DNA from: a virus
IMG/VR virus record: IMGVR_UViG_3300040959_000809
Reading direction: 5' to 3' (one strand)
DNA length: 64,000 nt
Positions within the stretch are counted from its first letter, which is position 1. Every line of letters begins with the position of its first letter. The translations under genes and the position numbers were made by a program. Positions 1 to 64,000 of this stretch are shown here, in pieces. The notes below the pieces were generated by a model. The model worked only from the letters and a program-made list of their open reading frames with translations, did not search any database and was not told the DNA's origin.

Positions 1-1
1 A

Positions 2-133
2 CAACTGCTTGAACAAAGACAAAAAGGATTAGTAATTGTATTCCCTTCCTATATGAAACATAGGGTAACAGAATTAACAAAAGGATCTCGTAAGGCATTG
101 GTATGCTGGATGGAAGGTCCACGGTGGAGGTAA
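2..133 (+). CDS. 2OG-Fe(II) oxygenase, C-terminal end (truncated by window edge)
   Basis: Own translation QLLEQRQKGLVIVFPSYMKHRVTELTKGSRKALVCWMEGPRWR* carries the FPS..HRV...KG.R..LV.W..GP tail of PKHD-type oxygenases. Confidence 0.75.
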   Translation, partial: QLLEQRQKGLVIVFPSYMKHRVTELTKGSRKALVCWMEGPRWR

Positions 134-138
134 CTTAA

Positions 139-366
139 ATGCAAGTTGAAATTGAAGATATTGTTTTGGATGAGATTGTAGCTCAAAGGCTTAAAAGTGA
201 TGCCGAGATTATTGATGGTGATCTCACCCAGCTACAAGAAAAAATGAAAATGGTAGGGCTCACAGATGATGAGGATGTAGAATATATGTGGTTGGTTAAT
301 ACCCTGGATGCCTTGAATACAGCATTAAAGTACTACACTGGTGTTGGTTGGCCACAGAGAGAGTAA
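139..366 (+). CDS. hypothetical protein
   Basis: 75-aa ORF with GGAGG Shine-Dalgarno (SD) upstream. Confidence 0.6.
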   Translation: MQVEIEDIVLDEIVAQRLKSDAEIIDGDLTQLQEKMKMVGLTDDEDVEYMWLVNTLDALNTALKYYTGVGWPQRE

Positions 367-423
367 AAAAGTTAAAATAAATGTAAAAAAATGGTTGACA
401 TTCGTTACTACCTGTGTTATTAT
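365..423 (+). promoter_or_regulatory. early sigma70-type promoter with A-tract UP element
   Basis: aaaaaagttaaaataaatgtaaaaaaatgg TTGACA(395)-N17-TATTAT. Confidence 0.85.
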
Positions 424-450
424 GTATATATGATAACAAAAGGTGATGAT

Positions 451-762
451 ATGACTAAGTTTGAAAAAGAATTGTTCCAGTGGGACGGAATGTACTTAAT
501 GTACAAAGGCGACTACAAAGGTTCAGTATTGATGAACGAAGCTCATCCGGACTGCCACCCTTCATGGATAGGCAAAGTCAAACCTGCATTTATTGCTCGG
601 TTTAAATATGGACAAAAACCTTGGAAATCTTGGGTTAAATGTCTGGTAGAAAACTATACTGTTGAGGGCTATCTGGCTGAGGTTGAAGCAACCAATCCGT
701 TGGAAGCAGTTCAAAAAGTTGGTTATGCTGGCCGTGGTAGATACCTTCGTAAAAAAAGTTAA
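451..762 (+). CDS. hypothetical early protein
   Basis: ORF track 391..762; start moved to ATG 451 because 391-423 is the promoter and AAGGTG SD precedes 451. Confidence 0.65.
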   Translation: MTKFEKELFQWDGMYLMYKGDYKGSVLMNEAHPDCHPSWIGKVKPAFIARFKYGQKPWKSWVKCLVENYTVEGYLAEVEATNPLEAVQKVGYAGRGRYLRKKS

Positions 763-811
763 AATAAATGTAAAAAAATGGTTGACATTTGCTTAGCAGG
801 TGTTATATTAA
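752..811 (+). promoter_or_regulatory. early promoter, copy of same cassette
   Basis: Same UP element, TTGACA at 782, TATATT 16 nt later. Confidence 0.85.
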
Positions 812-839
812 TAGTATAAGGTAAATAAAGGAAAACCAA

Positions 840-1115
840 ATGTCAAGAATTACTCATTTAAACGACGGCTCAATGATCAAAGCAGATGTTGTGGAATCTT
901 TCGACCGTGCGGTTGACAACCCCGAGAACATCAATACCGATGGTTCTATCAATTGGAACTTTGTAGATGCTGATATGAACCTTGACTGTGGTTACTATTC
1001 AGCTTCATATATTGCCGAATGCCTTGACAAACTGGCTGACGATTATGATCTAAACATTGCTTGGGATCGCTTGCAAGTTCTTAAAACTGATTATCTTGGA
1101 ATGGAGGCAGTATAA
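840..1115 (+). CDS. hypothetical early protein
   Basis: 91-aa ORF, AAGGA SD. Confidence 0.65.
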   Translation: MSRITHLNDGSMIKADVVESFDRAVDNPENINTDGSINWNFVDADMNLDCGYYSASYIAECLDKLADDYDLNIAWDRLQVLKTDYLGMEAV

Positions 1116-1345
1116 TGAAACGTCAGTGGGTAGCAGATATGATCCTTGTGGAAGAAGAACAGCGCCGTATTGAACCATATGTATGCGAAGGCGACATGCA
1201 AGCTGAAGTTAAATCAGACATGGGCAAGTGGGCAAAAGCTACTGGTGTTTGGGGGAGCATGCACTACAGTCATATAGTTGAAGCTTATGCTGAGGCTCGT
1301 GGCTGGACTCAAGAAGGCTTTACTGGGCTGGAGGTCTGCGAATAG
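1115..1345 (+). CDS. hypothetical early protein
   Basis: 76-aa ORF coupled to previous stop, GGAGG SD. Confidence 0.6.
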   Translation: MKRQWVADMILVEEEQRRIEPYVCEGDMQAEVKSDMGKWAKATGVWGSMHYSHIVEAYAEARGWTQEGFTGLEVCE

Positions 1346-1814
1346 ACAAGGCCCTGGCCGAGGGATAGAGTTCGTAACTCACCTTATCATCCTGATTACC
1401 ACCTAGAATAACATAATACTCTATACCAGTGACTGAATATGTTGAAATATAAAACCCTACATGGCCTTGCCATTCTGAATTGCCTCTTGGAAACACAATG
1501 ATGTCTCCTCGTTCTGGTTCAGATACTTTTTCACCCCAGAGCAAGAAACTTCTTGCCATCAAGGGATGTTCACTAACAGATTCAGATCCTGGTATATTGT
1601 TAACCTCTAGTACAGAATTTACAAATGCAGCACACCATTCATATCGGACTGGATCTAAACCAAGAAATTGCTTTAACTCTGCTCGGTCCTTAGTTTCGCT
1701 AGAGTGTAAAAACTCTCGAGCTGTTTTGATTGAGTCCGTAGTAGGATTCTCCAGCTCTAATTGCTCACAACCGGAAACTACAAAGAGAAATGGGATTAAT
1801 AAATGAAGACGCAT
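1320..1814 (-). CDS. TIGR02594-family (NlpC/P60-like) lipoprotein, putative peptidoglycan hydrolase
   Basis: Lipobox-like leader MRLHLLIPFLFVVSGC; WCAAFVNSVL catalytic Cys, GDIIVF, QGHVGFY, LGGNQDD motifs. Confidence 0.75.
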   Translation of the reverse strand: MRLHLLIPFLFVVSGCEQLELENPTTDSIKTAREFLHSSETKDRAELKQFLGLDPVRYEWCAAFVNSVLEVNNIPGSESVSEHPLMARSFLLWGEKVSEPERGDIIVFPRGNSEWQGHVGFYISTYSVTGIEYYVILGGNQDDKVSYELYPSARALSIRRPPAQ

Positions 1815-1820
1815 TTTTTG

Positions 1821-1849
1821 TTGACATACCAATCATAATGGGTTATAGT
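1821..1849 (+). promoter_or_regulatory. early promoter
   Basis: TTGACA-N17-TATAGT. Confidence 0.75.
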
Positions 1850-1905
1850 AATATTAATGTGCAACTTTATTTATTGGTCCGAGAAGGATTACAGAGGAAG
1901 AAAAA

Positions 1906-2367
1906 ATGAAAAATAAATTAATTGCTTTTGCCTTGGCAGGATCCATATGTACACCTGCATTTGCGGATACCGTTGCCAAGGTTCGTGATGTCTATATTGA
2001 CATTGAGCAGAGTACTCCTTTACAGGAAAGACGTTGTCGAAAAGTTGAGGTGCCTGTGTATGAGAGACAGCAAACAGAAGGTGACGCAGCCGGTGGTGCA
2101 TTGCTAGGTATGATCCTTGGTGGTGTAATTGGCAAAAGTGTTACAGGTGACGACGGTGGTGCCGCAGCAGGAGCAGTAATGGGTGGCCTTATTGGTGCTG
2201 ATAAAGGTTCACAACAAGGTAAAAATGTTATCGTTGGCTATAAGGAAAGCACACATTGTGATTATGTGACTACATGGAAAACTTCTACTGTAACAGAATA
2301 TAGCCACAGTGAGGTTACTTTTAAAACTGATGGAAAGGTATATACTCTGCGATTTTTAAAAGATTAG
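1906..2367 (+). CDS. glycine-zipper 2TM exported/surface protein
   Basis: Signal peptide plus GALLGMILGGVIG...GAAAGAVMGGLIG glycine zipper. Confidence 0.75.
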   Translation: MKNKLIAFALAGSICTPAFADTVAKVRDVYIDIEQSTPLQERRCRKVEVPVYERQQTEGDAAGGALLGMILGGVIGKSVTGDDGGAAAGAVMGGLIGADKGSQQGKNVIVGYKESTHCDYVTTWKTSTVTEYSHSEVTFKTDGKVYTLRFLKD

Positions 2368-2411
2368 CAGGCTTCTAAATAGATTTGTTATTAATAAAGT
2401 GAGGAAAAAAT

Positions 2412-3224
2412 ATGAAAACAATTGCAGTATTTGGTTGTGGCTTTGTTGGCGGCACAACAGCTGAGTTTTTGGAAATGACTGGCTCTAAGGTAATTAGAGT
2501 TGATCCCGTAAAATATCCTGATACAATACCAGAGATTGCTATCAGCAAGGCAGACGGAATTATAATTGCAGTCCCTACTCCTATGGGAGATGATGGTCGT
2601 TGTGATGATTCCATTGTTCGAAGTCTCTTTAAAAAGATGGGCCCGAAAAAGCGTATTCTCTTAAAAAGCACAGTAACGATGGATAATATTGCAGACTATC
2701 CAAAGAACGTAGTTTACAATCCTGAGTTTCTTCGTGAACGGTGTGCAATGGAAGACTTTAAGGCAGCAGAGTTTCAAATTTTTGGATCAGCCGATAAAGG
2801 CAACAGCCTTGCGGATACAATGTGGTGGGCTGATTTGTTTGAAGACTCTTATAAAGTCTTAGGTAGGTTTATCGAATCTGTATTTACAGATAGAGCAACC
2901 GCAAGTATGATTAAATATGTACACAATTCATGGTTGGCAACAAAGGTTGCATGGTTTCATGAACTCTATGCAAATTTGCCAGAGGGCATTGACTATAAGT
3001 CACTGACTGCTACTCTTGGTATGTTTGAGCGTATTGGTCCTGATATGATGGCAGCACCTAATCATGAAGGAAGTCTGGGTTATGGTGGAGCTTGTTTCCC
3101 TAAGGATGTGAGTGCTCTATTGCAGATACTACCTCATTCAATTTTGGAAAAGGTTCACTCAACTAATTCTGAATTAAATAAATTCAGAGCAGAGCATAAG
3201 GAAACTGTATTGGAGGTAGCATGA
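2412..3224 (+). CDS. ugd: UDP-glucose/GDP-mannose 6-dehydrogenase family (short form)
   Basis: GCGFVG Rossmann, VPTP, NPEFLRE, GYGGACFPKD motifs. Confidence 0.85.
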   Translation: MKTIAVFGCGFVGGTTAEFLEMTGSKVIRVDPVKYPDTIPEIAISKADGIIIAVPTPMGDDGRCDDSIVRSLFKKMGPKKRILLKSTVTMDNIADYPKNVVYNPEFLRERCAMEDFKAAEFQIFGSADKGNSLADTMWWADLFEDSYKVLGRFIESVFTDRATASMIKYVHNSWLATKVAWFHELYANLPEGIDYKSLTATLGMFERIGPDMMAAPNHEGSLGYGGACFPKDVSALLQILPHSILEKVHSTNSELNKFRAEHKETVLEVA

Positions 3225-3334
3225 ATCTAATAAAAGTTTTATTTTACAGAATGCTATTCTGGAATCATTCTTTTTTGGAAAACATCGTGATTGCATTCAT
3301 GCTGTTAGCAATGATAGGGTTGGCTTATATTTAA
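3221..3334 (+). CDS. small membrane protein (37 aa)
   Basis: Own translation MNLIKVLFYRMLFWNHSFLENIVIAFMLLAMIGLAYI; GGAGG SD; ATGA overlap with ugd stop. Confidence 0.45.
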   Translation: MNLIKVLFYRMLFWNHSFLENIVIAFMLLAMIGLAYI

Positions 3335-3351
3335 GCCAACCCTTCCAATAC

Positions 3352-3684
3352 TTATTTTTTGGCAGAATATGCATTCGCACCAAAGAATACTGATACCAAG
3401 GCAGAAATAGCAACAAAGTATGTTGGCGCAATATCACCCACAATACCTGCGGCTCCGTCTAGTCCTAGATAAGCTGTAAACATAATGGTAGCTGGATAGA
3501 GCAACATTCCAAACAATGCAAACCATGTCATTTTACGCATGGCATCCCTTTGAGCATCTTGATCTTCTAGTTCTCTCCGTTTGAATTCTAGATGCATGTT
3601 CATTTCTTCTTTTGAAATGTGTCCGTCACCGTTTGCGTCAACTCCTTCTACAGCATCCGCATCAATCGTTTTCTTTGCAGCCAT
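3352..3684 (-). CDS. EF-hand-containing two-TM membrane protein
   Basis: DANGDGHISKEE EF-hand loop then two hydrophobic helices; AAGGAGG SD on minus strand. Confidence 0.7.
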   Translation of the reverse strand: MAAKKTIDADAVEGVDANGDGHISKEEMNMHLEFKRRELEDQDAQRDAMRKMTWFALFGMLLYPATIMFTAYLGLDGAAGIVGDIAPTYFVAISALVSVFFGANAYSAKK

Positions 3685-3731
3685 TGTGCAACCTCCTTTT
3701 TATTATGTTTTTTATGCACTTGCACAAATTT

Positions 3732-3739
3732 TATTTATA
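3732..3739 (-). promoter_or_regulatory. T4-type late promoter (TATAAATA)
   Basis: tatttata on + strand, about 47 nt upstream of the 3684 start. Confidence 0.65.
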
Positions 3740-3787
3740 AAAAAATTAAAATAATGGTTGACATTCGCTCTGGATGGTATATATTAG
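3740..3787 (+). promoter_or_regulatory. early promoter
   Basis: A-tract, atgg TTGACA(3758), TATATT. Confidence 0.8.
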
Positions 3788-3811
3788 TACTATAAACAGA
3801 AAGGATACACA

Positions 3812-3985
3812 ATGGAAATGTTTAAAAGATTCTATGAAATCACAGTCACATCTCCTGAAGGAAAACTTCTACATAAGTCAGAAGAATATTCTGGTTATTC
3901 AACATCTGAAGAACTAATGTATCTTGATAGAAAATATCCTGATTGTAAAGTTGAAGCTGAATTCAAAGAACTTCAAATCTCATAG
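3812..3985 (+). CDS. hypothetical early protein (57 aa, below track cutoff)
   Basis: Own translation MEMFKRFYEITVTSPEGK...; AAGGA SD. Confidence 0.55.
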   Translation: MEMFKRFYEITVTSPEGKLLHKSEEYSGYSTSEELMYLDRKYPDCKVEAEFKELQIS

Positions 3986-4075
3986 GAAAAAAATGAAAAT
4001 AAATGCAAATAAATGGTTGACATTTGCTATAGATGGTGTATATTAATACTATAAGGTGAAAACAAAGGAACTAAC
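3986..4075 (+). promoter_or_regulatory. early promoter plus leader cassette, near-identical to 63770-63857
   Basis: aaatgcaaataaatggTTGACAtttgct..gatggt.tatattaatactataaggtgaaaacaaaggaa shared by both copies. Confidence 0.85.
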
Positions 4076-4333
4076 ATGTCTATTCAGAAACTTATCGATC
4101 AAACTCACAGCTACTTTGTAGAAGCACAAGGTACAGACCTTGCTGATCTATATAAAGGTGATCTATCTGATTTCCAAGCAGTACAATGGATGATTAATTC
4201 GGATGACATTGATGATGCCGTCGCAAAAATCGATAATATGGATACGGAACCACGTGAGCAGATCATGTTGGCTATTGCGGATGAGTATGGTAATGGATAT
4301 GTAGAAACTGTAATAGGCTATGAGGTAGCATAA
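4076..4333 (+). CDS. hypothetical early protein, paralogue of a module in the 26392 polyprotein
   Basis: DF...M..S...V...D..DTEPRE....GN..V...G pattern shared with ORF 26392. Confidence 0.7.
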   Translation: MSIQKLIDQTHSYFVEAQGTDLADLYKGDLSDFQAVQWMINSDDIDDAVAKIDNMDTEPREQIMLAIADEYGNGYVETVIGYEVA

Positions 4334-4346
4334 ATTAAAATGATTA

Positions 4347-4423
4347 CTCGGTGTAGCGCAGTCTGGTAGCGCATTTGGTTTGGGACCAAAGGGTCGGGAG
4401 TTCGAATCTCTCCACCGAGACCA
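4347..4423 (+). tRNA. tRNA-Pro(UGG)
   Basis: CTCGGTG/CACCGAG acceptor stem, GCGC D-stem, TTTGG-TT(TGG)GA-CCAAA anticodon arm, TTCGAAT T-loop, encoded CCA. Confidence 0.97.
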
Positions 4424-4451
4424 CTGACACAACTCTTTTGGAGACTTTATT

Positions 4452-4616
4452 ATGACTGAACTTATGACTGATATTGATGTTATTGAATCTGCATTAATCG
4501 CCTTTAACGAAGGTGCCAGCGATGAGAAATATGCGGCACTTTACTCTTTGGAAAAACTTCTGTTGGAAAAGAAGGACATGGTTGCAAAATTTGAAGCAAC
4601 TGCATGTGACTTATAG
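4452..4616 (+). CDS. hypothetical protein (54 aa)
   Basis: Own translation MTELMTDIDVIESALIAFNEGASDEKY...; GGAG SD. Confidence 0.5.
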   Translation: MTELMTDIDVIESALIAFNEGASDEKYAALYSLEKLLLEKKDMVAKFEATACDL

Positions 4617-4669
4617 GTCACATAATGATGTTATATATTGACTTTTGATGTATAACATCATAAATACTA

Positions 4670-4980
4670 TGTAATCGTTGATACGATTCAACGCATGGAC
4701 TGGACCGGGGGGCAATACCCCGCAGCTCCACCATAAACACACTGAGAACGTGCAAGCGTCAGTAAGTCTATAAAGGGTCGCAACCTTGAGCAACAGTGTG
4801 TTTTTGATGGGGCTGAACTAGGATCGACAGGTGTGTAGAGATGAGAGTAGATTACCGTGGTGGCTTACGACATTCGGCCAAACAAACTAAATGCAAACGA
4901 TAATGTTGCACCTTCAGGTTACGCACTAGCGGCATAAGCTGACGGGCTGGTCACTTGCCTCGGAACAGAAAAGTGACACT
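4670..4980 (+). ncRNA. ssrA: two-piece (circularly permuted) tmRNA; outer ends approximate
   Basis: T-arm/acceptor piece ...ccggggggcaataccccgcagctccACCA ends 4733, upstream of the GGGGCTGAA..GGATCGAC 5' end at 4809; tag frame 4893-4937 = ANDNVAPSGYALAA*. Confidence 0.93.
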
Positions 4981-4990
4981 TTATTCTAAT

Positions 4991-5021
4991 GACTCGTCAG
5001 TACTGACGGGTCTTTATTTTT
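4991..5021 (+). terminator. intrinsic terminator
   Basis: gactcgtcag-ta-ctgacgggtc hairpin followed by T-run. Confidence 0.75.
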
Positions 5022-5049
5022 CTTAATACACACAAGGAGATTTTCAAGG

Positions 5050-5835
5050 ATGAAAAATCTATTTTTAACTACAGCAGCGATGGCTTTGATGACCTCAGCT
5101 GCCTTTGCCGCAGATGTCACTGGTGAAATTCAATTGGACTTTACACAAAACGCAGCTGATGATATTGTTGCCAACCAAACACTAGAACTTGGTGTTGATG
5201 CAATGGCAGGAAATGCCGGCATTGGATTTGCAATGAACGGAGATACTGTAGAGGTTGATTCGTGGCATGTGGGAATGTCAACAGGAGATATTGCCTTCTC
5301 ATTTGGTGATCAGGGTGACTTGCTAGGTGACTTTGGTGGAATCACAGAAAACGCAGGCGGGACAACTTTGGCCAATCCAGCTGATGATGGTGAAAGTCTA
5401 ATCGCAAGTGCATATGGCGCAAGCATTATGGTTGGTCTTACTGATATGACAGCTGATGTGACTGACGTAAAAAATGTACAAGCTACATATGGCATGGATG
5501 CAGCCGGGATTGACATCGGTGTAGGTTTGGACTATAACCTAGATTCAGAGGAATTTATCTACATGGGCTTTGGCGGAGCAACTCGTTCCATCGCAGGTAC
5601 TGAGGCTAGCATCGGAACTACTTTTACTTATGGTGCCGAAACCTTTGCTTATGAAACAGATGTAACTGTATTTGGTGTTACAGGTTTTGTCAACGGCGAT
5701 GAAAACGACAGCTTACAAAATGTAGGTGGTGGTTACTACACCAATGTACAAGGTTTGGATGTGTATGCTGAAACTGCATATAACCTTGATAGCGAAGAGT
5801 GGACCCCATCCACGGGTGTTGCGTTCTCGTTCTAA
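5050..5835 (+). CDS. outer-membrane porin, alphaproteobacterial/Rhodobacter type
   Basis: Signal peptide ending AAFA; alternating beta-strand pattern, acidic; C-terminal Phe (GVAFSF). Confidence 0.7.
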   Translation: MKNLFLTTAAMALMTSAAFAADVTGEIQLDFTQNAADDIVANQTLELGVDAMAGNAGIGFAMNGDTVEVDSWHVGMSTGDIAFSFGDQGDLLGDFGGITENAGGTTLANPADDGESLIASAYGASIMVGLTDMTADVTDVKNVQATYGMDAAGIDIGVGLDYNLDSEEFIYMGFGGATRSIAGTEASIGTTFTYGAETFAYETDVTVFGVTGFVNGDENDSLQNVGGGYYTNVQGLDVYAETAYNLDSEEWTPSTGVAFSF

Positions 5836-5851
5836 AGAATAAATACACACA

Positions 5852-5879
5852 CAAGGTGGGCAGGATTCTTGCCCCCTTG
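5852..5879 (+). terminator. hairpin after porin
   Basis: caaggtgggcaggattcttgcccccttg inverted repeat. Confidence 0.55.
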
Positions 5880-5884
5880 TACCT

Positions 5885-5892
5885 TATAAATA
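5885..5892 (+). promoter_or_regulatory. T4-type late promoter
   Basis: Exact TATAAATA 64 nt upstream of hemO. Confidence 0.7.
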
Positions 5893-5955
5893 AGTTCAAA
5901 AGTTGCACGAGCGAACTTTGTAATTAACACTCACAATTTGGAGGAATTAGATTTT

Positions 5956-6573
5956 ATGGCAAACAACTTAAAAGAACTTACCTGGGAACATCACAAATCA
6001 GCAGAACGTACTGAATTTACTCAAATTTTGCTAGGTGGTGAAATTAGCCCAGAACTTTATCACAAATATCTTTGCAGCCAATTAATTTGTTATACTGCAC
6101 TTGAAGAGGCGGTGACATTGCCAACAGAATTTCAATCTGTATTCAGACAAACTGGATTAGAGGAAGATATTGCGGAATTAGAAAGCATTTATGGTATTGA
6201 ACCATGGGATGAACCTTTACCAGCGGTAATTGAATATGTTGAGCATATAGGTTATCTTGCGAAAAATAACGACAACAATGGTCTTTTGGCTCACCTATAT
6301 GTTCGCCATTTTGGTGATATGAGCGGTGGACAAATTATCAGAACCAAGGTTCCAGGCGATGGTACATTCTATGATTTTGATGACATTGATACATTAAAAT
6401 CTGGTATTAGAGAATTGTTGAATAATGATATGGCTGTAGAAGCTGGCATTTGTTTCCAATATGCTGAGCAAATGTTTGGTGAATTGCTGGATTGCACTCC
6501 ATATTATTTTAATACTGAATATGCAATGGCGGAAGGCTTACCATATGATGTCGCTGATGGTGAAGAAGAATAG
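5956..6573 (+). CDS. hemO: heme oxygenase
   Basis: LKELTWEHHKSAE proximal His; AHLYVRHFGDMSGGQII distal helix; start at 5956 after GGAGG. Confidence 0.92.
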   Translation: MANNLKELTWEHHKSAERTEFTQILLGGEISPELYHKYLCSQLICYTALEEAVTLPTEFQSVFRQTGLEEDIAELESIYGIEPWDEPLPAVIEYVEHIGYLAKNNDNNGLLAHLYVRHFGDMSGGQIIRTKVPGDGTFYDFDDIDTLKSGIRELLNNDMAVEAGICFQYAEQMFGELLDCTPYYFNTEYAMAEGLPYDVADGEEE

Positions 6574-6576
6574 CAT

Positions 6577-7254
6577 ATGGAAATAGTAAAAAAATTAAAT
6601 AAATTTACGGCCGACACAAAGACACTTTTTTCCAATAATATGGAAAGAACTATGCCCGATTATAGAGTCGAGCAATTCCCTGGATGGTCGGATCAGTTTT
6701 GGAAAAAGCCAGGATTGATTAGAAAATGTCATTTAAAAACAATAGATCTAATTGAAGAACGAAACCTTTGGCTTCTGCATATTAATATCTTTCCAGAGTT
6801 CGGGCTTGATTTGCCTATATTAGGATGTGATGTAGTTGCAGGGCCGAATAAAATTAGCGGTTCGTTCTTTGATTTCTCACCTATTATCAAACAACACCAT
6901 CCAATGATTAAGCACTTTGCAGAACAAACTGGTGGGGTGTCTTGGAAACGAGAAAGAAAATTGCCACCGTGGGCCACAAAAATCTTTTCAAACCATATGG
7001 TCGCTGCTGGTGCGGTTCGTAATGAAGAGGTGGATCAGTTCACACAGTTGACATATTCTCTTATGGAATACTATCTCTTACAGATGGAAACTCTTGCCGA
7101 GAATACTAAATTGGATACAAAGGCGGTCCAGAATAACTATTGCAAAAATCAGAAAAAGAATCCTAAGCTACACAGTTCAATTGCTGCAATGGGGATTCCA
7201 GAGCATAAGAAAGATTATTATGTAGATCGAATTCTTTTTGAAGAAATTGGTTGA
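6577..7254 (+). CDS. pcyX: ferredoxin-dependent bilin reductase (PcyX/PcyA type)
   Basis: WLLHINIFP, LPILGCDVVAG, DFSP, R.LPPWA.KIFS, QNNYCKNQKKNP motifs; adjacent to hemO. Confidence 0.85.
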   Translation: MEIVKKLNKFTADTKTLFSNNMERTMPDYRVEQFPGWSDQFWKKPGLIRKCHLKTIDLIEERNLWLLHINIFPEFGLDLPILGCDVVAGPNKISGSFFDFSPIIKQHHPMIKHFAEQTGGVSWKRERKLPPWATKIFSNHMVAAGAVRNEEVDQFTQLTYSLMEYYLLQMETLAENTKLDTKAVQNNYCKNQKKNPKLHSSIAAMGIPEHKKDYYVDRILFEEIG

Positions 7255-7279
7255 CATTTCTTATAGTACGTGATATAGT
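7251..7279 (+). promoter_or_regulatory. sigma70-type promoter for gp33-gp59-gp32
   Basis: TTGACA-N17-TATAGT. Confidence 0.75.
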
Positions 7280-7314
7280 AATAGTATTACCAATCAAATA
7301 GGAGATAGGTTTTT

Positions 7315-7551
7315 ATGGTCGTTACTATGACACCTGAAAAAATACATCATGCAATATCGACAATGGTTTCTCAAGGTGTTCCTTATATTGACGCGCTAGT
7401 GACATACGCAGAAAATAATGGACTTGAAATTGAAACTATTGCTGCTATAATAAAGAAATCCTCTATACTTAAGGAAAAAGTACGTTCAGAGGCAGTTCAG
7501 TTGAGAATGGTGAAAAAAGATGAAAATGACCTCACCGACATTTGCGAATGA
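7315..7551 (+). CDS. gp33: late transcription co-activator gp33
   Basis: YIDALVTYAENNGLEIETIAAII...LKEKVRSEA pattern; T4 33-59-32 synteny. Confidence 0.85.
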   Translation: MVVTMTPEKIHHAISTMVSQGVPYIDALVTYAENNGLEIETIAAIIKKSSILKEKVRSEAVQLRMVKKDENDLTDICE

Positions 7552-8122
7552 GGAATCATTCAGTGCTTATGTAAAATATCTTGCTTTTAAAAGACATTTT
7601 ACTACAGACTCGTATGATTATTTCAAATACAATGGAAAAGTTAGAGCTTCGATTGATTCGTTTCAGTCGAGAAATGATTCGTTTTTCTTTCTGAAACTGG
7701 CAAGAAAAGACGATTATGAAAATATAATTCTGGCTAATATGATTGAAAAGCCAGATATATGGGTACGTGATATACTGGAGCAGGAGGGACACAATCGCTA
7801 TATAAAATGGAAAAAAAGAATGGACTCGTTAGGATATATCTTCAAGAGTGATATAAATACTATGTTGGATGAATATGAAGATAATTTTGTAGTTCGTGAT
7901 GGGCAACACCCACATATAATGACTATGATGCTACAGAAAAAAATATCCTTAGAAACATTCACCATCATGACACACTTGGCAAATATTTTTCCTTATTGGG
8001 ACAAAAAAATTGTTGACAAAGTTGTGTCACGTGATATAATGAAAAAATCAAGGAAGTATAAACCTTTCTTGGATCTTGATTGGAATAGGTACAAGACATA
8101 TGTCAAAGATCAATTCCTTTAA
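7520..8122 (+). CDS. gp59: helicase loader gp59
   Basis: YLAFKRHFTTDSYDYFKYNGK; ISLETF motif; synteny. Confidence 0.9.
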   Translation: MKMTSPTFANEESFSAYVKYLAFKRHFTTDSYDYFKYNGKVRASIDSFQSRNDSFFFLKLARKDDYENIILANMIEKPDIWVRDILEQEGHNRYIKWKKRMDSLGYIFKSDINTMLDEYEDNFVVRDGQHPHIMTMMLQKKISLETFTIMTHLANIFPYWDKKIVDKVVSRDIMKKSRKYKPFLDLDWNRYKTYVKDQFL

Positions 8123-8179
8123 TGAAGATATAAACCGCAATAAAATACTATATAACGCAAAATTAGGAGAAATAAAACC

Positions 8180-9109
8180 ATGACTATGGATTTCAACGCA
8201 CTAAAAAAGAACCGTTCTTCGTCACTAGACAAACTGAACGCTCAACTCGATAAAATCACCACAAAATCTTACTCCGACCCGAACGAGGGTAAATTCTGGA
8301 AACCGACCCGTGATAAGGCCGGTAACGGTTTTGCAATTATTCGTTTCCTTCCACCTCCTCAAGGTGAGGAAATGCCATTCGTACGTATCTGGGATCACGG
8401 TTTCCAAGGACCTAACGGTCAATGGTACATTGAGAACTCACTGACAACTCTTGGTCAGGATGATCCAGTCTCCGAGTACAATTCCAAATTATGGAACTCT
8501 GGCCTGGAATCAGACAAGGACCTTGCACGTAAACAAAAACGTCGACTGAAATATGTGGCAAACATTTATGTGGTCAAGGATTCTGCTAACCCAGAAAACG
8601 ATGGTAAAGTATTCCTTTATCAGTTTGGTAAAAAAATCTTTGATAAACTCAATGATCTAATGAACCCATCATTTGAGGATGAGAAACCAGTCAACCCATT
8701 TGATCTATGGGAAGGTGCTAACTTCCGTCTGAAAATTCGTCAGTTCGAAGGTTATCCTAACTATGACAAATCAGAGTTTGATGGACCGACATCATTATTT
8801 GATGATGATGACAAACTAGAGGCTACTTGGAAATCTCAGCATTCTCTCCAGGAATTACTAGATCCTAAAAACTTCAAATCATATTCTGAACTCAAAACAA
8901 AATTGTACCGAGTTCTTGATCTTTCAGAAGATGCAGGACCAACTGCATCTAGTCGGATGGAAGAGTCCACTACGGACAATGATTTGGACTTGAGCAATAT
9001 GGGTAACACACAGGCTTCAGCTGAAGCCGCACCGGCACCCGTGAATATGTCCATGAACGATGACGATGATGACGATTTGTCAATCTTCAAAGAACTTGCA
9101 CGCTCATAA
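8180..9109 (+). CDS. gp32: single-stranded DNA binding protein gp32
   Basis: AGNGFAIIRFLP, WYIENSLTT, GKKIFDK, NYDKSEF, acidic C-tail. Confidence 0.96.
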   Translation: MTMDFNALKKNRSSSLDKLNAQLDKITTKSYSDPNEGKFWKPTRDKAGNGFAIIRFLPPPQGEEMPFVRIWDHGFQGPNGQWYIENSLTTLGQDDPVSEYNSKLWNSGLESDKDLARKQKRRLKYVANIYVVKDSANPENDGKVFLYQFGKKIFDKLNDLMNPSFEDEKPVNPFDLWEGANFRLKIRQFEGYPNYDKSEFDGPTSLFDDDDKLEATWKSQHSLQELLDPKNFKSYSELKTKLYRVLDLSEDAGPTASSRMEESTTDNDLDLSNMGNTQASAEAAPAPVNMSMNDDDDDDLSIFKELARS

Positions 9110-9123
9110 TTAAGTAATCACCT

Positions 9124-9157
9124 AAGAGGGCTCAAATAGTTGGGCCCTCTTATTTTT
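9124..9157 (+). terminator. intrinsic terminator after gp32
   Basis: aagagggc..gccctctt hairpin plus T-run. Confidence 0.8.
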
Positions 9158-9158
9158 A

Positions 9159-9452
9159 TTGGAGAAAAACATGTCAACAGTATCAGAAGATATTTTAGAT
9201 TTTGATTTTGGATTTACTGCAGTAGATGCTGATGAGCTTGAGGTTGTACGAACTGCAACTGAAAAATCAGAGGAACTATCTGCTCAGGTAGAATCCACAA
9301 GCGCAAAAGCAGAACTTGTTTATAATGCAATTATTCCACTTCTTAATAATCTAAAGGCAAATCCTGAAAAGGATTATATTTACTGGCCTAATCGCCACGA
9401 AAAGATTGATGCTTTTGCCGACAAGCTTTATGAAATTATGAATGGGAGTTAA
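9159..9452 (+). CDS. conserved T4-like hypothetical
   Basis: FDFGFT / PEKDYIYWPNR motifs; GGAG SD. Confidence 0.7.
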   Translation: MEKNMSTVSEDILDFDFGFTAVDADELEVVRTATEKSEELSAQVESTSAKAELVYNAIIPLLNNLKANPEKDYIYWPNRHEKIDAFADKLYEIMNGS

Positions 9453-9454
9453 CT

Positions 9455-10516
9455 ATGAGTCTACTAGACAAACTTGTCAAAAACAGCACAATTAAAATGA
9501 CGGCTCAACTTACTGAGTCGACGGTTTTTGGTAAAAAAGAAATGGCAACAACACCGGTCCCTATGGTGAATGTTGCCCTATCAGGTGATCCTGATGGTGG
9601 TTTAAGCCCAGGTTTGCTGGTGCTTGCTGGACCATCAAAACATTTTAAATCAGCATTTGCACTCTTAACTGCATCAGCATACATGAAAAAATATGACGAT
9701 GCGGTTTTGTTATTTTATGATTCAGAATTTGGAACACCTCAAGCCTATTTTGAAACATTTGGTATTGATATGGACCGTGTCGTGCATACACCAATTACTA
9801 ATGTTGAGGAACTTAAATTTGATATTAGTAATCAATTAGATCAGATTGAGAAAAAAGATCATGTAATTGTTATTATTGATTCTGTGGGTAACCTTGCCTC
9901 TAAGAAAGAGGTTGAGGATGCAATGAACGAAAAGAGTGTCGCCGATATGTCTCGGGCTAAGTCACTCAAATCATTGTTCCGTATTGTTACACCACATCTT
10001 AATCTTAAGGATATTCCACTCATTGCCGTAAACCACACATACCAAGAGATTGGCTTGTTCCCTAAGGCAATCGTTTCAGGCGGCACAGGGATTTATTACT
10101 CAGCAGATGCCATTTGGATTATTGGTCGCCAACAGGACAAGGTTGGTACGGAAATTCAAGGTTATCATTTTGTAATTAATATTGAAAAATCTCGCCATGT
10201 AAAAGAGAAATCCAAGATCCCAATTTCAGTATCCTGGGAAGGTGGTATCGTCAAATGGTCAGGTCTTATGGATGTGGCCGAAAAAGGTGGATACCTTCGT
10301 AAACCAAAAGTTGGTTGGTATGAAGCGGTGGATCCCTCCACTGGTGAAATTATATCAGACAAACTAATGAGAGCAAAAGATGTAAATAATAATGAAGAGT
10401 TCTGGCAGATGATGTTTGCAAAAACTGATTTTAAAGAATATATTAGAAAATTATTTACAATAGGTGCCTCGGGCAGTATCATGGGTGAAGATGATATTGT
10501 TGAGGTTGTTGAATAA
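9455..10516 (+). CDS. uvsX: UvsX RecA-like recombinase
   Basis: AGPSKHFKS Walker A, DSEFG, IIDSVGNLASKKE, SGGTG. Confidence 0.96.
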   Translation: MSLLDKLVKNSTIKMTAQLTESTVFGKKEMATTPVPMVNVALSGDPDGGLSPGLLVLAGPSKHFKSAFALLTASAYMKKYDDAVLLFYDSEFGTPQAYFETFGIDMDRVVHTPITNVEELKFDISNQLDQIEKKDHVIVIIDSVGNLASKKEVEDAMNEKSVADMSRAKSLKSLFRIVTPHLNLKDIPLIAVNHTYQEIGLFPKAIVSGGTGIYYSADAIWIIGRQQDKVGTEIQGYHFVINIEKSRHVKEKSKIPISVSWEGGIVKWSGLMDVAEKGGYLRKPKVGWYEAVDPSTGEIISDKLMRAKDVNNNEEFWQMMFAKTDFKEYIRKLFTIGASGSIMGEDDIVEVVE

Positions 10517-10521
10517 ACCTG

Positions 10522-10550
10522 TTGACTTTTCCTATAATTAATGATATTAT
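10522..10550 (+). promoter_or_regulatory. sigma70-type promoter for gp41
   Basis: TTGACT-N17-TATTAT. Confidence 0.7.
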
Positions 10551-10616
10551 AGGTACTATAAAACAAACCGGTGGTGGCTTTTGTCACCACCTATCTTTTT
10601 ATAATATAGGGACAAC

Positions 10617-12056
10617 ATGCTAGAAAAGTCTATTTTATCAAATTTAATCTTCAACGAGGAATATTACCGAAAGGTTTATCCTTATGTAAAGGGCGAGTAT
10701 TTTGACGACTCGAACCATGAGCGTATTTTTTCTACCTTTAGTGAATATGTAGAAAATTACAAGGAGGCTCCTTCGATTGAGGCTCTTAAATTATCACTTG
10801 ACAAACGTAAGGATCTCAACGAAGACTCATATAAAAATGTAATGTCTGCGGTTGATGACTTTCGTGTTGATGAGGAAACAAATACTGAGTTCCTTATTGA
10901 TGAAACAGAAAAATTCTGTCAAGATAAAGATCTCTATAATTCAATCCGCAAGGCTATTCTTATTCTGGATGGTGAGGATAAGCAAAACGATAAGGGATCC
11001 ATTCCTAAAATCTTATCGGATTCTCTAGGTATTACATTTGACCAAAGTGTGGGTCATGATTTTCTTGAGGATTATGAAGGACGATACGAATATTATCACA
11101 AAAAAGAAGAGCGGCTGCCATTTGATATTGATCTTTTAAACAAGGTTACCAAGGGTGGCTTACCTCGTAAATCAATGACAGTTCTGTTGGCAACAACCGG
11201 TGGTGGTAAATCTTTGGTAAAATGTCACATGGCTGCAAATTATTTGATGTACGGTAAGAATGTCTTATATATAACCATGGAGCTTGCTGAGGAAGAGGTT
11301 GGTCGTCGAATTGATGCCAACATTATGGATGTTACTCTGGATGAGGTTTCAATTACACCACGTGATGTTTTTGAAAAACGAATGAACAGATACAGATCCA
11401 AGACTCCTGGTAAACTCATTGTCAAGGAATATCCAACTGGTTCTGCTCACGTAGGACATTTCCGACATCTATTAAACGAATTGGAAATGAAAAAAGGCTT
11501 TAAGCCGGATGTGGTCTTTGTTGACTATATTAACATCTGCGCGTCTGCACGGGTCAAAGGTGCGGCCGCAGCAAACTCTTACACACTTGTCAAATCTATT
11601 GCGGAGGAAATTCGTGGTCTGGCTATGGAATTTAATTGTGCCGTTGTTACTAGTTCTCAGTTTAATAGGGACGGTTACGGCAACTCTGATGTTGATCTCA
11701 CCAACACCTCTGAGTCTATGGGTATTACTCACACTGCTGATTGTATCCTTGGACTTATAACGTCGGAAGACCTAGACAGTCTAGGCCAGTTGATGTTCAA
11801 ACAACTTAAAAATCGTTGGGGCGATTTAGGATATTATCGTAGATTCCTTGTAGGCATTGAACGTGCCAAAATGAAAATCTATGATCTTGAGGAATCAGCC
11901 CAACAAAACGTACAAAATACTGATGGTAATAATCAATCGGCATCAAACAATGATACCCCTTCGTTTGATAAGACCTCATTTGGTCAGGTTGTTACCATGA
12001 ACAGTAGAGGCAAAAGTCGTAAAAATGTATTCGAGGACATGGAAGGATTCAAATAA
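10617..12056 (+). CDS. gp41: replicative DNA helicase gp41
   Basis: ATTGGGKSL Walker A, YITMEL, IVKEYPT, VDYINIC, SQFNR, QLKNR. Confidence 0.96.
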   Translation: MLEKSILSNLIFNEEYYRKVYPYVKGEYFDDSNHERIFSTFSEYVENYKEAPSIEALKLSLDKRKDLNEDSYKNVMSAVDDFRVDEETNTEFLIDETEKFCQDKDLYNSIRKAILILDGEDKQNDKGSIPKILSDSLGITFDQSVGHDFLEDYEGRYEYYHKKEERLPFDIDLLNKVTKGGLPRKSMTVLLATTGGGKSLVKCHMAANYLMYGKNVLYITMELAEEEVGRRIDANIMDVTLDEVSITPRDVFEKRMNRYRSKTPGKLIVKEYPTGSAHVGHFRHLLNELEMKKGFKPDVVFVDYINICASARVKGAAAANSYTLVKSIAEEIRGLAMEFNCAVVTSSQFNRDGYGNSDVDLTNTSESMGITHTADCILGLITSEDLDSLGQLMFKQLKNRWGDLGYYRRFLVGIERAKMKIYDLEESAQQNVQNTDGNNQSASNNDTPSFDKTSFGQVVTMNSRGKSRKNVFEDMEGFK

Positions 12057-12260
12057 ATGAAATACGAAATAGCATTATCACGGACCGGGGTATACGGAAT
12101 TTTGGAGAACACATCTGGTACTTTTATAAATATGTCAAACACCAAAAAAAGTACCATAGAGTCAGTCTGTGATAATTTAAACTGGGGCACTGGGTTTCAA
12201 GGACATACCCCCAATTTTATTGCTAACTTTTCTCCTTTGGTAAGAACAAAAAGAGAATGA
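12057..12260 (+). CDS. hypothetical protein
   Basis: 67-aa ORF abutting gp41 stop; GTGFQGHTPNF. Confidence 0.6.
   Translation: MKYEIALSRTGVYGILENTSGTFINMSNTKKSTIESVCDNLNWGTGFQGHTPNFIANFSPLVRTKRE
12125..12132 (+). promoter_or_regulatory. T4-type late promoter
   Basis: Exact TATAAATA upstream of the 12265-16514 block. Confidence 0.6.
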
Positions 12261-12264
12261 AAAA

Positions 12265-13707
12265 ATGCCTCGTAATTTTAGAAACTATTTAAATGAAGCT
12301 TCTATATTAAAACCTGATTATGTAGAAGGGCATAAATTTGCCTGGAACGGTAAAGGTGTAAAGGAATTTGAAACCGCCGGTTATAAGCGCAATAATATAT
12401 TTACTGTAGTTACTGGTTCAGAAGGTGCTGTACTCATTGGAAGCCAAGATGCTGAGAATGAAAAATACCTACAAGGACCTGACGGAAAGGTATGGCACTT
12501 TAAAGGTGGTCTAAGTTTTAAGGCATCTTCTTTTACCCATGTTAAGGAATCTGGTGGGACACCCAGTGGCGCCGAATGGGAAAACCTTATTGTATTTGCC
12601 TATAATAATCTTAAAGGTACTGCTACAGATGAGGAAACAAAGGAAGTTGCTCTCAAATATTGGGAGCGTTATGGTAATATTTCGGATGAAATTGCTAAAA
12701 ACTTTGATACCAATCTTAAGGCAAAGCAGTTAGTACAAACAGGGCGTGGTTTGGGTAATGTCAAACTTGGAAAGTTTTGGAAAGCAGCTGGTGCGACAAA
12801 CAAGACACCAAAAACTGATATCGCATCATCTAATTTTGTGGAAAAGATTTCACTTAAAAAAGGTGGTGGATCTCAGCTCATTTCAGCAGAGAAAAAAGAA
12901 GCACTTGCAATCGTCAATGCTGCCCTATACGAAATGGGTGGTAACGCACCATTTGCCAAAAAGTTAACTAAGGCTATTGAAGATAAAATGACCAGACTTG
13001 TTACAACTGAGGCGGTCACAACCCTACAGAAACGCTCAATGATGGGTGATAAGGACGCTGGTGTGATTGATTATCAGAAAAAGGATAATGATCATAAGGA
13101 ATTGTCTGCAATGCTCAAGGAGGCCATTAGAGGGGCATCCGAAAGCAATAACTTATTCGCTCGACATATTGTACTAGAGGCAGCCACTGGTAATAATAAA
13201 TTTGGTGGTGCCAATTCAAAGGCAGCCGCAAATGTTTTAGGAAAATTTGATATTAGAACATTTGAGGTGGTTGTACAACCCATTTCATCTATTGATGATC
13301 CTATTATTATAGAGTATGCACAAAAGGTACGGCCATATGTTGCATTTAAAAAAGGTTCAGCGGGTTCTGCTGCTTATTCGGCAATGCGGATGGGTTTATC
13401 CGAAGGCTATACATTCCAAAAACTAGTCACCGAAGAACTTTCAAACATTCAAGGTTTCTATCTTACAGAGGATATTCTAAACGAAGGTCCTATGGGTATG
13501 CTTAGACGTGCTGGCACATTTGCCAAACGTGCAGGTGCCGCAGCTAAAAAAGCATTGGATGCAGCAGTTAAAAAGATCATTTTAAAATTAAAAAAGGTAT
13601 TTGCAGCCATTGCCAAAAAAGGTAAAAACATGATGGCAGCCCTTATGAAGTTCTTAGGGGTTGAGGTAAGTACTGCATCAGGAATTCCAGCAGAGGTAGG
13701 TCTATAA
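12265..13707 (+). CDS. putative capsid-packaged PD-(D/E)xK-fold nuclease-like protein
   Basis: Leader MPRNFRNYLNE; AEWE ... PKTD ... ISLKK restriction-fold-like triad. Confidence 0.6.
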   Translation: MPRNFRNYLNEASILKPDYVEGHKFAWNGKGVKEFETAGYKRNNIFTVVTGSEGAVLIGSQDAENEKYLQGPDGKVWHFKGGLSFKASSFTHVKESGGTPSGAEWENLIVFAYNNLKGTATDEETKEVALKYWERYGNISDEIAKNFDTNLKAKQLVQTGRGLGNVKLGKFWKAAGATNKTPKTDIASSNFVEKISLKKGGGSQLISAEKKEALAIVNAALYEMGGNAPFAKKLTKAIEDKMTRLVTTEAVTTLQKRSMMGDKDAGVIDYQKKDNDHKELSAMLKEAIRGASESNNLFARHIVLEAATGNNKFGGANSKAAANVLGKFDIRTFEVVVQPISSIDDPIIIEYAQKVRPYVAFKKGSAGSAAYSAMRMGLSEGYTFQKLVTEELSNIQGFYLTEDILNEGPMGMLRRAGTFAKRAGAAAKKALDAAVKKIILKLKKVFAAIAKKGKNMMAALMKFLGVEVSTASGIPAEVGL

Positions 13708-14960
13708 TGAAAAGATTTAAAAACTATATTGCAGAGGAGGTCCTTACAGAGGATAAGAATTTGCATATGACGCACCTTGAGGATGCGGTCCTTGATGGGG
13801 GTGTGGTTGGTACTCGGAATGTTATTAACTATCTTCGTGCATTGAGAGACATGTTAGGTGGCAACACCAAGGCACCAGTAAATGTCTCTGTAAAATGGGA
13901 TGGGGCACCGGCAATTTTTGCTGGGAAAGATCCATCCGATGGCAAATTCTTTATTGCCAAAAAAGGTGTTTTTAATAAGAATCCCAAAATATATAAAACA
14001 GAAGCTGAAATTGACAATGATATATCAGGTGACCTTGCGTCAAAGTTTAAGGTTGCTTTAAAAGAGTTTAGTAAGCTCGGCATTGAAGGAGTGGTACAGG
14101 GTGATTTCCTATATACGAATGATGATTTACAAACGACGGCTATTGATGGAGAATCGTATATTACTTTCCATCCTAATACGATTGTTTACGCGGTACCAAC
14201 AAAAAGCAAACTTGCAAAAACAATTTCAGGATCCTCGATCGGCGTGGTCTTCCATACAACATACCGAGGAGATTCATTTGAAACAATGTCAGCAAGTTTT
14301 GGAAAGGAGATTGTACCTTCTCTCAAAAAAGTCAAATCGGTCTGGGCGGTAGATGCAGTATTTGAAGATAAGTCGGGCAATGCCACATTTACAGCTGCAG
14401 AGACAAAAGCATTAAATTCTATTCTAACCAAGGTAGGCACACTGTTCAGAACAATTAAAAAGGAAACCCTAAACGGTCTTTCAAAGGCAAATAATGAGGA
14501 ACTTAATACACGCGTAAATGTATATGTAAATCAAAAGGTCCGAGCTGGAGAACGTATTGGAAACCCTAAACAGTTTGTGGCTGGTCTCACAAAATACATC
14601 AATGACTATTACGGCAAAGAGGCAGATAAAAAGAAAACCCAGCGCGGTAAAGACACACAGACCGCAAAGCGTGACTCGGCTCTAGCCTATTTTGCAAACA
14701 ATAATAAAAAAGAAATAGAACGCTTATTTGAAATGTATAACCTATTAGTTGATGCTAAACTTATGGTTATTTCAAAATTAAACCATGTCGATGGTCTACA
14801 AACATTTCTTAAAACCAATAAAGGTTTTGAGGTTACTGGACAGGAAGGCTTTGTCGCCATTGATCATATGGGTAAAAATTCACTTAAACTTGTAGATAGA
14901 CTACAATTTAGTAAGGCGAACTTTAGTACAGAATATATTAAAGGCTGGGAGAAAAAGTAA
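13707..14960 (+). CDS. putative capsid-packaged RNA-ligase-like nucleotidyltransferase
   Basis: Leader MKRFKNYIAE; KWDG (motif I), QGDFL (III), EGFV (IV), KLVD (V). Confidence 0.65.
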   Translation: MKRFKNYIAEEVLTEDKNLHMTHLEDAVLDGGVVGTRNVINYLRALRDMLGGNTKAPVNVSVKWDGAPAIFAGKDPSDGKFFIAKKGVFNKNPKIYKTEAEIDNDISGDLASKFKVALKEFSKLGIEGVVQGDFLYTNDDLQTTAIDGESYITFHPNTIVYAVPTKSKLAKTISGSSIGVVFHTTYRGDSFETMSASFGKEIVPSLKKVKSVWAVDAVFEDKSGNATFTAAETKALNSILTKVGTLFRTIKKETLNGLSKANNEELNTRVNVYVNQKVRAGERIGNPKQFVAGLTKYINDYYGKEADKKKTQRGKDTQTAKRDSALAYFANNNKKEIERLFEMYNLLVDAKLMVISKLNHVDGLQTFLKTNKGFEVTGQEGFVAIDHMGKNSLKLVDRLQFSKANFSTEYIKGWEKK

Positions 14961-15190
14961 TGGCTTGGGTAGCAGTACCAGGATCTAATGGAATTTGGGA
15001 ATATGATAATGCGGCCAGCACAGCTGATGCTGATACATATGATGATGCAAATGGTACTGTTACTGGAGGAATTAGATCATTTACACCTCCGGGCGGTTCT
15101 GCTCAATTCACCTATATCAAGACAAGAAAAGTAGGTGAGACAATCGTTCGCGGAGAACTCAATAAAAACTATTATGACGGCAAAATTTAA
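14960..15190 (+). CDS. hypothetical protein
   Basis: 76-aa coupled ORF. Confidence 0.6.
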   Translation: MAWVAVPGSNGIWEYDNAASTADADTYDDANGTVTGGIRSFTPPGGSAQFTYIKTRKVGETIVRGELNKNYYDGKI

Positions 15191-15206
15191 GAGATAGGTA
15201 AGAGCA

Positions 15207-16514
15207 ATGGCACAATTTAACAAAGATACAGGTGAATTTCTCAATAATAATAAAACACTATATGAAGTTGTTATGGTTGCTGGCCAAGCCGGGCCCTCAA
15301 CATATGTTAATACAGGCAATCTAAACACATCTTCTGATTCTTTTGGCAGAATGAGAGTCTCAGAACCACTTACTTTGTTTGATAGTAGTCATAGATACGC
15401 CGACAATGGACTTTTTTCAGAGAGCATAACAGGAACGGCATCATCAACATTTAACGGTGATGCAGGACTTATTGACTTAGATGTTGGTTCAAGTTCCGGT
15501 GATGAAATTCTCAGAGAAACCAATAAGACATTTGCATATCAGCCCGGCAAAAGTCTATTGATTCTTTCAAGTTTTATGCTTGCTGCAGCAAAAACTAATC
15601 TAAGACAGCGAGTTGGTTATTTTGGTTCTGAAAATGGTATCTTCTTAGAACAAGACGACAGTAATATATTAGTGGTATTGCGAAGTAAAGTAACTGGTAG
15701 TGTAGTTGACACAAAAATTGCAAAGGCAAACTGGAACGTTGACTCGTTAGATGGTACAGGCCCAAGTGGAGTGACTTTAGATTTGACTAAGGTTCAACTT
15801 ATGTGGTTGGACGTTGAGTGGCTTGGTGTTGGTAGTGTGCGTTTTGGTTTTGTGGTCAATGGACAGTTTATTCCATGTCATGTATTCCATCATGCAAATT
15901 TAATTGATTCCACATACATGACAACTGCATCTCTACCATTAAGACAAGAACTTACAAATACTGGTGCAACTTCTGGTGCAAGTCAGGCAAAACAAATTTG
16001 TAGCACTGTTATTAGTGAAGGTGGATATGAACTAAGAGGTAGACAACACGCCATTGGAACTCCAATTACCAGTGCATATCAATTGGCCGATGCCGGAACA
16101 TATTATCCTGTAGTTTCAATTAGACTGAAATCTGCAAGACAAGATGCAATTGTTATTTTGACTGCATTGTCTCTATTGGGGGTTGGTAATGGTGTAAACT
16201 TCTCATGGAAAATTGTTGCAGGCGGAACAGTGACAACAGCTTCTTGGACAAGTGCTGGTTCCGATTCTTCAGTCGAATACACCTTATCTGGAACTGCGCA
16301 TGATGGCGGTGGTAGAGTTCTTGCACAGGGGTATTTGAATTCCTCTAATCAAGGTTCGCCCACAATGGATATTCTAAAAGAGGCACTATTCAAGTTTCAG
16401 TTAGAGAGAAATTCATTTGCTGATGTTATGGAACCACTCTCGTTTTTGGTTGCTCCGGCAACTGATGATGAAGATATTTTTGCCTCGCTGGATTGGGAAG
16501 AGGTTACACGATAA
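15207..16514 (+). CDS. probable virion structural protein (beta-rich)
   Basis: 435 aa, Ser/Thr/Gly-rich; DSFGRMRVS, YQPGKS, WLGVGSVRFG; position in late block. Confidence 0.6.
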   Translation: MAQFNKDTGEFLNNNKTLYEVVMVAGQAGPSTYVNTGNLNTSSDSFGRMRVSEPLTLFDSSHRYADNGLFSESITGTASSTFNGDAGLIDLDVGSSSGDEILRETNKTFAYQPGKSLLILSSFMLAAAKTNLRQRVGYFGSENGIFLEQDDSNILVVLRSKVTGSVVDTKIAKANWNVDSLDGTGPSGVTLDLTKVQLMWLDVEWLGVGSVRFGFVVNGQFIPCHVFHHANLIDSTYMTTASLPLRQELTNTGATSGASQAKQICSTVISEGGYELRGRQHAIGTPITSAYQLADAGTYYPVVSIRLKSARQDAIVILTALSLLGVGNGVNFSWKIVAGGTVTTASWTSAGSDSSVEYTLSGTAHDGGGRVLAQGYLNSSNQGSPTMDILKEALFKFQLERNSFADVMEPLSFLVAPATDDEDIFASLDWEEVTR

Positions 16515-16532
16515 TTTATTATAGGTTATATT

Positions 16533-17246
16533 ATGAAAAATTTAATTTATCAGTATTACAGTAGTCCAGATAAAGATCGAGTGAAAAAAGATAGGCCCGG
16601 TGTATATATAAATGCCGGTAATTATCACGAGTACTCTAAACAATCCATATCAGCATATGCCAAAAAGCATGGTGTTTTATATAAATTTATGGACCACAAA
16701 TTACCTGACGACATCCCTTTATTCTATGGTATTTTTCTACCATTTCTAGAGGGCTGGTGTTGGGATTATGATAATATTTGTTTTATTGATAGTGATATTA
16801 TGGCTACCGTAAATAGTGGAAATGTATTCGACTATGCTGGCAAACAAGGTCTTACATTACATAAAATGGATGCTTCAAAACATCGATTTGATTCCAAGCG
16901 AGCATTTAAATTCTTTAATGAAATTAACGGCTTCTTTAATAGTGGTGTAGTGATCTTTCCAAGATCCGAATATGAAAATTTCATACATTTTGCATCCACA
17001 TTAAAACAAAGAGACTTAAACAGAACCTCTGTCGAGAATAGTCTTGGCGGTTTTGATCAAGGTTTATTAAATACCTGGATAGCAAATCATAAACGCTATA
17101 ACGAATTGCCAAAGCAATATAATTATCATATGGGTAGATATCAAAAGCCCGAAAGATGGTACGATGGCGTGAGCCTAATACACTACCATCGAGAGGACAA
17201 AGCATTAATGGAACCAGAGTTTCAGGATGAGAGAATACTTAAATGA
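16533..17246 (+). CDS. GT-A fold glycosyltransferase (GT8-like)
   Basis: FIDSD DxD motif, FNSGVV, DQGLLN, YNY...IHY. Confidence 0.8.
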   Translation: MKNLIYQYYSSPDKDRVKKDRPGVYINAGNYHEYSKQSISAYAKKHGVLYKFMDHKLPDDIPLFYGIFLPFLEGWCWDYDNICFIDSDIMATVNSGNVFDYAGKQGLTLHKMDASKHRFDSKRAFKFFNEINGFFNSGVVIFPRSEYENFIHFASTLKQRDLNRTSVENSLGGFDQGLLNTWIANHKRYNELPKQYNYHMGRYQKPERWYDGVSLIHYHREDKALMEPEFQDERILK

Positions 17247-17824
17247 TGGGTGATTTAAAATTTACAACTTGTGGGGATTTTATGCAAGAGCAAGATACTT
17301 ATATTGACCAGTATAAAGAATTTTACAATAACGGCGGTTACGAAAATAATGATCCCGTGATGAGAGCAAAAGATGACATTAAAAAGATGCTAAAAAAGTT
17401 CGACTGTAAATCATTATTAGATTATGGATGTGGACATGGACTACAATATTCTCAGCACAAATTAGATCAGTATTGGGATATTAAAAAACTTACGAAATAT
17501 GATCCAGGTGTACAAGAATTTGAAATAAAGCCTACTGGGACATTTGATGCAGTCATTAATACTGATGTTTTAGAGCATATTCCTGAGGATTATGTATATG
17601 ATGTGATTGCAGACATTTTTAGTTATGCTGGTAAGTTTGTATACTTTAGTATTGCCACAGATCTGGCAAAGGCAGTATTACCGAACGGGGAAAACGCTCA
17701 TTGCACATTAAAACCACATTCTGAATGGGTTACCATTATTGATGAAATGCGTGGGGATATTCCTACATTGGTAAAATGTACTGGCCGTAATCGCTCAAAG
17801 ATAGGGAGCACGTTACTGGAATGA
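17243..17824 (+). CDS. class I SAM-dependent methyltransferase
   Basis: LLDYGCGHG, YDP, DVLEHIP, NAH. Confidence 0.85.
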   Translation: MMGDLKFTTCGDFMQEQDTYIDQYKEFYNNGGYENNDPVMRAKDDIKKMLKKFDCKSLLDYGCGHGLQYSQHKLDQYWDIKKLTKYDPGVQEFEIKPTGTFDAVINTDVLEHIPEDYVYDVIADIFSYAGKFVYFSIATDLAKAVLPNGENAHCTLKPHSEWVTIIDEMRGDIPTLVKCTGRNRSKIGSTLLE

Positions 17825-18339
17825 TTAGAAAGGTTATACTCATTGGTAATGGTCCGTCAAGTAAATTTTATTCACAATTAAATCATTTAGATGGCGGAAT
17901 GACAGCTGGGTTTAACCTTACTGAACACAATGTAGATATTATTTTTGTAAGCGATAAAAAAGTTATTAATAAACTTGAAGGCAATCCAAAGGTACATGTA
18001 TTAAAAAAGCCTTTCATGACAAAAAAAGGTGGGCTTAATCTTGCATGGAATACAGGCCATAATGCATATAACTACCTAAGAAAAATGGGTTATACTCATT
18101 TTGAAATGTATGGTTTTGATTTGCTCTTTTCAGACAATTGGAGTTCGTCGACAGATCGAGTATTTAATAAGGATCTGTGGGTTCAACAGGCGATTGAGGT
18201 TGACATTAATAACGAATGGATTCAATACTGGAATGAGATAATTGACACACCTACAATCATTCATGCTCCTGTCGGGGCAAAACTTTATGTAAACTCTAAA
18301 CATGCACAAATAGAACACCATGAAAACTTTAATTATTAG
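17821..18339 (+). CDS. GNGPS-motif protein (sialyltransferase/Maf-like fold)
   Basis: VILIGNGPSS N-terminal motif, MYGFD. Confidence 0.45.
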   Translation: MIRKVILIGNGPSSKFYSQLNHLDGGMTAGFNLTEHNVDIIFVSDKKVINKLEGNPKVHVLKKPFMTKKGGLNLAWNTGHNAYNYLRKMGYTHFEMYGFDLLFSDNWSSSTDRVFNKDLWVQQAIEVDINNEWIQYWNEIIDTPTIIHAPVGAKLYVNSKHAQIEHHENFNY

Positions 18340-18868
18340 TATGCCTAAATCAGGCACATATCTATGTAGTAATTTACTTTTAGAGTTTGGAATCAGACAA
18401 ACCTTACTACATTTAAACACAGGTACCTACCAGCAATATACATCTGATATAAACGATACCAGAAAAAATCCCCAAAAATACACACACCAGTTGAACTTTG
18501 AAAAGTCAATAGAGTTATTTGGTGATAATGAGTTTGCGGTCACCCACGTACCATATAATAAGAAAAGAGCTCAATTGCTGAAGAACACAAAGAAAATACT
18601 TTTGGTGAGAGACGAAAAGGAAATTGTAGAATCATATCAAAGATGGAATGAAAAAACTGATAGACCTATGCCAGCGTTAAATTTAGGTGATATAAAGAGA
18701 TGGGAGCAAGAAACTAATATTTTTAAGCTTTCATTTAATGATATGATAAATAAAAATGTAGAACAGATTGATAGGTTACAGAACTATCTTTTTAATAGTA
18801 TAAAGTTTGATAGTCTGATGTGTATTAAGAATGCAATTGAATTGCCATCAATGACAAAAATGAGGTAA
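18320..18868 (+). CDS. sulfotransferase-like protein
   Basis: SMPKSGTYL PAPS-binding loop, LLVRD. Confidence 0.6.
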   Translation: MKTLIISMPKSGTYLCSNLLLEFGIRQTLLHLNTGTYQQYTSDINDTRKNPQKYTHQLNFEKSIELFGDNEFAVTHVPYNKKRAQLLKNTKKILLVRDEKEIVESYQRWNEKTDRPMPALNLGDIKRWEQETNIFKLSFNDMINKNVEQIDRLQNYLFNSIKFDSLMCIKNAIELPSMTKMR

Positions 18869-18872
18869 TATT

Positions 18873-19544
18873 ATGGTAATATGTGATAAACATAATTTTA
18901 TATTTCTGAGAATTCCGAAGAATGCAAGCTCTAGTCTTGCAGATTTTTTCGTGAGAAACTTTTGTGATCAGAATGATATATGGACAGAGGTAAACGATTG
19001 TGGTATTAGAGACAATAATGTAAGCCCAGAGTTGATTAGAAAATATAGACATCAGTACAGGTTTATCCACCTAATGCTTCAGGAACTAGTGGATAATAAT
19101 GTCGTGACCCCGACTACGTTGGCTGATAAGGAAATCATAAGTGTACTTAGAAACCCACATAGGCGCCAATTATCACTTTATTTCTTTTTAAAGCGAGGAC
19201 AAAGAAAATCGCCTGAGGAATTTAGACATATTTTTAGAGATGGTTATCATGAAACGGATACTTCAAATAGGATTCTCCAAACAGATTATCCTAAATTAAA
19301 AGGTGTTGACAAAGGGACATGGTGGATATATAATAGACTTAATGAACACTTGCAAGAGTTTTGCTCCTCCAAGGGCATGACAGGAAAGTTAGAATTAAAA
19401 CAATATAAAAACGGATATACACCGAAACAACAAGAAATCTTTGAACAGTATTATGACCAAAAAACACTTGATGCTGTTAAAAAATATTATGAAAAGGATT
19501 TTGACAAACTTATGGAATTAGGAACGGGATTGGAACTAGCATGA
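18873..19544 (+). CDS. sulfotransferase family 2 protein
   Basis: FIFLRIPKNASSS, LRNPHRRQLSLY, YYEKDF. Confidence 0.75.
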   Translation: MVICDKHNFIFLRIPKNASSSLADFFVRNFCDQNDIWTEVNDCGIRDNNVSPELIRKYRHQYRFIHLMLQELVDNNVVTPTTLADKEIISVLRNPHRRQLSLYFFLKRGQRKSPEEFRHIFRDGYHETDTSNRILQTDYPKLKGVDKGTWWIYNRLNEHLQEFCSSKGMTGKLELKQYKNGYTPKQQEIFEQYYDQKTLDAVKKYYEKDFDKLMELGTGLELA

Positions 19545-20221
19545 ACGAAATACAAAAAGCTTATATTTTAAGAATTGACACCGATCTATCACGAGAGTAT
19601 GCTCAAATTACCGCTGATTCTTGTGATACAATAGGACTACCTTACGAATATCACGAGGGCTTCTATAACATGGATCCAAATGACGCCTGGAATACCATAG
19701 GCTTGAGTAGACATATCAAGCGTAATAACTGGGTTCCAGCTGCACAACTTTGTACGGCTGGTCATGCAGCTATTTGGAAAAAGATTGCAGACAATAATGA
19801 AACTGCAATTATTCTTGAGCATGATGCTGTAATGCTACACGATCCTCGGAATGTTAAAATTGGTGATAATAGAATTGTATGTCTAGGATACAAGTTAAAG
19901 GATCCAACTAGATATGACCATGAAGCCGCAGGTGGTCCTAGAGGACTTAGACAAATATCTGGCCACGAAGGTGCTCATGCTTATGCCATCTCGGCGGCTA
20001 CCGCTAGGTCGATGCTCAAGGAAATTGAGGAAAATGGTGTAAGGTCAGCGGTTGACAATCTATACTTTCTCATCCAACGTGCAAATTATACAAAGATTCC
20101 TTTGGCTATTATGGACCCAACAGCTGCAATTGGTTGGCTGCGAGACTCTACAATTTGGGAGGAACCAGCAGAAAATAATTATGCCTTTGTAGCATCATTT
20201 GAAAGAAATCTGGTAAATTAA
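19541..20221 (+). CDS. glycosyltransferase family 25-like
   Basis: CTAGHAAIW, ILEHDA, AHAYAIS.. A. Confidence 0.75.
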   Translation: MNEIQKAYILRIDTDLSREYAQITADSCDTIGLPYEYHEGFYNMDPNDAWNTIGLSRHIKRNNWVPAAQLCTAGHAAIWKKIADNNETAIILEHDAVMLHDPRNVKIGDNRIVCLGYKLKDPTRYDHEAAGGPRGLRQISGHEGAHAYAISAATARSMLKEIEENGVRSAVDNLYFLIQRANYTKIPLAIMDPTAAIGWLRDSTIWEEPAENNYAFVASFERNLVN

Positions 20222-20224
20222 ACC

Positions 20225-20884
20225 ATGTCGTTTCTGTTAAAGAATGATGTTATATCATTACACGTACCAAAGACGGGTGGTAAGGCATTTGAGCAGTGGA
20301 TTACATATGGTGCCAGGGTGGTTAAGGAACGAATTGTCAATCAACATTATTCATATTCTGAACTAATAAATGTTCACCCTGAGTATACTGATAACGACTA
20401 TATTATGATTATCAGAAATCCATATGCAAGAATTGTAAGTTGGTACCACCACAGTAGAGATGTGTATACATATAGTATTAATAGACCAGCACAAAAGGAC
20501 AAGAACCATCCACCAGAATCACCTAGGTTTAGCCCATCATTTGAAGATTGGGTACGAAAGGAGGACCTAAGAGATTTTCCAGCATTTACAAAAAACAGAA
20601 CGGCTGGATCTTTTGGAACAATGAAATCATATTTACACCCATCTGGTAGGATGCCAACATATCTATTACACCAGGAAACATTAGCAGATGATCTAAAACC
20701 ATTGAGAGAACTATGGGAAACAGACGCACCATTAACAACTGAAAATAAATCGTCTGTTTCCTTTTCAGGTAATAATAATTGGAAAAATGAGTTTAAATCG
20801 GATTATACAAAGGACTTTATATACGAATACTTCAAGGAAGACTTTGAAACCTTTGGATATGATAGAAAGTTCCCCACCGATTAA
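20225..20884 (+). CDS. sulfotransferase family 2 protein
   Basis: LHVPKTGG, IRNPYARIVSWY, FKEDFETFGY. Confidence 0.8.
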   Translation: MSFLLKNDVISLHVPKTGGKAFEQWITYGARVVKERIVNQHYSYSELINVHPEYTDNDYIMIIRNPYARIVSWYHHSRDVYTYSINRPAQKDKNHPPESPRFSPSFEDWVRKEDLRDFPAFTKNRTAGSFGTMKSYLHPSGRMPTYLLHQETLADDLKPLRELWETDAPLTTENKSSVSFSGNNNWKNEFKSDYTKDFIYEYFKEDFETFGYDRKFPTD

Positions 20885-20890
20885 GTAAGT

Positions 20891-20898
20891 TATAAATA
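20891..20898 (+). promoter_or_regulatory. T4-type late promoter
   Basis: Exact TATAAATA 35 nt before the 20933 start. Confidence 0.8.
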
Positions 20899-20932
20899 TA
20901 TCTATAAAGTAGCATAGGAATCGAGACATATA

Positions 20933-23242
20933 ATGGCCGATAAAAAGAAGAAAAAGCCCCCAGTCAAAAACTTTAAAGAATTTGACCCGGCCCAATTCAT
21001 TGAAACTGAACCAAAATTAACAGAAGCCGTTAAAAAAGACACGGTCGTTATTAGTTTCGGCAGAATGAATCCTATTACAGTAGGACATGAAAAGCTTGTT
21101 GGTAAGGTTTTAAATGTTGCTCAAAGCCAAAAGGCGGATCCTGCTATTTTTCTTTCTCACACAACTGATCCTAAAAAGAACCCTTTAACATATGAGGAAA
21201 AACTATTTTTTGCTCAAAAGGCCTTTGGCAAAGTAATTAAGAAATCACCTGCAAGGACAATTATTGAGGTGGCAAAACAACTACAGAATATGTATAAGAA
21301 TATGACTGTGGTAGTTGGTTCTGACAGAGTAAAGGAATTTGAAACCTTATTAAATAAATACAATGGAAAAGATTATAAATTTAATACTATTAATGTAGTT
21401 TCAGCTGGTGAAAGAGACCCAGACTCGGAAGGTGTTTCCGGCATGAGTGCATCCAAGATGAGATCGGCTGCTGCCGATGATGACTTTAAAAGTTTTAAAC
21501 AAGGTCTTCCTAAAAAATTACAATCAACCGCAAAAAAGATTTTTGATACAACGAGGCAAGGTATGGCATTAGATGAAGAAACTTTAGAAGAAGCAGTTCT
21601 ATCGAGAGCCGCACGACGGAAAAGAGCTCGACTCCTTAGAAGATATAAAGGTAAAATTGCTCTTGCACGCAAAAAGGCAATGCGTAGACGTGCCACATTA
21701 GACACTCTAAAGAAAAGAGCTCGGAAAACTGCACGTACTATGATCAAGGATAAATTGGCAAAGTCCAAAAGATTTGCTGATCTTGATCCTACTGCAAAAA
21801 TTGCTATTGAAAAGAGACTTGAGAAAATGCCATCGGCGCGTCTTGAAAGATTGGCTCGACGGATTCTCCCTTCAATTAAACGTAAGGAAACGGACCGTAT
21901 GCAACAAAGAAAAAAGAATGAGTCCTTAAATATTGATGAACAATTTGAAATGTTTATGGAAGAAAGAACACCGTCAGGTCGTTTTGGAAAGAATACCCAT
22001 GATATCAAGGTAAAGGTACCAGGTAGAATTAATAAAGCTATTAAAAAGGGAAGCCCGGTTTGGGACCAACGTGAGAACAAACCTCACCAGGAAACCAAGA
22101 AACACCTTTCCGATATAATGAAAAAGCATGGTGTAAAACCATCTAAGGCAAAACATTATCATAATGACATGACAGGTCATTATATGATGGCACATCCAAG
22201 TAATGATCCAGCAAAAGTTCATGCCGCGGCAACTGAATTTGAAAAAACAGTAGGTAAGGCGGTTCGTACAGAAGCCAAAGATGGTGATGGTGTCAATATC
22301 GTAAGGGACCGTGAATTTAAGGGTAAACCTATGAAGAAAGAGCCTGGTACAATAGGCATTAAATTCTCTGATATGAGAAAGTCTAAGTGGGCCAAGGACT
22401 CTGATACCAATCCAAAAAGATCCAAAGCTATGGGTGAAGCCACAGATCTTGAGGAAAAGCTAAAAGCCTCCGATGATATGGGCACTTGGATTAAGGATTT
22501 CCAGGATTCTGATGCACCACAGTTTAAAGACAAATCAAAAGAAAAGCGTAGACAAATGGCTATTGCTGCTAAATTGGATGCCGAGGATGATGTTAAAAAG
22601 GAATCGGTTCAAAAGGGAACTCATATTTCAGACGATCCAAAGGCTATGGCTAGAATAGAAAAATTCTTCAAAGGTTTGAAGCATCAGCCCAAAGGCAAAG
22701 ATATGAAAGATATGTTCGGGTTCATGATGAAACAAATGGGCTATAACCCTAAAACCGGCCTTAAAGAATATAATGAAGATGTAGATCTTGATGAAGCAGC
22801 TCATGATCCTAAACATGTAAAAATGGCTATAGGCATTGCATCTGATAAAAGATATAAAGGTGGTGACATGACTGGTGCAGTCAAGTCCATCGAAAAGATC
22901 AAAAAGGGACTATCTGATCATCCACAAGTTTCTGCTGTACTAAGAAGACAGAACGAAGAAACCAAAACGGAATCGTTGGACGAAATGTGGGGAACATATG
23001 TTTCAAAACGACCTCACATGCTATTGGATAAGAACAATAAGGTTAAATTTGACAAGCGCTTTAAAATGTTTAAAAAGCAAAATGAACTTGAAGAAGAATT
23101 TACACTTAATGAAGAAATGGATTTGGTAAATGATCTTGAGAATTCAGTAAATGAGTTTGTAGAATCTAATGAATTCAAGGAAGCAACTGAACCAAAACTT
23201 TCGTTTAAGGATATCCAAAAAAGAATGGGAAAGGCAAAGTAA
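20933..23242 (+). CDS. putative polyprotein: HxGH nucleotidyltransferase (cytidylyltransferase/NadD-like) plus about 7 small basic modules
   Basis: FGRMNPITVGH and MSASKMR motifs; acidic linkers LDEETLEE, NIDE..FMEE, DLEE, DVDLDE, SLDE. Confidence 0.75.
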   Translation: MADKKKKKPPVKNFKEFDPAQFIETEPKLTEAVKKDTVVISFGRMNPITVGHEKLVGKVLNVAQSQKADPAIFLSHTTDPKKNPLTYEEKLFFAQKAFGKVIKKSPARTIIEVAKQLQNMYKNMTVVVGSDRVKEFETLLNKYNGKDYKFNTINVVSAGERDPDSEGVSGMSASKMRSAAADDDFKSFKQGLPKKLQSTAKKIFDTTRQGMALDEETLEEAVLSRAARRKRARLLRRYKGKIALARKKAMRRRATLDTLKKRARKTARTMIKDKLAKSKRFADLDPTAKIAIEKRLEKMPSARLERLARRILPSIKRKETDRMQQRKKNESLNIDEQFEMFMEERTPSGRFGKNTHDIKVKVPGRINKAIKKGSPVWDQRENKPHQETKKHLSDIMKKHGVKPSKAKHYHNDMTGHYMMAHPSNDPAKVHAAATEFEKTVGKAVRTEAKDGDGVNIVRDREFKGKPMKKEPGTIGIKFSDMRKSKWAKDSDTNPKRSKAMGEATDLEEKLKASDDMGTWIKDFQDSDAPQFKDKSKEKRRQMAIAAKLDAEDDVKKESVQKGTHISDDPKAMARIEKFFKGLKHQPKGKDMKDMFGFMMKQMGYNPKTGLKEYNEDVDLDEAAHDPKHVKMAIGIASDKRYKGGDMTGAVKSIEKIKKGLSDHPQVSAVLRRQNEETKTESLDEMWGTYVSKRPHMLLDKNNKVKFDKRFKMFKKQNELEEEFTLNEEMDLVNDLENSVNEFVESNEFKEATEPKLSFKDIQKRMGKAK

Positions 23243-23736
23243 TGAATAGCTTTAAAGATCATCTTGCAGAAAAGAAAAATGCAGAAGATCCGGATATCGG
23301 AGACCGAAAAGGATCACAACCTTCCGAATATCATAAAGGAATTAAGTCTGTTTCCACCAAGGTCGCTCGTGATCAACACTTTAAAAAGTATGCCAAAAAA
23401 GGTGAAGATGGCGAGGCGGACAGTCAAGCAAATTATAAACCTGCACCAGGTGACGCCACTGCTACAACAAAACCTTCAAAGCACACAAAACGCTATAAGG
23501 CTATGTTTGGAGAAGATGCAACAGAAGGCTTAAAGAAAAAGGCCGAGAAAAGCGGTATGCCTCTTGGAGTACTTAGGCAGGTTTACAACCGTGGTGTTGC
23601 TGCATGGAAATCTGGTCATCGCCCTGGCACTACTCCTCAGCAATGGGGCTTTGCAAGAGTTAATAGCTTTGTGACCAAATCAAAAGGGACTTGGGGCAAG
23701 GCAGATAAGGATTTAGCAGCCAAGGTGGGGGGCTAA
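23242..23736 (+). CDS. CTS-leader protein with HRPG..PQQW..ARVNSF domain (DUF5824-like)
   Basis: Leader MNSFKDHLAE; C-terminal VYNRGVAAWKSGHRPGTTPQQWGFARVNSF. Confidence 0.65.
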   Translation: MNSFKDHLAEKKNAEDPDIGDRKGSQPSEYHKGIKSVSTKVARDQHFKKYAKKGEDGEADSQANYKPAPGDATATTKPSKHTKRYKAMFGEDATEGLKKKAEKSGMPLGVLRQVYNRGVAAWKSGHRPGTTPQQWGFARVNSFVTKSKGTWGKADKDLAAKVGG

Positions 23737-23738
23737 AA

Positions 23739-24371
23739 ATGCAAAACTTTAAATCGTTTATTTCTGAAGCCGGTGGTGCTGGTGAGTGGGGAGCAAAGAA
23801 ACTCACAAAGAAATATAAAAAAGACACCCCAGGCGAATCCTCTGATTTAAATGAAAGCGCATTAAAAGCACTTAGGGTTGCGACCAAAGCTCATGCAGGA
23901 CAAACACGTAAAAGTGGTGGCAAGTATATTGAGCACCCAAAAGAGGTTGCTCGATTTGTAAAGCAATTTAAAAAGTCAAATAATCTTTCGGCGTTAGTAC
24001 AGGCAGCCTATCTACACGATACTATTGAAGATACTGATACAACATATGATGATTTGGTTAAACAGTTTGGTGCTCTTGTAGCTGATATGGTTCAGGAATT
24101 AACAACTGATAAAGCTGCCTCTGATGCTATTGGTAAAGGTGAATACATCGCTGGTAAGATGGCTAAAATGTCAAGTTGGTCATTAGTTATTAAACTTGCG
24201 GATAGATTAGCAAATGTACAAGACATTGATACTCGGCCTGCAGATTTCCAAAAGAAATATGCTGCACAGACTGCACTTGCCATTAAACGTCTCCGTAGTG
24301 ATAGGTTCTTGAGCAAAACACATAATAAAATCATCTCGGCAATTGAGAAAAAGATTAAAGAGTATGTTTAA
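23739..24371 (+). CDS. CTS-leader HD hydrolase, SpoT/Mesh1 type
   Basis: Leader MQNFKSFISE; AHAGQTRKSG..YIEHP, AAYLHDTIEDT, V.ELT.DK, IKLADRLAN. Confidence 0.88.
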   Translation: MQNFKSFISEAGGAGEWGAKKLTKKYKKDTPGESSDLNESALKALRVATKAHAGQTRKSGGKYIEHPKEVARFVKQFKKSNNLSALVQAAYLHDTIEDTDTTYDDLVKQFGALVADMVQELTTDKAASDAIGKGEYIAGKMAKMSSWSLVIKLADRLANVQDIDTRPADFQKKYAAQTALAIKRLRSDRFLSKTHNKIISAIEKKIKEYV

Positions 24372-24747
24372 GTTTAAAAAATATGTATCTGAAGGCCTCA
24401 AGCTTAAACTCATTAGAGGTAAAGGCGAAGACGTCTTAAAAATAAAAGATAGTAAAGAGAAGTCTTGGGTTGAAGTGCGTGGAAAACCTAACTTCGAAAC
24501 TAAGTTTGATCCAAAAGATCCTCTACATAAAGCAATTGCAGCTTTAAGAAAATCTGTTAATGTGTCTGAGCTTGTGAATGGAGAGCCTGTAGGCATTAAT
24601 CCAAACCATCCTGACGGTAAAAAAGCTCTGGCAGCAATAAAGAAGTTGATGAATGAAACTAACGGCTTTCAACCAGCAATGATGTTACATGAGCCAACCA
24701 AAAAGAAAATATTGTCTAAACAAAAAAAGAATAGAGAAGAAAAATGA
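24364..24747 (+). CDS. CTS-leader hypothetical protein
   Basis: Start moved to MFKFKKYVSE at 24364, overlapping the previous stop. Confidence 0.7.
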   Translation: MFKFKKYVSEGLKLKLIRGKGEDVLKIKDSKEKSWVEVRGKPNFETKFDPKDPLHKAIAALRKSVNVSELVNGEPVGINPNHPDGKKALAAIKKLMNETNGFQPAMMLHEPTKKKILSKQKKNREEK

Positions 24748-25439
24748 AAAGATTTAAGCATTATATTTCAGAAGGTAATGCTAAAGGTGGTTACCATTAT
24801 GAAGATCAGGTTAATAGTAATCTGAAAAAGCATGGAATGCAGAAAAAGGACCAAAAGAGTGCTGGAGCATCAAAGGATGCACCTGATGGAACAATTCGGT
24901 CCAAGGATGGTAAACATCACAATCTTGAAATTAAACAGAATAAAAATGCTATGTATGGACAAATTGGTATGCACCACGATGGCAAAACATGGAAGGTAAA
25001 GGATAAATCCAAAAAGGATTATCCTGAAACTGCAAAACATATTGAAAAACATGTAGTACCTCATATGAATAAACATATGGGAAAGCCATCCGGTGATTAT
25101 CACAAGGATAAAGAAGTACACGGTAACCATTATATCCCACATAAGGGCACTCAGCCCATCCGTGATCATTATGCAAAAGATAGAAACACACATTATATTC
25201 AGATTGGCAAATCCGGTCTCCACCATATGTCAAAGGATCATGGTAAACTTGGTACTCATGAATTAAACGGAGATACTCGTTTCCGTGTACGTGTTAAATA
25301 CCATGGAACAAATAAAAAGACCAACAAGGTAAGTTATAGCCATACTGTTACGATGGAATTAAAGAACCATAAAGCATCACATATAGATCTGGACCATCAT
25401 TCAGAACATTTAGGTAAAATACACGGCAAACATGAATAG
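24744..25439 (+). CDS. CTS-leader PD-(D/E)xK nuclease-like protein, His/Lys-rich
   Basis: Leader MKRFKHYISE; YE ... APDG ... LEIK triad. Confidence 0.65.
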   Translation: MKRFKHYISEGNAKGGYHYEDQVNSNLKKHGMQKKDQKSAGASKDAPDGTIRSKDGKHHNLEIKQNKNAMYGQIGMHHDGKTWKVKDKSKKDYPETAKHIEKHVVPHMNKHMGKPSGDYHKDKEVHGNHYIPHKGTQPIRDHYAKDRNTHYIQIGKSGLHHMSKDHGKLGTHELNGDTRFRVRVKYHGTNKKTNKVSYSHTVTMELKNHKASHIDLDHHSEHLGKIHGKHE

Positions 25440-25716
25440 TTTTAAAACATATATTCTTGAAGCAAAGACACCCAAATGGAAAAAGGCAGGGCCGGATGGT
25501 GAGCAGGAAATTACCTTTCCTACAGGTAGAAGGTTTAAAATAGAAAAACAACTTGATCAAAATGAGCGACATCAACGTGGCGAATATAAGGTCATGGAAT
25601 GGGATTCCAAAACTCGGGATTGGGAATGGCATGAAACATATAGTCCAAAATGGTATGCTAAAGAGAAGGTAATGGAACTAGGCAAGTATGACCAAAAGGG
25701 AAAAAAGGTAGGATGA
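25432..25716 (+). CDS. CTS-leader hypothetical protein
   Basis: Leader MNSFKTYILE. Confidence 0.7.
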   Translation: MNSFKTYILEAKTPKWKKAGPDGEQEITFPTGRRFKIEKQLDQNERHQRGEYKVMEWDSKTRDWEWHETYSPKWYAKEKVMELGKYDQKGKKVG

Positions 25717-26087
25717 AAAAGTTTAAACAACATTTACATGAATCTAACTTTGGTCTATATGAAGGAACCACAGTACCACTTGATCAGCCGATGATTGAAA
25801 TTGATGAGGAACAGGAACCAGAACTTAATTCACCAAAACGTGGCGGCAAGAAAAAGTACATTGTATATGTCCGGGATCCTAATACAAAGAATATAAAAAA
25901 GATCCAATTCGGAGACGACACGGGATTGTCTGCAAAGATTAATGACCCAGGTGCTCGGAAGAATTTTGCAGCCAGACATAATTGTGCTGATAAAACAGAT
26001 AAAACCAAGGCTGGCTATTGGGCATGTAGATTACCAAAATATGCCAAACAATTAGGTCTTAAAGGCGGAGGTGATTTCTTTTGGTAG
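25713..26087 (+). CDS. CTS-leader basic protein
   Basis: Leader MKKFKQHLHE; KNFAARHNC...KAGYWAC domain. Confidence 0.7.
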   Translation: MKKFKQHLHESNFGLYEGTTVPLDQPMIEIDEEQEPELNSPKRGGKKKYIVYVRDPNTKNIKKIQFGDDTGLSAKINDPGARKNFAARHNCADKTDKTKAGYWACRLPKYAKQLGLKGGGDFFW

Positions 26088-26341
26088 TCCCGTATAACGA
26101 CACCAACATGGGGCTCAGAATATTTGACGTACTAGCCGAGAGCTCAGAGTACGTATGGCACCGTGATAAGGAAAGTAGAGAAATAGAAGTTATTTCTGGT
26201 GAGGGTTGGCAGTTTCAAGTTGAGGATTGCTTACCTTGGTTATTAACTAAAGGGATGAAGTTTACAATAGAGTCAGGTGTTTACCATAGGCTTTTAAAGG
26301 GTGTAGATAATCTTGAAATAAGAATAAAAGAAATAACTTAG
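26081..26341 (+). CDS. small cupin-like protein
   Basis: VWHRD, WQFQ, YHRLLKG; TTG start. Confidence 0.6.
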   Translation: MVVPYNDTNMGLRIFDVLAESSEYVWHRDKESREIEVISGEGWQFQVEDCLPWLLTKGMKFTIESGVYHRLLKGVDNLEIRIKEIT

Positions 26342-26344
26342 CAA

Positions 26345-26352
26345 TATAAATA
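26345..26352 (+). promoter_or_regulatory. T4-type late promoter
   Basis: Exact TATAAATA 40 nt before the 26392 start. Confidence 0.8.
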
Positions 26353-26391
26353 TCAAAAATAACCACATTAAATTTTTAAGGATCTAATAAA

Positions 26392-28170
26392 ATGGCTTTT
26401 ACAGACAGAATTAAACAGTTAATGTCGTCTCATCTCGAGGCGGAACTAATGGAAGGTCTGAAACACGACCGTTATATGCGTGCTCACGGTAAAAAAGCTA
26501 AAGGCACCGCAACATGGATGTTTACCACCAAAAAAGATGGTGAAGTAAACTACGATAACGATAAGGAAGTTTTCCAATCCGGTCCATCTATGAAACTTGC
26601 AGATGCTGCCAAAAAAGCAATGGATGCTCTTAAATCAAAAACAATTTATGTAATGGAAGCTAAATTAGATCCAGTTGGCAAAGAAGATGATGATGTGGAC
26701 AATGACGGTGATGTAGATAAATCCGATAAGTATCTTAAAAAGCGCCGGGCCGCAATCAAAAAGGCTATTAATACAAAACCAGCAATGAAAGAGGCAGCTA
26801 AAAAGCAAAAAGCAAAACTACTGCCCGTCAAAGGTTCTGTAGATGATGCAAATGATGTGGCACAAAAGGCAACTGGCGAATCTGTTAATGAAGCGGCAAC
26901 ACCTCAAATGATGAAAGCCGCAAAAGAACTTGAAATGTACGCAAAGAAACACGGTGGGATTGATAAAACAGACTTTATGAAAGCCTCAAAGATGTTGGCA
27001 TCCGGTAAAGCCGGAACAAACCTTGTTAAATTTGTAGACGGACTTGACACAGATCCTCGTGAAAAGGTTATTACAGTTATGGGAACCCACATGGGTAATA
27101 AAACTGTTGGAAAAATGTTTGGTGTTAACATCCGTGAAGAAGTAGAATTAGACGAAGATCGTAGAACGGAACTTAGTCATCAATCAATGATGTTTACTCA
27201 TGCAATGAAACAAGCTGAATTTAAAAAGAAAGATCCGAGACTCGCAAAACAGCATGATATGGCTGGCAAGTTGCATGCTAAAGCGGCAGATATGCACGCT
27301 GATAACCATCCAGATGCAAAAAAGCATTCAGATAAAGCAAATAAAGCATCAAAGCTATTAGGCGAAGAAGTAGAACTTGATGAAACTTTATCACCATCTG
27401 AAAAGAAACTTGTCAATCAAATGTATGATAAGAAAGGTAACCTGACACCACTTGGTAAAAAGGTTATGAACCACGGTAAAAAGCCTGGTGATAACATCCG
27501 TGAGGAAACTGAACAGCTTGATGAATCAACTCAAATGATGGAAAATCTAGCTGATGCGATTGATAATACAGATTTGGCTAAACTCACAGTAGAAGAGTTA
27601 TCTGAAATCGAAGAAGGTATTATTAAGGCGCTAGGTGTTGCCGCCAAAAAGACTGTAGGTGGTGTCGCTAAGGGTGTAGGTGCTGTCGCTAAGGGTGTTG
27701 GTAAGGCAGCTAAATCCGCAGTCATTAATAAACAAGGTAATATCCGTGGTACACAAGCGGCTAAAACTGACGCACAGACTAACAAGGCTAATAAAATTGC
27801 TGATAAATTGCAACGAAATAAAGATGCGGCCGATAGATTAAAAGCGGCTCAGGACAGAATTAAATCTCTTTCCTCTAAGCCTAAGAAACCATTAGCGGCA
27901 AGTTATAATGAGGACCTAAACGAAATCGGAAGTAACTTTGAAACAAAACCGAATGAAAAGAAACTTGCTGACCTAGGCCGTAAAATGATGGATATGGGTC
28001 AAAAGGAAAAGAATGATACTCTTTCAAATGCATATGCCAGACTTGGTGACGCGTTGACAAGATATGGTACCACATTTGGTGCCAGAAATATAAAAGATTT
28101 GGAAAAGAAAACTGGCATGAAACAAGCCATTATTATGGATCTTATGAAAAGAGCTGCGAAGCATAAGTAA
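26392..28170 (+). CDS. putative polyprotein of about 9 modules separated by prohead-protease-type linkers
   Basis: Linkers ELME, YVME, SVNE, NIREEVELDE, GEEVELDE, NIREETEQLDE, EIEE, DLNE. Confidence 0.75.
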   Translation: MAFTDRIKQLMSSHLEAELMEGLKHDRYMRAHGKKAKGTATWMFTTKKDGEVNYDNDKEVFQSGPSMKLADAAKKAMDALKSKTIYVMEAKLDPVGKEDDDVDNDGDVDKSDKYLKKRRAAIKKAINTKPAMKEAAKKQKAKLLPVKGSVDDANDVAQKATGESVNEAATPQMMKAAKELEMYAKKHGGIDKTDFMKASKMLASGKAGTNLVKFVDGLDTDPREKVITVMGTHMGNKTVGKMFGVNIREEVELDEDRRTELSHQSMMFTHAMKQAEFKKKDPRLAKQHDMAGKLHAKAADMHADNHPDAKKHSDKANKASKLLGEEVELDETLSPSEKKLVNQMYDKKGNLTPLGKKVMNHGKKPGDNIREETEQLDESTQMMENLADAIDNTDLAKLTVEELSEIEEGIIKALGVAAKKTVGGVAKGVGAVAKGVGKAAKSAVINKQGNIRGTQAAKTDAQTNKANKIADKLQRNKDAADRLKAAQDRIKSLSSKPKKPLAASYNEDLNEIGSNFETKPNEKKLADLGRKMMDMGQKEKNDTLSNAYARLGDALTRYGTTFGARNIKDLEKKTGMKQAIIMDLMKRAAKHK

Positions 28171-28209
28171 TAAATAATAGTAGTCATTACAAAATATAGG
28201 AGAACTAAA

Positions 28210-28497
28210 ATGGCTTTATGGGGAAAAACAGACGCCACGGGATCAATCCCAAAATGGCTAGAGGACGATGTAAATAACACAAACAAGTCAAATGATAAAG
28301 ACTTGTGTGTATTTTTGGACCTTGACGAAGCTCAGGTTGCAGGAAACAGAGACATTGGTTTGAAAACACCAGGTTGGAATATCTATACAACCTATGTGAA
28401 TGCCAATGGTGACACTCGTCGGATCATCGAGCCATTAGTTGCAATGAAAGTTTCTGCAGCTGATGCGGGTGATAACGACGCCATCGCAAATAGCTAA
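28210..28497 (+). CDS. hypothetical late protein
   Basis: MALWGK..., TPGW; aataaata late-like element at 28169; AGGAG SD. Confidence 0.65.
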   Translation: MALWGKTDATGSIPKWLEDDVNNTNKSNDKDLCVFLDLDEAQVAGNRDIGLKTPGWNIYTTYVNANGDTRRIIEPLVAMKVSAADAGDNDAIANS

Positions 28498-28513
28498 TAA
28501 CAGTTAATATATA

Positions 28514-28888
28514 ATGAAATTGACAGAATCAACTTTCGTAATGTTCGCTATGAAGTATTATGATAATCCTCAATGCTCAGATATTTCAGAGTTTGAGGAG
28601 GACCTAAAAAGATTTCAATATTTAAGAAAGCTTTTCGGGCGTTATCGTCAAGACGGAGATTTGAAAGAAAGGTTGATTATTAATCATTTGATAGTTATAT
28701 ACAACGTATTTGGTCCCTCCGCAACCAATATGTTGTTCATGAAGCTACACGAATACCATGAGTATTTATTGCCATTCGTCTCGTATTTAAATTTTATGCC
28801 AACGGTAGTATTGTACGAGGATACTGTTCTCCACAAGGACAGTATTGTTGGTGACGAATCGATTGTTGAAACACTTAAGGAACTCTAA
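28514..28888 (+). CDS. conserved T4-like hypothetical
   Basis: FAMKYYDNPQC, EDLKRFQYL..LF.RY, ERLIINH. Confidence 0.7.
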   Translation: MKLTESTFVMFAMKYYDNPQCSDISEFEEDLKRFQYLRKLFGRYRQDGDLKERLIINHLIVIYNVFGPSATNMLFMKLHEYHEYLLPFVSYLNFMPTVVLYEDTVLHKDSIVGDESIVETLKEL

Positions 28889-29269
28889 ATGGTAGTTGAT
28901 CTATTTTTAGTCTATCAGTTTATCAGAAGACTTGTAACTCCCTTCAATAAATGGGAGGCGTATGAGCTTGGGATAATTGATGATAAGGGAAACATCCTTC
29001 GAAAGAAAAGAGACCGCACTCCAGAAGAAAGAAGAAAATTCGGCGTGTTTGATATTATGATTTTAAAACTTAAAAAACTATTGGCAAAAATTCCAGGAGG
29101 TACTACCAAGTTAGCTTCCTATGCCACAGCCCTTTGGCTGATTAGAGAATGGAATCATTTCTCAAGCGAATCACTTCTTACAGAGGACGTATCCGAGGAT
29201 CAGATGGACGAATCAATTGATAACTTTATCAACGAGCGCCTGATCCCACTCTTAAATAAGGATACCTAG
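28889..29269 (+). CDS. conserved T4-like hypothetical
   Basis: YQFIRRLVTPF..WEAY.LGIID.KG. Confidence 0.7.
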   Translation: MVVDLFLVYQFIRRLVTPFNKWEAYELGIIDDKGNILRKKRDRTPEERRKFGVFDIMILKLKKLLAKIPGGTTKLASYATALWLIREWNHFSSESLLTEDVSEDQMDESIDNFINERLIPLLNKDT

Positions 29270-29271
29270 TT

Positions 29272-31209
29272 ATGCCATTACCAAGAAATAATTGGGGTAA
29301 CTCATGGCCGCTTGCAGTCGAAGCATGGGTACAAGAAGTCCTTGCAAATATTGTTGGTAACCCTTCATCTAACCAAAACATTCCTGAAACCAACCGAGGA
29401 AAACTCGACACTAATGGTGATGGTAACGTGAACCTCACTGATGTCATTACTCTGCTTAGAGTACAAACCGGACTGACTGAACCTAGCGATAATGTTGTTA
29501 GTGGTGAATTTTTAGCAAGACATGGCTATAATGTTCTTAGAAGAGGAAGATATTATAATACTGAGGTTGCAAACCAAACATATAATTTAGGATTTGAAGA
29601 AATTAACAACCCTGGCAATCCAGGCGTAGACGATCATCTAAGTACGGTTCATGGTGGAACAGCTATGAGTATGAATATGGTCCGAAAGGAATTTAAACTT
29701 AGGGATACGGATGTTGCAACTACCTCATCAGTAAGTGAATTCCGAGGTGCAGACCCCGGTATTCCAGCAAGTGGACAAGGATCATTTAAAGACTATTATG
29801 GTACATCTGGTAATGTTCTTGGTCTTATTGCATATGAAATTACCAGATCAGATAAGCAAAATAATGGCTACCAGACAGTTGTAATTGATAGCCCGTCCGA
29901 GTTTGTACCTGGGAACCCCAGTACCATGATGTGGAAAGGTGGGCAGGAAGTAGGATGGGGATATAGAATCTATATTGGTTATAAGAATGGTGATAGTGGT
30001 ACCGCCTGGAGAGGCGATTTTCAGATAGATGATATTAACCTACGTGCCAGCAACAACAACCGTGTAAAAACTTGGACCTTCTCCACTTCTAGCGAAGGCT
30101 GGACACAATTAGATGGCAGCGCGGATATTGGGCAAGCTTATAATGCCAGAGGTTTTAATGATGACATATATGATGTAATTAATGAACCAAATTGGATTAG
30201 TATCGGCAACGGCACTACTGCAGCACGATGGAATAGAGATTCTGGTGGTACTCCGTCAAACAGTACTGGTGTGGCCTCTGATGCTAATGATGCTGGTTCA
30301 TATTATTTGTATGCTGAAACAACCTCTCCAACTAACTATAGTGATAATTTCTGGATGAAATCTCCACTGCTTACTTATGATACTGGTGAATGGTCTAAAC
30401 TTGCTTGGCAGTGGGCTTGTTACTCACCAATCAGTGTAGGTCAGGACAATCAAGGAGCATATGCTGTTTATATAGTCGCCGAACCAGTGGTTTTTAAGCA
30501 ACCCATAGCCCAACAAATTGCTACTGGTGGATCATCGAACAGTACCACCGCAAGGCGCGCCAGATTCCCAATTGGATGGACATATCCTTCTGGTAGCTAT
30601 CACGTAGGTACTGGACCGACTGGTGTCTATAATTTTGGAAGAGTACCAGAAGGAACCGATTTTAGATTATATCTTAGATACCAAAATGGTGACGCTGGGA
30701 CCAGCTACCGTGGTGATTTTCAGGTAGGACAGATTCAGCTTTTGGATGGGACTGGTTCCAGTAAATATAATATAGGCTTTGGATCAGTTTGGTCTGGAAG
30801 TTCTCCAAAAGGTGGCCCATGGTATACATTTAGCAATAATACCTATCCAAATATTGTGAACTGGGAAGATACATTAGGTAAATGGTCGGCAATGGCTGAT
30901 GGAATTAGCAATACAACTAATTATCAATGGAATAAGAAAAGCGGTGGCACCCCATCTAGCCAAACCGGCGTAGACCCGCCTACTGGTTCATATGAACCTT
31001 ACATATATGCAGAAACTTCAGGTACTGGTGTGAGTCTTAATTATTATTGGACAAGATCAAGAGTATATACTGTGCCTACTGGAACCCAAAATGGGCAAGG
31101 TATTACCAATATGGACATTTGGTATTTTGCTTATGGTGATAATATCAAAAATGGGGCACTTGATGTTTTTGTAGAATTTGATAATCAATACAAACAGGAT
31201 ACATTCTAA
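29272..31209 (+). CDS. adhesin/fibre-like protein with dockerin/EF-hand-like N-domain and two MAM-like repeats
   Basis: DTNGDGNVNLTDVITLL; two copies of RGDFQ, W...SGGTPS..TG and Y.YAET. Confidence 0.65.
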   Translation: MPLPRNNWGNSWPLAVEAWVQEVLANIVGNPSSNQNIPETNRGKLDTNGDGNVNLTDVITLLRVQTGLTEPSDNVVSGEFLARHGYNVLRRGRYYNTEVANQTYNLGFEEINNPGNPGVDDHLSTVHGGTAMSMNMVRKEFKLRDTDVATTSSVSEFRGADPGIPASGQGSFKDYYGTSGNVLGLIAYEITRSDKQNNGYQTVVIDSPSEFVPGNPSTMMWKGGQEVGWGYRIYIGYKNGDSGTAWRGDFQIDDINLRASNNNRVKTWTFSTSSEGWTQLDGSADIGQAYNARGFNDDIYDVINEPNWISIGNGTTAARWNRDSGGTPSNSTGVASDANDAGSYYLYAETTSPTNYSDNFWMKSPLLTYDTGEWSKLAWQWACYSPISVGQDNQGAYAVYIVAEPVVFKQPIAQQIATGGSSNSTTARRARFPIGWTYPSGSYHVGTGPTGVYNFGRVPEGTDFRLYLRYQNGDAGTSYRGDFQVGQIQLLDGTGSSKYNIGFGSVWSGSSPKGGPWYTFSNNTYPNIVNWEDTLGKWSAMADGISNTTNYQWNKKSGGTPSSQTGVDPPTGSYEPYIYAETSGTGVSLNYYWTRSRVYTVPTGTQNGQGITNMDIWYFAYGDNIKNGALDVFVEFDNQYKQDTF

Positions 31210-31379
31210 TGAAAAAGATTAAAGTAGAAGAACCAGTAAATAATGTAGGCGGTGGAAATATTGCTGGTCTCGGTGTGGGTCCTCAAGGTGAACCTGGGGT
31301 AACACCAAAGCAACAGAAAAAATATAAAAAGAAAAATATTTTAAAATTTAAAGATTATTTGGAAGGAGATAAACCATGA
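31209..31379 (+). CDS. small protein (56 aa, below track cutoff)
   Basis: Own translation MKKIKVEEPVNNVGGGNIAGLGVGPQGEPGV...LKFKDYLEGDKP; coupled at both ends. Confidence 0.6.
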   Translation: MKKIKVEEPVNNVGGGNIAGLGVGPQGEPGVTPKQQKKYKKKNILKFKDYLEGDKP

Positions 31380-32233
31380 TCACATTAGAGCAATTCCAAG
31401 CAATGATTCCCAGAAATAAAGAGGCGGATGCTTGGTTTGAGGCAGCAACAGAACTTTTTGAGGCCTATGATATTAATACACCAAATAGAATCGCAGGGTT
31501 TATGGCACAATGTGCTCACGAATCCGCAGATTTTACTAGATTGGAAGAGAATCTTAATTATAGTGAAAAAGCACTCAATGGTGTCTTTGGTCGCTATTTT
31601 GGAAAAGGGAAAAGAGATGCTGCTGAGTATGCGCGCAATCCTGAAAAAATTGCAAACTATGTTTACCAAGATGAGTTCCGATCTAAGCGAGGAGCAATGG
31701 GTAATGTTAATGACGGCGACGGCTGGAGGTTCCGCGGACGCGGTATCAAGCAGCTCACTGGCCGTAACAATTACACGGCATTTGGAAAAACGGTCGGAAT
31801 GTCAGCAGAAGAAGCAGCCGATTATGTAGCAACACCAAAAGGTGCTATTGAATCCGCATGCTGGTTCTGGAAAACAAACAAACTTGAAAAATGGGCTGAT
31901 AAAGGTGACAATGTAGGGTTGACAAAAAAGATCAATGGTGGTACTATTGGATTAGATGATCGTAACCGTCGTTGGGAGGAAGCACTGGCAATTCTAGGAG
32001 GAGAAGTTCCTATTCCTACTCCTACCGCAGCACCAAAGGCTACAGGTGCAAGAACTCTCCGTAAAGGTATGAAAGGTGATGATGTCGCCAAAATGCAAAA
32101 GGCTATTGGTGTAGGTGCTGATGGTGATTTTGGCTTTGGTACACTAACTGCAGTTAAAAAATGGCAGTCATCTAATGGACTTACGGCTGATGGTATTGTA
32201 GGACCGGCAACACAAGCTAAAATGTTCAGTTGA
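31376..32233 (+). CDS. endolysin: glycoside hydrolase family 19 plus C-terminal peptidoglycan-binding domain
   Basis: AQCAHES, RGRGIKQLTGRNNY, INGG.IGL.DR; LRKG...ADGDFG...ADGIVGPAT. Confidence 0.9.
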   Translation: MITLEQFQAMIPRNKEADAWFEAATELFEAYDINTPNRIAGFMAQCAHESADFTRLEENLNYSEKALNGVFGRYFGKGKRDAAEYARNPEKIANYVYQDEFRSKRGAMGNVNDGDGWRFRGRGIKQLTGRNNYTAFGKTVGMSAEEAADYVATPKGAIESACWFWKTNKLEKWADKGDNVGLTKKINGGTIGLDDRNRRWEEALAILGGEVPIPTPTAAPKATGARTLRKGMKGDDVAKMQKAIGVGADGDFGFGTLTAVKKWQSSNGLTADGIVGPATQAKMFS

Positions 32234-32241
32234 TATAAATA
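32234..32241 (+). promoter_or_regulatory. T4-type late promoter
   Basis: Exact TATAAATA 28 nt before 32269. Confidence 0.75.
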
Positions 32242-32268
32242 GTTTTGATAAAAAAATAGGAGACATCG

Positions 32269-32718
32269 ATGTCGGTTGAAAAAATTATTAGATCCGCAAT
32301 AGAGGAAAAACCATTAGAGATGAAGGAAGCACTTGATTTAGAAATGAATCAACGTGTACATCTTGCTCTCGAGGGTTATAAAAAGAAAAAAATGGCCGAA
32401 AACGATGATGAGGCTGAAGGTGACAATGATACATGTGATCATTGTAACGGAACTGGCTATCATGAGAATGATGGTGAAAAGGTTAAATGCAAACCCTGTA
32501 AAGGGACCGGCAAAGTTTCAGATGACGACGATGATGACGATGATGACGATGATGATGAGCAAGATGTACAGGAATCAGACGAGTATGAAGCTGATAAAGT
32601 ACATATGTCCAGAGAATTGGCTAAAAGAGCTCGTGAACGTGGTGACTATAAAGTCGCACAAAAACATGACCGTGAACAGGAAAAGCATGCTATCCGCCAA
32701 CACGGCATACAAAAATAA
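32269..32718 (+). CDS. prohead-core-like (gp67-like) protein with DnaJ-type Zn finger and poly-Asp tract
   Basis: N-terminus similar to ORF 32731; CDHCNGTG...CKPCKGTG; run of Asp codons at about 32520-32556. Confidence 0.55.
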   Translation: MSVEKIIRSAIEEKPLEMKEALDLEMNQRVHLALEGYKKKKMAENDDEAEGDNDTCDHCNGTGYHENDGEKVKCKPCKGTGKVSDDDDDDDDDDDDEQDVQESDEYEADKVHMSRELAKRARERGDYKVAQKHDREQEKHAIRQHGIQK

Positions 32719-32730
32719 AAGGAAAATATT

Positions 32731-32955
32731 ATGTCAGTAGAAAATATGATTAAATCGGCGATTGACAGTAGCCCAGTTGATTTTCAAGATCAATTCGGTA
32801 CAATTATGGCAGATCGAGTAAAAGATGCTTTATCTGCTAAATATAATGAAATGTCTGCTGGTGCGGTAGAAATTGAACCAGAAGTTGAGGCGCCAGAAAT
32901 GGAAGCCTCAGCTGAAGTAGAGACCTCAAGCGATGAGGTGAACTCGGAGGTATAA
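32731..32955 (+). CDS. prohead-core-like (gp67-like) small acidic protein
   Basis: MSVENMIKSAI...F...MADRV..AL; acidic tail. Confidence 0.5.
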   Translation: MSVENMIKSAIDSSPVDFQDQFGTIMADRVKDALSAKYNEMSAGAVEIEPEVEAPEMEASAEVETSSDEVNSEV

Positions 32956-33465
32956 ATGTTTAGCGGTGTTAAAATCGCTTTTGTTTTTGTAATTTTGGCA
33001 ACAGCTGGAAGTGGTTACTTATACATTACAAAGCTTCAATCTGATTTACAAACAGCTAGAGCAAATGTGGCTAAAATGGAGGTTGCTGTGGCGACCGCAG
33101 AATCTAGTGTGAAGGCACTACAGGAAGATGCGGTCAAAATGGCAACTTTAAATCAAAAGCTAAATGCTGATCTTCAACAGGCTGAGGCCTATGGTGATGA
33201 CCTCAGATCAAAATTGAGTCGGCACAATCTTACAACTCTGGCATTGAAAGAGCCAGGTCAACTTGAAGGAAAGATGAATGGTGCGACAGCAAAATTATGG
33301 CGTAGGCTCGAAAAGGACACTGGCGGTCCTGGCGATACTCCTCTTCCTCCCTGGCTGCAGCGCCCTACTGCTGGGGAAACCGGAACCGGAAGTACAGGTA
33401 GTAACCCAAATCCAGAAAACGACAGTGCCGACGGTAGCGCGGCCGAAACCGATACGTCTAACTGA
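32956..33465 (+). CDS. inner-membrane spanin (Rz-like)
   Basis: N-terminal TM, long coiled coil, Pro-rich tail; overlaps a lipoprotein ORF. Confidence 0.75.
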   Translation: MFSGVKIAFVFVILATAGSGYLYITKLQSDLQTARANVAKMEVAVATAESSVKALQEDAVKMATLNQKLNADLQQAEAYGDDLRSKLSRHNLTTLALKEPGQLEGKMNGATAKLWRRLEKDTGGPGDTPLPPWLQRPTAGETGTGSTGSNPNPENDSADGSAAETDTSN

Positions 33466-33682
33466 TACACAATTATATGTAGTCAATAAAGATAACCTCG
33501 AGGAATTCTTAAAAGAGTTCGAAGAAAAAAATGGTAATGTAGCCTTTGTGGCATTTAGTGTAAAGGACTATGAGAATCTTTCATTAAATATTGCTGAGTT
33601 ACGCCGATATATTGGTCAACAAAAAGAAATTATAATTTATTATGAAAATGCAACCAGGCCAGAGCCTTCAACAAATAAATAG
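33278..33682 (+). CDS. outer-membrane spanin lipoprotein (Rz1-like)
   Basis: LLFLPGC lipobox, Pro-rich; overlaps Rz-like gene in another frame. Confidence 0.75.
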   Translation: MVRQQNYGVGSKRTLAVLAILLFLPGCSALLLGKPEPEVQVVTQIQKTTVPTVARPKPIRLTDTQLYVVNKDNLEEFLKEFEEKNGNVAFVAFSVKDYENLSLNIAELRRYIGQQKEIIIYYENATRPEPSTNK

Positions 33683-33712
33683 TAATATTAACCAGTATGA
33701 GGTATCATCCCG

Positions 33713-34210
33713 GTGGCAGAAGATAATAAAGACTTAAAAACGGACATTGCGCTGATTAAATCAGACATCAAACAGATTGAAAAATTTTTTAATAGGTTTG
33801 AAGCAGCAATCGAAACTATGTCAAATATCGGGCAGAAAGTGGCAGTTCAAAGTGAGATACTTAAAAATACTGCTGATAAGCTTGACGATATGGAAGATAG
33901 GATTGAGAATCACAAGAAGGAAGATATTGCTCGTGCCGCCGTCATGACTGATAGGCTGGAACAATATAGACTTTCATCAAAAGAAGACCACCAACGATTA
34001 TCAGATCTGAGTGCACAAAACAGAGAAAAACGTAATCAAGAAATTATGACTGAATTATCTAAATTAAATGGCAATTTAGAAAGAAAAATGGATAGTCTTT
34101 CTTCAAGGATTGGTAAACTTGAGAATTGGAAATACTATATGATGGGACTTGGAGCAGCCGTTTTGTTTATAGTAATTAAATTTATTGTTCCTACAATAAC
34201 TATTACTTAA
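33713..34210 (+). CDS. coiled-coil protein with C-terminal TM anchor
   Basis: GTG start after GAGG; hydrophobic C-terminus. Confidence 0.6.
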   Translation: MAEDNKDLKTDIALIKSDIKQIEKFFNRFEAAIETMSNIGQKVAVQSEILKNTADKLDDMEDRIENHKKEDIARAAVMTDRLEQYRLSSKEDHQRLSDLSAQNREKRNQEIMTELSKLNGNLERKMDSLSSRIGKLENWKYYMMGLGAAVLFIVIKFIVPTITIT

Positions 34211-34233
34211 TATTACCTTAAGGACATAGTCCT

Positions 34234-34262
34234 ATTATATCAAACACCCAACCAACTGTCAA
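34234..34262 (-). promoter_or_regulatory. perfect-consensus sigma70 promoter, antisense to lysis/late genes
   Basis: Reverse strand reads TTGACA-gttggttgggtgtttga(17)-TATAAT. Confidence 0.75.
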
Positions 34263-34295
34263 CAACTAATTTGTAAAAAAATATAAAAAAAATGG

Positions 34296-34324
34296 TTGAC
34301 TTTTTAGTCAGCCTGTTTTATTAT
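34296..34324 (+). promoter_or_regulatory. early-type promoter for primase
   Basis: A-tract, atgg TTGACT-N17-TATTAT. Confidence 0.75.
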
Positions 34325-34360
34325 GTATAGTATCCTCGATGAAAAAAGGTATTATTTGAA

Positions 34361-35369
34361 TATGGTAGACTTTGTAGACCTACAATACGCCCAACTACTT
34401 TCCGGTAGACTTGAGCAATTTAAGATTAGACACACTAGTCCTTATAAAATTAACTTCAGATGTCCTATCTGTGGTGATTCTCAGAAATCAAGGTCGAAGG
34501 CCCGCGGTTGGCTGTTGGAGAGAGACAATAAGTTCTTTTATTATTGCCACAATTGTGGTGAGAGTCAAACGTTCTCTACGTTTCTCAAGACGGTTGACAA
34601 CGTTGCCTATAAGGATTGGGTGGCGGACAAATATGTAAAAAAAGATAAACCAAATACAACATCTAGTATACTAAATAAATTTTCGGCACCGGTCTTTGAT
34701 ACCAAAAATCCTTTGAAAAAATTAAAAAAGATCAGTCAACTACGGTTTGACCACCCTATTAAAAGATATATAGAGAGTAGGGCAATTCCTACTGATTCAC
34801 ATTGGCGTTTATATTATGCTCCCAAATTCAAAACATGGGTCAATGAGATCATACCTAATAAGTTTGAGAATATAGAAAAAGACGAACCAAGATTGGTTAT
34901 GCCATTTTTTGATGAGAATGGCAAGATGTTTGGTGTCTCAGCCAGAGGATTTAATCCAAAGGGTGTGCGATACCTGACCATTATGTTTGATGAAAGGCCA
35001 AAAATATTTGGACTTGATACTGTGGACTTTGATAAACAATATTATGTGATGGAAGGTGCTATTGATAGTTTCTTTGTGACCAATGCTCTTGCTATGGCAG
35101 GCGCCGATGGTACAGTTAAGGGGTTGAAAAATTTTGATAATGCTGTATTTGTATTTGATGCTGAACCTCGAAACCGGGAAATAGTAAAACGAATGGAAAA
35201 GGTCATATCTGGTGGATACAGAATCTGTATATGGCCTAGTGATATAATTGGTAAAGATGTAAACGAAATGATTTTAAATGGAACAGAAAATGTCAACAGG
35301 GTAATTCAGGATAATATCTATAAAGGATTACAGGCTAAGTTGAGATTGCATGAATGGAGAAAAGTATGA
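34361..35369 (+). CDS. gp61: DNA primase gp61
   Basis: CPICGDS...CHNC Zn finger; EGAIDS and FDAEPRN TOPRIM motifs; start moved to 34361-region ATG. Confidence 0.93.
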
Positions 35370-36040
35370 ATGTGAATTTAATTAGTTACTCACAGCCAAC
35401 CGAAAACTTTATCGGTATTGAGGATGTGCAGGATTTAATTGCCTATGCGGCAAGGGTTTCAAATCCAAGTAACCAAATAAATAAGGAGACAGCCCCAAAG
35501 CTATTAAGTTATTTAATTAAACATAAGCATTGGTCACCGTTTGAAATGGCTTCAGCATGTATGGAAATTGAAACTACACGTGATATTGCTAGACAGCTTT
35601 TACGTCATAGATCATTTTCGTTTCAAGAGTTTAGTCAACGTTATGCAGACCCTACTACAGATTTAGATTTTGAAATTAGAGACGCAAGACTGCAAGACCC
35701 TAAGAATAGACAGAACAGTATCGCACTTGATATGTCTGATGAATACGACGGTGGTTTACAAGATCGTTGGGGACAAATGCAACAACGTGTTATAAACGAA
35801 GCCAAGATTGCTTACAACTGGGCCATCGATAACGGTATTGCTAAAGAACAAGCAAGGGCAGTACTACCAGAAGGAAACACACGTTCAAGATTATATGTGA
35901 ATGGAACTATTCGTTCTTGGATCCATTATATCGAGTTACGTAGTGCAAATGGTACTCAAAAAGAACATATGGATTTAGCAGTTGAATGTGCTAAGGCAAT
36001 TTCCAGCATCTTTCCGCACACGGATGAATATCTAAAATAG
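35366..36040 (+). CDS. thyX: flavin-dependent thymidylate synthase
   Basis: HWSPFE, RQLLRHRSFSFQEFSQRY, QARAVLP. Confidence 0.96.
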   Translation: MNVNLISYSQPTENFIGIEDVQDLIAYAARVSNPSNQINKETAPKLLSYLIKHKHWSPFEMASACMEIETTRDIARQLLRHRSFSFQEFSQRYADPTTDLDFEIRDARLQDPKNRQNSIALDMSDEYDGGLQDRWGQMQQRVINEAKIAYNWAIDNGIAKEQARAVLPEGNTRSRLYVNGTIRSWIHYIELRSANGTQKEHMDLAVECAKAISSIFPHTDEYLK

Positions 36041-36051
36041 TAAGAGACAAA

Positions 36052-36085
36052 AATAGAGCAGGGGTTCAAGCCCCTGTTTTCTATT
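36052..36085. terminator. hairpin, possibly bidirectional terminator
   Basis: aatagagcagggg...cccctgttttctatt inverted repeat. Confidence 0.65.
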
Positions 36086-36100
36086 GAACTAGGAGAAAAT

Positions 36101-38398
36101 ATGATACAAGTAACAAAAAGGGACGGTTCAAAGGAACCACTGGACATTGAAAAGTTGCATAAGGTTGTTTTTCACGCATGTCGGGATATTACTGGTGTGA
36201 GCCCTAGTGAAGTTGAGATCAATAGTCAGATTCAGTTTTACAATGGGATTACATCACAGGAAATCCAGGAAACATTAATCAAAGCTGCGGCTGATCTTAT
36301 CAGTGAGGAAACACCTAACTATCAATTTGTTGGTGGTCGTATGATTAACTATGCTCTGCGTAAAGAAGTATATGGTCATTATGAGCCTTGCTCAATTAAG
36401 GAACTTGTAGAGCGTAATACTGAAATTGGTTTTTATGATCCAGAATTAATTACAAAATATAATGATGATGAATGGGCCAAGCTCGACTCCTATGTTAAAC
36501 ATGGACGTGATGAAGATCTGACATATGTTGCTATGGAACAACTTCGTGGCAAATATCTATGCCAAAATCGTGTGACGGGTGAAATTTTTGAAACACCTCA
36601 GATGTGTTATATCCTTATTGCCGCTACTCTTTTTCAGGACTATCCCACAGACATACGAATGGAATGGGTAAAGGAATATTATGATGCTATTTCTCTACAC
36701 GACATTAGCCTTCCTACTCCTGTTATGGCCGGTGTTCGTACTCCTCAGAGACAATTCAGTTCGTGTGTCCTTATTGAAACTGGTGATAGTCTTGATTCCA
36801 TTAATGCTACTTCTTCCTCTATTGTCAAATACGTCAGTCAGAAGGCTGGTATTGGAATTGGTGGCGGAAGCATTCGAGCTATTGGTACTCCTATCCGTAA
36901 GGGTGATGCGTTTCATACTGGTATCATACCATTCTATAAGATGTTTCAGTCGGCTACAAAATCTTGCTCGCAGGGTGGTGTACGAGGTGGTGCCGCTACC
37001 ATTTATTACCCAATTTGGCACTTGGAAGTAGAAGAATTGCTAGTGCTCAAGAATAATAAAGGTACTGAAGAGAATCGTGTACGTCATATGGATTATGGTG
37101 TACAATTTAATAAGCTGATGTATGAGCGACTTATCTCCGGTGGTGATATAACCCTATTCTCACCATCAGATGTGCCTGGATTGTATGAAGCTTTCTTTGC
37201 AGACCAAGATAAGTTCCGTGAACTATATGAACGTGCCGAACGTAATACACGGCTTCGTAAAAAGACGATGAAGGCATCTGAACTGTTCTCTATGTTTATG
37301 GAGGAGAGAAAGAACACTGGAAGGATCTATTTGCAGAATGTTGATAACGCTAATGACCACGGTTCATTTTTGCCAGATGTCGCACCGATTCGTCAATCAA
37401 ATCTTTGCGCTGAAATTGATTTGCCAACCAAACCGCTGAACGATGTAAATGATCCTGAAGGTGAAATCAGTCTTTGTACATTGAGTGCTATTAACTGGGG
37501 TAACATAAGGCAACCAAGCGACTTTGAACGAATTTGCAAGTTGGCAGTAAGAGGTTTGGATGCTCTATTGAGCTATCAGAATTATCCTATTTTGGCTGCT
37601 CAACTCTCTACTGAAAAGCGGCGGCCTATTGGAATTGGAATTATTAACTTTGCATATTGGTTGGCAAAACACGACCTCACATATCAAGATATTACATCAG
37701 AAGGGTTGGAATTAATTGATGAATATGCAGAGGCATGGTCCTATTATCTTATCAAAGCCTCTGCTGACCTAGCAGTAGAACAGGGACCTATTCCTGGGCT
37801 GATGGAGACCAAATACGGACACGGCATTACTCCTAACCAGACATATAAGAAAGACTTAGATGAGTTGGTTAAGCACAAAGAGCGTATGGATTGGAAGGGA
37901 CTTCGTAAACAGCTCAAGCATACTGGTATTCGTAACTCTACACTCATGGCTCTAATGCCATCCGAAACATCAGCTCAAATTGCAAATGCGACTAACGGTA
38001 TTGAGCCACCTCGGTCACTTATTTCAGTTAAACAATCAAAGCATGGAGTATTAAAACAGGTCGTTCCTGAATTTAAGCGACTAAAAAATAAATATGATCT
38101 ACTGTGGGACCAAAAGTCTCCAGAAGGTTACTTGAAAATTATGGCGGTTCTACAAAAGTACATTGACCAAGGTATCAGTATCAATACTAGTTACAATCCA
38201 GTATATTCAGAAGATGAAAAGATTCCTATGAGTACAATGTTGCAGCACCTATTGATGTTCTACAAATATGGTGGGAAGCAGTTATATTACTTTAATACCT
38301 ACGATGGTCAAGGTGAGGTTGATGTTGACAAGTTGGCACAAGAGCCTCTTGCACAATCAGATGTAGATGATGAGGATTGCGAATCCTGCACAATATAA
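36101..38398 (+). CDS. nrdA: ribonucleotide reductase class Ia alpha subunit
   Basis: ATP cone VTKRDG, TPVM, FSSC, CSQGG.RGGA, SNLCAEI, C-terminal CESC; no intein seen. Confidence 0.97.
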   Translation: MIQVTKRDGSKEPLDIEKLHKVVFHACRDITGVSPSEVEINSQIQFYNGITSQEIQETLIKAAADLISEETPNYQFVGGRMINYALRKEVYGHYEPCSIKELVERNTEIGFYDPELITKYNDDEWAKLDSYVKHGRDEDLTYVAMEQLRGKYLCQNRVTGEIFETPQMCYILIAATLFQDYPTDIRMEWVKEYYDAISLHDISLPTPVMAGVRTPQRQFSSCVLIETGDSLDSINATSSSIVKYVSQKAGIGIGGGSIRAIGTPIRKGDAFHTGIIPFYKMFQSATKSCSQGGVRGGAATIYYPIWHLEVEELLVLKNNKGTEENRVRHMDYGVQFNKLMYERLISGGDITLFSPSDVPGLYEAFFADQDKFRELYERAERNTRLRKKTMKASELFSMFMEERKNTGRIYLQNVDNANDHGSFLPDVAPIRQSNLCAEIDLPTKPLNDVNDPEGEISLCTLSAINWGNIRQPSDFERICKLAVRGLDALLSYQNYPILAAQLSTEKRRPIGIGIINFAYWLAKHDLTYQDITSEGLELIDEYAEAWSYYLIKASADLAVEQGPIPGLMETKYGHGITPNQTYKKDLDELVKHKERMDWKGLRKQLKHTGIRNSTLMALMPSETSAQIANATNGIEPPRSLISVKQSKHGVLKQVVPEFKRLKNKYDLLWDQKSPEGYLKIMAVLQKYIDQGISINTSYNPVYSEDEKIPMSTMLQHLLMFYKYGGKQLYYFNTYDGQGEVDVDKLAQEPLAQSDVDDEDCESCTI

Positions 38399-38407
38399 AA
38401 AAATTAG

Positions 38408-38436
38408 TTGACATTACATCGGTATTATGTTATATT
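38408..38436 (+). promoter_or_regulatory. sigma70-type promoter for nrdB
   Basis: TTGACA-N17-TATATT. Confidence 0.7.
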
Positions 38437-38470
38437 GGTTTAATGTGGCTACAATATCAAAGAGGGCAAG

Positions 38471-39599
38471 AATGAGCGTTTTTAACACCGCAAACAAAGC
38501 GGATCACACAAAGGTAACAATGTTTTTGGATCCAACTGGTGGTCCAACAATTCAGCGTTACGACACATTAAAATATAAATCATTTGATAAGTTGACTGAT
38601 AGTCAACTCGGGTTTTTCTGGCGACCAGAAGAGGTTGACATTTACCAGGATGCAAAGGACTTTAAAAGTCTAACTGAACATGAACAACACATCTTTACGA
38701 GTAATTTGAAGCGTCAAATTTTACTTGATTCTGTGCAAGGTCGAGCTCCAGTAGAAGCATTTGCTCCTATTGTAAGTTTGCCAGAGATTGAGAATTGGAT
38801 CCAAACATGGACATTCTCAGAGACAATTCATAGCCGTTCGTACACACATATTATTCGTAACATTTATTCTAATCCATCTAAAATCTTTGATGAAATGATG
38901 GACATTGAAGAAATTGTTGATTGTGCTGGCGACATCTCCAAGTATTATGATGACCTGATTAGAATGAGTTCATATTACAATCTACTGGGTGTTGGTCGTC
39001 ATGCAATCAATGGTGATATTGTACCTGTTGACCTATATGAGTTGAAGAAGCTATTATGGCTTACACTGATGAGTGTTAACATTCTTGAAGGTGTTCGTTT
39101 CTATGTTTCGTTTGCATGTTCTTGGGCATTTGCAGAACTGAAGAAGATGGAAGGTAATGCTAAGATCATCAAGTTGATTGCACGTGATGAGAATTTGCAC
39201 CTTGCTTCGACTCAACTAATGCTTCGTACACTACAAAAGGACGACCCAGATTTTGTAAAAATTGCAAAAGAAACTGAAGCAGAATGCATTCAAATGTTTG
39301 TAGATGCTGTAGACCAAGAAAAGGCCTGGGCTGAATATCTATTTAAAGACGGGTCAATGATTGGTTTGAATACTGAGTTGCTTGGGCAATATATTGAGTT
39401 TATTTGTACACGCCGAATGAAGAATGTAAATTTGACCTCTCCTTATGATGTCAAAACAAATCCACTTCCGTGGACTCAAAAATGGATTTCTGGTGCTGAT
39501 GTTCAGGTAGCACCTCAGGAAACAGAAATTACAAGTTATGTATCAGGTGGGACTAAACAAGACGTATCAACAGACACATTTAAGGGGTTCTCACTATGA
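38471..39599 (+). CDS. nrdB: ribonucleotide reductase class Ia beta subunit
   Basis: FFWRPEE, ETIHSRSY, EGVRFY, RDENLH, APQE; start moved to 38471. Confidence 0.97.
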
Positions 39600-39817
39600 C
39601 GGTAGAAATTTGGGGCAAGGACAATTGTCCTTATTGTGTAAAAGCAAAGGCATTATGCGAACAGAAGGAATTGGAATATACATATAAACAACTGGGTATA
39701 GACTTTACCCGCGAGGAAATATTAGAAACGTTTCCAGGTGCAAGAACATTTCCACAGATTAAGGTAGACGAGTCTCCTATTGGTGGTTACGAACAATTAT
39801 GGCATTTATACTCATAA
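39596..39817 (+). CDS. glutaredoxin (NrdC-like)
   Basis: CPYC, RTFPQI, IGGY. Confidence 0.92.
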   Translation: MTVEIWGKDNCPYCVKAKALCEQKELEYTYKQLGIDFTREEILETFPGARTFPQIKVDESPIGGYEQLWHLYS

Positions 39818-39881
39818 ATCAGTATGCTAAAATAACATAAATAAGCTTGTAAGTTCACCCACTAAGAGGAATGTAAATAAA

Positions 39882-40361
39882 ATGAACACAAACGAATATG
39901 ACATTGTCGTGATTAAGGTCGTCGACGGTGATACAGTAGATGTAGATATTGATCTTGGATTCGGTATTTGCTTGAAGGATGAGAGGGTCCGTATTATGGG
40001 CATCGATACTCCTGAATCACGTACATCAGATAGAGTAGAAAAGTTATTTGGTAAGGCATCTAGCAAACGGCTAGGTGAGTTGCTTGCAAATGGTGCTAAA
40101 CTTATTACTACTGAGGACAAATCTGGTGAGGATATGAAGGGAAAGTTTGGTCGTATTCTTGGTGACTTTCGTGCTGCGGATGGACGTTTGGTTACTGAAA
40201 TCATGATTTCAGAAGGGCATTGTGTTCCATATTTTGGTGGATCAAAGGAAGAGGTCCAAGCACAACATATGAAAAATAGGGAAAAGCTATTAGCCGAAGG
40301 TGTAGTAGACCGTGCAGAATTTGATAAAATGACAATCGCTGAGGCTAACGAAAAGAAATAA
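39882..40361 (+). CDS. thermonuclease (SNase-like)
   Basis: [22 protein letters not shown]. Confidence 0.88.
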
Positions 40362-40377
40362 TGCAAGGTTTTTTGCT

Positions 40378-41571
40378 ATGATTGAAACTTCATATTTTGA
40401 AAAGATAGTTGAAACTTTAAAACTTGATGGCAATTATCGGGTTTTTAATGATATCCTTAGAGAGCGGGGAGACTTTCCCCGCTCTATTTGGTATGGCCCA
40501 TATGCACCAAAGCAAATTGTAAATTGGTGTTCTAATGATTATCTTGGTATGGGGCAAAATAAAATCGTTATAGATGCAATGCACACCGCATTGGATCAGA
40601 CAGGTTCCGGATCTGGTGGTACCCGTAATATTGGAGGAACCTCGCATTATCATGTTACACTTGAACGAGAATTAGCATCCCTACATAAAAAGGAATCTGC
40701 CCTTTTATTTACTAGTGCATATGTCGCCAACGAGTGGTCGTTGATTGCACTTACAAGAATAATTCCTGATCTTATTTTTCTGTCTGACAATAAAAATCAT
40801 GCCTCTCTTATTATGGGCATAAAACACAGTCGAGCACCCAAAATTGTTTGGGAACATAATAATATGCAAGAGCTTGAGTTAGCACTTCAAACTGCTCAGT
40901 TGTCAAACAAGACACCAATAATTGTTTTTGAATCTGTATATTCAATGGATGGTGATGTGGCACCGATTAAAGAGATATGTGATCTTGCTGATAAGTATAA
41001 TGCAATGACGTATATTGATGAGGTTCATGCGGTCGGGCTCTATGGTCATATGGGGGCTGGATATTTAGAAAAGCTAGGATTAACAGATAGGGTTGATATT
41101 ATAAATGGGACGATGGGAAAAGCCTTTGGAGTTCAGGGAGGTTATATTTCTTCTAGCTCTATTGTTATTGATGCAATTCGTTCTGTGGCTTCTGGATTTA
41201 TCTTCACCACCTCACTCAGCCCAGTCATTTGCGCCGGCGCTCTCGCGTCCATCAGATATCTTAAGGATCACAACGAATTAAGAGAACAGCACCAGGAACG
41301 TGCGGCAAAACTGACATCAATGTTAAAAGATAATAATATTGAGATACACGAATCAGCCTGTACTCATATTGTTCCTGTAATGATTAGAGATGCCAAAAAG
41401 TGTAAAAAGTTAAGTGATATCTTATTGCAACAATTTGGCATATATATTCAACCAATCAACTATCCTACGGTAGATGAAGGGCAGGAAAGGTTGCGCATTG
41501 CGCCGACACCATTACATGATGACACTATGATGCTAGACCTGGTAAATTCACTAAAGAAAGTTTTAGAGTGA
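40378..41571 (+). CDS. hemA: 5-aminolevulinate synthase
   Basis: [54 protein letters not shown]. Confidence 0.93.
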
Positions 41572-41725
41572 ATAATAAAAACAATAATGTATTAACAGTC
41601 AAACTTATGCTATTTTTATGTGTGTTTTTGCATTTTATAGTAATACCAATATGGATGTGGAGTTTAGGATTATGAATCAACTTGAATCGGCATTCTTTGG
41701 CAAACGACTGTGGAAGGAAAATAAA

Positions 41726-42145
41726 ATGAATAAAATTAAAAAAGCTTTTTGGTTTACACTTGGGATTTTACTGGTTGGCGTAGCCTACTTGGGTGTTATT
41801 CTTCCAGGCTTGCCGTGGAGTACGCCAATCCTTGGGGCCGCCTTTTGCTTTGCAAAATCGAGCAAGAGGTTTCACGATTGGATCATGAATCATAAGACCT
41901 TTGGGCCATTTATTACTGAATGGCAGACGTATAAAGTCTACCCACAAAAAGCTAAATACCTTATGATGGTTGTAATGGCTACATCGCTAGGGTTTATGTA
42001 CTGGGGCACTGGTAACCTTATGGCAACATTTTATCTCTTTATCTTATTTGTGTTAATCGTAACATGGGCATGGAGATACCCAGGTTCAAAAGAGGAATCA
42101 AAAAGACGTAAAAAGGCAGGCAAAAGACTTGGCTGGCTTAAATAA
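41726..42145 (+). CDS. YbaN/DUF454 family membrane protein
   Basis: G..LPGLPWSTP...AAFCFAKSS.RFH.W...H..FGP; start moved to MNKIKK. Confidence 0.85.
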   Translation: MNKIKKAFWFTLGILLVGVAYLGVILPGLPWSTPILGAAFCFAKSSKRFHDWIMNHKTFGPFITEWQTYKVYPQKAKYLMMVVMATSLGFMYWGTGNLMATFYLFILFVLIVTWAWRYPGSKEESKRRKKAGKRLGWLK

Positions 42146-42212
42146 ATAAACATAACAACGCTTGGTGGTAATTCTGCCAAGCACTTTACAATGTTATTGA
42201 TGAGGAGATATA

Positions 42213-43238
42213 ATGACAAAACGAATTCTTATTACCGGTGGCGGTGGTTTTATTGCTCACCATCTGATCAATCAAGTACTTATCCGTACCGATTGGGAAA
42301 TTGTTACATTAGATCGGTTGGACTATAGCGGTAATCTTAATCGCTTACATGATCTACTTCAAGACCGAACACCGGCAGAACGCAAACGCGTACGAACAAT
42401 CTTTCACGATTTAAAGGCTGAAATCAATCCAATGCTCGAAGCTGACATTGGACCTGTAGATATTGTGGCTCATCTTGCGGCTGGATCTCATGTCGATAGA
42501 TCAATTGATAGGCCTATGGAATTCGTAATGGATAATGTTGTTGGTACTGGCAACCTATTGGAATATGCTCGTAGGCAAGAAAACCTTGAGCGGTTCCTGT
42601 ACTTCTCCACAGATGAGGTTTTTGGCCCAGCGCCAGAAGGTATAAAATATGACGAGTATGATCGTTATAATAGTACAAACCCATATTCTGCTTCAAAGGC
42701 CGGTGGTGAAGAATTAGCTGTTGCATATCAAAACACATATAATATGCCAATTTACATTACGCACACAATGAATGTATTTGGCCAACGACAGCACCCAGAA
42801 AAATTTATTCCTATGACTATTCGGAATGTCCGTGATGGTAATACCGTTACGATCCATTCTGATGCTTCAAAAACAATCCCAGGTTCCCGTCATTATATCC
42901 ATGCTGAGGATGTAGCAGATGCTACACTATTTTTGTTACAGCATGAAGGTACCTTGGATATGTCAAACAATACAGGAATTAAATGTCCTAAATTTAATAT
43001 CTGCGGTGCTACGGAATTAAACAACTTGGAACTTGCACAACTTATTGCAAAGGCCCAAGGAAAGGAATTAAAATATGAGTTTATGGACTTTCATAGTTCT
43101 CGGCCTGGCCACGACCTTCGGTATGCTCTTAGCGGTGACCGTATGGCGGCTATGGGTTGGCTTCCACAACCAGTTGAACAGCGACTTGAAGAAGTTGTGC
43201 GATGGACTTTAGATAATACGAGGTGGTTAGACATATGA
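42213..43238 (+). CDS. rmlB: dTDP-glucose 4,6-dehydratase-like NAD epimerase
   Basis: TGGGGFI, AAGSHVDRSI, STDEVFG, PYSASKA, HPEKFIP, RPGHDLRY. Confidence 0.9.
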   Translation: MTKRILITGGGGFIAHHLINQVLIRTDWEIVTLDRLDYSGNLNRLHDLLQDRTPAERKRVRTIFHDLKAEINPMLEADIGPVDIVAHLAAGSHVDRSIDRPMEFVMDNVVGTGNLLEYARRQENLERFLYFSTDEVFGPAPEGIKYDEYDRYNSTNPYSASKAGGEELAVAYQNTYNMPIYITHTMNVFGQRQHPEKFIPMTIRNVRDGNTVTIHSDASKTIPGSRHYIHAEDVADATLFLLQHEGTLDMSNNTGIKCPKFNICGATELNNLELAQLIAKAQGKELKYEFMDFHSSRPGHDLRYALSGDRMAAMGWLPQPVEQRLEEVVRWTLDNTRWLDI

Positions 43239-43801
43239 GTTGGAATCAATTAATTGATAATGCATATAATTTTGCAAGATATCAGAAGAGTGACATTCAT
43301 GAGCACATTCCGGTTCTGTATGAGCTAGGTTTGGAGTGTGACCATGTAACAGAAATGGGTGTGCGGACAGGTAACAGCACCAGAGCATTTCTTAAAACTG
43401 ATGCTGTATTGAGATCATATGATTTAAAATTGGATAAACGTATGGTTGAAATTTTTAATGAGGCTGTAAAGGCAGATAAAGATGTAGAGTATATTGCAGG
43501 AGATGTTCTCACATTGGACATTGAGGAAACTGATCTGTTATTCATTGACACCTGGCATTGTTATGCTCAACTTTGTAAGGAATTAGAACTTCATGGTAAT
43601 ATGGCTCGGAAATATTTGGTGTTTCATGATACATTTACATATGGCCTACGAAATGAAAGTGGGCAAGATCCTGAGCCAGGATCCGAGCCATACCAAGGTT
43701 TGTTGCCAGCTATCATTCAATTTATTATAAAGAATCCTCACTGGCGATTTAAAGAGTTTTATATGAACAATAATGGTTTAACGGTATTGGAACGAGTATA
43801 A
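43235..43801 (+). CDS. class I methyltransferase-like (Methyltransf_24 type)
   Basis: EMGVRTGNST, LFIDTWH, VFHDT, NNNGLT. Confidence 0.7.
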   Translation: MSWNQLIDNAYNFARYQKSDIHEHIPVLYELGLECDHVTEMGVRTGNSTRAFLKTDAVLRSYDLKLDKRMVEIFNEAVKADKDVEYIAGDVLTLDIEETDLLFIDTWHCYAQLCKELELHGNMARKYLVFHDTFTYGLRNESGQDPEPGSEPYQGLLPAIIQFIIKNPHWRFKEFYMNNNGLTVLERV

Positions 43802-45369
43802 TGATTGTAGATTGTTTTCCGTGGTTCGCACCATATGGTGAGGAAGTATTACGCTTAAGAGTAAATCTTTTAAAGGATTACGTTGACAAATTTATTATTG
43901 TAGAATCAAACAAGACTCACAGTGGCAAGCCCGTTGAGAGAAAATTTCTGGAAATTGCCAAACGTAATGATCTTCCAATGGATAAAATTATATACGTCGA
44001 GCATGACATTCCAGAACCCGATGAGTTTGAAATACTTGATATTGATTATCAAAACGCTGGGTTGAATAGAAAAAGAAAACATTCGGTAAATGCTAGAGTC
44101 CGTGAACGACTACAAAAAGATGCTGTTATGGAAGGTATGAAAGATTTACCAGACGATGCCGTGTTTATCTATGGTGATGCTGATGAGGTTATAAATCCAA
44201 TCAATATTCCTTGGGTGGCTAATATCACCAGAAACAACCCTAATGTAATCATTAAGATACCATTGGTATATTTACAAGGCCGAGCAGATCTTCGTATCCA
44301 CCATGAAGAAGGAAAACCAGTTGTTTGGTGGCGCGCGATGTTCTTTGCTACAAAAAAGCAAATTATGGAAAATAAAATCAGCAATATTCGCTGTGGTAAC
44401 ATAAAACTACCAGTACAGTGGCCTACTCACAATAATGCTGTTATTCAGGACATGGGGTGGCATTTTGCCTGGATGGGTAATAACGAACAACGAAATACAA
44501 AGGCCACTTCTTTTGCGCATGCGTTTGATAAATTCGCCTGGCAGATAAAACAAGGCGCTGGCGACTATTCTAAATATGACCAGTTTATGAAAAGTACACC
44601 CCCAGTTGCTGGTGAGGTAGCCCCAGATGGTCACCCAGATCACATATTACGAGAGTATGCACTGGAAAAACTACCACCTATGGTCCTAGAGGATTCATTC
44701 ATTAGAGAGTTTCTCTTGCCAGAGACTGATCTTGATAAACCAGAAGAGTTTATGTTCAATAGGTGTACTTGTAGTTGGTGTGAATCAATTAAATGGCCAT
44801 TACTGTTTGATCTGGATGGTGAAAAGACTTGGTTTGAAATACCTAGAAGCTGTTCGGTCACCATTAAGGAAACGTATCCCAACCGAAAAAGAATTGAAAA
44901 GGATGCTCAGTTGGTGAAGGGCAAATGGCTAAAATACAGTGCAGTTAAGAGTAAACCTATTGTAATATTTACTGATCCTATTGATAGATTTATTTCCTGT
45001 ATTAATGTGTATCTTGTGCCTGGTCAGAGATATTACAATTATGGGCAAAATATTTTTCAAGCACTTGGTAAGAATCTTGATGAGTGTACGAAGGAAGAAA
45101 AAATTGATCTGTTTTTTAAAAACCTGCAAAAGATTGGTAGTCTCCACCAGGTCCATCATTTTCACCCACAATGTATGTTTGTGGACACTCAATCGTTTGA
45201 TGAGTTCGAGGTCGTTCCTCGGAAGAGTGTGAATAAGTTCTTTGGTATATCAACTGTATATAATAGAACAAAGAAAGAGATAACAAAGAATGATCTGAGC
45301 CCACAACAGCTTAATTTTATTACAAAAATTTATCAGTCAGATTATGACTTTTTTGAAAAATATGGTTGA
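43801..45369 (+). CDS. GT17-like glycosyltransferase fused to a sulfotransferase-2-like domain
   Basis: N: VDCF, VESNKTHSG, RERLQK, GDADE, GWHFAW; C: WFEIPRS, FTDPIDRFISC, HFHPQ, YQSDY. Confidence 0.75.
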   Translation: MIVDCFPWFAPYGEEVLRLRVNLLKDYVDKFIIVESNKTHSGKPVERKFLEIAKRNDLPMDKIIYVEHDIPEPDEFEILDIDYQNAGLNRKRKHSVNARVRERLQKDAVMEGMKDLPDDAVFIYGDADEVINPINIPWVANITRNNPNVIIKIPLVYLQGRADLRIHHEEGKPVVWWRAMFFATKKQIMENKISNIRCGNIKLPVQWPTHNNAVIQDMGWHFAWMGNNEQRNTKATSFAHAFDKFAWQIKQGAGDYSKYDQFMKSTPPVAGEVAPDGHPDHILREYALEKLPPMVLEDSFIREFLLPETDLDKPEEFMFNRCTCSWCESIKWPLLFDLDGEKTWFEIPRSCSVTIKETYPNRKRIEKDAQLVKGKWLKYSAVKSKPIVIFTDPIDRFISCINVYLVPGQRYYNYGQNIFQALGKNLDECTKEEKIDLFFKNLQKIGSLHQVHHFHPQCMFVDTQSFDEFEVVPRKSVNKFFGISTVYNRTKKEITKNDLSPQQLNFITKIYQSDYDFFEKYG

Positions 45370-45394
45370 CATTTGGTCCAAAATGTATTATATT
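45366..45394 (+). promoter_or_regulatory. early promoter
   Basis: atgg TTGACA-N17-TATATT. Confidence 0.75.
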
Positions 45395-45427
45395 AATAGT
45401 ATGTATTTAATAAAGAGAGTATGAAAT

Positions 45428-45745
45428 ATGAAATATGCGGTAGCAACTGTAACATCAACATTCCGAATGCGATATGTTCTTTCTGAAGAAGAGCTTCAAT
45501 CTTTAAATACGGATGTGAAATTGGATGATCAAAAAATGGTTGAATGGTTGGAAGATACCGTCACCTGCGAAGAGGTCAATGAGTTTTCACAGAAGTTTCT
45601 TGGCGAACAAATTATTAGTACTGAGATCATGGATGAAGATCAGACATTAAAGCTCTTTGACACAGACAATGATTATCTTGCTGACTGGTCCAAGGAACAA
45701 AAACTTGACTACCTCCAAAAAAGGTTAATTCAAAAAGATTCTTAA
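45428..45745 (+). CDS. hypothetical protein
   Basis: 105-aa acidic ORF. Confidence 0.6.
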   Translation: MKYAVATVTSTFRMRYVLSEEELQSLNTDVKLDDQKMVEWLEDTVTCEEVNEFSQKFLGEQIISTEIMDEDQTLKLFDTDNDYLADWSKEQKLDYLQKRLIQKDS

Positions 45746-45747
45746 AC

Positions 45748-46026
45748 ATGATTGTAATATATGGGCGTACACAATGTGAGTTCTGCAATGCTGCACAGCA
45801 GATGTGCAAAAAGTGGAACCTTGAATATGAATACAAAAACATTGAATATGTAATGTATTTAAATGAACTTTTTGAAACTTATGGAAAGGACATTGGAAGC
45901 GAAAGCGCAAATGGTTTGCTTGACTGTCCTTACATTATTTGGCATAATAGATACATCGGACACTATAATGATCTTCTTAAAGAAATAGAAAATACTATTG
46001 GTGGATACGGTGAAGGGGGTTTTTAG
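45748..46026 (+). CDS. second glutaredoxin-like protein
   Basis: CEFC, CPYI, YIGHY. Confidence 0.75.
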   Translation: MIVIYGRTQCEFCNAAQQMCKKWNLEYEYKNIEYVMYLNELFETYGKDIGSESANGLLDCPYIIWHNRYIGHYNDLLKEIENTIGGYGEGGF

Positions 46027-46028
46027 TT

Positions 46029-46274
46029 TTGGCTATAAGAAAACCTAATGACTTAACAGTCGAAAAATTACAATACGAATTAAAAGCAATAAAATCTGAG
46101 CGTGATCAATACCGTAGAGATAATGATTCTCTTCGAAATGAATCCATGATGCTCATGGAAACACTGGATGATCTCACTTCAAATATGGATTACTGGTCCG
46201 AAAAGAGCATCAAATCAGGGGTTGTTTTTAGATTAAAGAATGTTTTAACTCAACTTAGGCAAATGGGAGAATAG
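46029..46274 (+). CDS. coiled-coil hypothetical
   Basis: 81-aa ORF, TTG start. Confidence 0.5.
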   Translation: MAIRKPNDLTVEKLQYELKAIKSERDQYRRDNDSLRNESMMLMETLDDLTSNMDYWSEKSIKSGVVFRLKNVLTQLRQMGE

Positions 46275-46277
46275 TGA

Positions 46278-46415
46278 ATGGCTAAAGTTGTAAATCTAGG
46301 TGGTTCATCTTTGCATCGAATCAAAAAGGTAACATCAATTGGTAAATCAGTTCGATCACGACCAAAGAATAAATCGGCAAAGCGTGGGTGGAAAAAATAC
46401 CGAGGACAGGGCTAA
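46278..46415 (+). CDS. small basic protein (45 aa)
   Basis: Own translation ...KKVTSIGKSVRSRPKNKSAKRGWKKYRGQG; GGAG SD. Confidence 0.6.
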   Translation: MAKVVNLGGSSLHRIKKVTSIGKSVRSRPKNKSAKRGWKKYRGQG

Positions 46416-46418
46416 AAT

Positions 46419-47156
46419 ATGGCACGCAAGTTTATTTTTGATGTGGATGGAACTCTCACACCCAGTAGAGGAAAAATGGATCCAGAGTTCAAGGAATTCT
46501 TTTTGGATTTTATGAACCGCGAGCCATGCTTTCTGGTGACTGGTAGTGATTATCCCAAAACTGTAGAACAGATTGGAGCAGAGGTTACTGAAAATGTTGC
46601 CTGTGTTTATAACTGTAGTGGTAATGATATATTCTTTAAGGGTAAACGAGTAAATTCTAATGAGTTTACTTTGCCTTCTGACCTAAAAGCATTTCTTCAG
46701 GGATGGCTAATTTCTAGTAAATTTTATTTGCGTACTGGAAACCATATTGAGGAACGGAAGGGACTGGTAAACTTTAGTGTCGTTGGCCGAAATGCCAAGC
46801 CAAAACAAAGGGGGGAATATGTTAAACACGACAAAGAGTTCCGTGAAAGAGAAACAATTGCATATCTAATCAACACACAATGGCCTGAAATTCAAGCGTC
46901 TGTTGGTGGTGAAACTGGAATTGATATTCACCGTCGAGGTTCTGACAAGTCTCAAATTCTGGAAGACTTCGACAAGGATGCCGAAATCCATTTCTTTGGT
47001 GATGCGATGGATCCAGGTGGAAATGACTATCCTTTATACGCTGCTTTGCAACAGGTTAACACTAATCATAGGACTAGATGTTATCATATAAAAGATTGGC
47101 AAGAAACATATAATAATTTGAAAAAAATGGTTGACATTCCTTTAGGAGTGTGGTAA
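46419..47156 (+). CDS. phosphomannomutase, HAD-IIB (eukaryotic PMM-like)
   Basis: FDVDGTLT, VTGSD, E.R.G..NFS..GRNA, GGETGIDI, FFGD....GGNDY. Confidence 0.85.
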   Translation: MARKFIFDVDGTLTPSRGKMDPEFKEFFLDFMNREPCFLVTGSDYPKTVEQIGAEVTENVACVYNCSGNDIFFKGKRVNSNEFTLPSDLKAFLQGWLISSKFYLRTGNHIEERKGLVNFSVVGRNAKPKQRGEYVKHDKEFRERETIAYLINTQWPEIQASVGGETGIDIHRRGSDKSQILEDFDKDAEIHFFGDAMDPGGNDYPLYAALQQVNTNHRTRCYHIKDWQETYNNLKKMVDIPLGVW

Positions 47157-47159
47157 TAT
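47131..47159 (+). promoter_or_regulatory. early promoter overlapping the PMM 3' end
   Basis: aaaaaaatgg TTGACA-N17-TAATAT. Confidence 0.75.
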
Positions 47160-47171
47160 GGTATATATCAA

Positions 47172-47420
47172 ATGAAAGGAAACCGATTGTATTATTCAGC
47201 CAAATTCCATCTACCGAAGAATACTACAGATAATCAGATCTTCGTATTCGCCCTAGAACATGGGTGTGTATCATATCTTTTATCTGAAAACGAAAAAAGT
47301 AACGTATATGGATTTATGAGCAGAAACTACGATCATATATTAGAGTTGTGTGACCAACTCTGCGATCACGACGAAAACGCACAATCTAAAATAAGTACTG
47401 AATCTATAACCATACATTGA
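47172..47420 (+). CDS. hypothetical protein
   Basis: 82-aa ORF. Confidence 0.5.
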   Translation: MKGNRLYYSAKFHLPKNTTDNQIFVFALEHGCVSYLLSENEKSNVYGFMSRNYDHILELCDQLCDHDENAQSKISTESITIH

Positions 47421-47430
47421 GGTTTACATT

Positions 47431-47871
47431 ATGACTATGCATCTAGTAGGTCCATATATGACCACTACTAATCATAAAAAGCGAAAGAGCAAAGCTCTCA
47501 CCGAAAAGCAACTCCAAGCAAAAAGAGTTGAATGGAGTCAATATAATAAGAGCTGTCGCAAGAAAAACATGCACAGTGCTCAGTTTCAAGAGTTCGAGGA
47601 TTACCTCTCGTACATCCGCGGCGAGTATAAACCTAAAAAAGAGTTTAAAACTTATGAACCGAAACCATCGAATGCGCCACAACGCTCGACGAAGAGCTAT
47701 CCAAGCATCAAGACGTCGAACACAGTACCTGGATACGCACCAAGAAAAGAACGAAATCAATATACAGGAGACCTCATCGTTGGCATCGGCACGATGCACA
47801 AGTCTAACCTCGTCCCAATTATGCGAGGAACAAACGAAGCAAAAGACATAGCAAACATGCGCCGAGGCTAA
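47431..47871 (+). CDS. conserved T4-like hypothetical
   Basis: C-terminal YTG..I.GI.TMHKSNLVP motif. Confidence 0.7.
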   Translation: MTMHLVGPYMTTTNHKKRKSKALTEKQLQAKRVEWSQYNKSCRKKNMHSAQFQEFEDYLSYIRGEYKPKKEFKTYEPKPSNAPQRSTKSYPSIKTSNTVPGYAPRKERNQYTGDLIVGIGTMHKSNLVPIMRGTNEAKDIANMRRG

Positions 47872-47872
47872 A

Positions 47873-48373
47873 ATGAATAAATTTATTACTATGATGGCAG
47901 CTATGGCTGTAGCATTTTCGTTCCCTGCACAGGCAGAAAATACCGGAATGGATGCCGAAACACGAGAAGACTATCAATGTCTTGCTCTTAATATTTACTA
48001 TGAAGCACGTGGGTCAAGTCTAGCGGATATGGCAGGTGTTGCTGATGTTGTTCTGAACCGAGTACTTGATATTCGATACCCCGGAACAATTTGTGGTGTT
48101 GTGAAGGATGCTAAACTTGATAGCAATGGAAATCCTATTAGAAACAAATGTCAGTTTTCTTGGTATTGTGATGGTAAGAGCGATCGCCCTACAGACAGAG
48201 ATTCGTTTGAAAAGTCTCTATTGATTGCTGGTCAAATGTTATTCCAGGGTCGCTACCGTGGCATATCAGAAGGTGCCACACATTATCATGCTGATTATGT
48301 AAAACCCAGATGGGCCAAAAAGATCACCCACGTAGGGCGTATAGGAGACCATATCTTTTATCGCTGGGACTAA
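47873..48373 (+). CDS. cell wall hydrolase, SleB family
   Basis: CLALNIYYEARG, VLNRV, CQFSWYCDG, GATHYHA..V.P.W, IGDHIFY. Confidence 0.92.
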   Translation: MNKFITMMAAMAVAFSFPAQAENTGMDAETREDYQCLALNIYYEARGSSLADMAGVADVVLNRVLDIRYPGTICGVVKDAKLDSNGNPIRNKCQFSWYCDGKSDRPTDRDSFEKSLLIAGQMLFQGRYRGISEGATHYHADYVKPRWAKKITHVGRIGDHIFYRWD

Positions 48374-48381
48374 TATAAATA
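48374..48381 (+). promoter_or_regulatory. T4-type late promoter
   Basis: Exact TATAAATA. Confidence 0.65.
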
Positions 48382-48408
48382 TCTCCATGAATGAATGGAG
48401 ATGTTTTT

Positions 48409-48975
48409 ATGATTGTTGCAGGAATTGATTATAGTTTAAGTAGCCCGGCAATTTGTGTACACGAAGGTGACACTTGGGACTATAAGAATTGCCACTTTTA
48501 CTATTTGGTTAAACGTGAAAAATTATTGGAGGCAGAAATGCCATTTTTACCTAATATGTATCCGGATGGATATACTAATGATCTTGAAAGATATGAAAGT
48601 CTTTCAACCTGGTCCCTTAATATTCTCAAAAAACACAATGTAGAAAAAGTATTCATCGAAGGCTATGCTTTTGGTGCTGTCGGTCGAGTCTTTCAGATTG
48701 CAGAAAATGCAGGCCTGCTAAAATATATGATATGGAAGGCTGGTATGAGTATCGGCACGATTCCTCCTACGGCAATTAAAAAATTTGCAACTGGTAAAGG
48801 AAACGCTAACAAAGAAAAGATGTATGATTCATTTTTTTCTGAAAATATGGTTGACATTCGAGATAAGTGTGGTATTATGAATAATGGATGGAATCCTGTG
48901 AGTGACATTGTCGACTCATATTATATTGCTAAATTTGGTTTAGACCAGGAGAACGAAAATGCAAATCAAGCGTAA
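48409..48975 (+). CDS. RuvC-like Holliday junction resolvase
   Basis: GIDYSL, IEGYAFG, P...IKKFATGKGNANK, DIVDSY; likely start at MIVAG. Confidence 0.8.
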   Translation: MIVAGIDYSLSSPAICVHEGDTWDYKNCHFYYLVKREKLLEAEMPFLPNMYPDGYTNDLERYESLSTWSLNILKKHNVEKVFIEGYAFGAVGRVFQIAENAGLLKYMIWKAGMSIGTIPPTAIKKFATGKGNANKEKMYDSFFSENMVDIRDKCGIMNNGWNPVSDIVDSYYIAKFGLDQENENANQA

Positions 48976-49186
48976 AAGTGTAATTTCCGGAGTTTGGAGA
49001 ACTCGTGAGATTAGAGTTAAACCTGAGGACTATGCTTCTTGGGAAAAAGGATTTGTATCCGTAATGGATGCAATGCCTTATCTAAATGAGGATGATCGTA
49101 CGTTCATCTTAGCAGGCATTACAAATAACGAGTGGAAAGAAGCCTTTTCCGACCAGATTAGGTCGATTATTAACGATCGCTTTTAA
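48959..49186 (+). CDS. hypothetical protein
   Basis: 75-aa coupled ORF. Confidence 0.6.
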   Translation: MQIKRKSVISGVWRTREIRVKPEDYASWEKGFVSVMDAMPYLNEDDRTFILAGITNNEWKEAFSDQIRSIINDRF

Positions 49187-49195
49187 GGGAAGCAA

Positions 49196-49411
49196 ATGAT
49201 AGAATTTAGCGCAAATTACCTATGGTTGGCCCTTGCTTACGTGGCAGGGTCTGGTATCGGTTGGCACATAGGAAACAAAAAACGAATTGAGGATATAGTC
49301 GAAAGTGTAATCGACGACCTCATTGCTCAAGGATATATTAAAGTCGATCGAAAGGACAGCGACAATATTCAACTTTTAAAACACTGGGAAAATAATGATA
49401 GTGATCTTTAA
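49196..49411 (+). CDS. small membrane protein
   Basis: N-terminal TM. Confidence 0.55.
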   Translation: MIEFSANYLWLALAYVAGSGIGWHIGNKKRIEDIVESVIDDLIAQGYIKVDRKDSDNIQLLKHWENNDSDL

Positions 49412-50009
49412 CGGACCTCCTGCCTCTGGTAAGGATGCAGGAACCGCTTATTTTAAAAATAATTTTGGTTATGAGCATCTCAGCTTTAAGTATCAATTGT
49501 TTAAGGAATGCTTTAAACTATTTGATGTGACAAAGGAATGGTTTATGGAAGGCTATGATAATCGCCAAATCAAGGAAGCACCTAGTGTACATCTTGGTGG
49601 TCTTTCGCGTAGAGAGGCAATGATTTATACCTCCGAAAACCATATCAAACCCAAATACGGTAAATCGTTTTTTGGTGATAAAGTTGCCGAAGAGATTGAT
49701 ATTACCAAGAATTATGCAGTCTCTGATGGCGGTTTTATGGAAGAACTGTATCCGATTATAAATAAAGTTGGATACGATAATATGGTATTGGTTCAATTGG
49801 TTCGTGATGATTGTTCATACAGTTCAGATTCTCGGCGATACTTTAACGGTAAGCCACTTGAGAAATTTGTAATCTCTCACGAAACTCCTATTGTTCAAGA
49901 GGATATCCTTCCCGAGGAAATTCCTATTCTGACATATAGGATTTACAATAATGGAACTCTACCAGATTTTAATTCAACATTAACTGAAATATATAATAAA
50001 CTAAACTGA
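49395..50009 (+). CDS. deoxynucleoside monophosphate kinase-like (gp1-like)
   Basis: NGPPASGKD P-loop, SDGGF. Confidence 0.75.
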   Translation: MIVIFNGPPASGKDAGTAYFKNNFGYEHLSFKYQLFKECFKLFDVTKEWFMEGYDNRQIKEAPSVHLGGLSRREAMIYTSENHIKPKYGKSFFGDKVAEEIDITKNYAVSDGGFMEELYPIINKVGYDNMVLVQLVRDDCSYSSDSRRYFNGKPLEKFVISHETPIVQEDILPEEIPILTYRIYNNGTLPDFNSTLTEIYNKLN

Positions 50010-50019
50010 GGAATATATT

Positions 50020-50283
50020 ATGAAAACTAGAAGCGAAATTTTAACAGCACTGAACGAAGGTGTGTGTATTGTAAACTTCACCAAGCAAAATGGTGAGTCA
50101 CGCGTAATGCAATGTACCCTTAACGAGGCCATTGTTCCCCCAGCCGAAAAAGCAGATCCTTTAACTCAGAAAAAAGTTCGTTCTGTTTCTGAGGAAGTCG
50201 TTGTCTGTTGGGACATCGAAAAGGAAGGTTGGAGATCTTTCCGGATGGATAGTGTAAATGCTTTTGATTCAGTAGCAATCTAA
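50020..50283 (+). CDS. WYL-like/SH3-fold protein
   Basis: VNFTKQNGESRVMQCTL, WDIEKEGWRSFR. Confidence 0.8.
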   Translation: MKTRSEILTALNEGVCIVNFTKQNGESRVMQCTLNEAIVPPAEKADPLTQKKVRSVSEEVVVCWDIEKEGWRSFRMDSVNAFDSVAI

Positions 50284-50304
50284 ACATAAAAAGGTAATAA
50301 AAAT

Positions 50305-51258
50305 ATGAGTTGTTTGTACAAAGGGAAAGTTGTAGAATCTGAACTATCCAAGAATGCTCGTGGTGGAAGTGAAATGATGAGAGACCGTCTGCTTAATAGC
50401 GCGGATCCCATCCTTTTAGATAAGGTAGCAATTCATCTTTCCAGACCACGGGAATTGTACGAGGATGTCCCTAATATTCTATGGTGTCATGATCTAGCCG
50501 AAGATCCTGAAAACGAAATCCTCAAGGATGGTGGTTGGAAAAAATTTGACCACTTTATATTTGTCACCGCTTGGCAACGTGATCAGTATGTAGTACGATA
50601 TGGAATTCCATACTCAGAATGTACTGTGATCTATAATGCTATTGAGAAGACATATGATCCCAAGGAAAAGAATACTGATACTATAAGATTTGTTTATCAC
50701 ACCACTCCACATCGTGGGCTGGAATTGTTGGTACCTATCTTTGAGGCTCTTGCTCAACAGTTTCCGAATATTCATCTCGATGTGTATTCAGGGTTTGATA
50801 TCTATGGATGGCAAGATCGTGATGAGCCTTACAAAGGTCTTTACACCAGGATTGATTCTCATCCTAATATGACGTATCATGGGGTCCAGGATAATGAGAC
50901 TGTGCTAAAAGCACTTGAAAGTGCTCACGTGTTCCTATATCCAAACATTTGGCGTGAGACGTCTTGCATCGCACTCATCGAGGCAATTAAAAGTCAGGTG
51001 ATTTGTATCCATCCAAATCTTGGTGCCTTACCAGAGACAGCGACAAACGCAACTATTATGTATGATTTTAATGAGGATCCAAAGATCCATGCAAATTATG
51101 CATATGCAATTACTGCTCAACTTCTTGTGGCAATGCAGAATGATGAAAATTATTTTAATAAGTGGACATATTCTGATCGCTTTGCCTTGGCAAGAAACAG
51201 CATAGAGTCGTTTGCAACTGTGTGGAATCAAACACTTAGGAATATTACAGATGTCTGA
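50305..51258 (+). CDS. GT-B glycosyltransferase (GT4-like)
   Basis: GGSE, W.HD, STPHRGL-like TTPHRGLE, ETSCIALIEA. Confidence 0.82.
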   Translation: MSCLYKGKVVESELSKNARGGSEMMRDRLLNSADPILLDKVAIHLSRPRELYEDVPNILWCHDLAEDPENEILKDGGWKKFDHFIFVTAWQRDQYVVRYGIPYSECTVIYNAIEKTYDPKEKNTDTIRFVYHTTPHRGLELLVPIFEALAQQFPNIHLDVYSGFDIYGWQDRDEPYKGLYTRIDSHPNMTYHGVQDNETVLKALESAHVFLYPNIWRETSCIALIEAIKSQVICIHPNLGALPETATNATIMYDFNEDPKIHANYAYAITAQLLVAMQNDENYFNKWTYSDRFALARNSIESFATVWNQTLRNITDV

Positions 51259-51586
51259 TAACATCATCCAGTTCCCAAAATTTGGGCCTGGGCCCTCGTC
51301 TCCTGAGGAACTTGCAGAAATGCTACAGGATTATAAAGAGGACTTTGCAAATGAAATAGCTGAGATGTTATGGAATCACGTAATTGGTGAGCTCCATAGG
51401 GCTGGATGTGATTTTCATACTGACATAGAAAGGTACTTTCCTTCAATGCTGTTGGTATTAGAATCCATTCGGTCCTTGCATTTGCAGTCACAGGGTGTAT
51501 ATCATCCACTCCAAGAAGTTGCTAAAGAGTCAGTCAACCCAGATGATCTGAAAAAAATGGTTGACATTAGTGAAGATTTGGATTAA
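51251..51586 (+). CDS. conserved hypothetical
   Basis: MSDNIIQFPK start at 51251. Confidence 0.6.
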   Translation: MSDNIIQFPKFGPGPSSPEELAEMLQDYKEDFANEIAEMLWNHVIGELHRAGCDFHTDIERYFPSMLLVLESIRSLHLQSQGVYHPLQEVAKESVNPDDLKKMVDISEDLD

Positions 51587-51589
51587 TAT
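51561..51589 (+). promoter_or_regulatory. early promoter overlapping the upstream ORF end
   Basis: aaaaaaatgg TTGACA-N17-TAATAT. Confidence 0.75.
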
Positions 51590-51622
51590 AGTAGTATTAT
51601 ATCAAATAAAACGGAAAATATT

Positions 51623-52483
51623 ATGGCAATACTAATTGATTATAACCAAGTAATGCTGGCAAACCTATTTGCTAGTATCGGTAACCACACCAATGTGGAG
51701 GTTGACGAGAGTCTTATCCGCCACATGTTTCTAAGTTCTCTCCTACGAATTCGTAAAAAGTTTAATGATGAGTATGGTGAGATTGTTTTATGTGCTGATG
51801 CTAAAAATGTCTGGCGCAAGGATGTGTATCCTTATTATAAGGCGAATCGGCGTAAATCACGAGATGAATCTGATCTTGATTGGAATCAACTTTTTAATGT
51901 GATGCACAAAATTCGTGAGGAGGTTGCTGATAACTTCCCTTATAAGGTACTATGGATTGAGAAATGTGAAGCAGACGATATCATTGCCACCATTTGCCAC
52001 GACAACGGCACCGAACTCAATACTGGTTCTGAAAAGTATCTTATTGTTTCTGGTGACAAGGATTACATTCAGTTACATGTTTACGCAAATATTGATCAAT
52101 ATGATCCTATCCGTAAGCGTTGGATTAAAAATAATGATCCAAATAAATACCTGCAGGAACATATTTTAAAGGGTGATTCTGGTGATGGAGTACCTAATGT
52201 GCTGTCTCCAGACAATTGTCTTGCTATAGGTGAGCGCCAGCGGCCTATGACATCAAAACGATTGAATGTTTTATTGGAAGGTACTGATAACATGGATGAG
52301 GAAACTCTTCGTCGGTATCACCGTAATAAGATGATGATTGACCTTAATGATATTCCTGATAATTACAAGACTATCATTCGTGAACAGTTTAACAAGGAAA
52401 AAGCTATCGGCAGAGAGGGGTTATTTAATTACTTCGTACAGAACAAATTAAAGAATCTTATGACCGACATACAGGATTTTTAA
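51623..52483 (+). CDS. rnh: RNase H / 5'-3' exonuclease
   Basis: WRKDVYPYYKANR, EADDII, SGDKDYIQL, KGDSGDGVPN. Confidence 0.94.
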   Translation: MAILIDYNQVMLANLFASIGNHTNVEVDESLIRHMFLSSLLRIRKKFNDEYGEIVLCADAKNVWRKDVYPYYKANRRKSRDESDLDWNQLFNVMHKIREEVADNFPYKVLWIEKCEADDIIATICHDNGTELNTGSEKYLIVSGDKDYIQLHVYANIDQYDPIRKRWIKNNDPNKYLQEHILKGDSGDGVPNVLSPDNCLAIGERQRPMTSKRLNVLLEGTDNMDEETLRRYHRNKMMIDLNDIPDNYKTIIREQFNKEKAIGREGLFNYFVQNKLKNLMTDIQDF

Positions 52484-52486
52484 AAC

Positions 52487-52921
52487 ATGAAACTTTCTAT
52501 TTCTGAAATTTTAACCAAAGCAGCAACCGAAAAGAAAAAAGCAGATAAGGTTGATTGGTTACGTAAAAATGATTCGCCGCAGATTCGAATGATTTTACGA
52601 CTCACATATGATGAGAATATAAAATTTCTTATACCAGACACTGCTCCTCCATGGACAAGAAATGAGTTTGAGGATGAAGCAAAGCCATTGCTCTTCAGAG
52701 AGGCAAGGCGGCTTAAGATTTTTGTAGAGGGTGGAGGCTATGACACCATCCATCCAATCAAACGCGAAACACTATTCATCCAACTACTACAGGATATTGA
52801 TAACAATGACGCTGAATTGTTAGCAAACAATATGATAGCTCATAAACCAATTAAAGGGTTGACTCGAAAGACTGTTGAGGAATCATATCCTAATCTATTT
52901 ACTTCTCCACTAAAAATATAA
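52487..52921 (+). CDS. conserved T4-like hypothetical
   Basis: ISEIL..A, P...PP, KRETLFIQLL. Confidence 0.7.
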   Translation: MKLSISEILTKAATEKKKADKVDWLRKNDSPQIRMILRLTYDENIKFLIPDTAPPWTRNEFEDEAKPLLFREARRLKIFVEGGGYDTIHPIKRETLFIQLLQDIDNNDAELLANNMIAHKPIKGLTRKTVEESYPNLFTSPLKI

Positions 52922-52939
52922 GGACCAATAGGAAGAAAA

Positions 52940-53113
52940 ATGGCAAAGCGATTCAAAAATCTGCGTAGTGGTACTCCACAGTATGATGATGACTGGGGAC
53001 CCAAAAATGAAGATCGTTGGAAAGAAAAGCAACGTGGTAAGAAACGTACACAAAAGCGGAAGCATAAGCACCGTGAAAAGTTTCAGAACTTTAAGGACTT
53101 CAACGAGACGTAA
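52940..53113 (+). CDS. small basic protein (57 aa)
   Basis: Own translation MAKRFKNLRSG...KFQNFKDFNET; AGGA SD. Confidence 0.55.
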   Translation: MAKRFKNLRSGTPQYDDDWGPKNEDRWKEKQRGKKRTQKRKHKHREKFQNFKDFNET

Positions 53114-53153
53114 AAATATTTTAAATTATTTTAAATTATTTTCGTTAGAGGGG

Positions 53154-53183
53154 TTGACATTTCCTAGAAAGGTGTTATATTAA
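53154..53183 (+). promoter_or_regulatory. early promoter
   Basis: TTGACA, TATATT 16 nt later. Confidence 0.7.
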
Positions 53184-53210
53184 TACTATGATTATGATAA
53201 AGGAAATGAA

Positions 53211-53792
53211 ATGACAATAAGTGATAAATTGATTCTCATCGACTGTGATGGTGTAGTACTTGATTGGGAATATGCATTTGATGCATGGATGAAGCGACAC
53301 AACTATGTAAAAGAAGTTGAAGGCGCTTATGATATGGACATTGCATATAATATGCCGTCAGTTGAGATCAAGCGTTTGATCCGAATGTTTAATGAAAGTG
53401 CTACCATCCGTAAATTACCACCCCTCCGTGACGCTATTAAATATATCAAAAAGCTTCACGAGGAACATGGATATATTTTCCATGCCATTACTAGTCTTAG
53501 TAATGATCAATACGCTCAACATTTACGGACTAAGAATCTCCGTGAGCTGTTCGGCGATACCGTATTTGAAAAATACATATATTTAGATACAGGTGAAGAT
53601 AAGGACAATGAGCTCATTCGGTACGAAGGTACCGGCTGCTTTTGGGTTGAAGATAAAATCCAGAACGTAGATTGTGGAATTGGCTTTGGTCTACAAGGTA
53701 TCCTTATGGCTCATCAACATAACTCAGGTTATACCGGTGAAGCACTTCGTGTACAAAATTGGAAAGAAATTTACGATCATATTGTTGGTTGA
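53211..53792 (+). CDS. HAD-family 5'(3')-deoxyribonucleotidase-like
   Basis: IDCDGVVLDW, AITS, WVEDK. Confidence 0.8.
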   Translation: MTISDKLILIDCDGVVLDWEYAFDAWMKRHNYVKEVEGAYDMDIAYNMPSVEIKRLIRMFNESATIRKLPPLRDAIKYIKKLHEEHGYIFHAITSLSNDQYAQHLRTKNLRELFGDTVFEKYIYLDTGEDKDNELIRYEGTGCFWVEDKIQNVDCGIGFGLQGILMAHQHNSGYTGEALRVQNWKEIYDHIVG

Positions 53793-53794
53793 TG

Positions 53795-53802
53795 TATAAA
53801 TA
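53795..53802 (+). promoter_or_regulatory. T4-type late promoter
   Basis: Exact TATAAATA. Confidence 0.6.
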
Positions 53803-53830
53803 CATTCAACAGGTTAATTTTATTATGTTC

Positions 53831-53867
53831 AAGAGGTGGCCTGTGATACCGGGCTGCCTCTTTTTTT
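53831..53867 (+). terminator. intrinsic terminator
   Basis: aagaggtggcc...ggctgcctctt plus T-run. Confidence 0.75.
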
Positions 53868-53882
53868 AACTCAGGAGAATGA

Positions 53883-54134
53883 ATGCCTACCTATAACTTT
53901 AAAAATGATAAAACTGATGAAATTATAGAACTCTTCCTCTCGATGGGAGAGCGAGAAGAATACCTCAAAAATAACCCCCACATGTCTCAAATCCTTTTAA
54001 AGCCGCCAAACGTGGATGCAGGCGGCCGTATCACTGTTGGTAAGCCCGACAGTGGCTTTCGTGATGTTTTAAAGAATATTAAGTCGCACCATCCCGGTTC
54101 GCGTTCAATTAAAAACACAATCAATGATTGGTAG
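53883..54134 (+). CDS. FmdB-like small protein (Cys-less)
   Basis: MPTYNF, E.YLKNNPH, GFRDVL..IK..HPG. Confidence 0.65.
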   Translation: MPTYNFKNDKTDEIIELFLSMGEREEYLKNNPHMSQILLKPPNVDAGGRITVGKPDSGFRDVLKNIKSHHPGSRSIKNTINDW

Positions 54135-54162
54135 TTCAATCATGCATTAAGGAGAGTCCAAT

Positions 54163-54921
54163 ATGGCATCAACGCAACGTCGTCTTTCAAAAAAACAGCA
54201 ACGTAAAGCGAATCAAAATCAAAATAGGCAACAAATGCTCATGAGAGAAATTGAACCTATGACTGATACGCAAGAAACTCTATTTGATTTATATGATGAA
54301 GATAATAATGTGGCTGCCATAGGTTCTGCTGGAACGGGAAAGACAATGTGTGCTTTATATTTAGCACTATCGGATGTACTAGAACTACCTGAATATGATA
54401 AAGTTATTATAATCAGGTCGGCAGTACAAACTAGAGAACAAGGTTTTATGCCTGGTTCAAAGGCACAAAAGGAAGCTGTGTTTACGGCACCATACGTCGA
54501 TATTGTAAATAATCTCTTTGGGAGAGGAGATGCCTGGGAAGTTTTAAAATCAAAACAACTTATTGAATTTATGACTTCGTCATTTGTACGAGGTCTTACA
54601 TTCGACAATGCAATTATAGTAGTAGATGAATGTCAGTCTATGACATACCACGAGCTTGATTCAATTATTACTCGGGTCGGTGAATCATCAAAAATTATTT
54701 TCTGTGGAGACACCGCACAAGATGATTTGGCGACATCCAGAAATAGAGCTGAGTTCTCCGGGCTGGTTGATTTCATTAAAGTACTTAGAAAAATTCCATC
54801 ATTTAAGGTGGTAAATTTTAAGACTGCTGACATCGTTCGCTCAGGTCTTGTAAAGGAATATATAATTGCAAAGGAAAACGAAAGTAGAAATCTTAGGCTG
54901 GTAGAACCAGTCCGTATGTGA
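54163..54921 (+). CDS. phoH: PhoH-like ATPase
   Basis: GSAGTGKT, GFMPG, RGLTF, VDECQS, TRVG, GDTAQ.DL, DIVRS. Confidence 0.93.
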   Translation: MASTQRRLSKKQQRKANQNQNRQQMLMREIEPMTDTQETLFDLYDEDNNVAAIGSAGTGKTMCALYLALSDVLELPEYDKVIIIRSAVQTREQGFMPGSKAQKEAVFTAPYVDIVNNLFGRGDAWEVLKSKQLIEFMTSSFVRGLTFDNAIIVVDECQSMTYHELDSIITRVGESSKIIFCGDTAQDDLATSRNRAEFSGLVDFIKVLRKIPSFKVVNFKTADIVRSGLVKEYIIAKENESRNLRLVEPVRM

Positions 54922-54928
54922 GGATAAT

Positions 54929-55621
54929 ATGGTAGATTATGTGATTGCAGGTGGTAATAATTATACAGTAGTGGATCTGGGAGATCCGGATCCACTCACT
55001 GAATTCCCGGAAATATTTGGGAATGAAAACTTTTCATATGTAGTGTCATTTACACAGCCAGATGCTACAGACTATCTTGGTATTACAGTAAATAGCAAAC
55101 CAGACTGGGTTTCTGCTACAGCAGTAAGTAATAATCAGATATGGATAACAAGAGATCCGGCATATACAATCTTTCCTGGTGAAGCATATGTATTGACTCA
55201 GTATCCTACTGGCTATGAAAGTGAAACAGTTACCACGGTGACACCTGGTGAGTGGGAACTCTTGCCAAACAAAGAAGATTACATTTTGAATTCCTGGACG
55301 ACACCATCCCAGGAAGAGGTGAGTGGTTCATATTCGTTTACTTTATCGTATGAATATCTTGATGAAGGATCTCCAACAACAGCATCAGTTGGTCCGAACT
55401 ATACTCAAAATTATGTGTGGAATGTACAAAACGCACTTCCCGGTTTCATAAATAGTCTTGATCAATCTATGCCACCAACTGATGATGCATTGCTTAACGA
55501 ATATGCAAATACTGATGCTCCATTTGACACAAGTAATACATTTACATCAACAACCGAGCTCAAGGACTTGTTGGCAAACACAGGCATAGACCCAACAGAA
55601 TTGGACAACGCACGACCATGA
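54929..55621 (+). CDS. probable structural protein
   Basis: Acidic, Thr/Pro-rich; directly precedes a PAAR-like gene. Confidence 0.5.
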   Translation: MVDYVIAGGNNYTVVDLGDPDPLTEFPEIFGNENFSYVVSFTQPDATDYLGITVNSKPDWVSATAVSNNQIWITRDPAYTIFPGEAYVLTQYPTGYESETVTTVTPGEWELLPNKEDYILNSWTTPSQEEVSGSYSFTLSYEYLDEGSPTTASVGPNYTQNYVWNVQNALPGFINSLDQSMPPTDDALLNEYANTDAPFDTSNTFTSTTELKDLLANTGIDPTELDNARP

Positions 55622-55923
55622 GACCAGTAGCAAGATGGCCAGTAGATAGAATAGCAACGGGGCACCTTTGTAGTGCTACCGCAAATATTGCCGGAGAATT
55701 TCAAATAGCAGTATTTGCAGGAGGGGAACCCATATCCTGCCCAGGTGATATCATCGGTGATCATACAATTAAAGTTGGCAAAGAATGCATATCTCATGCA
55801 GCAATTGTAAATGCCGGCTCACGTTTTGTTACTGCATTTGGTCGTCCTGTTGCAAGGATAGGAGACTCAGCCGATATGGGTAAAATCATTTCCGGAACCC
55901 CTCTGGTCCGTTGCGGCGGCTAG
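55618..55923 (+). CDS. PAAR-like spike-tip protein (gp5.4-like)
   Basis: TGH.C, GEPISCPGD, GRPVARIGD. Confidence 0.75.
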   Translation: MRPVARWPVDRIATGHLCSATANIAGEFQIAVFAGGEPISCPGDIIGDHTIKVGKECISHAAIVNAGSRFVTAFGRPVARIGDSADMGKIISGTPLVRCGG

Positions 55924-55988
55924 ACTAAAGAAGACACACACACTGACAACACAGAACAGAAGCAATCAGTTACAGTGGAGTCTAATTA

Positions 55989-56198
55989 ATGAACAACACA
56001 CCGGCCACCCAAGTAACCATTAAAGAAGCATATCGTCTCTTTTGGATGGTTAAAGGACATCTGAATGTAGATGAAAAAACGGCACTGGGTTGTGCTGATT
56101 CATATTTTAACCGATTGTGGGGAAATACCGATGGCTTCTATAGATCTGATGGGTTTGATGAAGCTTGGGAGAAAAAAGTTAAAATAAATGCAAAATAA
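55989..56198 (+). CDS. hypothetical protein
   Basis: 69-aa ORF, GGAG SD. Confidence 0.55.
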   Translation: MNNTPATQVTIKEAYRLFWMVKGHLNVDEKTALGCADSYFNRLWGNTDGFYRSDGFDEAWEKKVKINAK

Positions 56199-56230
56199 TG
56201 GTTGACAGGGCATTCTAACGGTGTTATAAT
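56172..56230 (+). promoter_or_regulatory. early promoter
   Basis: UP element plus TTGACA(56202)-N17-TATAAT. Confidence 0.85.
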
Positions 56231-56254
56231 ATGTAAAGAAATGAGGAATTTATT

Positions 56255-56914
56255 ATGTTTAACCACGTGAACCACGGTATAGTTTTACCTAAAATCGAAC
56301 GAAAGACCACCGAGGCTGGTCGCAAATACTTTACACCAGAGGGTGAAGCTTATCCTTCAATTACCACGGTGCTGTCAATTCTAAGCAAAGAAGCAATTCA
56401 GGCTTGGAGAGCACGGGTTGGTGCCGAGGAAGCCAATAAGATCTCTCGCCAGGCTGCCGGCCGTGGCACTGCAGTTCATAAACTAGCTGAGGACTATATT
56501 GATAATGTAGATGATTGGAAAGGCAAACAACAGCCCGCCAATCTGTTTATGTTTAATCAGATCAAACCAATCATTGATGAAAGCATCAATAACATCTGGT
56601 TCCAAGAGGCATTTCTATACAGCGATAAACTCAAGACTGCCGGACAGGTTGACTGTATCGCTGAATGGGATGGAGAATTATCAGTAATTGATTTTAAAAC
56701 ATCTCGCCGACCTAAAAAGATAGATCAAATTCAAAATTACTTTATGCAAGCATCCTTTTATGCCGCTGCATTTTTGGAACGAACTGGAGTGCCAATCAAA
56801 CAAGCAGTTATTCTGATTGCAGTGGATGATAATGAACCTCAAGTTTTTAAAATTAACACTTTCGATTACCTGGAGCACTTTTTAGCAGTACGGAAAAAGT
56901 TTGATGACTTATGA
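56255..56914 (+). CDS. PD-(D/E)xK exonuclease (Cas4-like)
   Basis: YPSITTVL, RGTAVH, AGQVDC, IDFKTS, Q...Y. Confidence 0.85.
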   Translation: MFNHVNHGIVLPKIERKTTEAGRKYFTPEGEAYPSITTVLSILSKEAIQAWRARVGAEEANKISRQAAGRGTAVHKLAEDYIDNVDDWKGKQQPANLFMFNQIKPIIDESINNIWFQEAFLYSDKLKTAGQVDCIAEWDGELSVIDFKTSRRPKKIDQIQNYFMQASFYAAAFLERTGVPIKQAVILIAVDDNEPQVFKINTFDYLEHFLAVRKKFDDL

Positions 56915-57132
56915 TACAAGCACTAAAATGGATCGCAACAGCAATGTTCCTCACAGCAGGAACCCTCTTATCTCTTAACATTGTCATTTCAAAGATTGGA
57001 TTTATTCTCTTCTTTACTGGGCACATTATACTGTTCTTTTTGTTTCTAAGACTTAAGGACAATCCTATGATAGTACAGAATGGATTTTTCATAGTTATTG
57101 ACGCCATTGGTATATACAGATGGTGGTTTTAA
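56911..57132 (+). CDS. small multi-TM membrane protein
   Basis: Three hydrophobic segments. Confidence 0.55.
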   Translation: MIQALKWIATAMFLTAGTLLSLNIVISKIGFILFFTGHIILFFLFLRLKDNPMIVQNGFFIVIDAIGIYRWWF

Positions 57133-57190
57133 AAAAATTAAAATAAATGCAAATAAATGGTTGACATTTGCTCAGGATGGTATATATTAG
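57131..57190 (+). promoter_or_regulatory. early promoter
   Basis: UP element plus TTGACA(57161). Confidence 0.85.
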
Positions 57191-57221
57191 TATTATAACA
57201 CATTAATGAAAAGGTTTTACA

Positions 57222-57449
57222 ATGTTGGTTTTTTGTGACTATATAGCAGACCGAATAAAGCGTGGTCTGGAATTTGATATCCGTGCTAACAGACCCTATA
57301 CTAAAGTAGGTGAGGTGGGCCCTGTCAAAATGGATCTACATCTTACTGAAGGCTATTTCTTGTCTACTAAAAAGACAATCCACGTCTCTGATTTGAATGG
57401 CAAAATGTATAAAGTGACTATCGAAGAGGAAAATGATTATGAAAATTAA
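57222..57449 (+). CDS. hypothetical early protein
   Basis: 75-aa ORF after promoter. Confidence 0.55.
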   Translation: MLVFCDYIADRIKRGLEFDIRANRPYTKVGEVGPVKMDLHLTEGYFLSTKKTIHVSDLNGKMYKVTIEEENDYEN

Positions 57450-57600
57450 AGGTGCAATGACCGTACTACAACGTCGGGCTCAATTCTATGGCAAACCCCT
57501 TGGTTGGCTACTTGATGCAATGGAAGCAGGCATGGACGAAAACATGACTGTAACAAAGGCATTTGCTGTGTACAAAGCGGAGATGCTTCGTGGACTTTGA
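57439..57600 (+). CDS. hypothetical (53 aa)
   Basis: Own translation MKIKGAMTVLQRRAQFYGKPLGWLL...; GAGG SD. Confidence 0.5.
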   Translation: MKIKGAMTVLQRRAQFYGKPLGWLLDAMEAGMDENMTVTKAFAVYKAEMLRGL

Positions 57601-57796
57601 TCAGCGGCATGGTGGGCCTTATGATAGAGGAACGGCTGATAGTTATTATGGCCGTGGGTTTAATCCTCACTATTTTAAAGGTTCATCATACCTATCAGAT
57701 GCTGTTATGATTGATGACATGACAGCAGAGGAAATTATGGCATATAAAACCGGCTATGATGATAATGAAACCGCCGGTAACTTTAAGGAGTGGTAA
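57563..57796 (+). CDS. hypothetical; true start probably near 57590
   Basis: HGGPYDRG.ADSYY.R.F.PHY motif. Confidence 0.6.
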   Translation: MLCTKRRCFVDFDQRHGGPYDRGTADSYYGRGFNPHYFKGSSYLSDAVMIDDMTAEEIMAYKTGYDDNETAGNFKEW

Positions 57797-58033
57797 TGAT
57801 GATACAGAAAGTAATTTATGGCACAGCTGCGGCAATTGGGCTTGTATTATTTGGTTGGTATCTGATTCACATTTGGACTGATTGTTTGAATGAAAATTCA
57901 ATCTTTACTTGCATGCGTATGTTAAATAAATGACATATATTGTAAACGGCAAAAAATTTGACTGTGTGTTTGATGCTATAGAATATAGAGATATTCTTGA
58001 TGCTCATTATATAAAGGTAGTATGGAGACAATT

Positions 58034-58603
58034 GTGAATATTTTTGTAACTGATATGTGCCCCGTTATTTCAGCACAAAGTGTCTGTGATAAACACTCTT
58101 CAAAAATGGTTGTTGAGTCAGGCCAGATGCTATCAACAGCACATCGAATGTTGGACGGGCAGATGGAATTGCGTAGATCTAAATCTGGTAAGCGTATGGT
58201 AAAATACTTTGTCCATCCCAACAGCAACCTCGAAGCCGTTCTTTATAAGGCTGTTCATCACTATCATCCCTGTACTGTATGGTCTATGGAATCAAAGGAA
58301 AACTATATTTGGCATTACAAACACTTTGTTGCTCTTGCTGAGGAGTTTGAGTTTAGATACGGAAAGAACCACATGACTATAAATAAACTTCGTGAGGTTC
58401 TTAAAGCACCTCCAAGCAATATTCCTAGTTTGGGCCTCACTGAATTCCCTCAGGCTATGAGCCACTTTCCAGATTGTAAAGTAGAAGGTAATCCAGTACA
58501 AGCCTATAGGAACTACTATCACATGGCCAAACCTTTTGCCAAATGGGAAAAAGGCAGGTCGGCACCCAATTGGTGGGAAGGTTATAAAGGGTTAAATGGC
58601 TAA
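58034..58603 (+). CDS. pyrimidine-dimer DNA glycosylase/DenV-like family
   Basis: MNIF, KMVVESGQMLSTAH, HPCTVW, AYRNYY. Confidence 0.75.
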   Translation: MNIFVTDMCPVISAQSVCDKHSSKMVVESGQMLSTAHRMLDGQMELRRSKSGKRMVKYFVHPNSNLEAVLYKAVHHYHPCTVWSMESKENYIWHYKHFVALAEEFEFRYGKNHMTINKLREVLKAPPSNIPSLGLTEFPQAMSHFPDCKVEGNPVQAYRNYYHMAKPFAKWEKGRSAPNWWEGYKGLNG

Positions 58604-58979
58604 AAAAACTAGGTACATACTCATAGATAATAAACTTGGTGTGTTTTTAGGATCTTATTCAATGCAGGATTTTGTAGAGCCAAAGGCTATTTTGGAAGGT
58701 AAAGTAAATATGCTCAAGGAAGATCCTAGATCGTATGCTTTATTTGCCAAACATAATCCATTTGGAGTAACAGATGCTGAATCATTTGACAGTAAAGAAG
58801 AAGCTGAACAATTTATCCGTGATGCTTTTTTCGATGTAAAGGGCGTAGGGCTAAGTGCTCAGCCGGTCGATACTGACCTTGATGATCCAGATCTAATTGA
58901 TATTATAAAAGCAGGTTATGGCGATCATACATTTGATATGCTAGAAGGATTGGAAACTTATAATGACACAATACACTAA
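58596..58979 (+). CDS. hypothetical protein
   Basis: 127-aa coupled ORF. Confidence 0.6.
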   Translation: MAKKTRYILIDNKLGVFLGSYSMQDFVEPKAILEGKVNMLKEDPRSYALFAKHNPFGVTDAESFDSKEEAEQFIRDAFFDVKGVGLSAQPVDTDLDDPDLIDIIKAGYGDHTFDMLEGLETYNDTIH

Positions 58980-59302
58980 TGAGTCTTGAGCAGTTCTTTG
59001 ATGAGTCAGATGCTCCAGCAAAAACACCTTGGGGTTCGACCAAGGAAAAGGAAATTCGACTTCGCACAAAACTTTGTGTAGCAGCATATGCTTATGAAAT
59101 TGATAATAACAGCGTTATGTCAGATGCTGAATTTGATGAAAAATGCCAACTAGTAAATCTTGATATTAAGACAGGAAATAGAAAACTAGATAACTGGTTT
59201 AAAAAACACTTTGATCCTTCCACGGGCCAATGGATTCACACACACCCAGAAAAACATAAGATAAAGTATGTGTATGAAAAATGGTATAAGGAGAAGGAAT
59301 GA
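58979..59302 (+). CDS. stand-alone NAD-dependent-ligase domain Ia-like protein
   Basis: AAYAYE....VMSDAEFD resembles the ligase Ia YY..D.P..SDAEYD motif. Confidence 0.5.
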   Translation: MSLEQFFDESDAPAKTPWGSTKEKEIRLRTKLCVAAYAYEIDNNSVMSDAEFDEKCQLVNLDIKTGNRKLDNWFKKHFDPSTGQWIHTHPEKHKIKYVYEKWYKEKE

Positions 59303-59551
59303 ATGTTTACTATAGAAATGGAGGACGATGAGACATTAATCACCATAATGGATGATACTGGTGAGCTCGACGATATTGGAGTTCTCTTATATGAAGATTA
59401 TTGCCATATTAGGCAATGGAACGAAAAGTCTCAAATGTTCGATGTAGTTACTCTTAAGCCGGAAATGTATGTAAAACTGATGAAAGCATGGAAGCTACCA
59501 GTAGGATCGTACATAATGGAGGAAGTGGACATTAATTACAAAAAAAGTTAA
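59303..59551 (+). CDS. hypothetical protein
   Basis: 82-aa coupled ORF. Confidence 0.6.
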   Translation: MFTIEMEDDETLITIMDDTGELDDIGVLLYEDYCHIRQWNEKSQMFDVVTLKPEMYVKLMKAWKLPVGSYIMEEVDINYKKS

Positions 59552-59600
59552 AATAAATGTAAAAAAATGGTTGACATTTACTCTAGATGGTGTATATTAG
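59540..59600 (+). promoter_or_regulatory. early promoter
   Basis: UP element identical to the 365 and 752 copies; TTGACA at 59571. Confidence 0.85.
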
Positions 59601-59636
59601 TTATATAAGGTTTAAAACACACACAGGAGATAAACC

Positions 59637-60017
59637 ATGGGTACTTCATCAATGATCGCAAACCACAACGAAGACGGAACTGTAACAGCTACATATTGTC
59701 ATTACGACGGTTATCTTTCGTACAACGGAAAAATGCTTGTTGAGAACTACAACACACCCGAAAAGGCAAAAGCTGTTGCCGAAGCAGGTTATCTTTCAAG
59801 CCTTAAGGCTAATCTGTACGAATCTGTAGTTGATTCCGTTCATAATGATCCTTCCGTTCAATACGATTCCCCTCAGCATTTCTTTGACGAAGCTGCAGAT
59901 TACTGTGGCGCTGAATATCTATACTTGTTTGATGGAGAGGCATGGTTTGTCCGTGAGGTTTATGGTAAGGCTGGTTACGAGGAAGTTGAAATGAACCTTG
60001 CTGCAAACGCGGCATAA
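59637..60017 (+). CDS. conserved phage hypothetical (YCHYDGY motif)
   Basis: YCHYDGY, EYLYLF; AGGAG SD. Confidence 0.7.
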   Translation: MGTSSMIANHNEDGTVTATYCHYDGYLSYNGKMLVENYNTPEKAKAVAEAGYLSSLKANLYESVVDSVHNDPSVQYDSPQHFFDEAADYCGAEYLYLFDGEAWFVREVYGKAGYEEVEMNLAANAA

Positions 60018-60045
60018 TTTTTAAAAAATAAAAGCAAAAAAATGG

Positions 60046-60074
60046 TTGACATTTGCTTTTAAATGATATATATT
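60046..60074 (+). promoter_or_regulatory. early promoter
   Basis: TTGACA-N17-TATATT. Confidence 0.8.
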
Positions 60075-60112
60075 ACTTATATGATGATTAATAAACTTGA
60101 GGAGATTACATC

Positions 60113-61066
60113 ATGGCACATAATCTTGAAATTATAGCTGGCCAGGCTCAAATGGCATACCGTGAATCAAAAGGCAAGCCTTGGCACGGTCTTGGCACCC
60201 CCGTACACGACTTTATGACTCCACAAATGATGATGGAAGCAGCTGGTCTTGACTGGGAAGTCGAAAAGGTTGACACATTTATTCGCTATAAAGGGGATAA
60301 TGTTGCGACTGGTACACAAGCTCTCGTACGCTCAAGCGATAGTAAAATCCTAACCCAGGTTGGTCCTGGATGGAATCCGGTTCAAAATGCAGAGGCGTTT
60401 GACTTCTTTACAGAGTTTGTTTCAAATGGTGACATGATCATGGATACAGCTGGCTCCCTAAAGGACGGGCAAATTGTCTGGGCCCTAGCTGATGTTCGTG
60501 ATGGATTTTCACTGTTTAACGGTGACGACGTAAAGGGCTACCTTTTGTTTTCAAACCCACACCAATACGGAAAATCAATCGACATTAAGTTCGTAATGGA
60601 ACGTGTCGTTTGCAATAACACTTTGACTGTGGCATTAAACGAAAAAGGAATGCCTGGTGTTCGGGTTAACCACCGTTCTGAATTTAATCCTCAGCGTGTA
60701 AAGGAGATTCTTGGTCTCTCTCACACACGGATTGGTCAGTTCGAAGAGGCTGCAAACTTCCTTGGCTCTAAGCAATACAACAAATTCGACCTTCAAAAAT
60801 TCCTTGCTGAAGTGTTTGGTGAGTCAAAAAAGGAAGGCAAGGAATTGTCTCGCACAGCACAACGTGCTATGGATATTGTAGAGTCACAGCCCGGCGCACA
60901 CTTCCGTCCAGGCTCATGGTGGAATGCATATAATGCAGTCACCTATATGACTGATCACGAGCTTGGCCGTTCAGCCGATACTCGGATGACATCTGCATGG
61001 TTTGGTACAAATGCCAAGCGTAAGGTTGATGCTCTAAATGTCGCCCTGGAAATGGCAGACGCATAA
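60113..61066 (+). CDS. DUF932-family protein
   Basis: PWHGLG, AGLDWEV, VQN.EAF, TAGSL..G, RVVCNNT, W.AYNAVT...DH. Confidence 0.88.
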   Translation: MAHNLEIIAGQAQMAYRESKGKPWHGLGTPVHDFMTPQMMMEAAGLDWEVEKVDTFIRYKGDNVATGTQALVRSSDSKILTQVGPGWNPVQNAEAFDFFTEFVSNGDMIMDTAGSLKDGQIVWALADVRDGFSLFNGDDVKGYLLFSNPHQYGKSIDIKFVMERVVCNNTLTVALNEKGMPGVRVNHRSEFNPQRVKEILGLSHTRIGQFEEAANFLGSKQYNKFDLQKFLAEVFGESKKEGKELSRTAQRAMDIVESQPGAHFRPGSWWNAYNAVTYMTDHELGRSADTRMTSAWFGTNAKRKVDALNVALEMADA

Positions 61067-61128
61067 TAGGATAGGTTTTATGGTCTTTTCCCTGAATAAA
61101 AGACCCTCTAACCTAGAAAGGGATACAT

Positions 61129-61254
61129 ATGATTGAAAGGTTTTTTAATAAGGTCGCAAAAATGGGACCTCGTGAAGTAATTTTTGTAGGCATATGGCTT
61201 GGTCTACTTCTTATTTTAATTGATACGGCAATGCCTGGCCGTGGCTTTTTTTAG
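61129..61254 (+). CDS. small membrane protein (41 aa)
   Basis: Own translation with one TM; AAGGGA SD. Confidence 0.4.
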   Translation: MIERFFNKVAKMGPREVIFVGIWLGLLLILIDTAMPGRGFF

Positions 61255-61265
61255 AATAGATCAAC

Positions 61266-61505
61266 ATGGAGGAAGCACCAAAGGCAAAGTTAATCTTACT
61301 TACTGACATCATTGAACAGAAGCTTCGTAAGGAAAAGGAATTAGAGTTTTATCAGAAGGAACTTGAAAAGCTCCAGGAGAAAATGTATTGGCTCGGTCGT
61401 GAAATCTCCTTAAATGAAACCATCATTCGTGTGATTGAAAATGAACAAGTTATAGATATAAGGGAAGGTTTATCTAAGAAACTGTTAGAGAGGTCAGACG
61501 AATGA
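61266..61505 (+). CDS. coiled-coil hypothetical
   Basis: 79-aa ORF. Confidence 0.6.
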   Translation: MEEAPKAKLILLTDIIEQKLRKEKELEFYQKELEKLQEKMYWLGREISLNETIIRVIENEQVIDIREGLSKKLLERSDE

Positions 61506-61771
61506 CATGGTTTTTAATAATATTGTTTGCATCGTGGGAAGAATATCCACTTTATGTGTTTACAGATCCTACATTTGGAAGCAAACAGGAATGTCTTGCA
61601 TCCGCTGCGGATAAAGAAGATGTAAAGAAATATGTTTATAAATTGTTAACAGAGTTTGGAAGACCAATGCCCATAGTAGGTGTTGGTTGTGTTAATGAGG
61701 ATGAATTGGAAACTATTTTAAATCAAATCAAGATTGATTTTCAAATAAAGGAACCAGGAATCGCAATATAA
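61502..61771 (+). CDS. hypothetical protein
   Basis: 89-aa coupled ORF with hydrophobic N-terminus. Confidence 0.55.
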   Translation: MTWFLIILFASWEEYPLYVFTDPTFGSKQECLASAADKEDVKKYVYKLLTEFGRPMPIVGVGCVNEDELETILNQIKIDFQIKEPGIAI

Positions 61772-62016
61772 TGATGACACCACTTGAAATTTCTGAATAT
61801 AAAAATAGATGGATGGCCTCTGGTGCAAACTGGAGGGTATCCGTTCATAGTGATCTTGCAGACCGGGCTAAAGCCTGGTGTAAACAACACCTTGATAAGC
61901 AGAGTTGGCATATAGTTCAATGGACTGATGTTTACGCACATACATTTTACTTTGAGGATCAGCTTCAAAGTCAAAATTTTGCCATGGAATTAAACCATAG
62001 ATTTAAAGGTACGTGA
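61771..62016 (+). CDS. hypothetical protein
   Basis: 81-aa coupled ORF. Confidence 0.6.
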   Translation: MMTPLEISEYKNRWMASGANWRVSVHSDLADRAKAWCKQHLDKQSWHIVQWTDVYAHTFYFEDQLQSQNFAMELNHRFKGT

Positions 62017-62303
62017 TGCAAGAATCATATCATAATTATATGCTTAGGCGTATTAGAGAAGATCGTCAAAAGGAGGAAAATATGGACGGCCCTTTTAAAG
62101 CAGCATTTGATTCTCACACCACTGGGGTGGTTCGCAGAGAGATTATCACATATCGCTATATAGATGGAATAATGGTTAAGGAAACCGCAACTCGTTCTTA
62201 TGGACGTGATGGGGATTACCACGATACTATTTCCACATTACCGTTGCCAGAGGATATGTCCGTGAAGACAACTGATCCACGGCAACTTGATTTATCTATT
62301 TAA
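62013..62303 (+). CDS. hypothetical protein
   Basis: 96-aa ORF; second SD-led ATG near 62081. Confidence 0.55.
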   Translation: MMQESYHNYMLRRIREDRQKEENMDGPFKAAFDSHTTGVVRREIITYRYIDGIMVKETATRSYGRDGDYHDTISTLPLPEDMSVKTTDPRQLDLSI

Positions 62304-62314
62304 TTAGAGGATTT

Positions 62315-62524
62315 ATGACATTACCTATAGAAAGAACGAATGCCGTTCTAAATACTGAAGCATTTCTTATAGACCTTTTAGACCCGAAGAAGACACCGAG
62401 AGTGCCGAAAGAGATTCGCCAGAGGGCAGCGAGTTGTTTGAGACATTATCCTTCTTGCTATAATATGGCGAACATAAAAGAAAGTTTTGAGGAGGTAGTA
62501 CAAGTGGGACCGAAGTATGACTGA
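62315..62524 (+). CDS. hypothetical protein
   Basis: MTLP.ERT.AV, TPRVPKEIR..A...LRHYP. Confidence 0.6.
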   Translation: MTLPIERTNAVLNTEAFLIDLLDPKKTPRVPKEIRQRAASCLRHYPSCYNMANIKESFEEVVQVGPKYD

Positions 62525-62843
62525 ATACAATCCTGACAACTGGGTAATTATTAAGATGAAAGGTGATGATCCTCACTACCGTGTCCTAGGCGGATGGAGT
62601 GGTGGTTACTTGGATGGTGATAGTTGGCGAATGAACAGTGGTATCACTCGTGTTGATGATGCTGACGAAGACTGGTTCTTCTATGGTAGCTCTGGCTCTG
62701 TATATCGTTGTAATAAAGGTTCTTACACGTTAAGAATGAATAACGAATACGTTTGGGCACAACTACAAGAACTTCACGGCGATAAAGTTGAAATGATGCC
62801 AGAAGATACTGACTGGCTGAACATGGATTGGATTATCAAATGA
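62517..62843 (+). CDS. conserved phage hypothetical
   Basis: PDNWV, GWSGGYLDGDSWRMNSGI, SGSVYRC. Confidence 0.7.
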   Translation: MTEYNPDNWVIIKMKGDDPHYRVLGGWSGGYLDGDSWRMNSGITRVDDADEDWFFYGSSGSVYRCNKGSYTLRMNNEYVWAQLQELHGDKVEMMPEDTDWLNMDWIIK

Positions 62844-62873
62844 AGTTTATTCAACACAAGGAAATGGCTAAGG

Positions 62874-63419
62874 ATGAAAGTTAAAATTGGCGGATACCCG
62901 AAATATTACTATTGGTTAGATAGATTGTTTGGTTGGAAACCTAAACAAAAGATAAGTGTTCGCATTGACCGTTATGACACGTGGAGCATGGATCACACCC
63001 TTGCTCCTATCATCTTGCCTATGCTTAAACAATTAAAAGAGACTAAGCACGGCGCTCCTAACGTGGATCCAAAGGATGTCCCAAAAGAACTGCGACCAAC
63101 CACTAAATGGAAAAAAGCATACGAGGGTGACGGCACAGCAGATCCTAAGTTCTTTGAACGTTGGGATTATGTTTTAGACGAAATGATTTGGGCATTTGAA
63201 CAAAAGTACCGTGATGATTGGGAAAGTGATTACTGCTCCGGCGAACACGATGTGTATTTTGAAATAATCACAGAAGGCGAGTACAAAGACCATAGCGAAA
63301 TGAAGCGTGGTCCTAAAGATACATTTGAAATAGACTGGGAAGGTCGTAAAGCACACCAAGAACGTATGTCAAACGGGTTTAGACTCTTTGGCAAATACTA
63401 CGAATCTCTTTGGGATTAA
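62874..63419 (+). CDS. conserved phage hypothetical
   Basis: DTWSMDHTLA.II.PML, RWDYVLDEMIWAF, GFRLFGKYY..LWD. Confidence 0.7.
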   Translation: MKVKIGGYPKYYYWLDRLFGWKPKQKISVRIDRYDTWSMDHTLAPIILPMLKQLKETKHGAPNVDPKDVPKELRPTTKWKKAYEGDGTADPKFFERWDYVLDEMIWAFEQKYRDDWESDYCSGEHDVYFEIITEGEYKDHSEMKRGPKDTFEIDWEGRKAHQERMSNGFRLFGKYYESLWD

Positions 63420-63429
63420 TAACAAAATA

Positions 63430-63485
63430 ATTTAAAATAATTACAAAAAAATGGTTGACATATGCTCATAGTATGATAGTATAGT
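63430..63485 (+). promoter_or_regulatory. early promoter
   Basis: A-tract, atgg TTGACA(63455). Confidence 0.7.
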
Positions 63486-63513
63486 TATATAAGGTGAAAA
63501 AAGGAACTATATT

Positions 63514-63768
63514 ATGAAAAACCATGTAACTGGCTACACATACTCAGGCAAAAACGCAGCTATCCTTGCAGCTGTTGGTGTGGACTCTGTCTGTACCTTC
63601 AAACAAGCTGTTCGTGAGATGGGTGTGCCTGGAAAGAACATGAAGGGCATCAAAGCTGTTGCTTCTCTGTTCCGTTTCTCTAAGGAATTGGATGATGAAG
63701 GCAATCGCAAGATGATCTGGTATTCAGTGTTTGATGCAAAGGCTGTCCTCGCTCGGAAGGCAGTCTAA
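63514..63768 (+). CDS. hypothetical early protein
   Basis: N.VTG..YSGKNA; AAGGA SD. Confidence 0.65.
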   Translation: MKNHVTGYTYSGKNAAILAAVGVDSVCTFKQAVREMGVPGKNMKGIKAVASLFRFSKELDDEGNRKMIWYSVFDAKAVLARKAV

Positions 63769-63769
63769 A

Positions 63770-63857
63770 AAAGTTTGAAATAAATGCAAATAAATGGTTG
63801 ACATTTGCTCAAGATGGTATATATTAATACTATAAGGTGAAAACAAAGGAATACACT
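63770..63857 (+). promoter_or_regulatory. early promoter plus leader cassette, near-identical to 3986-4075
   Basis: TTGACA at 63798 and shared leader aatactataaggtgaaaacaaaggaa. Confidence 0.85.
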
Positions 63858-64000
63858 ATGAAATATCAAATCTTCCAAATCCGTACTACCGAAGCTGAAG
63901 TCGATTTAATCAACAAAACTGGCGATTTCAATGCTGTGCCAAAGTTTGCAGCAAAACGTGATCTTGATTTTGCTCAAATGCGCGGTACTACAATCGAGGC
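63858..64000 (+). CDS. hypothetical early protein (runs off window)
   Basis: Own translation MKYQIFQIRTTEAEVDLINK...; AAGGA SD. Confidence 0.55.
   Translation, partial: MKYQIFQIRTTEAEVDLINKTGDFNAVPKFAAKRDLDFAQMRGTTIE

Follow-up and report, generated by a model that had tools for sequence, protein, structure and literature searches.

The open reading frame at 26392–28170 (plus strand, 592 amino acids) of a 64,000-nucleotide stretch of viral DNA, hereafter the window, quite likely specifies the precursor of proteins internal to the capsid of a marine myovirus of the T4 superfamily, for which we infer packaging, cleavage, and ejection. As the original prediction had it, the encoded polyprotein is a modular string, made of separable and independently evolving small modules that are bounded by conserved sites of the T4 gp21 type. 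The product splits at [LIVM]-x-E sites into a 21-amino acid leader and nine modules (A–I). Relatives gain, lose, and reorder modules, and we therefore regard simultaneous loading of the head with many small internal or injected proteins as the probable function of the gene.

The open reading frame is real, copies with 100% identity occur on 8–9 metagenome contigs, and its product has a net charge of +22. A Shine-Dalgarno sequence, AAGGA (26377–26381, plus strand), is located 10 nt ahead of the ATG at 26392. Residues 1–21 are conserved across orthologues, with M1, F3, I7, L10, L19, and E21 invariant, which places the start at 26392 and rules out Met20, the start chosen by the database gene caller for P0001. 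The leader (amino acids 1–21; 26392–26454, plus strand) follows the pattern M-A-F-x-D-R-I-K-[E/Q] and ends in L-M-E at residue 21. Orthologues read M-A-F-K-D-R-I-K-E, and the first leader site, E9 in these orthologues, is Q in the present copy. It falls one residue short of the canonical 10-residue pattern of the capsid-targeting (CTS) leader, and is a variant of it and no exact copy. Located 39 nt 5’ of the start codon is a TATAAATA box (26345–26352, plus strand), which fits the T4 late-promoter consensus. The box is kept 5’ of orthologues at L066, L067, L068, and L062 and at the more distant L002, and one of the loci that bear it encodes a protein whose best segment is just 73% identical. 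The late promoter proposed for this gene thus has a counterpart in a late-promoter-like box conserved upstream of orthologues, and this consensus match argues for late transcription.

The nine modules, all on the plus strand, show no similarity to each other beyond their common linkers, in agreement with their earlier description as unrelated. Module A (amino acids 22–89; 26455–26658) has a net charge of +5 and the motif HDRYM, and in P0109, P0112, P0128, and P0132 it immediately follows a CTS leader. Module B (amino acids 90–134; 26659–26793) combines an acidic D-x-D-N-D-G-D loop with a subsequent basic helix and is one of the three most widespread modules (91/240 hits). One relative has a weak EF-hand match that is under the Pfam cut-off. 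Module C (amino acids 135–167; 26794–26892) ends in V-N-E. Module D (amino acids 168–255; 26893–27156) is composed of a five-helix bundle core (amino acids 168–248) and an I-R-E/L-D-E double site with the spacer EVELDE. Module E (amino acids 256–331; 27157–27384) is His/Lys-rich and helical, followed by an L-G-E/L-D-E double site. Module F (amino acids 332–378; 27385–27525) has the motif EKKLVNQMYDKKGNL and then an I-R-E/L-D-E double site, and also forms a 50-amino acid gene of its own that has a CTS leader in front (P0167). Module G (amino acids 379–408; 27526–27615) is acidic, contains four closely spaced sites, and is probably degraded as a spacer. Module H (amino acids 409–511; 27616–27924) has a net charge of +14 and consists of Lys/Gly/Ala-rich 7-amino acid repeats, which correspond to 21-nt DNA repeats at 27625–27690, and then a long helix. 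Module I (amino acids 512–592; 27925–28167; net charge +8) is a conserved C-terminal helical domain (pLDDT ~82). Its model weakly resembles HHH_8 helix-hairpin-helix models of the ESM Atlas (TM ~0.5 only), which we treat as a lead and not a finding.

Two earlier statements about the modules require comment. The modules had all been called basic, which is correct for eight of the nine (net charge +1 to +14) and is not valid for all nine, as module G is acidic. One module had been called a paralogue of a stand-alone gene, which encodes an 85-amino acid protein without a leader (4076–4333, plus strand). The module in question is D, and the paralogy appears tenable, with weak support from 28% identity over 57 amino acids (pairwise E 2e-8); the two also align at a DT[DE]PRE motif.

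All nine boundaries that had been named end in [LIVM]-x-E (LME21, VME89, MKE134, VNE167, LDE255, LDE331, LDE378, IEE408, and LNE511), and the linkers NIREEVELDE, GEEVELDE, and NIREETEQLDE are located exactly at 27127–27156, 27361–27384, and 27493–27525, respectively. Putative gp21 cleavage sites of the L/I-x-E type are therefore present at leader and module boundaries, as is characteristic of T4-type CTS-targeted proteins. The polyprotein has 15 [LIVM]-x-E sites, as compared to 8.2 ± 2.5 in shuffled sequences (P ~0.01). All 15 fall on module boundaries or within the acidic segment, and none is in the cores of modules A, B, C, D, E, F, H, and I. Three linkers have double sites, at which cutting would excise an acidic spacer of 6–7 amino acids. 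Counted over related sequences, and hence not as independent events, [LIVM]-x-E is found directly before module D in 27 of 27 unique contexts, before E in 12 of 12, and before F in 36 of 38 (background 2.4% per position), and core sites in homologues of modules A, B, D, E, and F are depleted about five-fold (15 observed vs. 79 expected, including 2 vs. 8.5 for A and 0 vs. 10.8 for B). Homologues of module I show no depletion of the motif (15 observed vs. 18.5 expected). The overall density of [LIVM]-x-E was also considered as a marker of packaged proteins and was rejected, being 1.47 times expectation in leader-bearing proteins versus 1.23 times in other proteins of the window. The motif is short, and only the position of sites is informative and not their density.

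These linkers could be read differently, with the protein being packaged and cut either at the leader only or not at all. It would then be a multi-domain “polyvalent” protein, with hydrophobic-x-Glu serving as a structural helix cap or linker. Multi-domain proteins often have acidic linkers, and packaged and delivered phage proteins having 2–15 unrelated domains are well documented (PMC5512222). However, at the edges of modules D, E, and F, the P1 Glu and P3 aliphatic residue are the fixed part, whereas P2, the upstream residues, and the remainder of the linker vary. In addition, each spacer is flanked by double sites, the motif is avoided in module cores, and in some relatives the CTS leader’s own cleavage site replaces the linker ahead of the same modules, A and F. 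The domains typical of polyvalent proteins (MPTase peptidase, ART, methylase, helicase, and LPD) are likewise absent, with no Pfam family at E ≤ 0.01 in the polyprotein. We consider a protein that is left uncut at its linkers to be unlikely.

We compared module architectures across 240 relatives; the module families have more than 1,100 database matches. Module order is not invariant, as D-F (42 hits), F-D (13 hits), F-D-E, D-E-F, E-D, A-B, and B-A all occur. Module content also varies, with whole modules at linkers distinguishing close orthologues from one another, so that the earlier proposal was borne out in both respects. Ten close orthologues keep a frame consisting of leader-A-B-C and G-H-I, and differ in whole modules in between. 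Module E is absent from orthologues P0002–P0009. The 470-amino acid P0002 corresponds to the 592 amino acids of the present protein minus 122 amino acids (366 nt), is joined exactly at a linker repeat, and is missing modules E and F. The two copies of this DNA repeat (27109–27141 and 27475–27507, plus strand) are 82% identical over 33 nt and have a spacing of 366 nt. A further 21-nt linker repeat pair (27136–27156 and 27364–27384) has 86% identity. In a ~99% identical relative (G001:C88), a 166-amino acid cassette of a companion gene, polyprotein 1, is replaced by module F. These comparisons show gain, loss, and movement of modules at linkers, with at least one change that is attributable to recombination between repeated linker DNA. 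The module traffic runs within the gene, in exchange with polyprotein 1, and into and out of single genes that bear the leader directly.

As predicted, no single fold extends across the linkers. The full-length AlphaFold model (pTM 0.23, mean pLDDT 53) is largely helical and has long low-confidence stretches, with low confidence at the linkers. Module D modeled alone has a pLDDT of 88 and a pTM of 0.75. This contrast in confidence, along with the lack of similarity beyond linkers, indicates that the modules are autonomous units. With the polyprotein as query, no Pfam family was found at E ≤ 0.01, only unnamed PHROGs families were found (over residues 33–186), and the PDB sequence search yielded no match (best E 0.56). 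No homologue was detected by tblastn of the whole protein, module D, or modules A and B together against 50,697 cultured phage records. Foldseek found no match for the full-length model in PDB and BFVD at E ≤ 0.001, and none for the module D model. The best VIA-align matches of the module D model (Z 5.3) were generic helical bundles and not informative, and only unnamed viral clusters of the ESM Atlas were alike. Pfam, PDB, and fold searches revealed no known anti-defense or enzymatic family for any module. The only Pfam domains in relatives were DUF5824, DUF3008, DUF6321, a cytidylyltransferase-like domain, and one Zeta-toxin/AAA kinase. Literature searches on the three DUFs and on “cytitidyltransferase” returned no paper, and a search on CTS in cyanophages returned nothing beyond one review.

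The low mean pLDDT with its long low-confidence stretches, the lack of family matches, and a leader that is not an exact 10-residue CTS would also fit a late protein that stays in the cytoplasm and does not enter the head. Such a protein would be disordered or repetitive and helical, its linker repeats would have arisen by duplication, and its likeness to CTS and gp21 sites would be coincidental. We regard this as very improbable. The boundary-motif statistics speak against coincidence, as do three features of the genomic context: the gene lies within a block of leader-bearing genes, homologous modules adjoin gp21 in relatives, and a homologue of the polyprotein-1 enzyme has been found in virions.

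The block consists of six consecutive genes (23242–26087, plus strand; starts at 23242, 23739, 24364, 24744, 25432, and 25713), each of which begins with M-x-x-F-K-x-[FYH]-[LIV]-x-E. Eight open reading frames in the window have this pattern versus 0.18 expected, the other two starting at 12265 and 13707, and the pattern agrees with T4 MKTYQEFIAE and MKTFKEF. Polyprotein 1 (20933–23242, plus strand, 769 amino acids) has an HxGH cytidylyltransferase-like domain and a tail of modules, and is preceded by a second TATAAATA box (20891–20898). The homologue of its enzyme in S-CREM2, gp154, starts with MKNFSSFLTE. Mass spectrometry of purified S-CREM2 virions detected gp154 and its neighbors ORF155, 156, and 160 (PMC10665884).

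The lineage is T4-like, as judged from homologues of the T4 core replication genes gp59, gp32, UvsX, gp41, and gp61 in the window. The polyprotein gene, which no protease adjoins, is located amid leader-bearing genes ~16 kb downstream of gp41. No match to the gp21-type protease (PF03420, Peptidase_S77) was found within the window, and neither PF03420 nor PF07068 was detected in G001, which is available as fragments only. In contrast to these fragments, gp21-gp22-gp23 are present in relatives G002 and G003, with gp41 identities of 73–75%, and the database contains at least 7,998 gp21 homologues. In two such relatives, a basic modular protein is encoded directly upstream of gp21. The one at L060 starts with a CTS leader, and the one at L061, whose 5’ end is cut, contains module D.

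In L060 and L061 the modular protein thus occupies the gp67/gp68 position, directly upstream of gp21-gp22. This would suit an accessory prohead core or scaffold protein comparable to T4 gp22, gp67, and gp68, which would assist in building the prohead and be cut by gp21, with the resulting fragments expelled before DNA packaging and the modules not delivered. The many gp21-type sites and the largely helical character of the polyprotein are consistent with such a function, and T4 core proteins are likewise cut into several fragments that exit the head (PMC9026906). However, gp22-like scaffolds of relatives have 7.4–10 sites per 100 amino acids and net charges of −49 to −58, whereas the polyprotein has 2.5 sites per 100 amino acids, situated in linkers, along with its positive net charge and folded cores depleted of sites. 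Near-identical phages differ in module content, which is unexpected for a size-determining scaffold, and its modules also exist as single genes with a leader, like T4 internal proteins. A scaffolding role thus seems improbable to us.

If the gene instead specifies a precursor of capsid-internal proteins, which is the reading we prefer, the polyprotein would be made following late transcription and brought into the prohead core by its N-terminal leader, the T4 capsid-targeting variant. The T4-type prohead protease gp21 (Peptidase_S77) would cut after Glu at every [LIVM]-x-E linker, and the double sites would lead to excision of acidic spacers (EVELDE and similar). Until the precursor is inside the prohead, these spacers may hold it nearer to neutral. 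Eight basic proteins of 3.6–11 kDa (net charge +1 to +14) would be released, remain with packaged DNA, and exit the head with the DNA at infection, in the manner of T4 IPI*, IPII*, and IPIII*. The modules might serve in DNA charge neutralization or in interference with the host or its defenses.

A further idea, which we put forward tentatively and hold to be possible but doubtful, is that the gene is a recombination-driven cassette magazine for capsid-delivered proteins. Each linker would have two functions, serving as a pair of gp21 sites around an acidic spacer, by which the basic cargo is masked until it has entered the prohead, and as a short DNA repeat for cassette deletion, insertion, and exchange. 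Exchange would occur among the two polyprotein genes, free-standing leader genes, and different phages, and could enable the phage population to re-assort quickly its pre-made, injected host-takeover or anti-defense proteins in a manner that is integron-like but protease-read.

The suggestion that such a system is new holds in part. A limited literature search found no earlier description of a multi-cargo system of this type in T4-like phages, but its parts (T4 CTS and internal proteins, gp21 cleavage, and polyvalent proteins) are known, making it a variant of the T4 internal-protein system and not a new kind of system. Few head-carried, DNA-delivered phage proteins are understood, examples being Alt and T4 IPI, the latter versus the E. 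coli CT596 restriction enzyme (PMC9026906). Our results suggest that a widespread marine T4-like lineage packages many more. The packaging principle would be economical, requiring one leader, one promoter, and a protease-readable separator between cargoes. If true, it would provide a sequence rule, based on a leader or on linker-bounded modules, to predict capsid cargo genome-wide, and a catalogue of small candidate early-acting proteins to be screened against host defenses. It would also be a clear case in a dsDNA phage of polyprotein processing for cargo rather than for structural maturation, and a natural model for loading several cargoes into T4-type capsids. Single CTS fusions are already used in biotechnology to load such capsids.

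Polyvalent proteins of phages and conjugative elements have unrelated domains in shuffled architectures, and their packaging in the head and delivery with DNA have been proposed (Iyer et al. 2017, PMC5512222). Similarly, the nine modules here are mutually dissimilar, their number is within the 2–15-domain range, and their architectures vary among the 240 relatives. However, the domains of polyvalent proteins are large and have enzymatic or anti-restriction functions (as in peptidases and ARTs, among others), whereas the modules here are 30–100 amino acids in length and have no family match. Where processing of polyvalent proteins has been proposed, it is ascribed to their own MPTase peptidase domain (PMC5512222), whereas a head-maturation protease would act at linker sites here. 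In the giant phages phiKZ, 201phi2-1, and SPN3US, a gp21 homologue cleaves many head-internal proteins after the Glu of a three-residue motif, the sites show redundancy, and the products accompany the DNA (PMC9026906, PMC10052503). A Glu-terminated three-residue motif and a gp21-related protease would be common to both systems, but the giant-phage motif is S/A-x-E, cleavage strips long propeptides off single mature proteins and releases no series, and no sequence or fold similarity to the polyprotein was found.

The T4 proteins gp22, gp67, and gp68 form the prohead core and undergo multiple L/I-x-E cuts, and the modular protein at the gp67/gp68 position in relatives is related to the polyprotein. 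These core proteins are acidic, site-dense, and conserved, whereas the polyprotein is basic and variable with sites in linkers only, and so differs from a scaffold. There are also parallels with T4 internal proteins. In the T4 CTS, residues 4 and 7 provide targeting and residues 8 and 10 processing, which is blocked by Asp at position 10, and gp21 cuts after L/I-x-E (PMC9026906). Leaders of genes neighboring the polyprotein have aromatic residues 4 and 7, an aliphatic residue 8, and Glu10, and the predicted L/I-x-E cleavage logic is the same. T4 IPI, IPII, IPIII, and Alt are expressed late, as the consensus box match suggests for the polyprotein. The predicted products are likewise small and basic and in the size range of IPI* to IPII*, and content is hypervariable between related phages in both cases. 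The polyprotein differs in having no sequence similarity to any of these T4 proteins and in its shorter leader. A single reading frame here would carry many cargoes, with internal sites and excisable acidic spacers, whereas T4 has one cargo per leader.

Polyprotein 2 is encoded by a 592-amino acid ORF (26392–28170, +). Because the protein was recovered at 100% identity from several samples, on a minimum of eight metagenome contigs, it does not represent an assembly artefact. Translation starts at the ATG at 26392, with a Shine-Dalgarno site (AAGGA) located 10 nt upstream. The public gene call P0001 (573 amino acids) begins at Met20, 19 codons short of this start (26392–26451). Because leader residues 1–21 are conserved across orthologues and the Shine-Dalgarno site is present, the P0001 call begins too far downstream, and the leader is consequently missing from database entries. 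A motif scan located a TATAAATA box at 26345–26352 (+), which we take to be a match to the T4 late-promoter consensus. The window has 11 such boxes in all, of which 10 are on the coding strand. The box is kept upstream of orthologues, including that at locus L002 (protein 73% identical in its best segment only), and also occurs upstream of the gene for the companion polyprotein 1 at 20933.

Cutting at the nine linker motifs named in the original prediction divides polyprotein 2 into a 21-amino acid leader and modules A to I. There are 15 [LIVM]-x-E sites in the protein, as compared with 8.2 ± 2.5 in shuffled sequences, and the cores of modules A, B, C, D, E, F, H, and I have none. Three linkers contain double sites spaced 6–7 residues apart, such that EVELDE (twice) and ETEQLDE would be released as acidic peptides upon full digestion. 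The predicted full digest consists of eight basic fragments of 33–103 amino acids (net charge +1 to +14), whereas module G is acidic and predicted to be digested to small pieces; the modules had been described as basic, which is true of the eight fragments but not of segment G. In pairwise comparison, similarity among the modules was confined to the linkers, consistent with their having been called unrelated. Module H contains three 21-nt (7-amino acid) Lys/Gly/Ala/Val-rich repeats of KGVGAVA type (27625–27690, +).

AlphaFold2 modeling from an alignment of polyprotein 2 orthologues gave a pTM of 0.23, with confident structure limited to module D (amino acids 168–248) and module I (521–590) and low scores in the linkers. 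No fold spanning the linkers was suggested in these models. Modeled alone, module D forms a confident five-helix bundle (pLDDT 88, pTM 0.75).

The module boundaries of polyprotein 2 look like protease sites. In related sequences, which do not provide independent counts, [LIVM]-x-E lies right before the conserved start of module D in 27 of 27 unique contexts, of E in 12 of 12, and of F in 36 of 38, against a background of 2.4% per position. At these boundaries P1 is always Glu and P3 aliphatic, while P2 (D, N, S, E, I, H, Q, or K) and residues further upstream vary. Summed over the module A, B, D, E, and F cores, dereplicated but still related homologues have 15 such sites against 79 expected from composition; ordinary window proteins have them at 1.23 times expectation. 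This depletion was not found in homologues of module I, and overall [LIVM]-x-E density did not separate leader-bearing proteins from other window proteins. The source of the site preceding a module differs among proteins: an EEVELDE-type linker, a very different linker, or the leader itself. A 'polyvalent protein' that remains uncut is a weakened explanation for polyprotein 2, as both these site statistics and the interchangeability of leader and linker sites count against it.

The modules behave as cassettes. Ten close orthologues retain leader-A-B-C and G-H-I, and between these blocks whole modules are inserted or absent, always at linkers. The orthologue P0002 (470 amino acids) lacks exactly 122 amino acids, modules E and F. 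Its junction falls within the NIREE repeat, whose DNA copies in the window (27109–27141 and 27475–27507) are 82% identical and 366 nt apart; judged from its sequence, P0002 directly exemplifies the loss of modules through recombination between linker repeats. Polyprotein 1 and its counterpart on contig C88 of virus genome G001 (L001:1066–3003, −) are ~99% identical over residues 1–447 and 614–769, with a 42-amino acid module F in the counterpart in place of a 166-amino acid cassette. Module order is variable rather than fixed among 240 retrieved relatives (D-F in 42 and F-D in 13, along with F-D-E, D-E-F, E-D, A-B, and B-A), and single-module proteins are common. The 50-amino acid P0167 consists of a 10-residue capsid-targeting-type leader and module F, and module A directly follows the leader in homologues P0109, P0112, P0128, and P0132. 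The gene at 4076–4333 (+) encodes a module D paralogue without a leader (28% identity over 57 amino acids, E 2e-8), bearing out, if weakly, the relationship noted originally. Cassette variability also argues against polyprotein 2 being a scaffold protein, a possibility weakened further by its net charge of +22 and 2.5 sites per 100 amino acids, as compared with −49 to −58 and 7–10 sites for the gp22 of relatives.

Replication and recombination genes of the T4 core set (gp59 loader, gp32, UvsX, gp41, and gp61) are present in the window, as are nrdAB and PhoH. Eight of its ORFs begin with M-x-x-F-K-x-[FYH]-[LIV]-x-E (0.18 expected by chance), and six of these eight occur in a row (23242–26087) just upstream of polyprotein 2. 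The T4 genome record has MKTYQEFIAE at the start of IPII and IPIII and MKTFKEF at that of IPI, and the mature parts of all three have no further [LIVM]-x-E. Residues 4 and 7 of the T4 capsid-targeting sequence (CTS) direct targeting and residues 8 and 10 processing, gp21 cleaves after L/I-x-E, and the CTS is thought to enable T4-like phages to package varied proteins (PMC9026906); the leader and linker patterns in the window agree with these rules.

Further leader-bearing ORFs are located at 12265–13707 (+; 480 amino acids, MPRNFRNYLNE) and 13707–14960 (+; 417 amino acids, MKRFKNYIAE, matching phrog_455). Between both groups of leader-bearing genes are glycosyl-, methyl-, and sulfotransferase-like genes (16533–20884, +), labels that are Pfam tags on the orthologous locus L066. 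In the ORF at 23739–24371 (+), the leader MQNFKSFISE precedes an HD hydrolase domain of SpoT/RelA type (Pfam HD_4, E 2.8e-16), making the ORF product a candidate capsid-packaged alarmone hydrolase. A permuted two-piece tmRNA of alphaproteobacterial type (4607–4980, +, and 4347–4423, +; Rfam RF01849, 103.6 bits, and RF04321, 111.6 bits; tag read by ARAGORN, ANDNVAPSGYALAA) lies beside tRNA-Pro(tgg) and hints at an alphaproteobacterial host.

Polyprotein 1 (20933–23242, +) has an HxGH cytidylyltransferase-like domain followed by a tail of modules. Mass spectrometry of CsCl-purified virions of S-CREM2, a cultured T4-like cyanophage, detected ORF154 (cytidylyltransferase) together with its neighbors, ORFs 155, 156, and 160; according to the same authors, cytidyltransferases are frequent in cyanophage virion proteomes (PMC10665884). 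S-CREM2 gp154 (L073:1109–1969) is homologous to the polyprotein 1 enzyme domain (33% identity, E 2e-26) and has the same leader type (MKNFSSFLTE). At least one protein of the leader-bearing set is therefore found with virions in a relative; this evidence concerns the enzyme homologue, not polyprotein 2. The same enzyme occurs in cyanophage S-RIM50, where it lies behind MKKFSAFLTE and is followed by a 570-amino acid protein annotated 'cytidyltransferase' (L072:4944–6656) with a Lys/Ala/Gly-rich stretch like that of module H. The virion protein gp160 of S-CREM2 (L073:4843–5736), which like gp154 resembles the window set, is basic, 297 amino acids in length, and has several [LIVM]-x-E sites; its neighbor gp159 is DUF7207-like by resemblance to window 28514–28888 alone.

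A search of the 64-kb window found no gp21. Among module-carrying relatives, G002 (complete) and G003 (91% complete) have gp21, gp22, and gp23 in canonical order, and G005 also has gp21 and gp23; their gp41 proteins are 73%, 75%, and 50% identical, respectively, to that of the window. The gp21 proteins of G002 and G003 begin with MKLITE, recalling the N-terminal site of T4 gp21. Immediately upstream of gp21-gp22-gp23, both encode a modular, basic protein, ~400 amino acids in length, with linker sites (L060:about 2060–3300, −, with a leader at its start; L061:about 2260–3437, −, 5' end cut at the locus edge). In the G003 protein, module D lies behind an L-D-E site. These proteins, which occupy the T4 gp67/gp68 position, would represent a third type of polyprotein.

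The best-supported reading, which we consider probable, is that polyprotein 2 is a precursor of capsid-internal proteins cut by gp21. Targeting would bring it to the prohead core, gp21 would cut it at every linker, and small basic products would stay with the DNA, as they do in T4. The net positive charge of the modules and a weak resemblance of module I to helix-hairpin-helix models would fit DNA association, while rapid cassette turnover would fit host-interaction roles; an 'effector' role is a conjecture of the original prediction. In the open literature searched, we found no description of a multi-cargo polyprotein unpacked by a prohead protease, as the original prediction had supposed for T4-like phages, nor of linker-mediated cassette exchange in such polyproteins or of CTS-type leaders in marine T4-like phages. 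Each component is known: T4 has CTS-targeted internal proteins and processing by gp21, the head proteins of giant phages undergo Glu-specific processing, and polyvalent proteins that are packaged have been described (PMC5512222).
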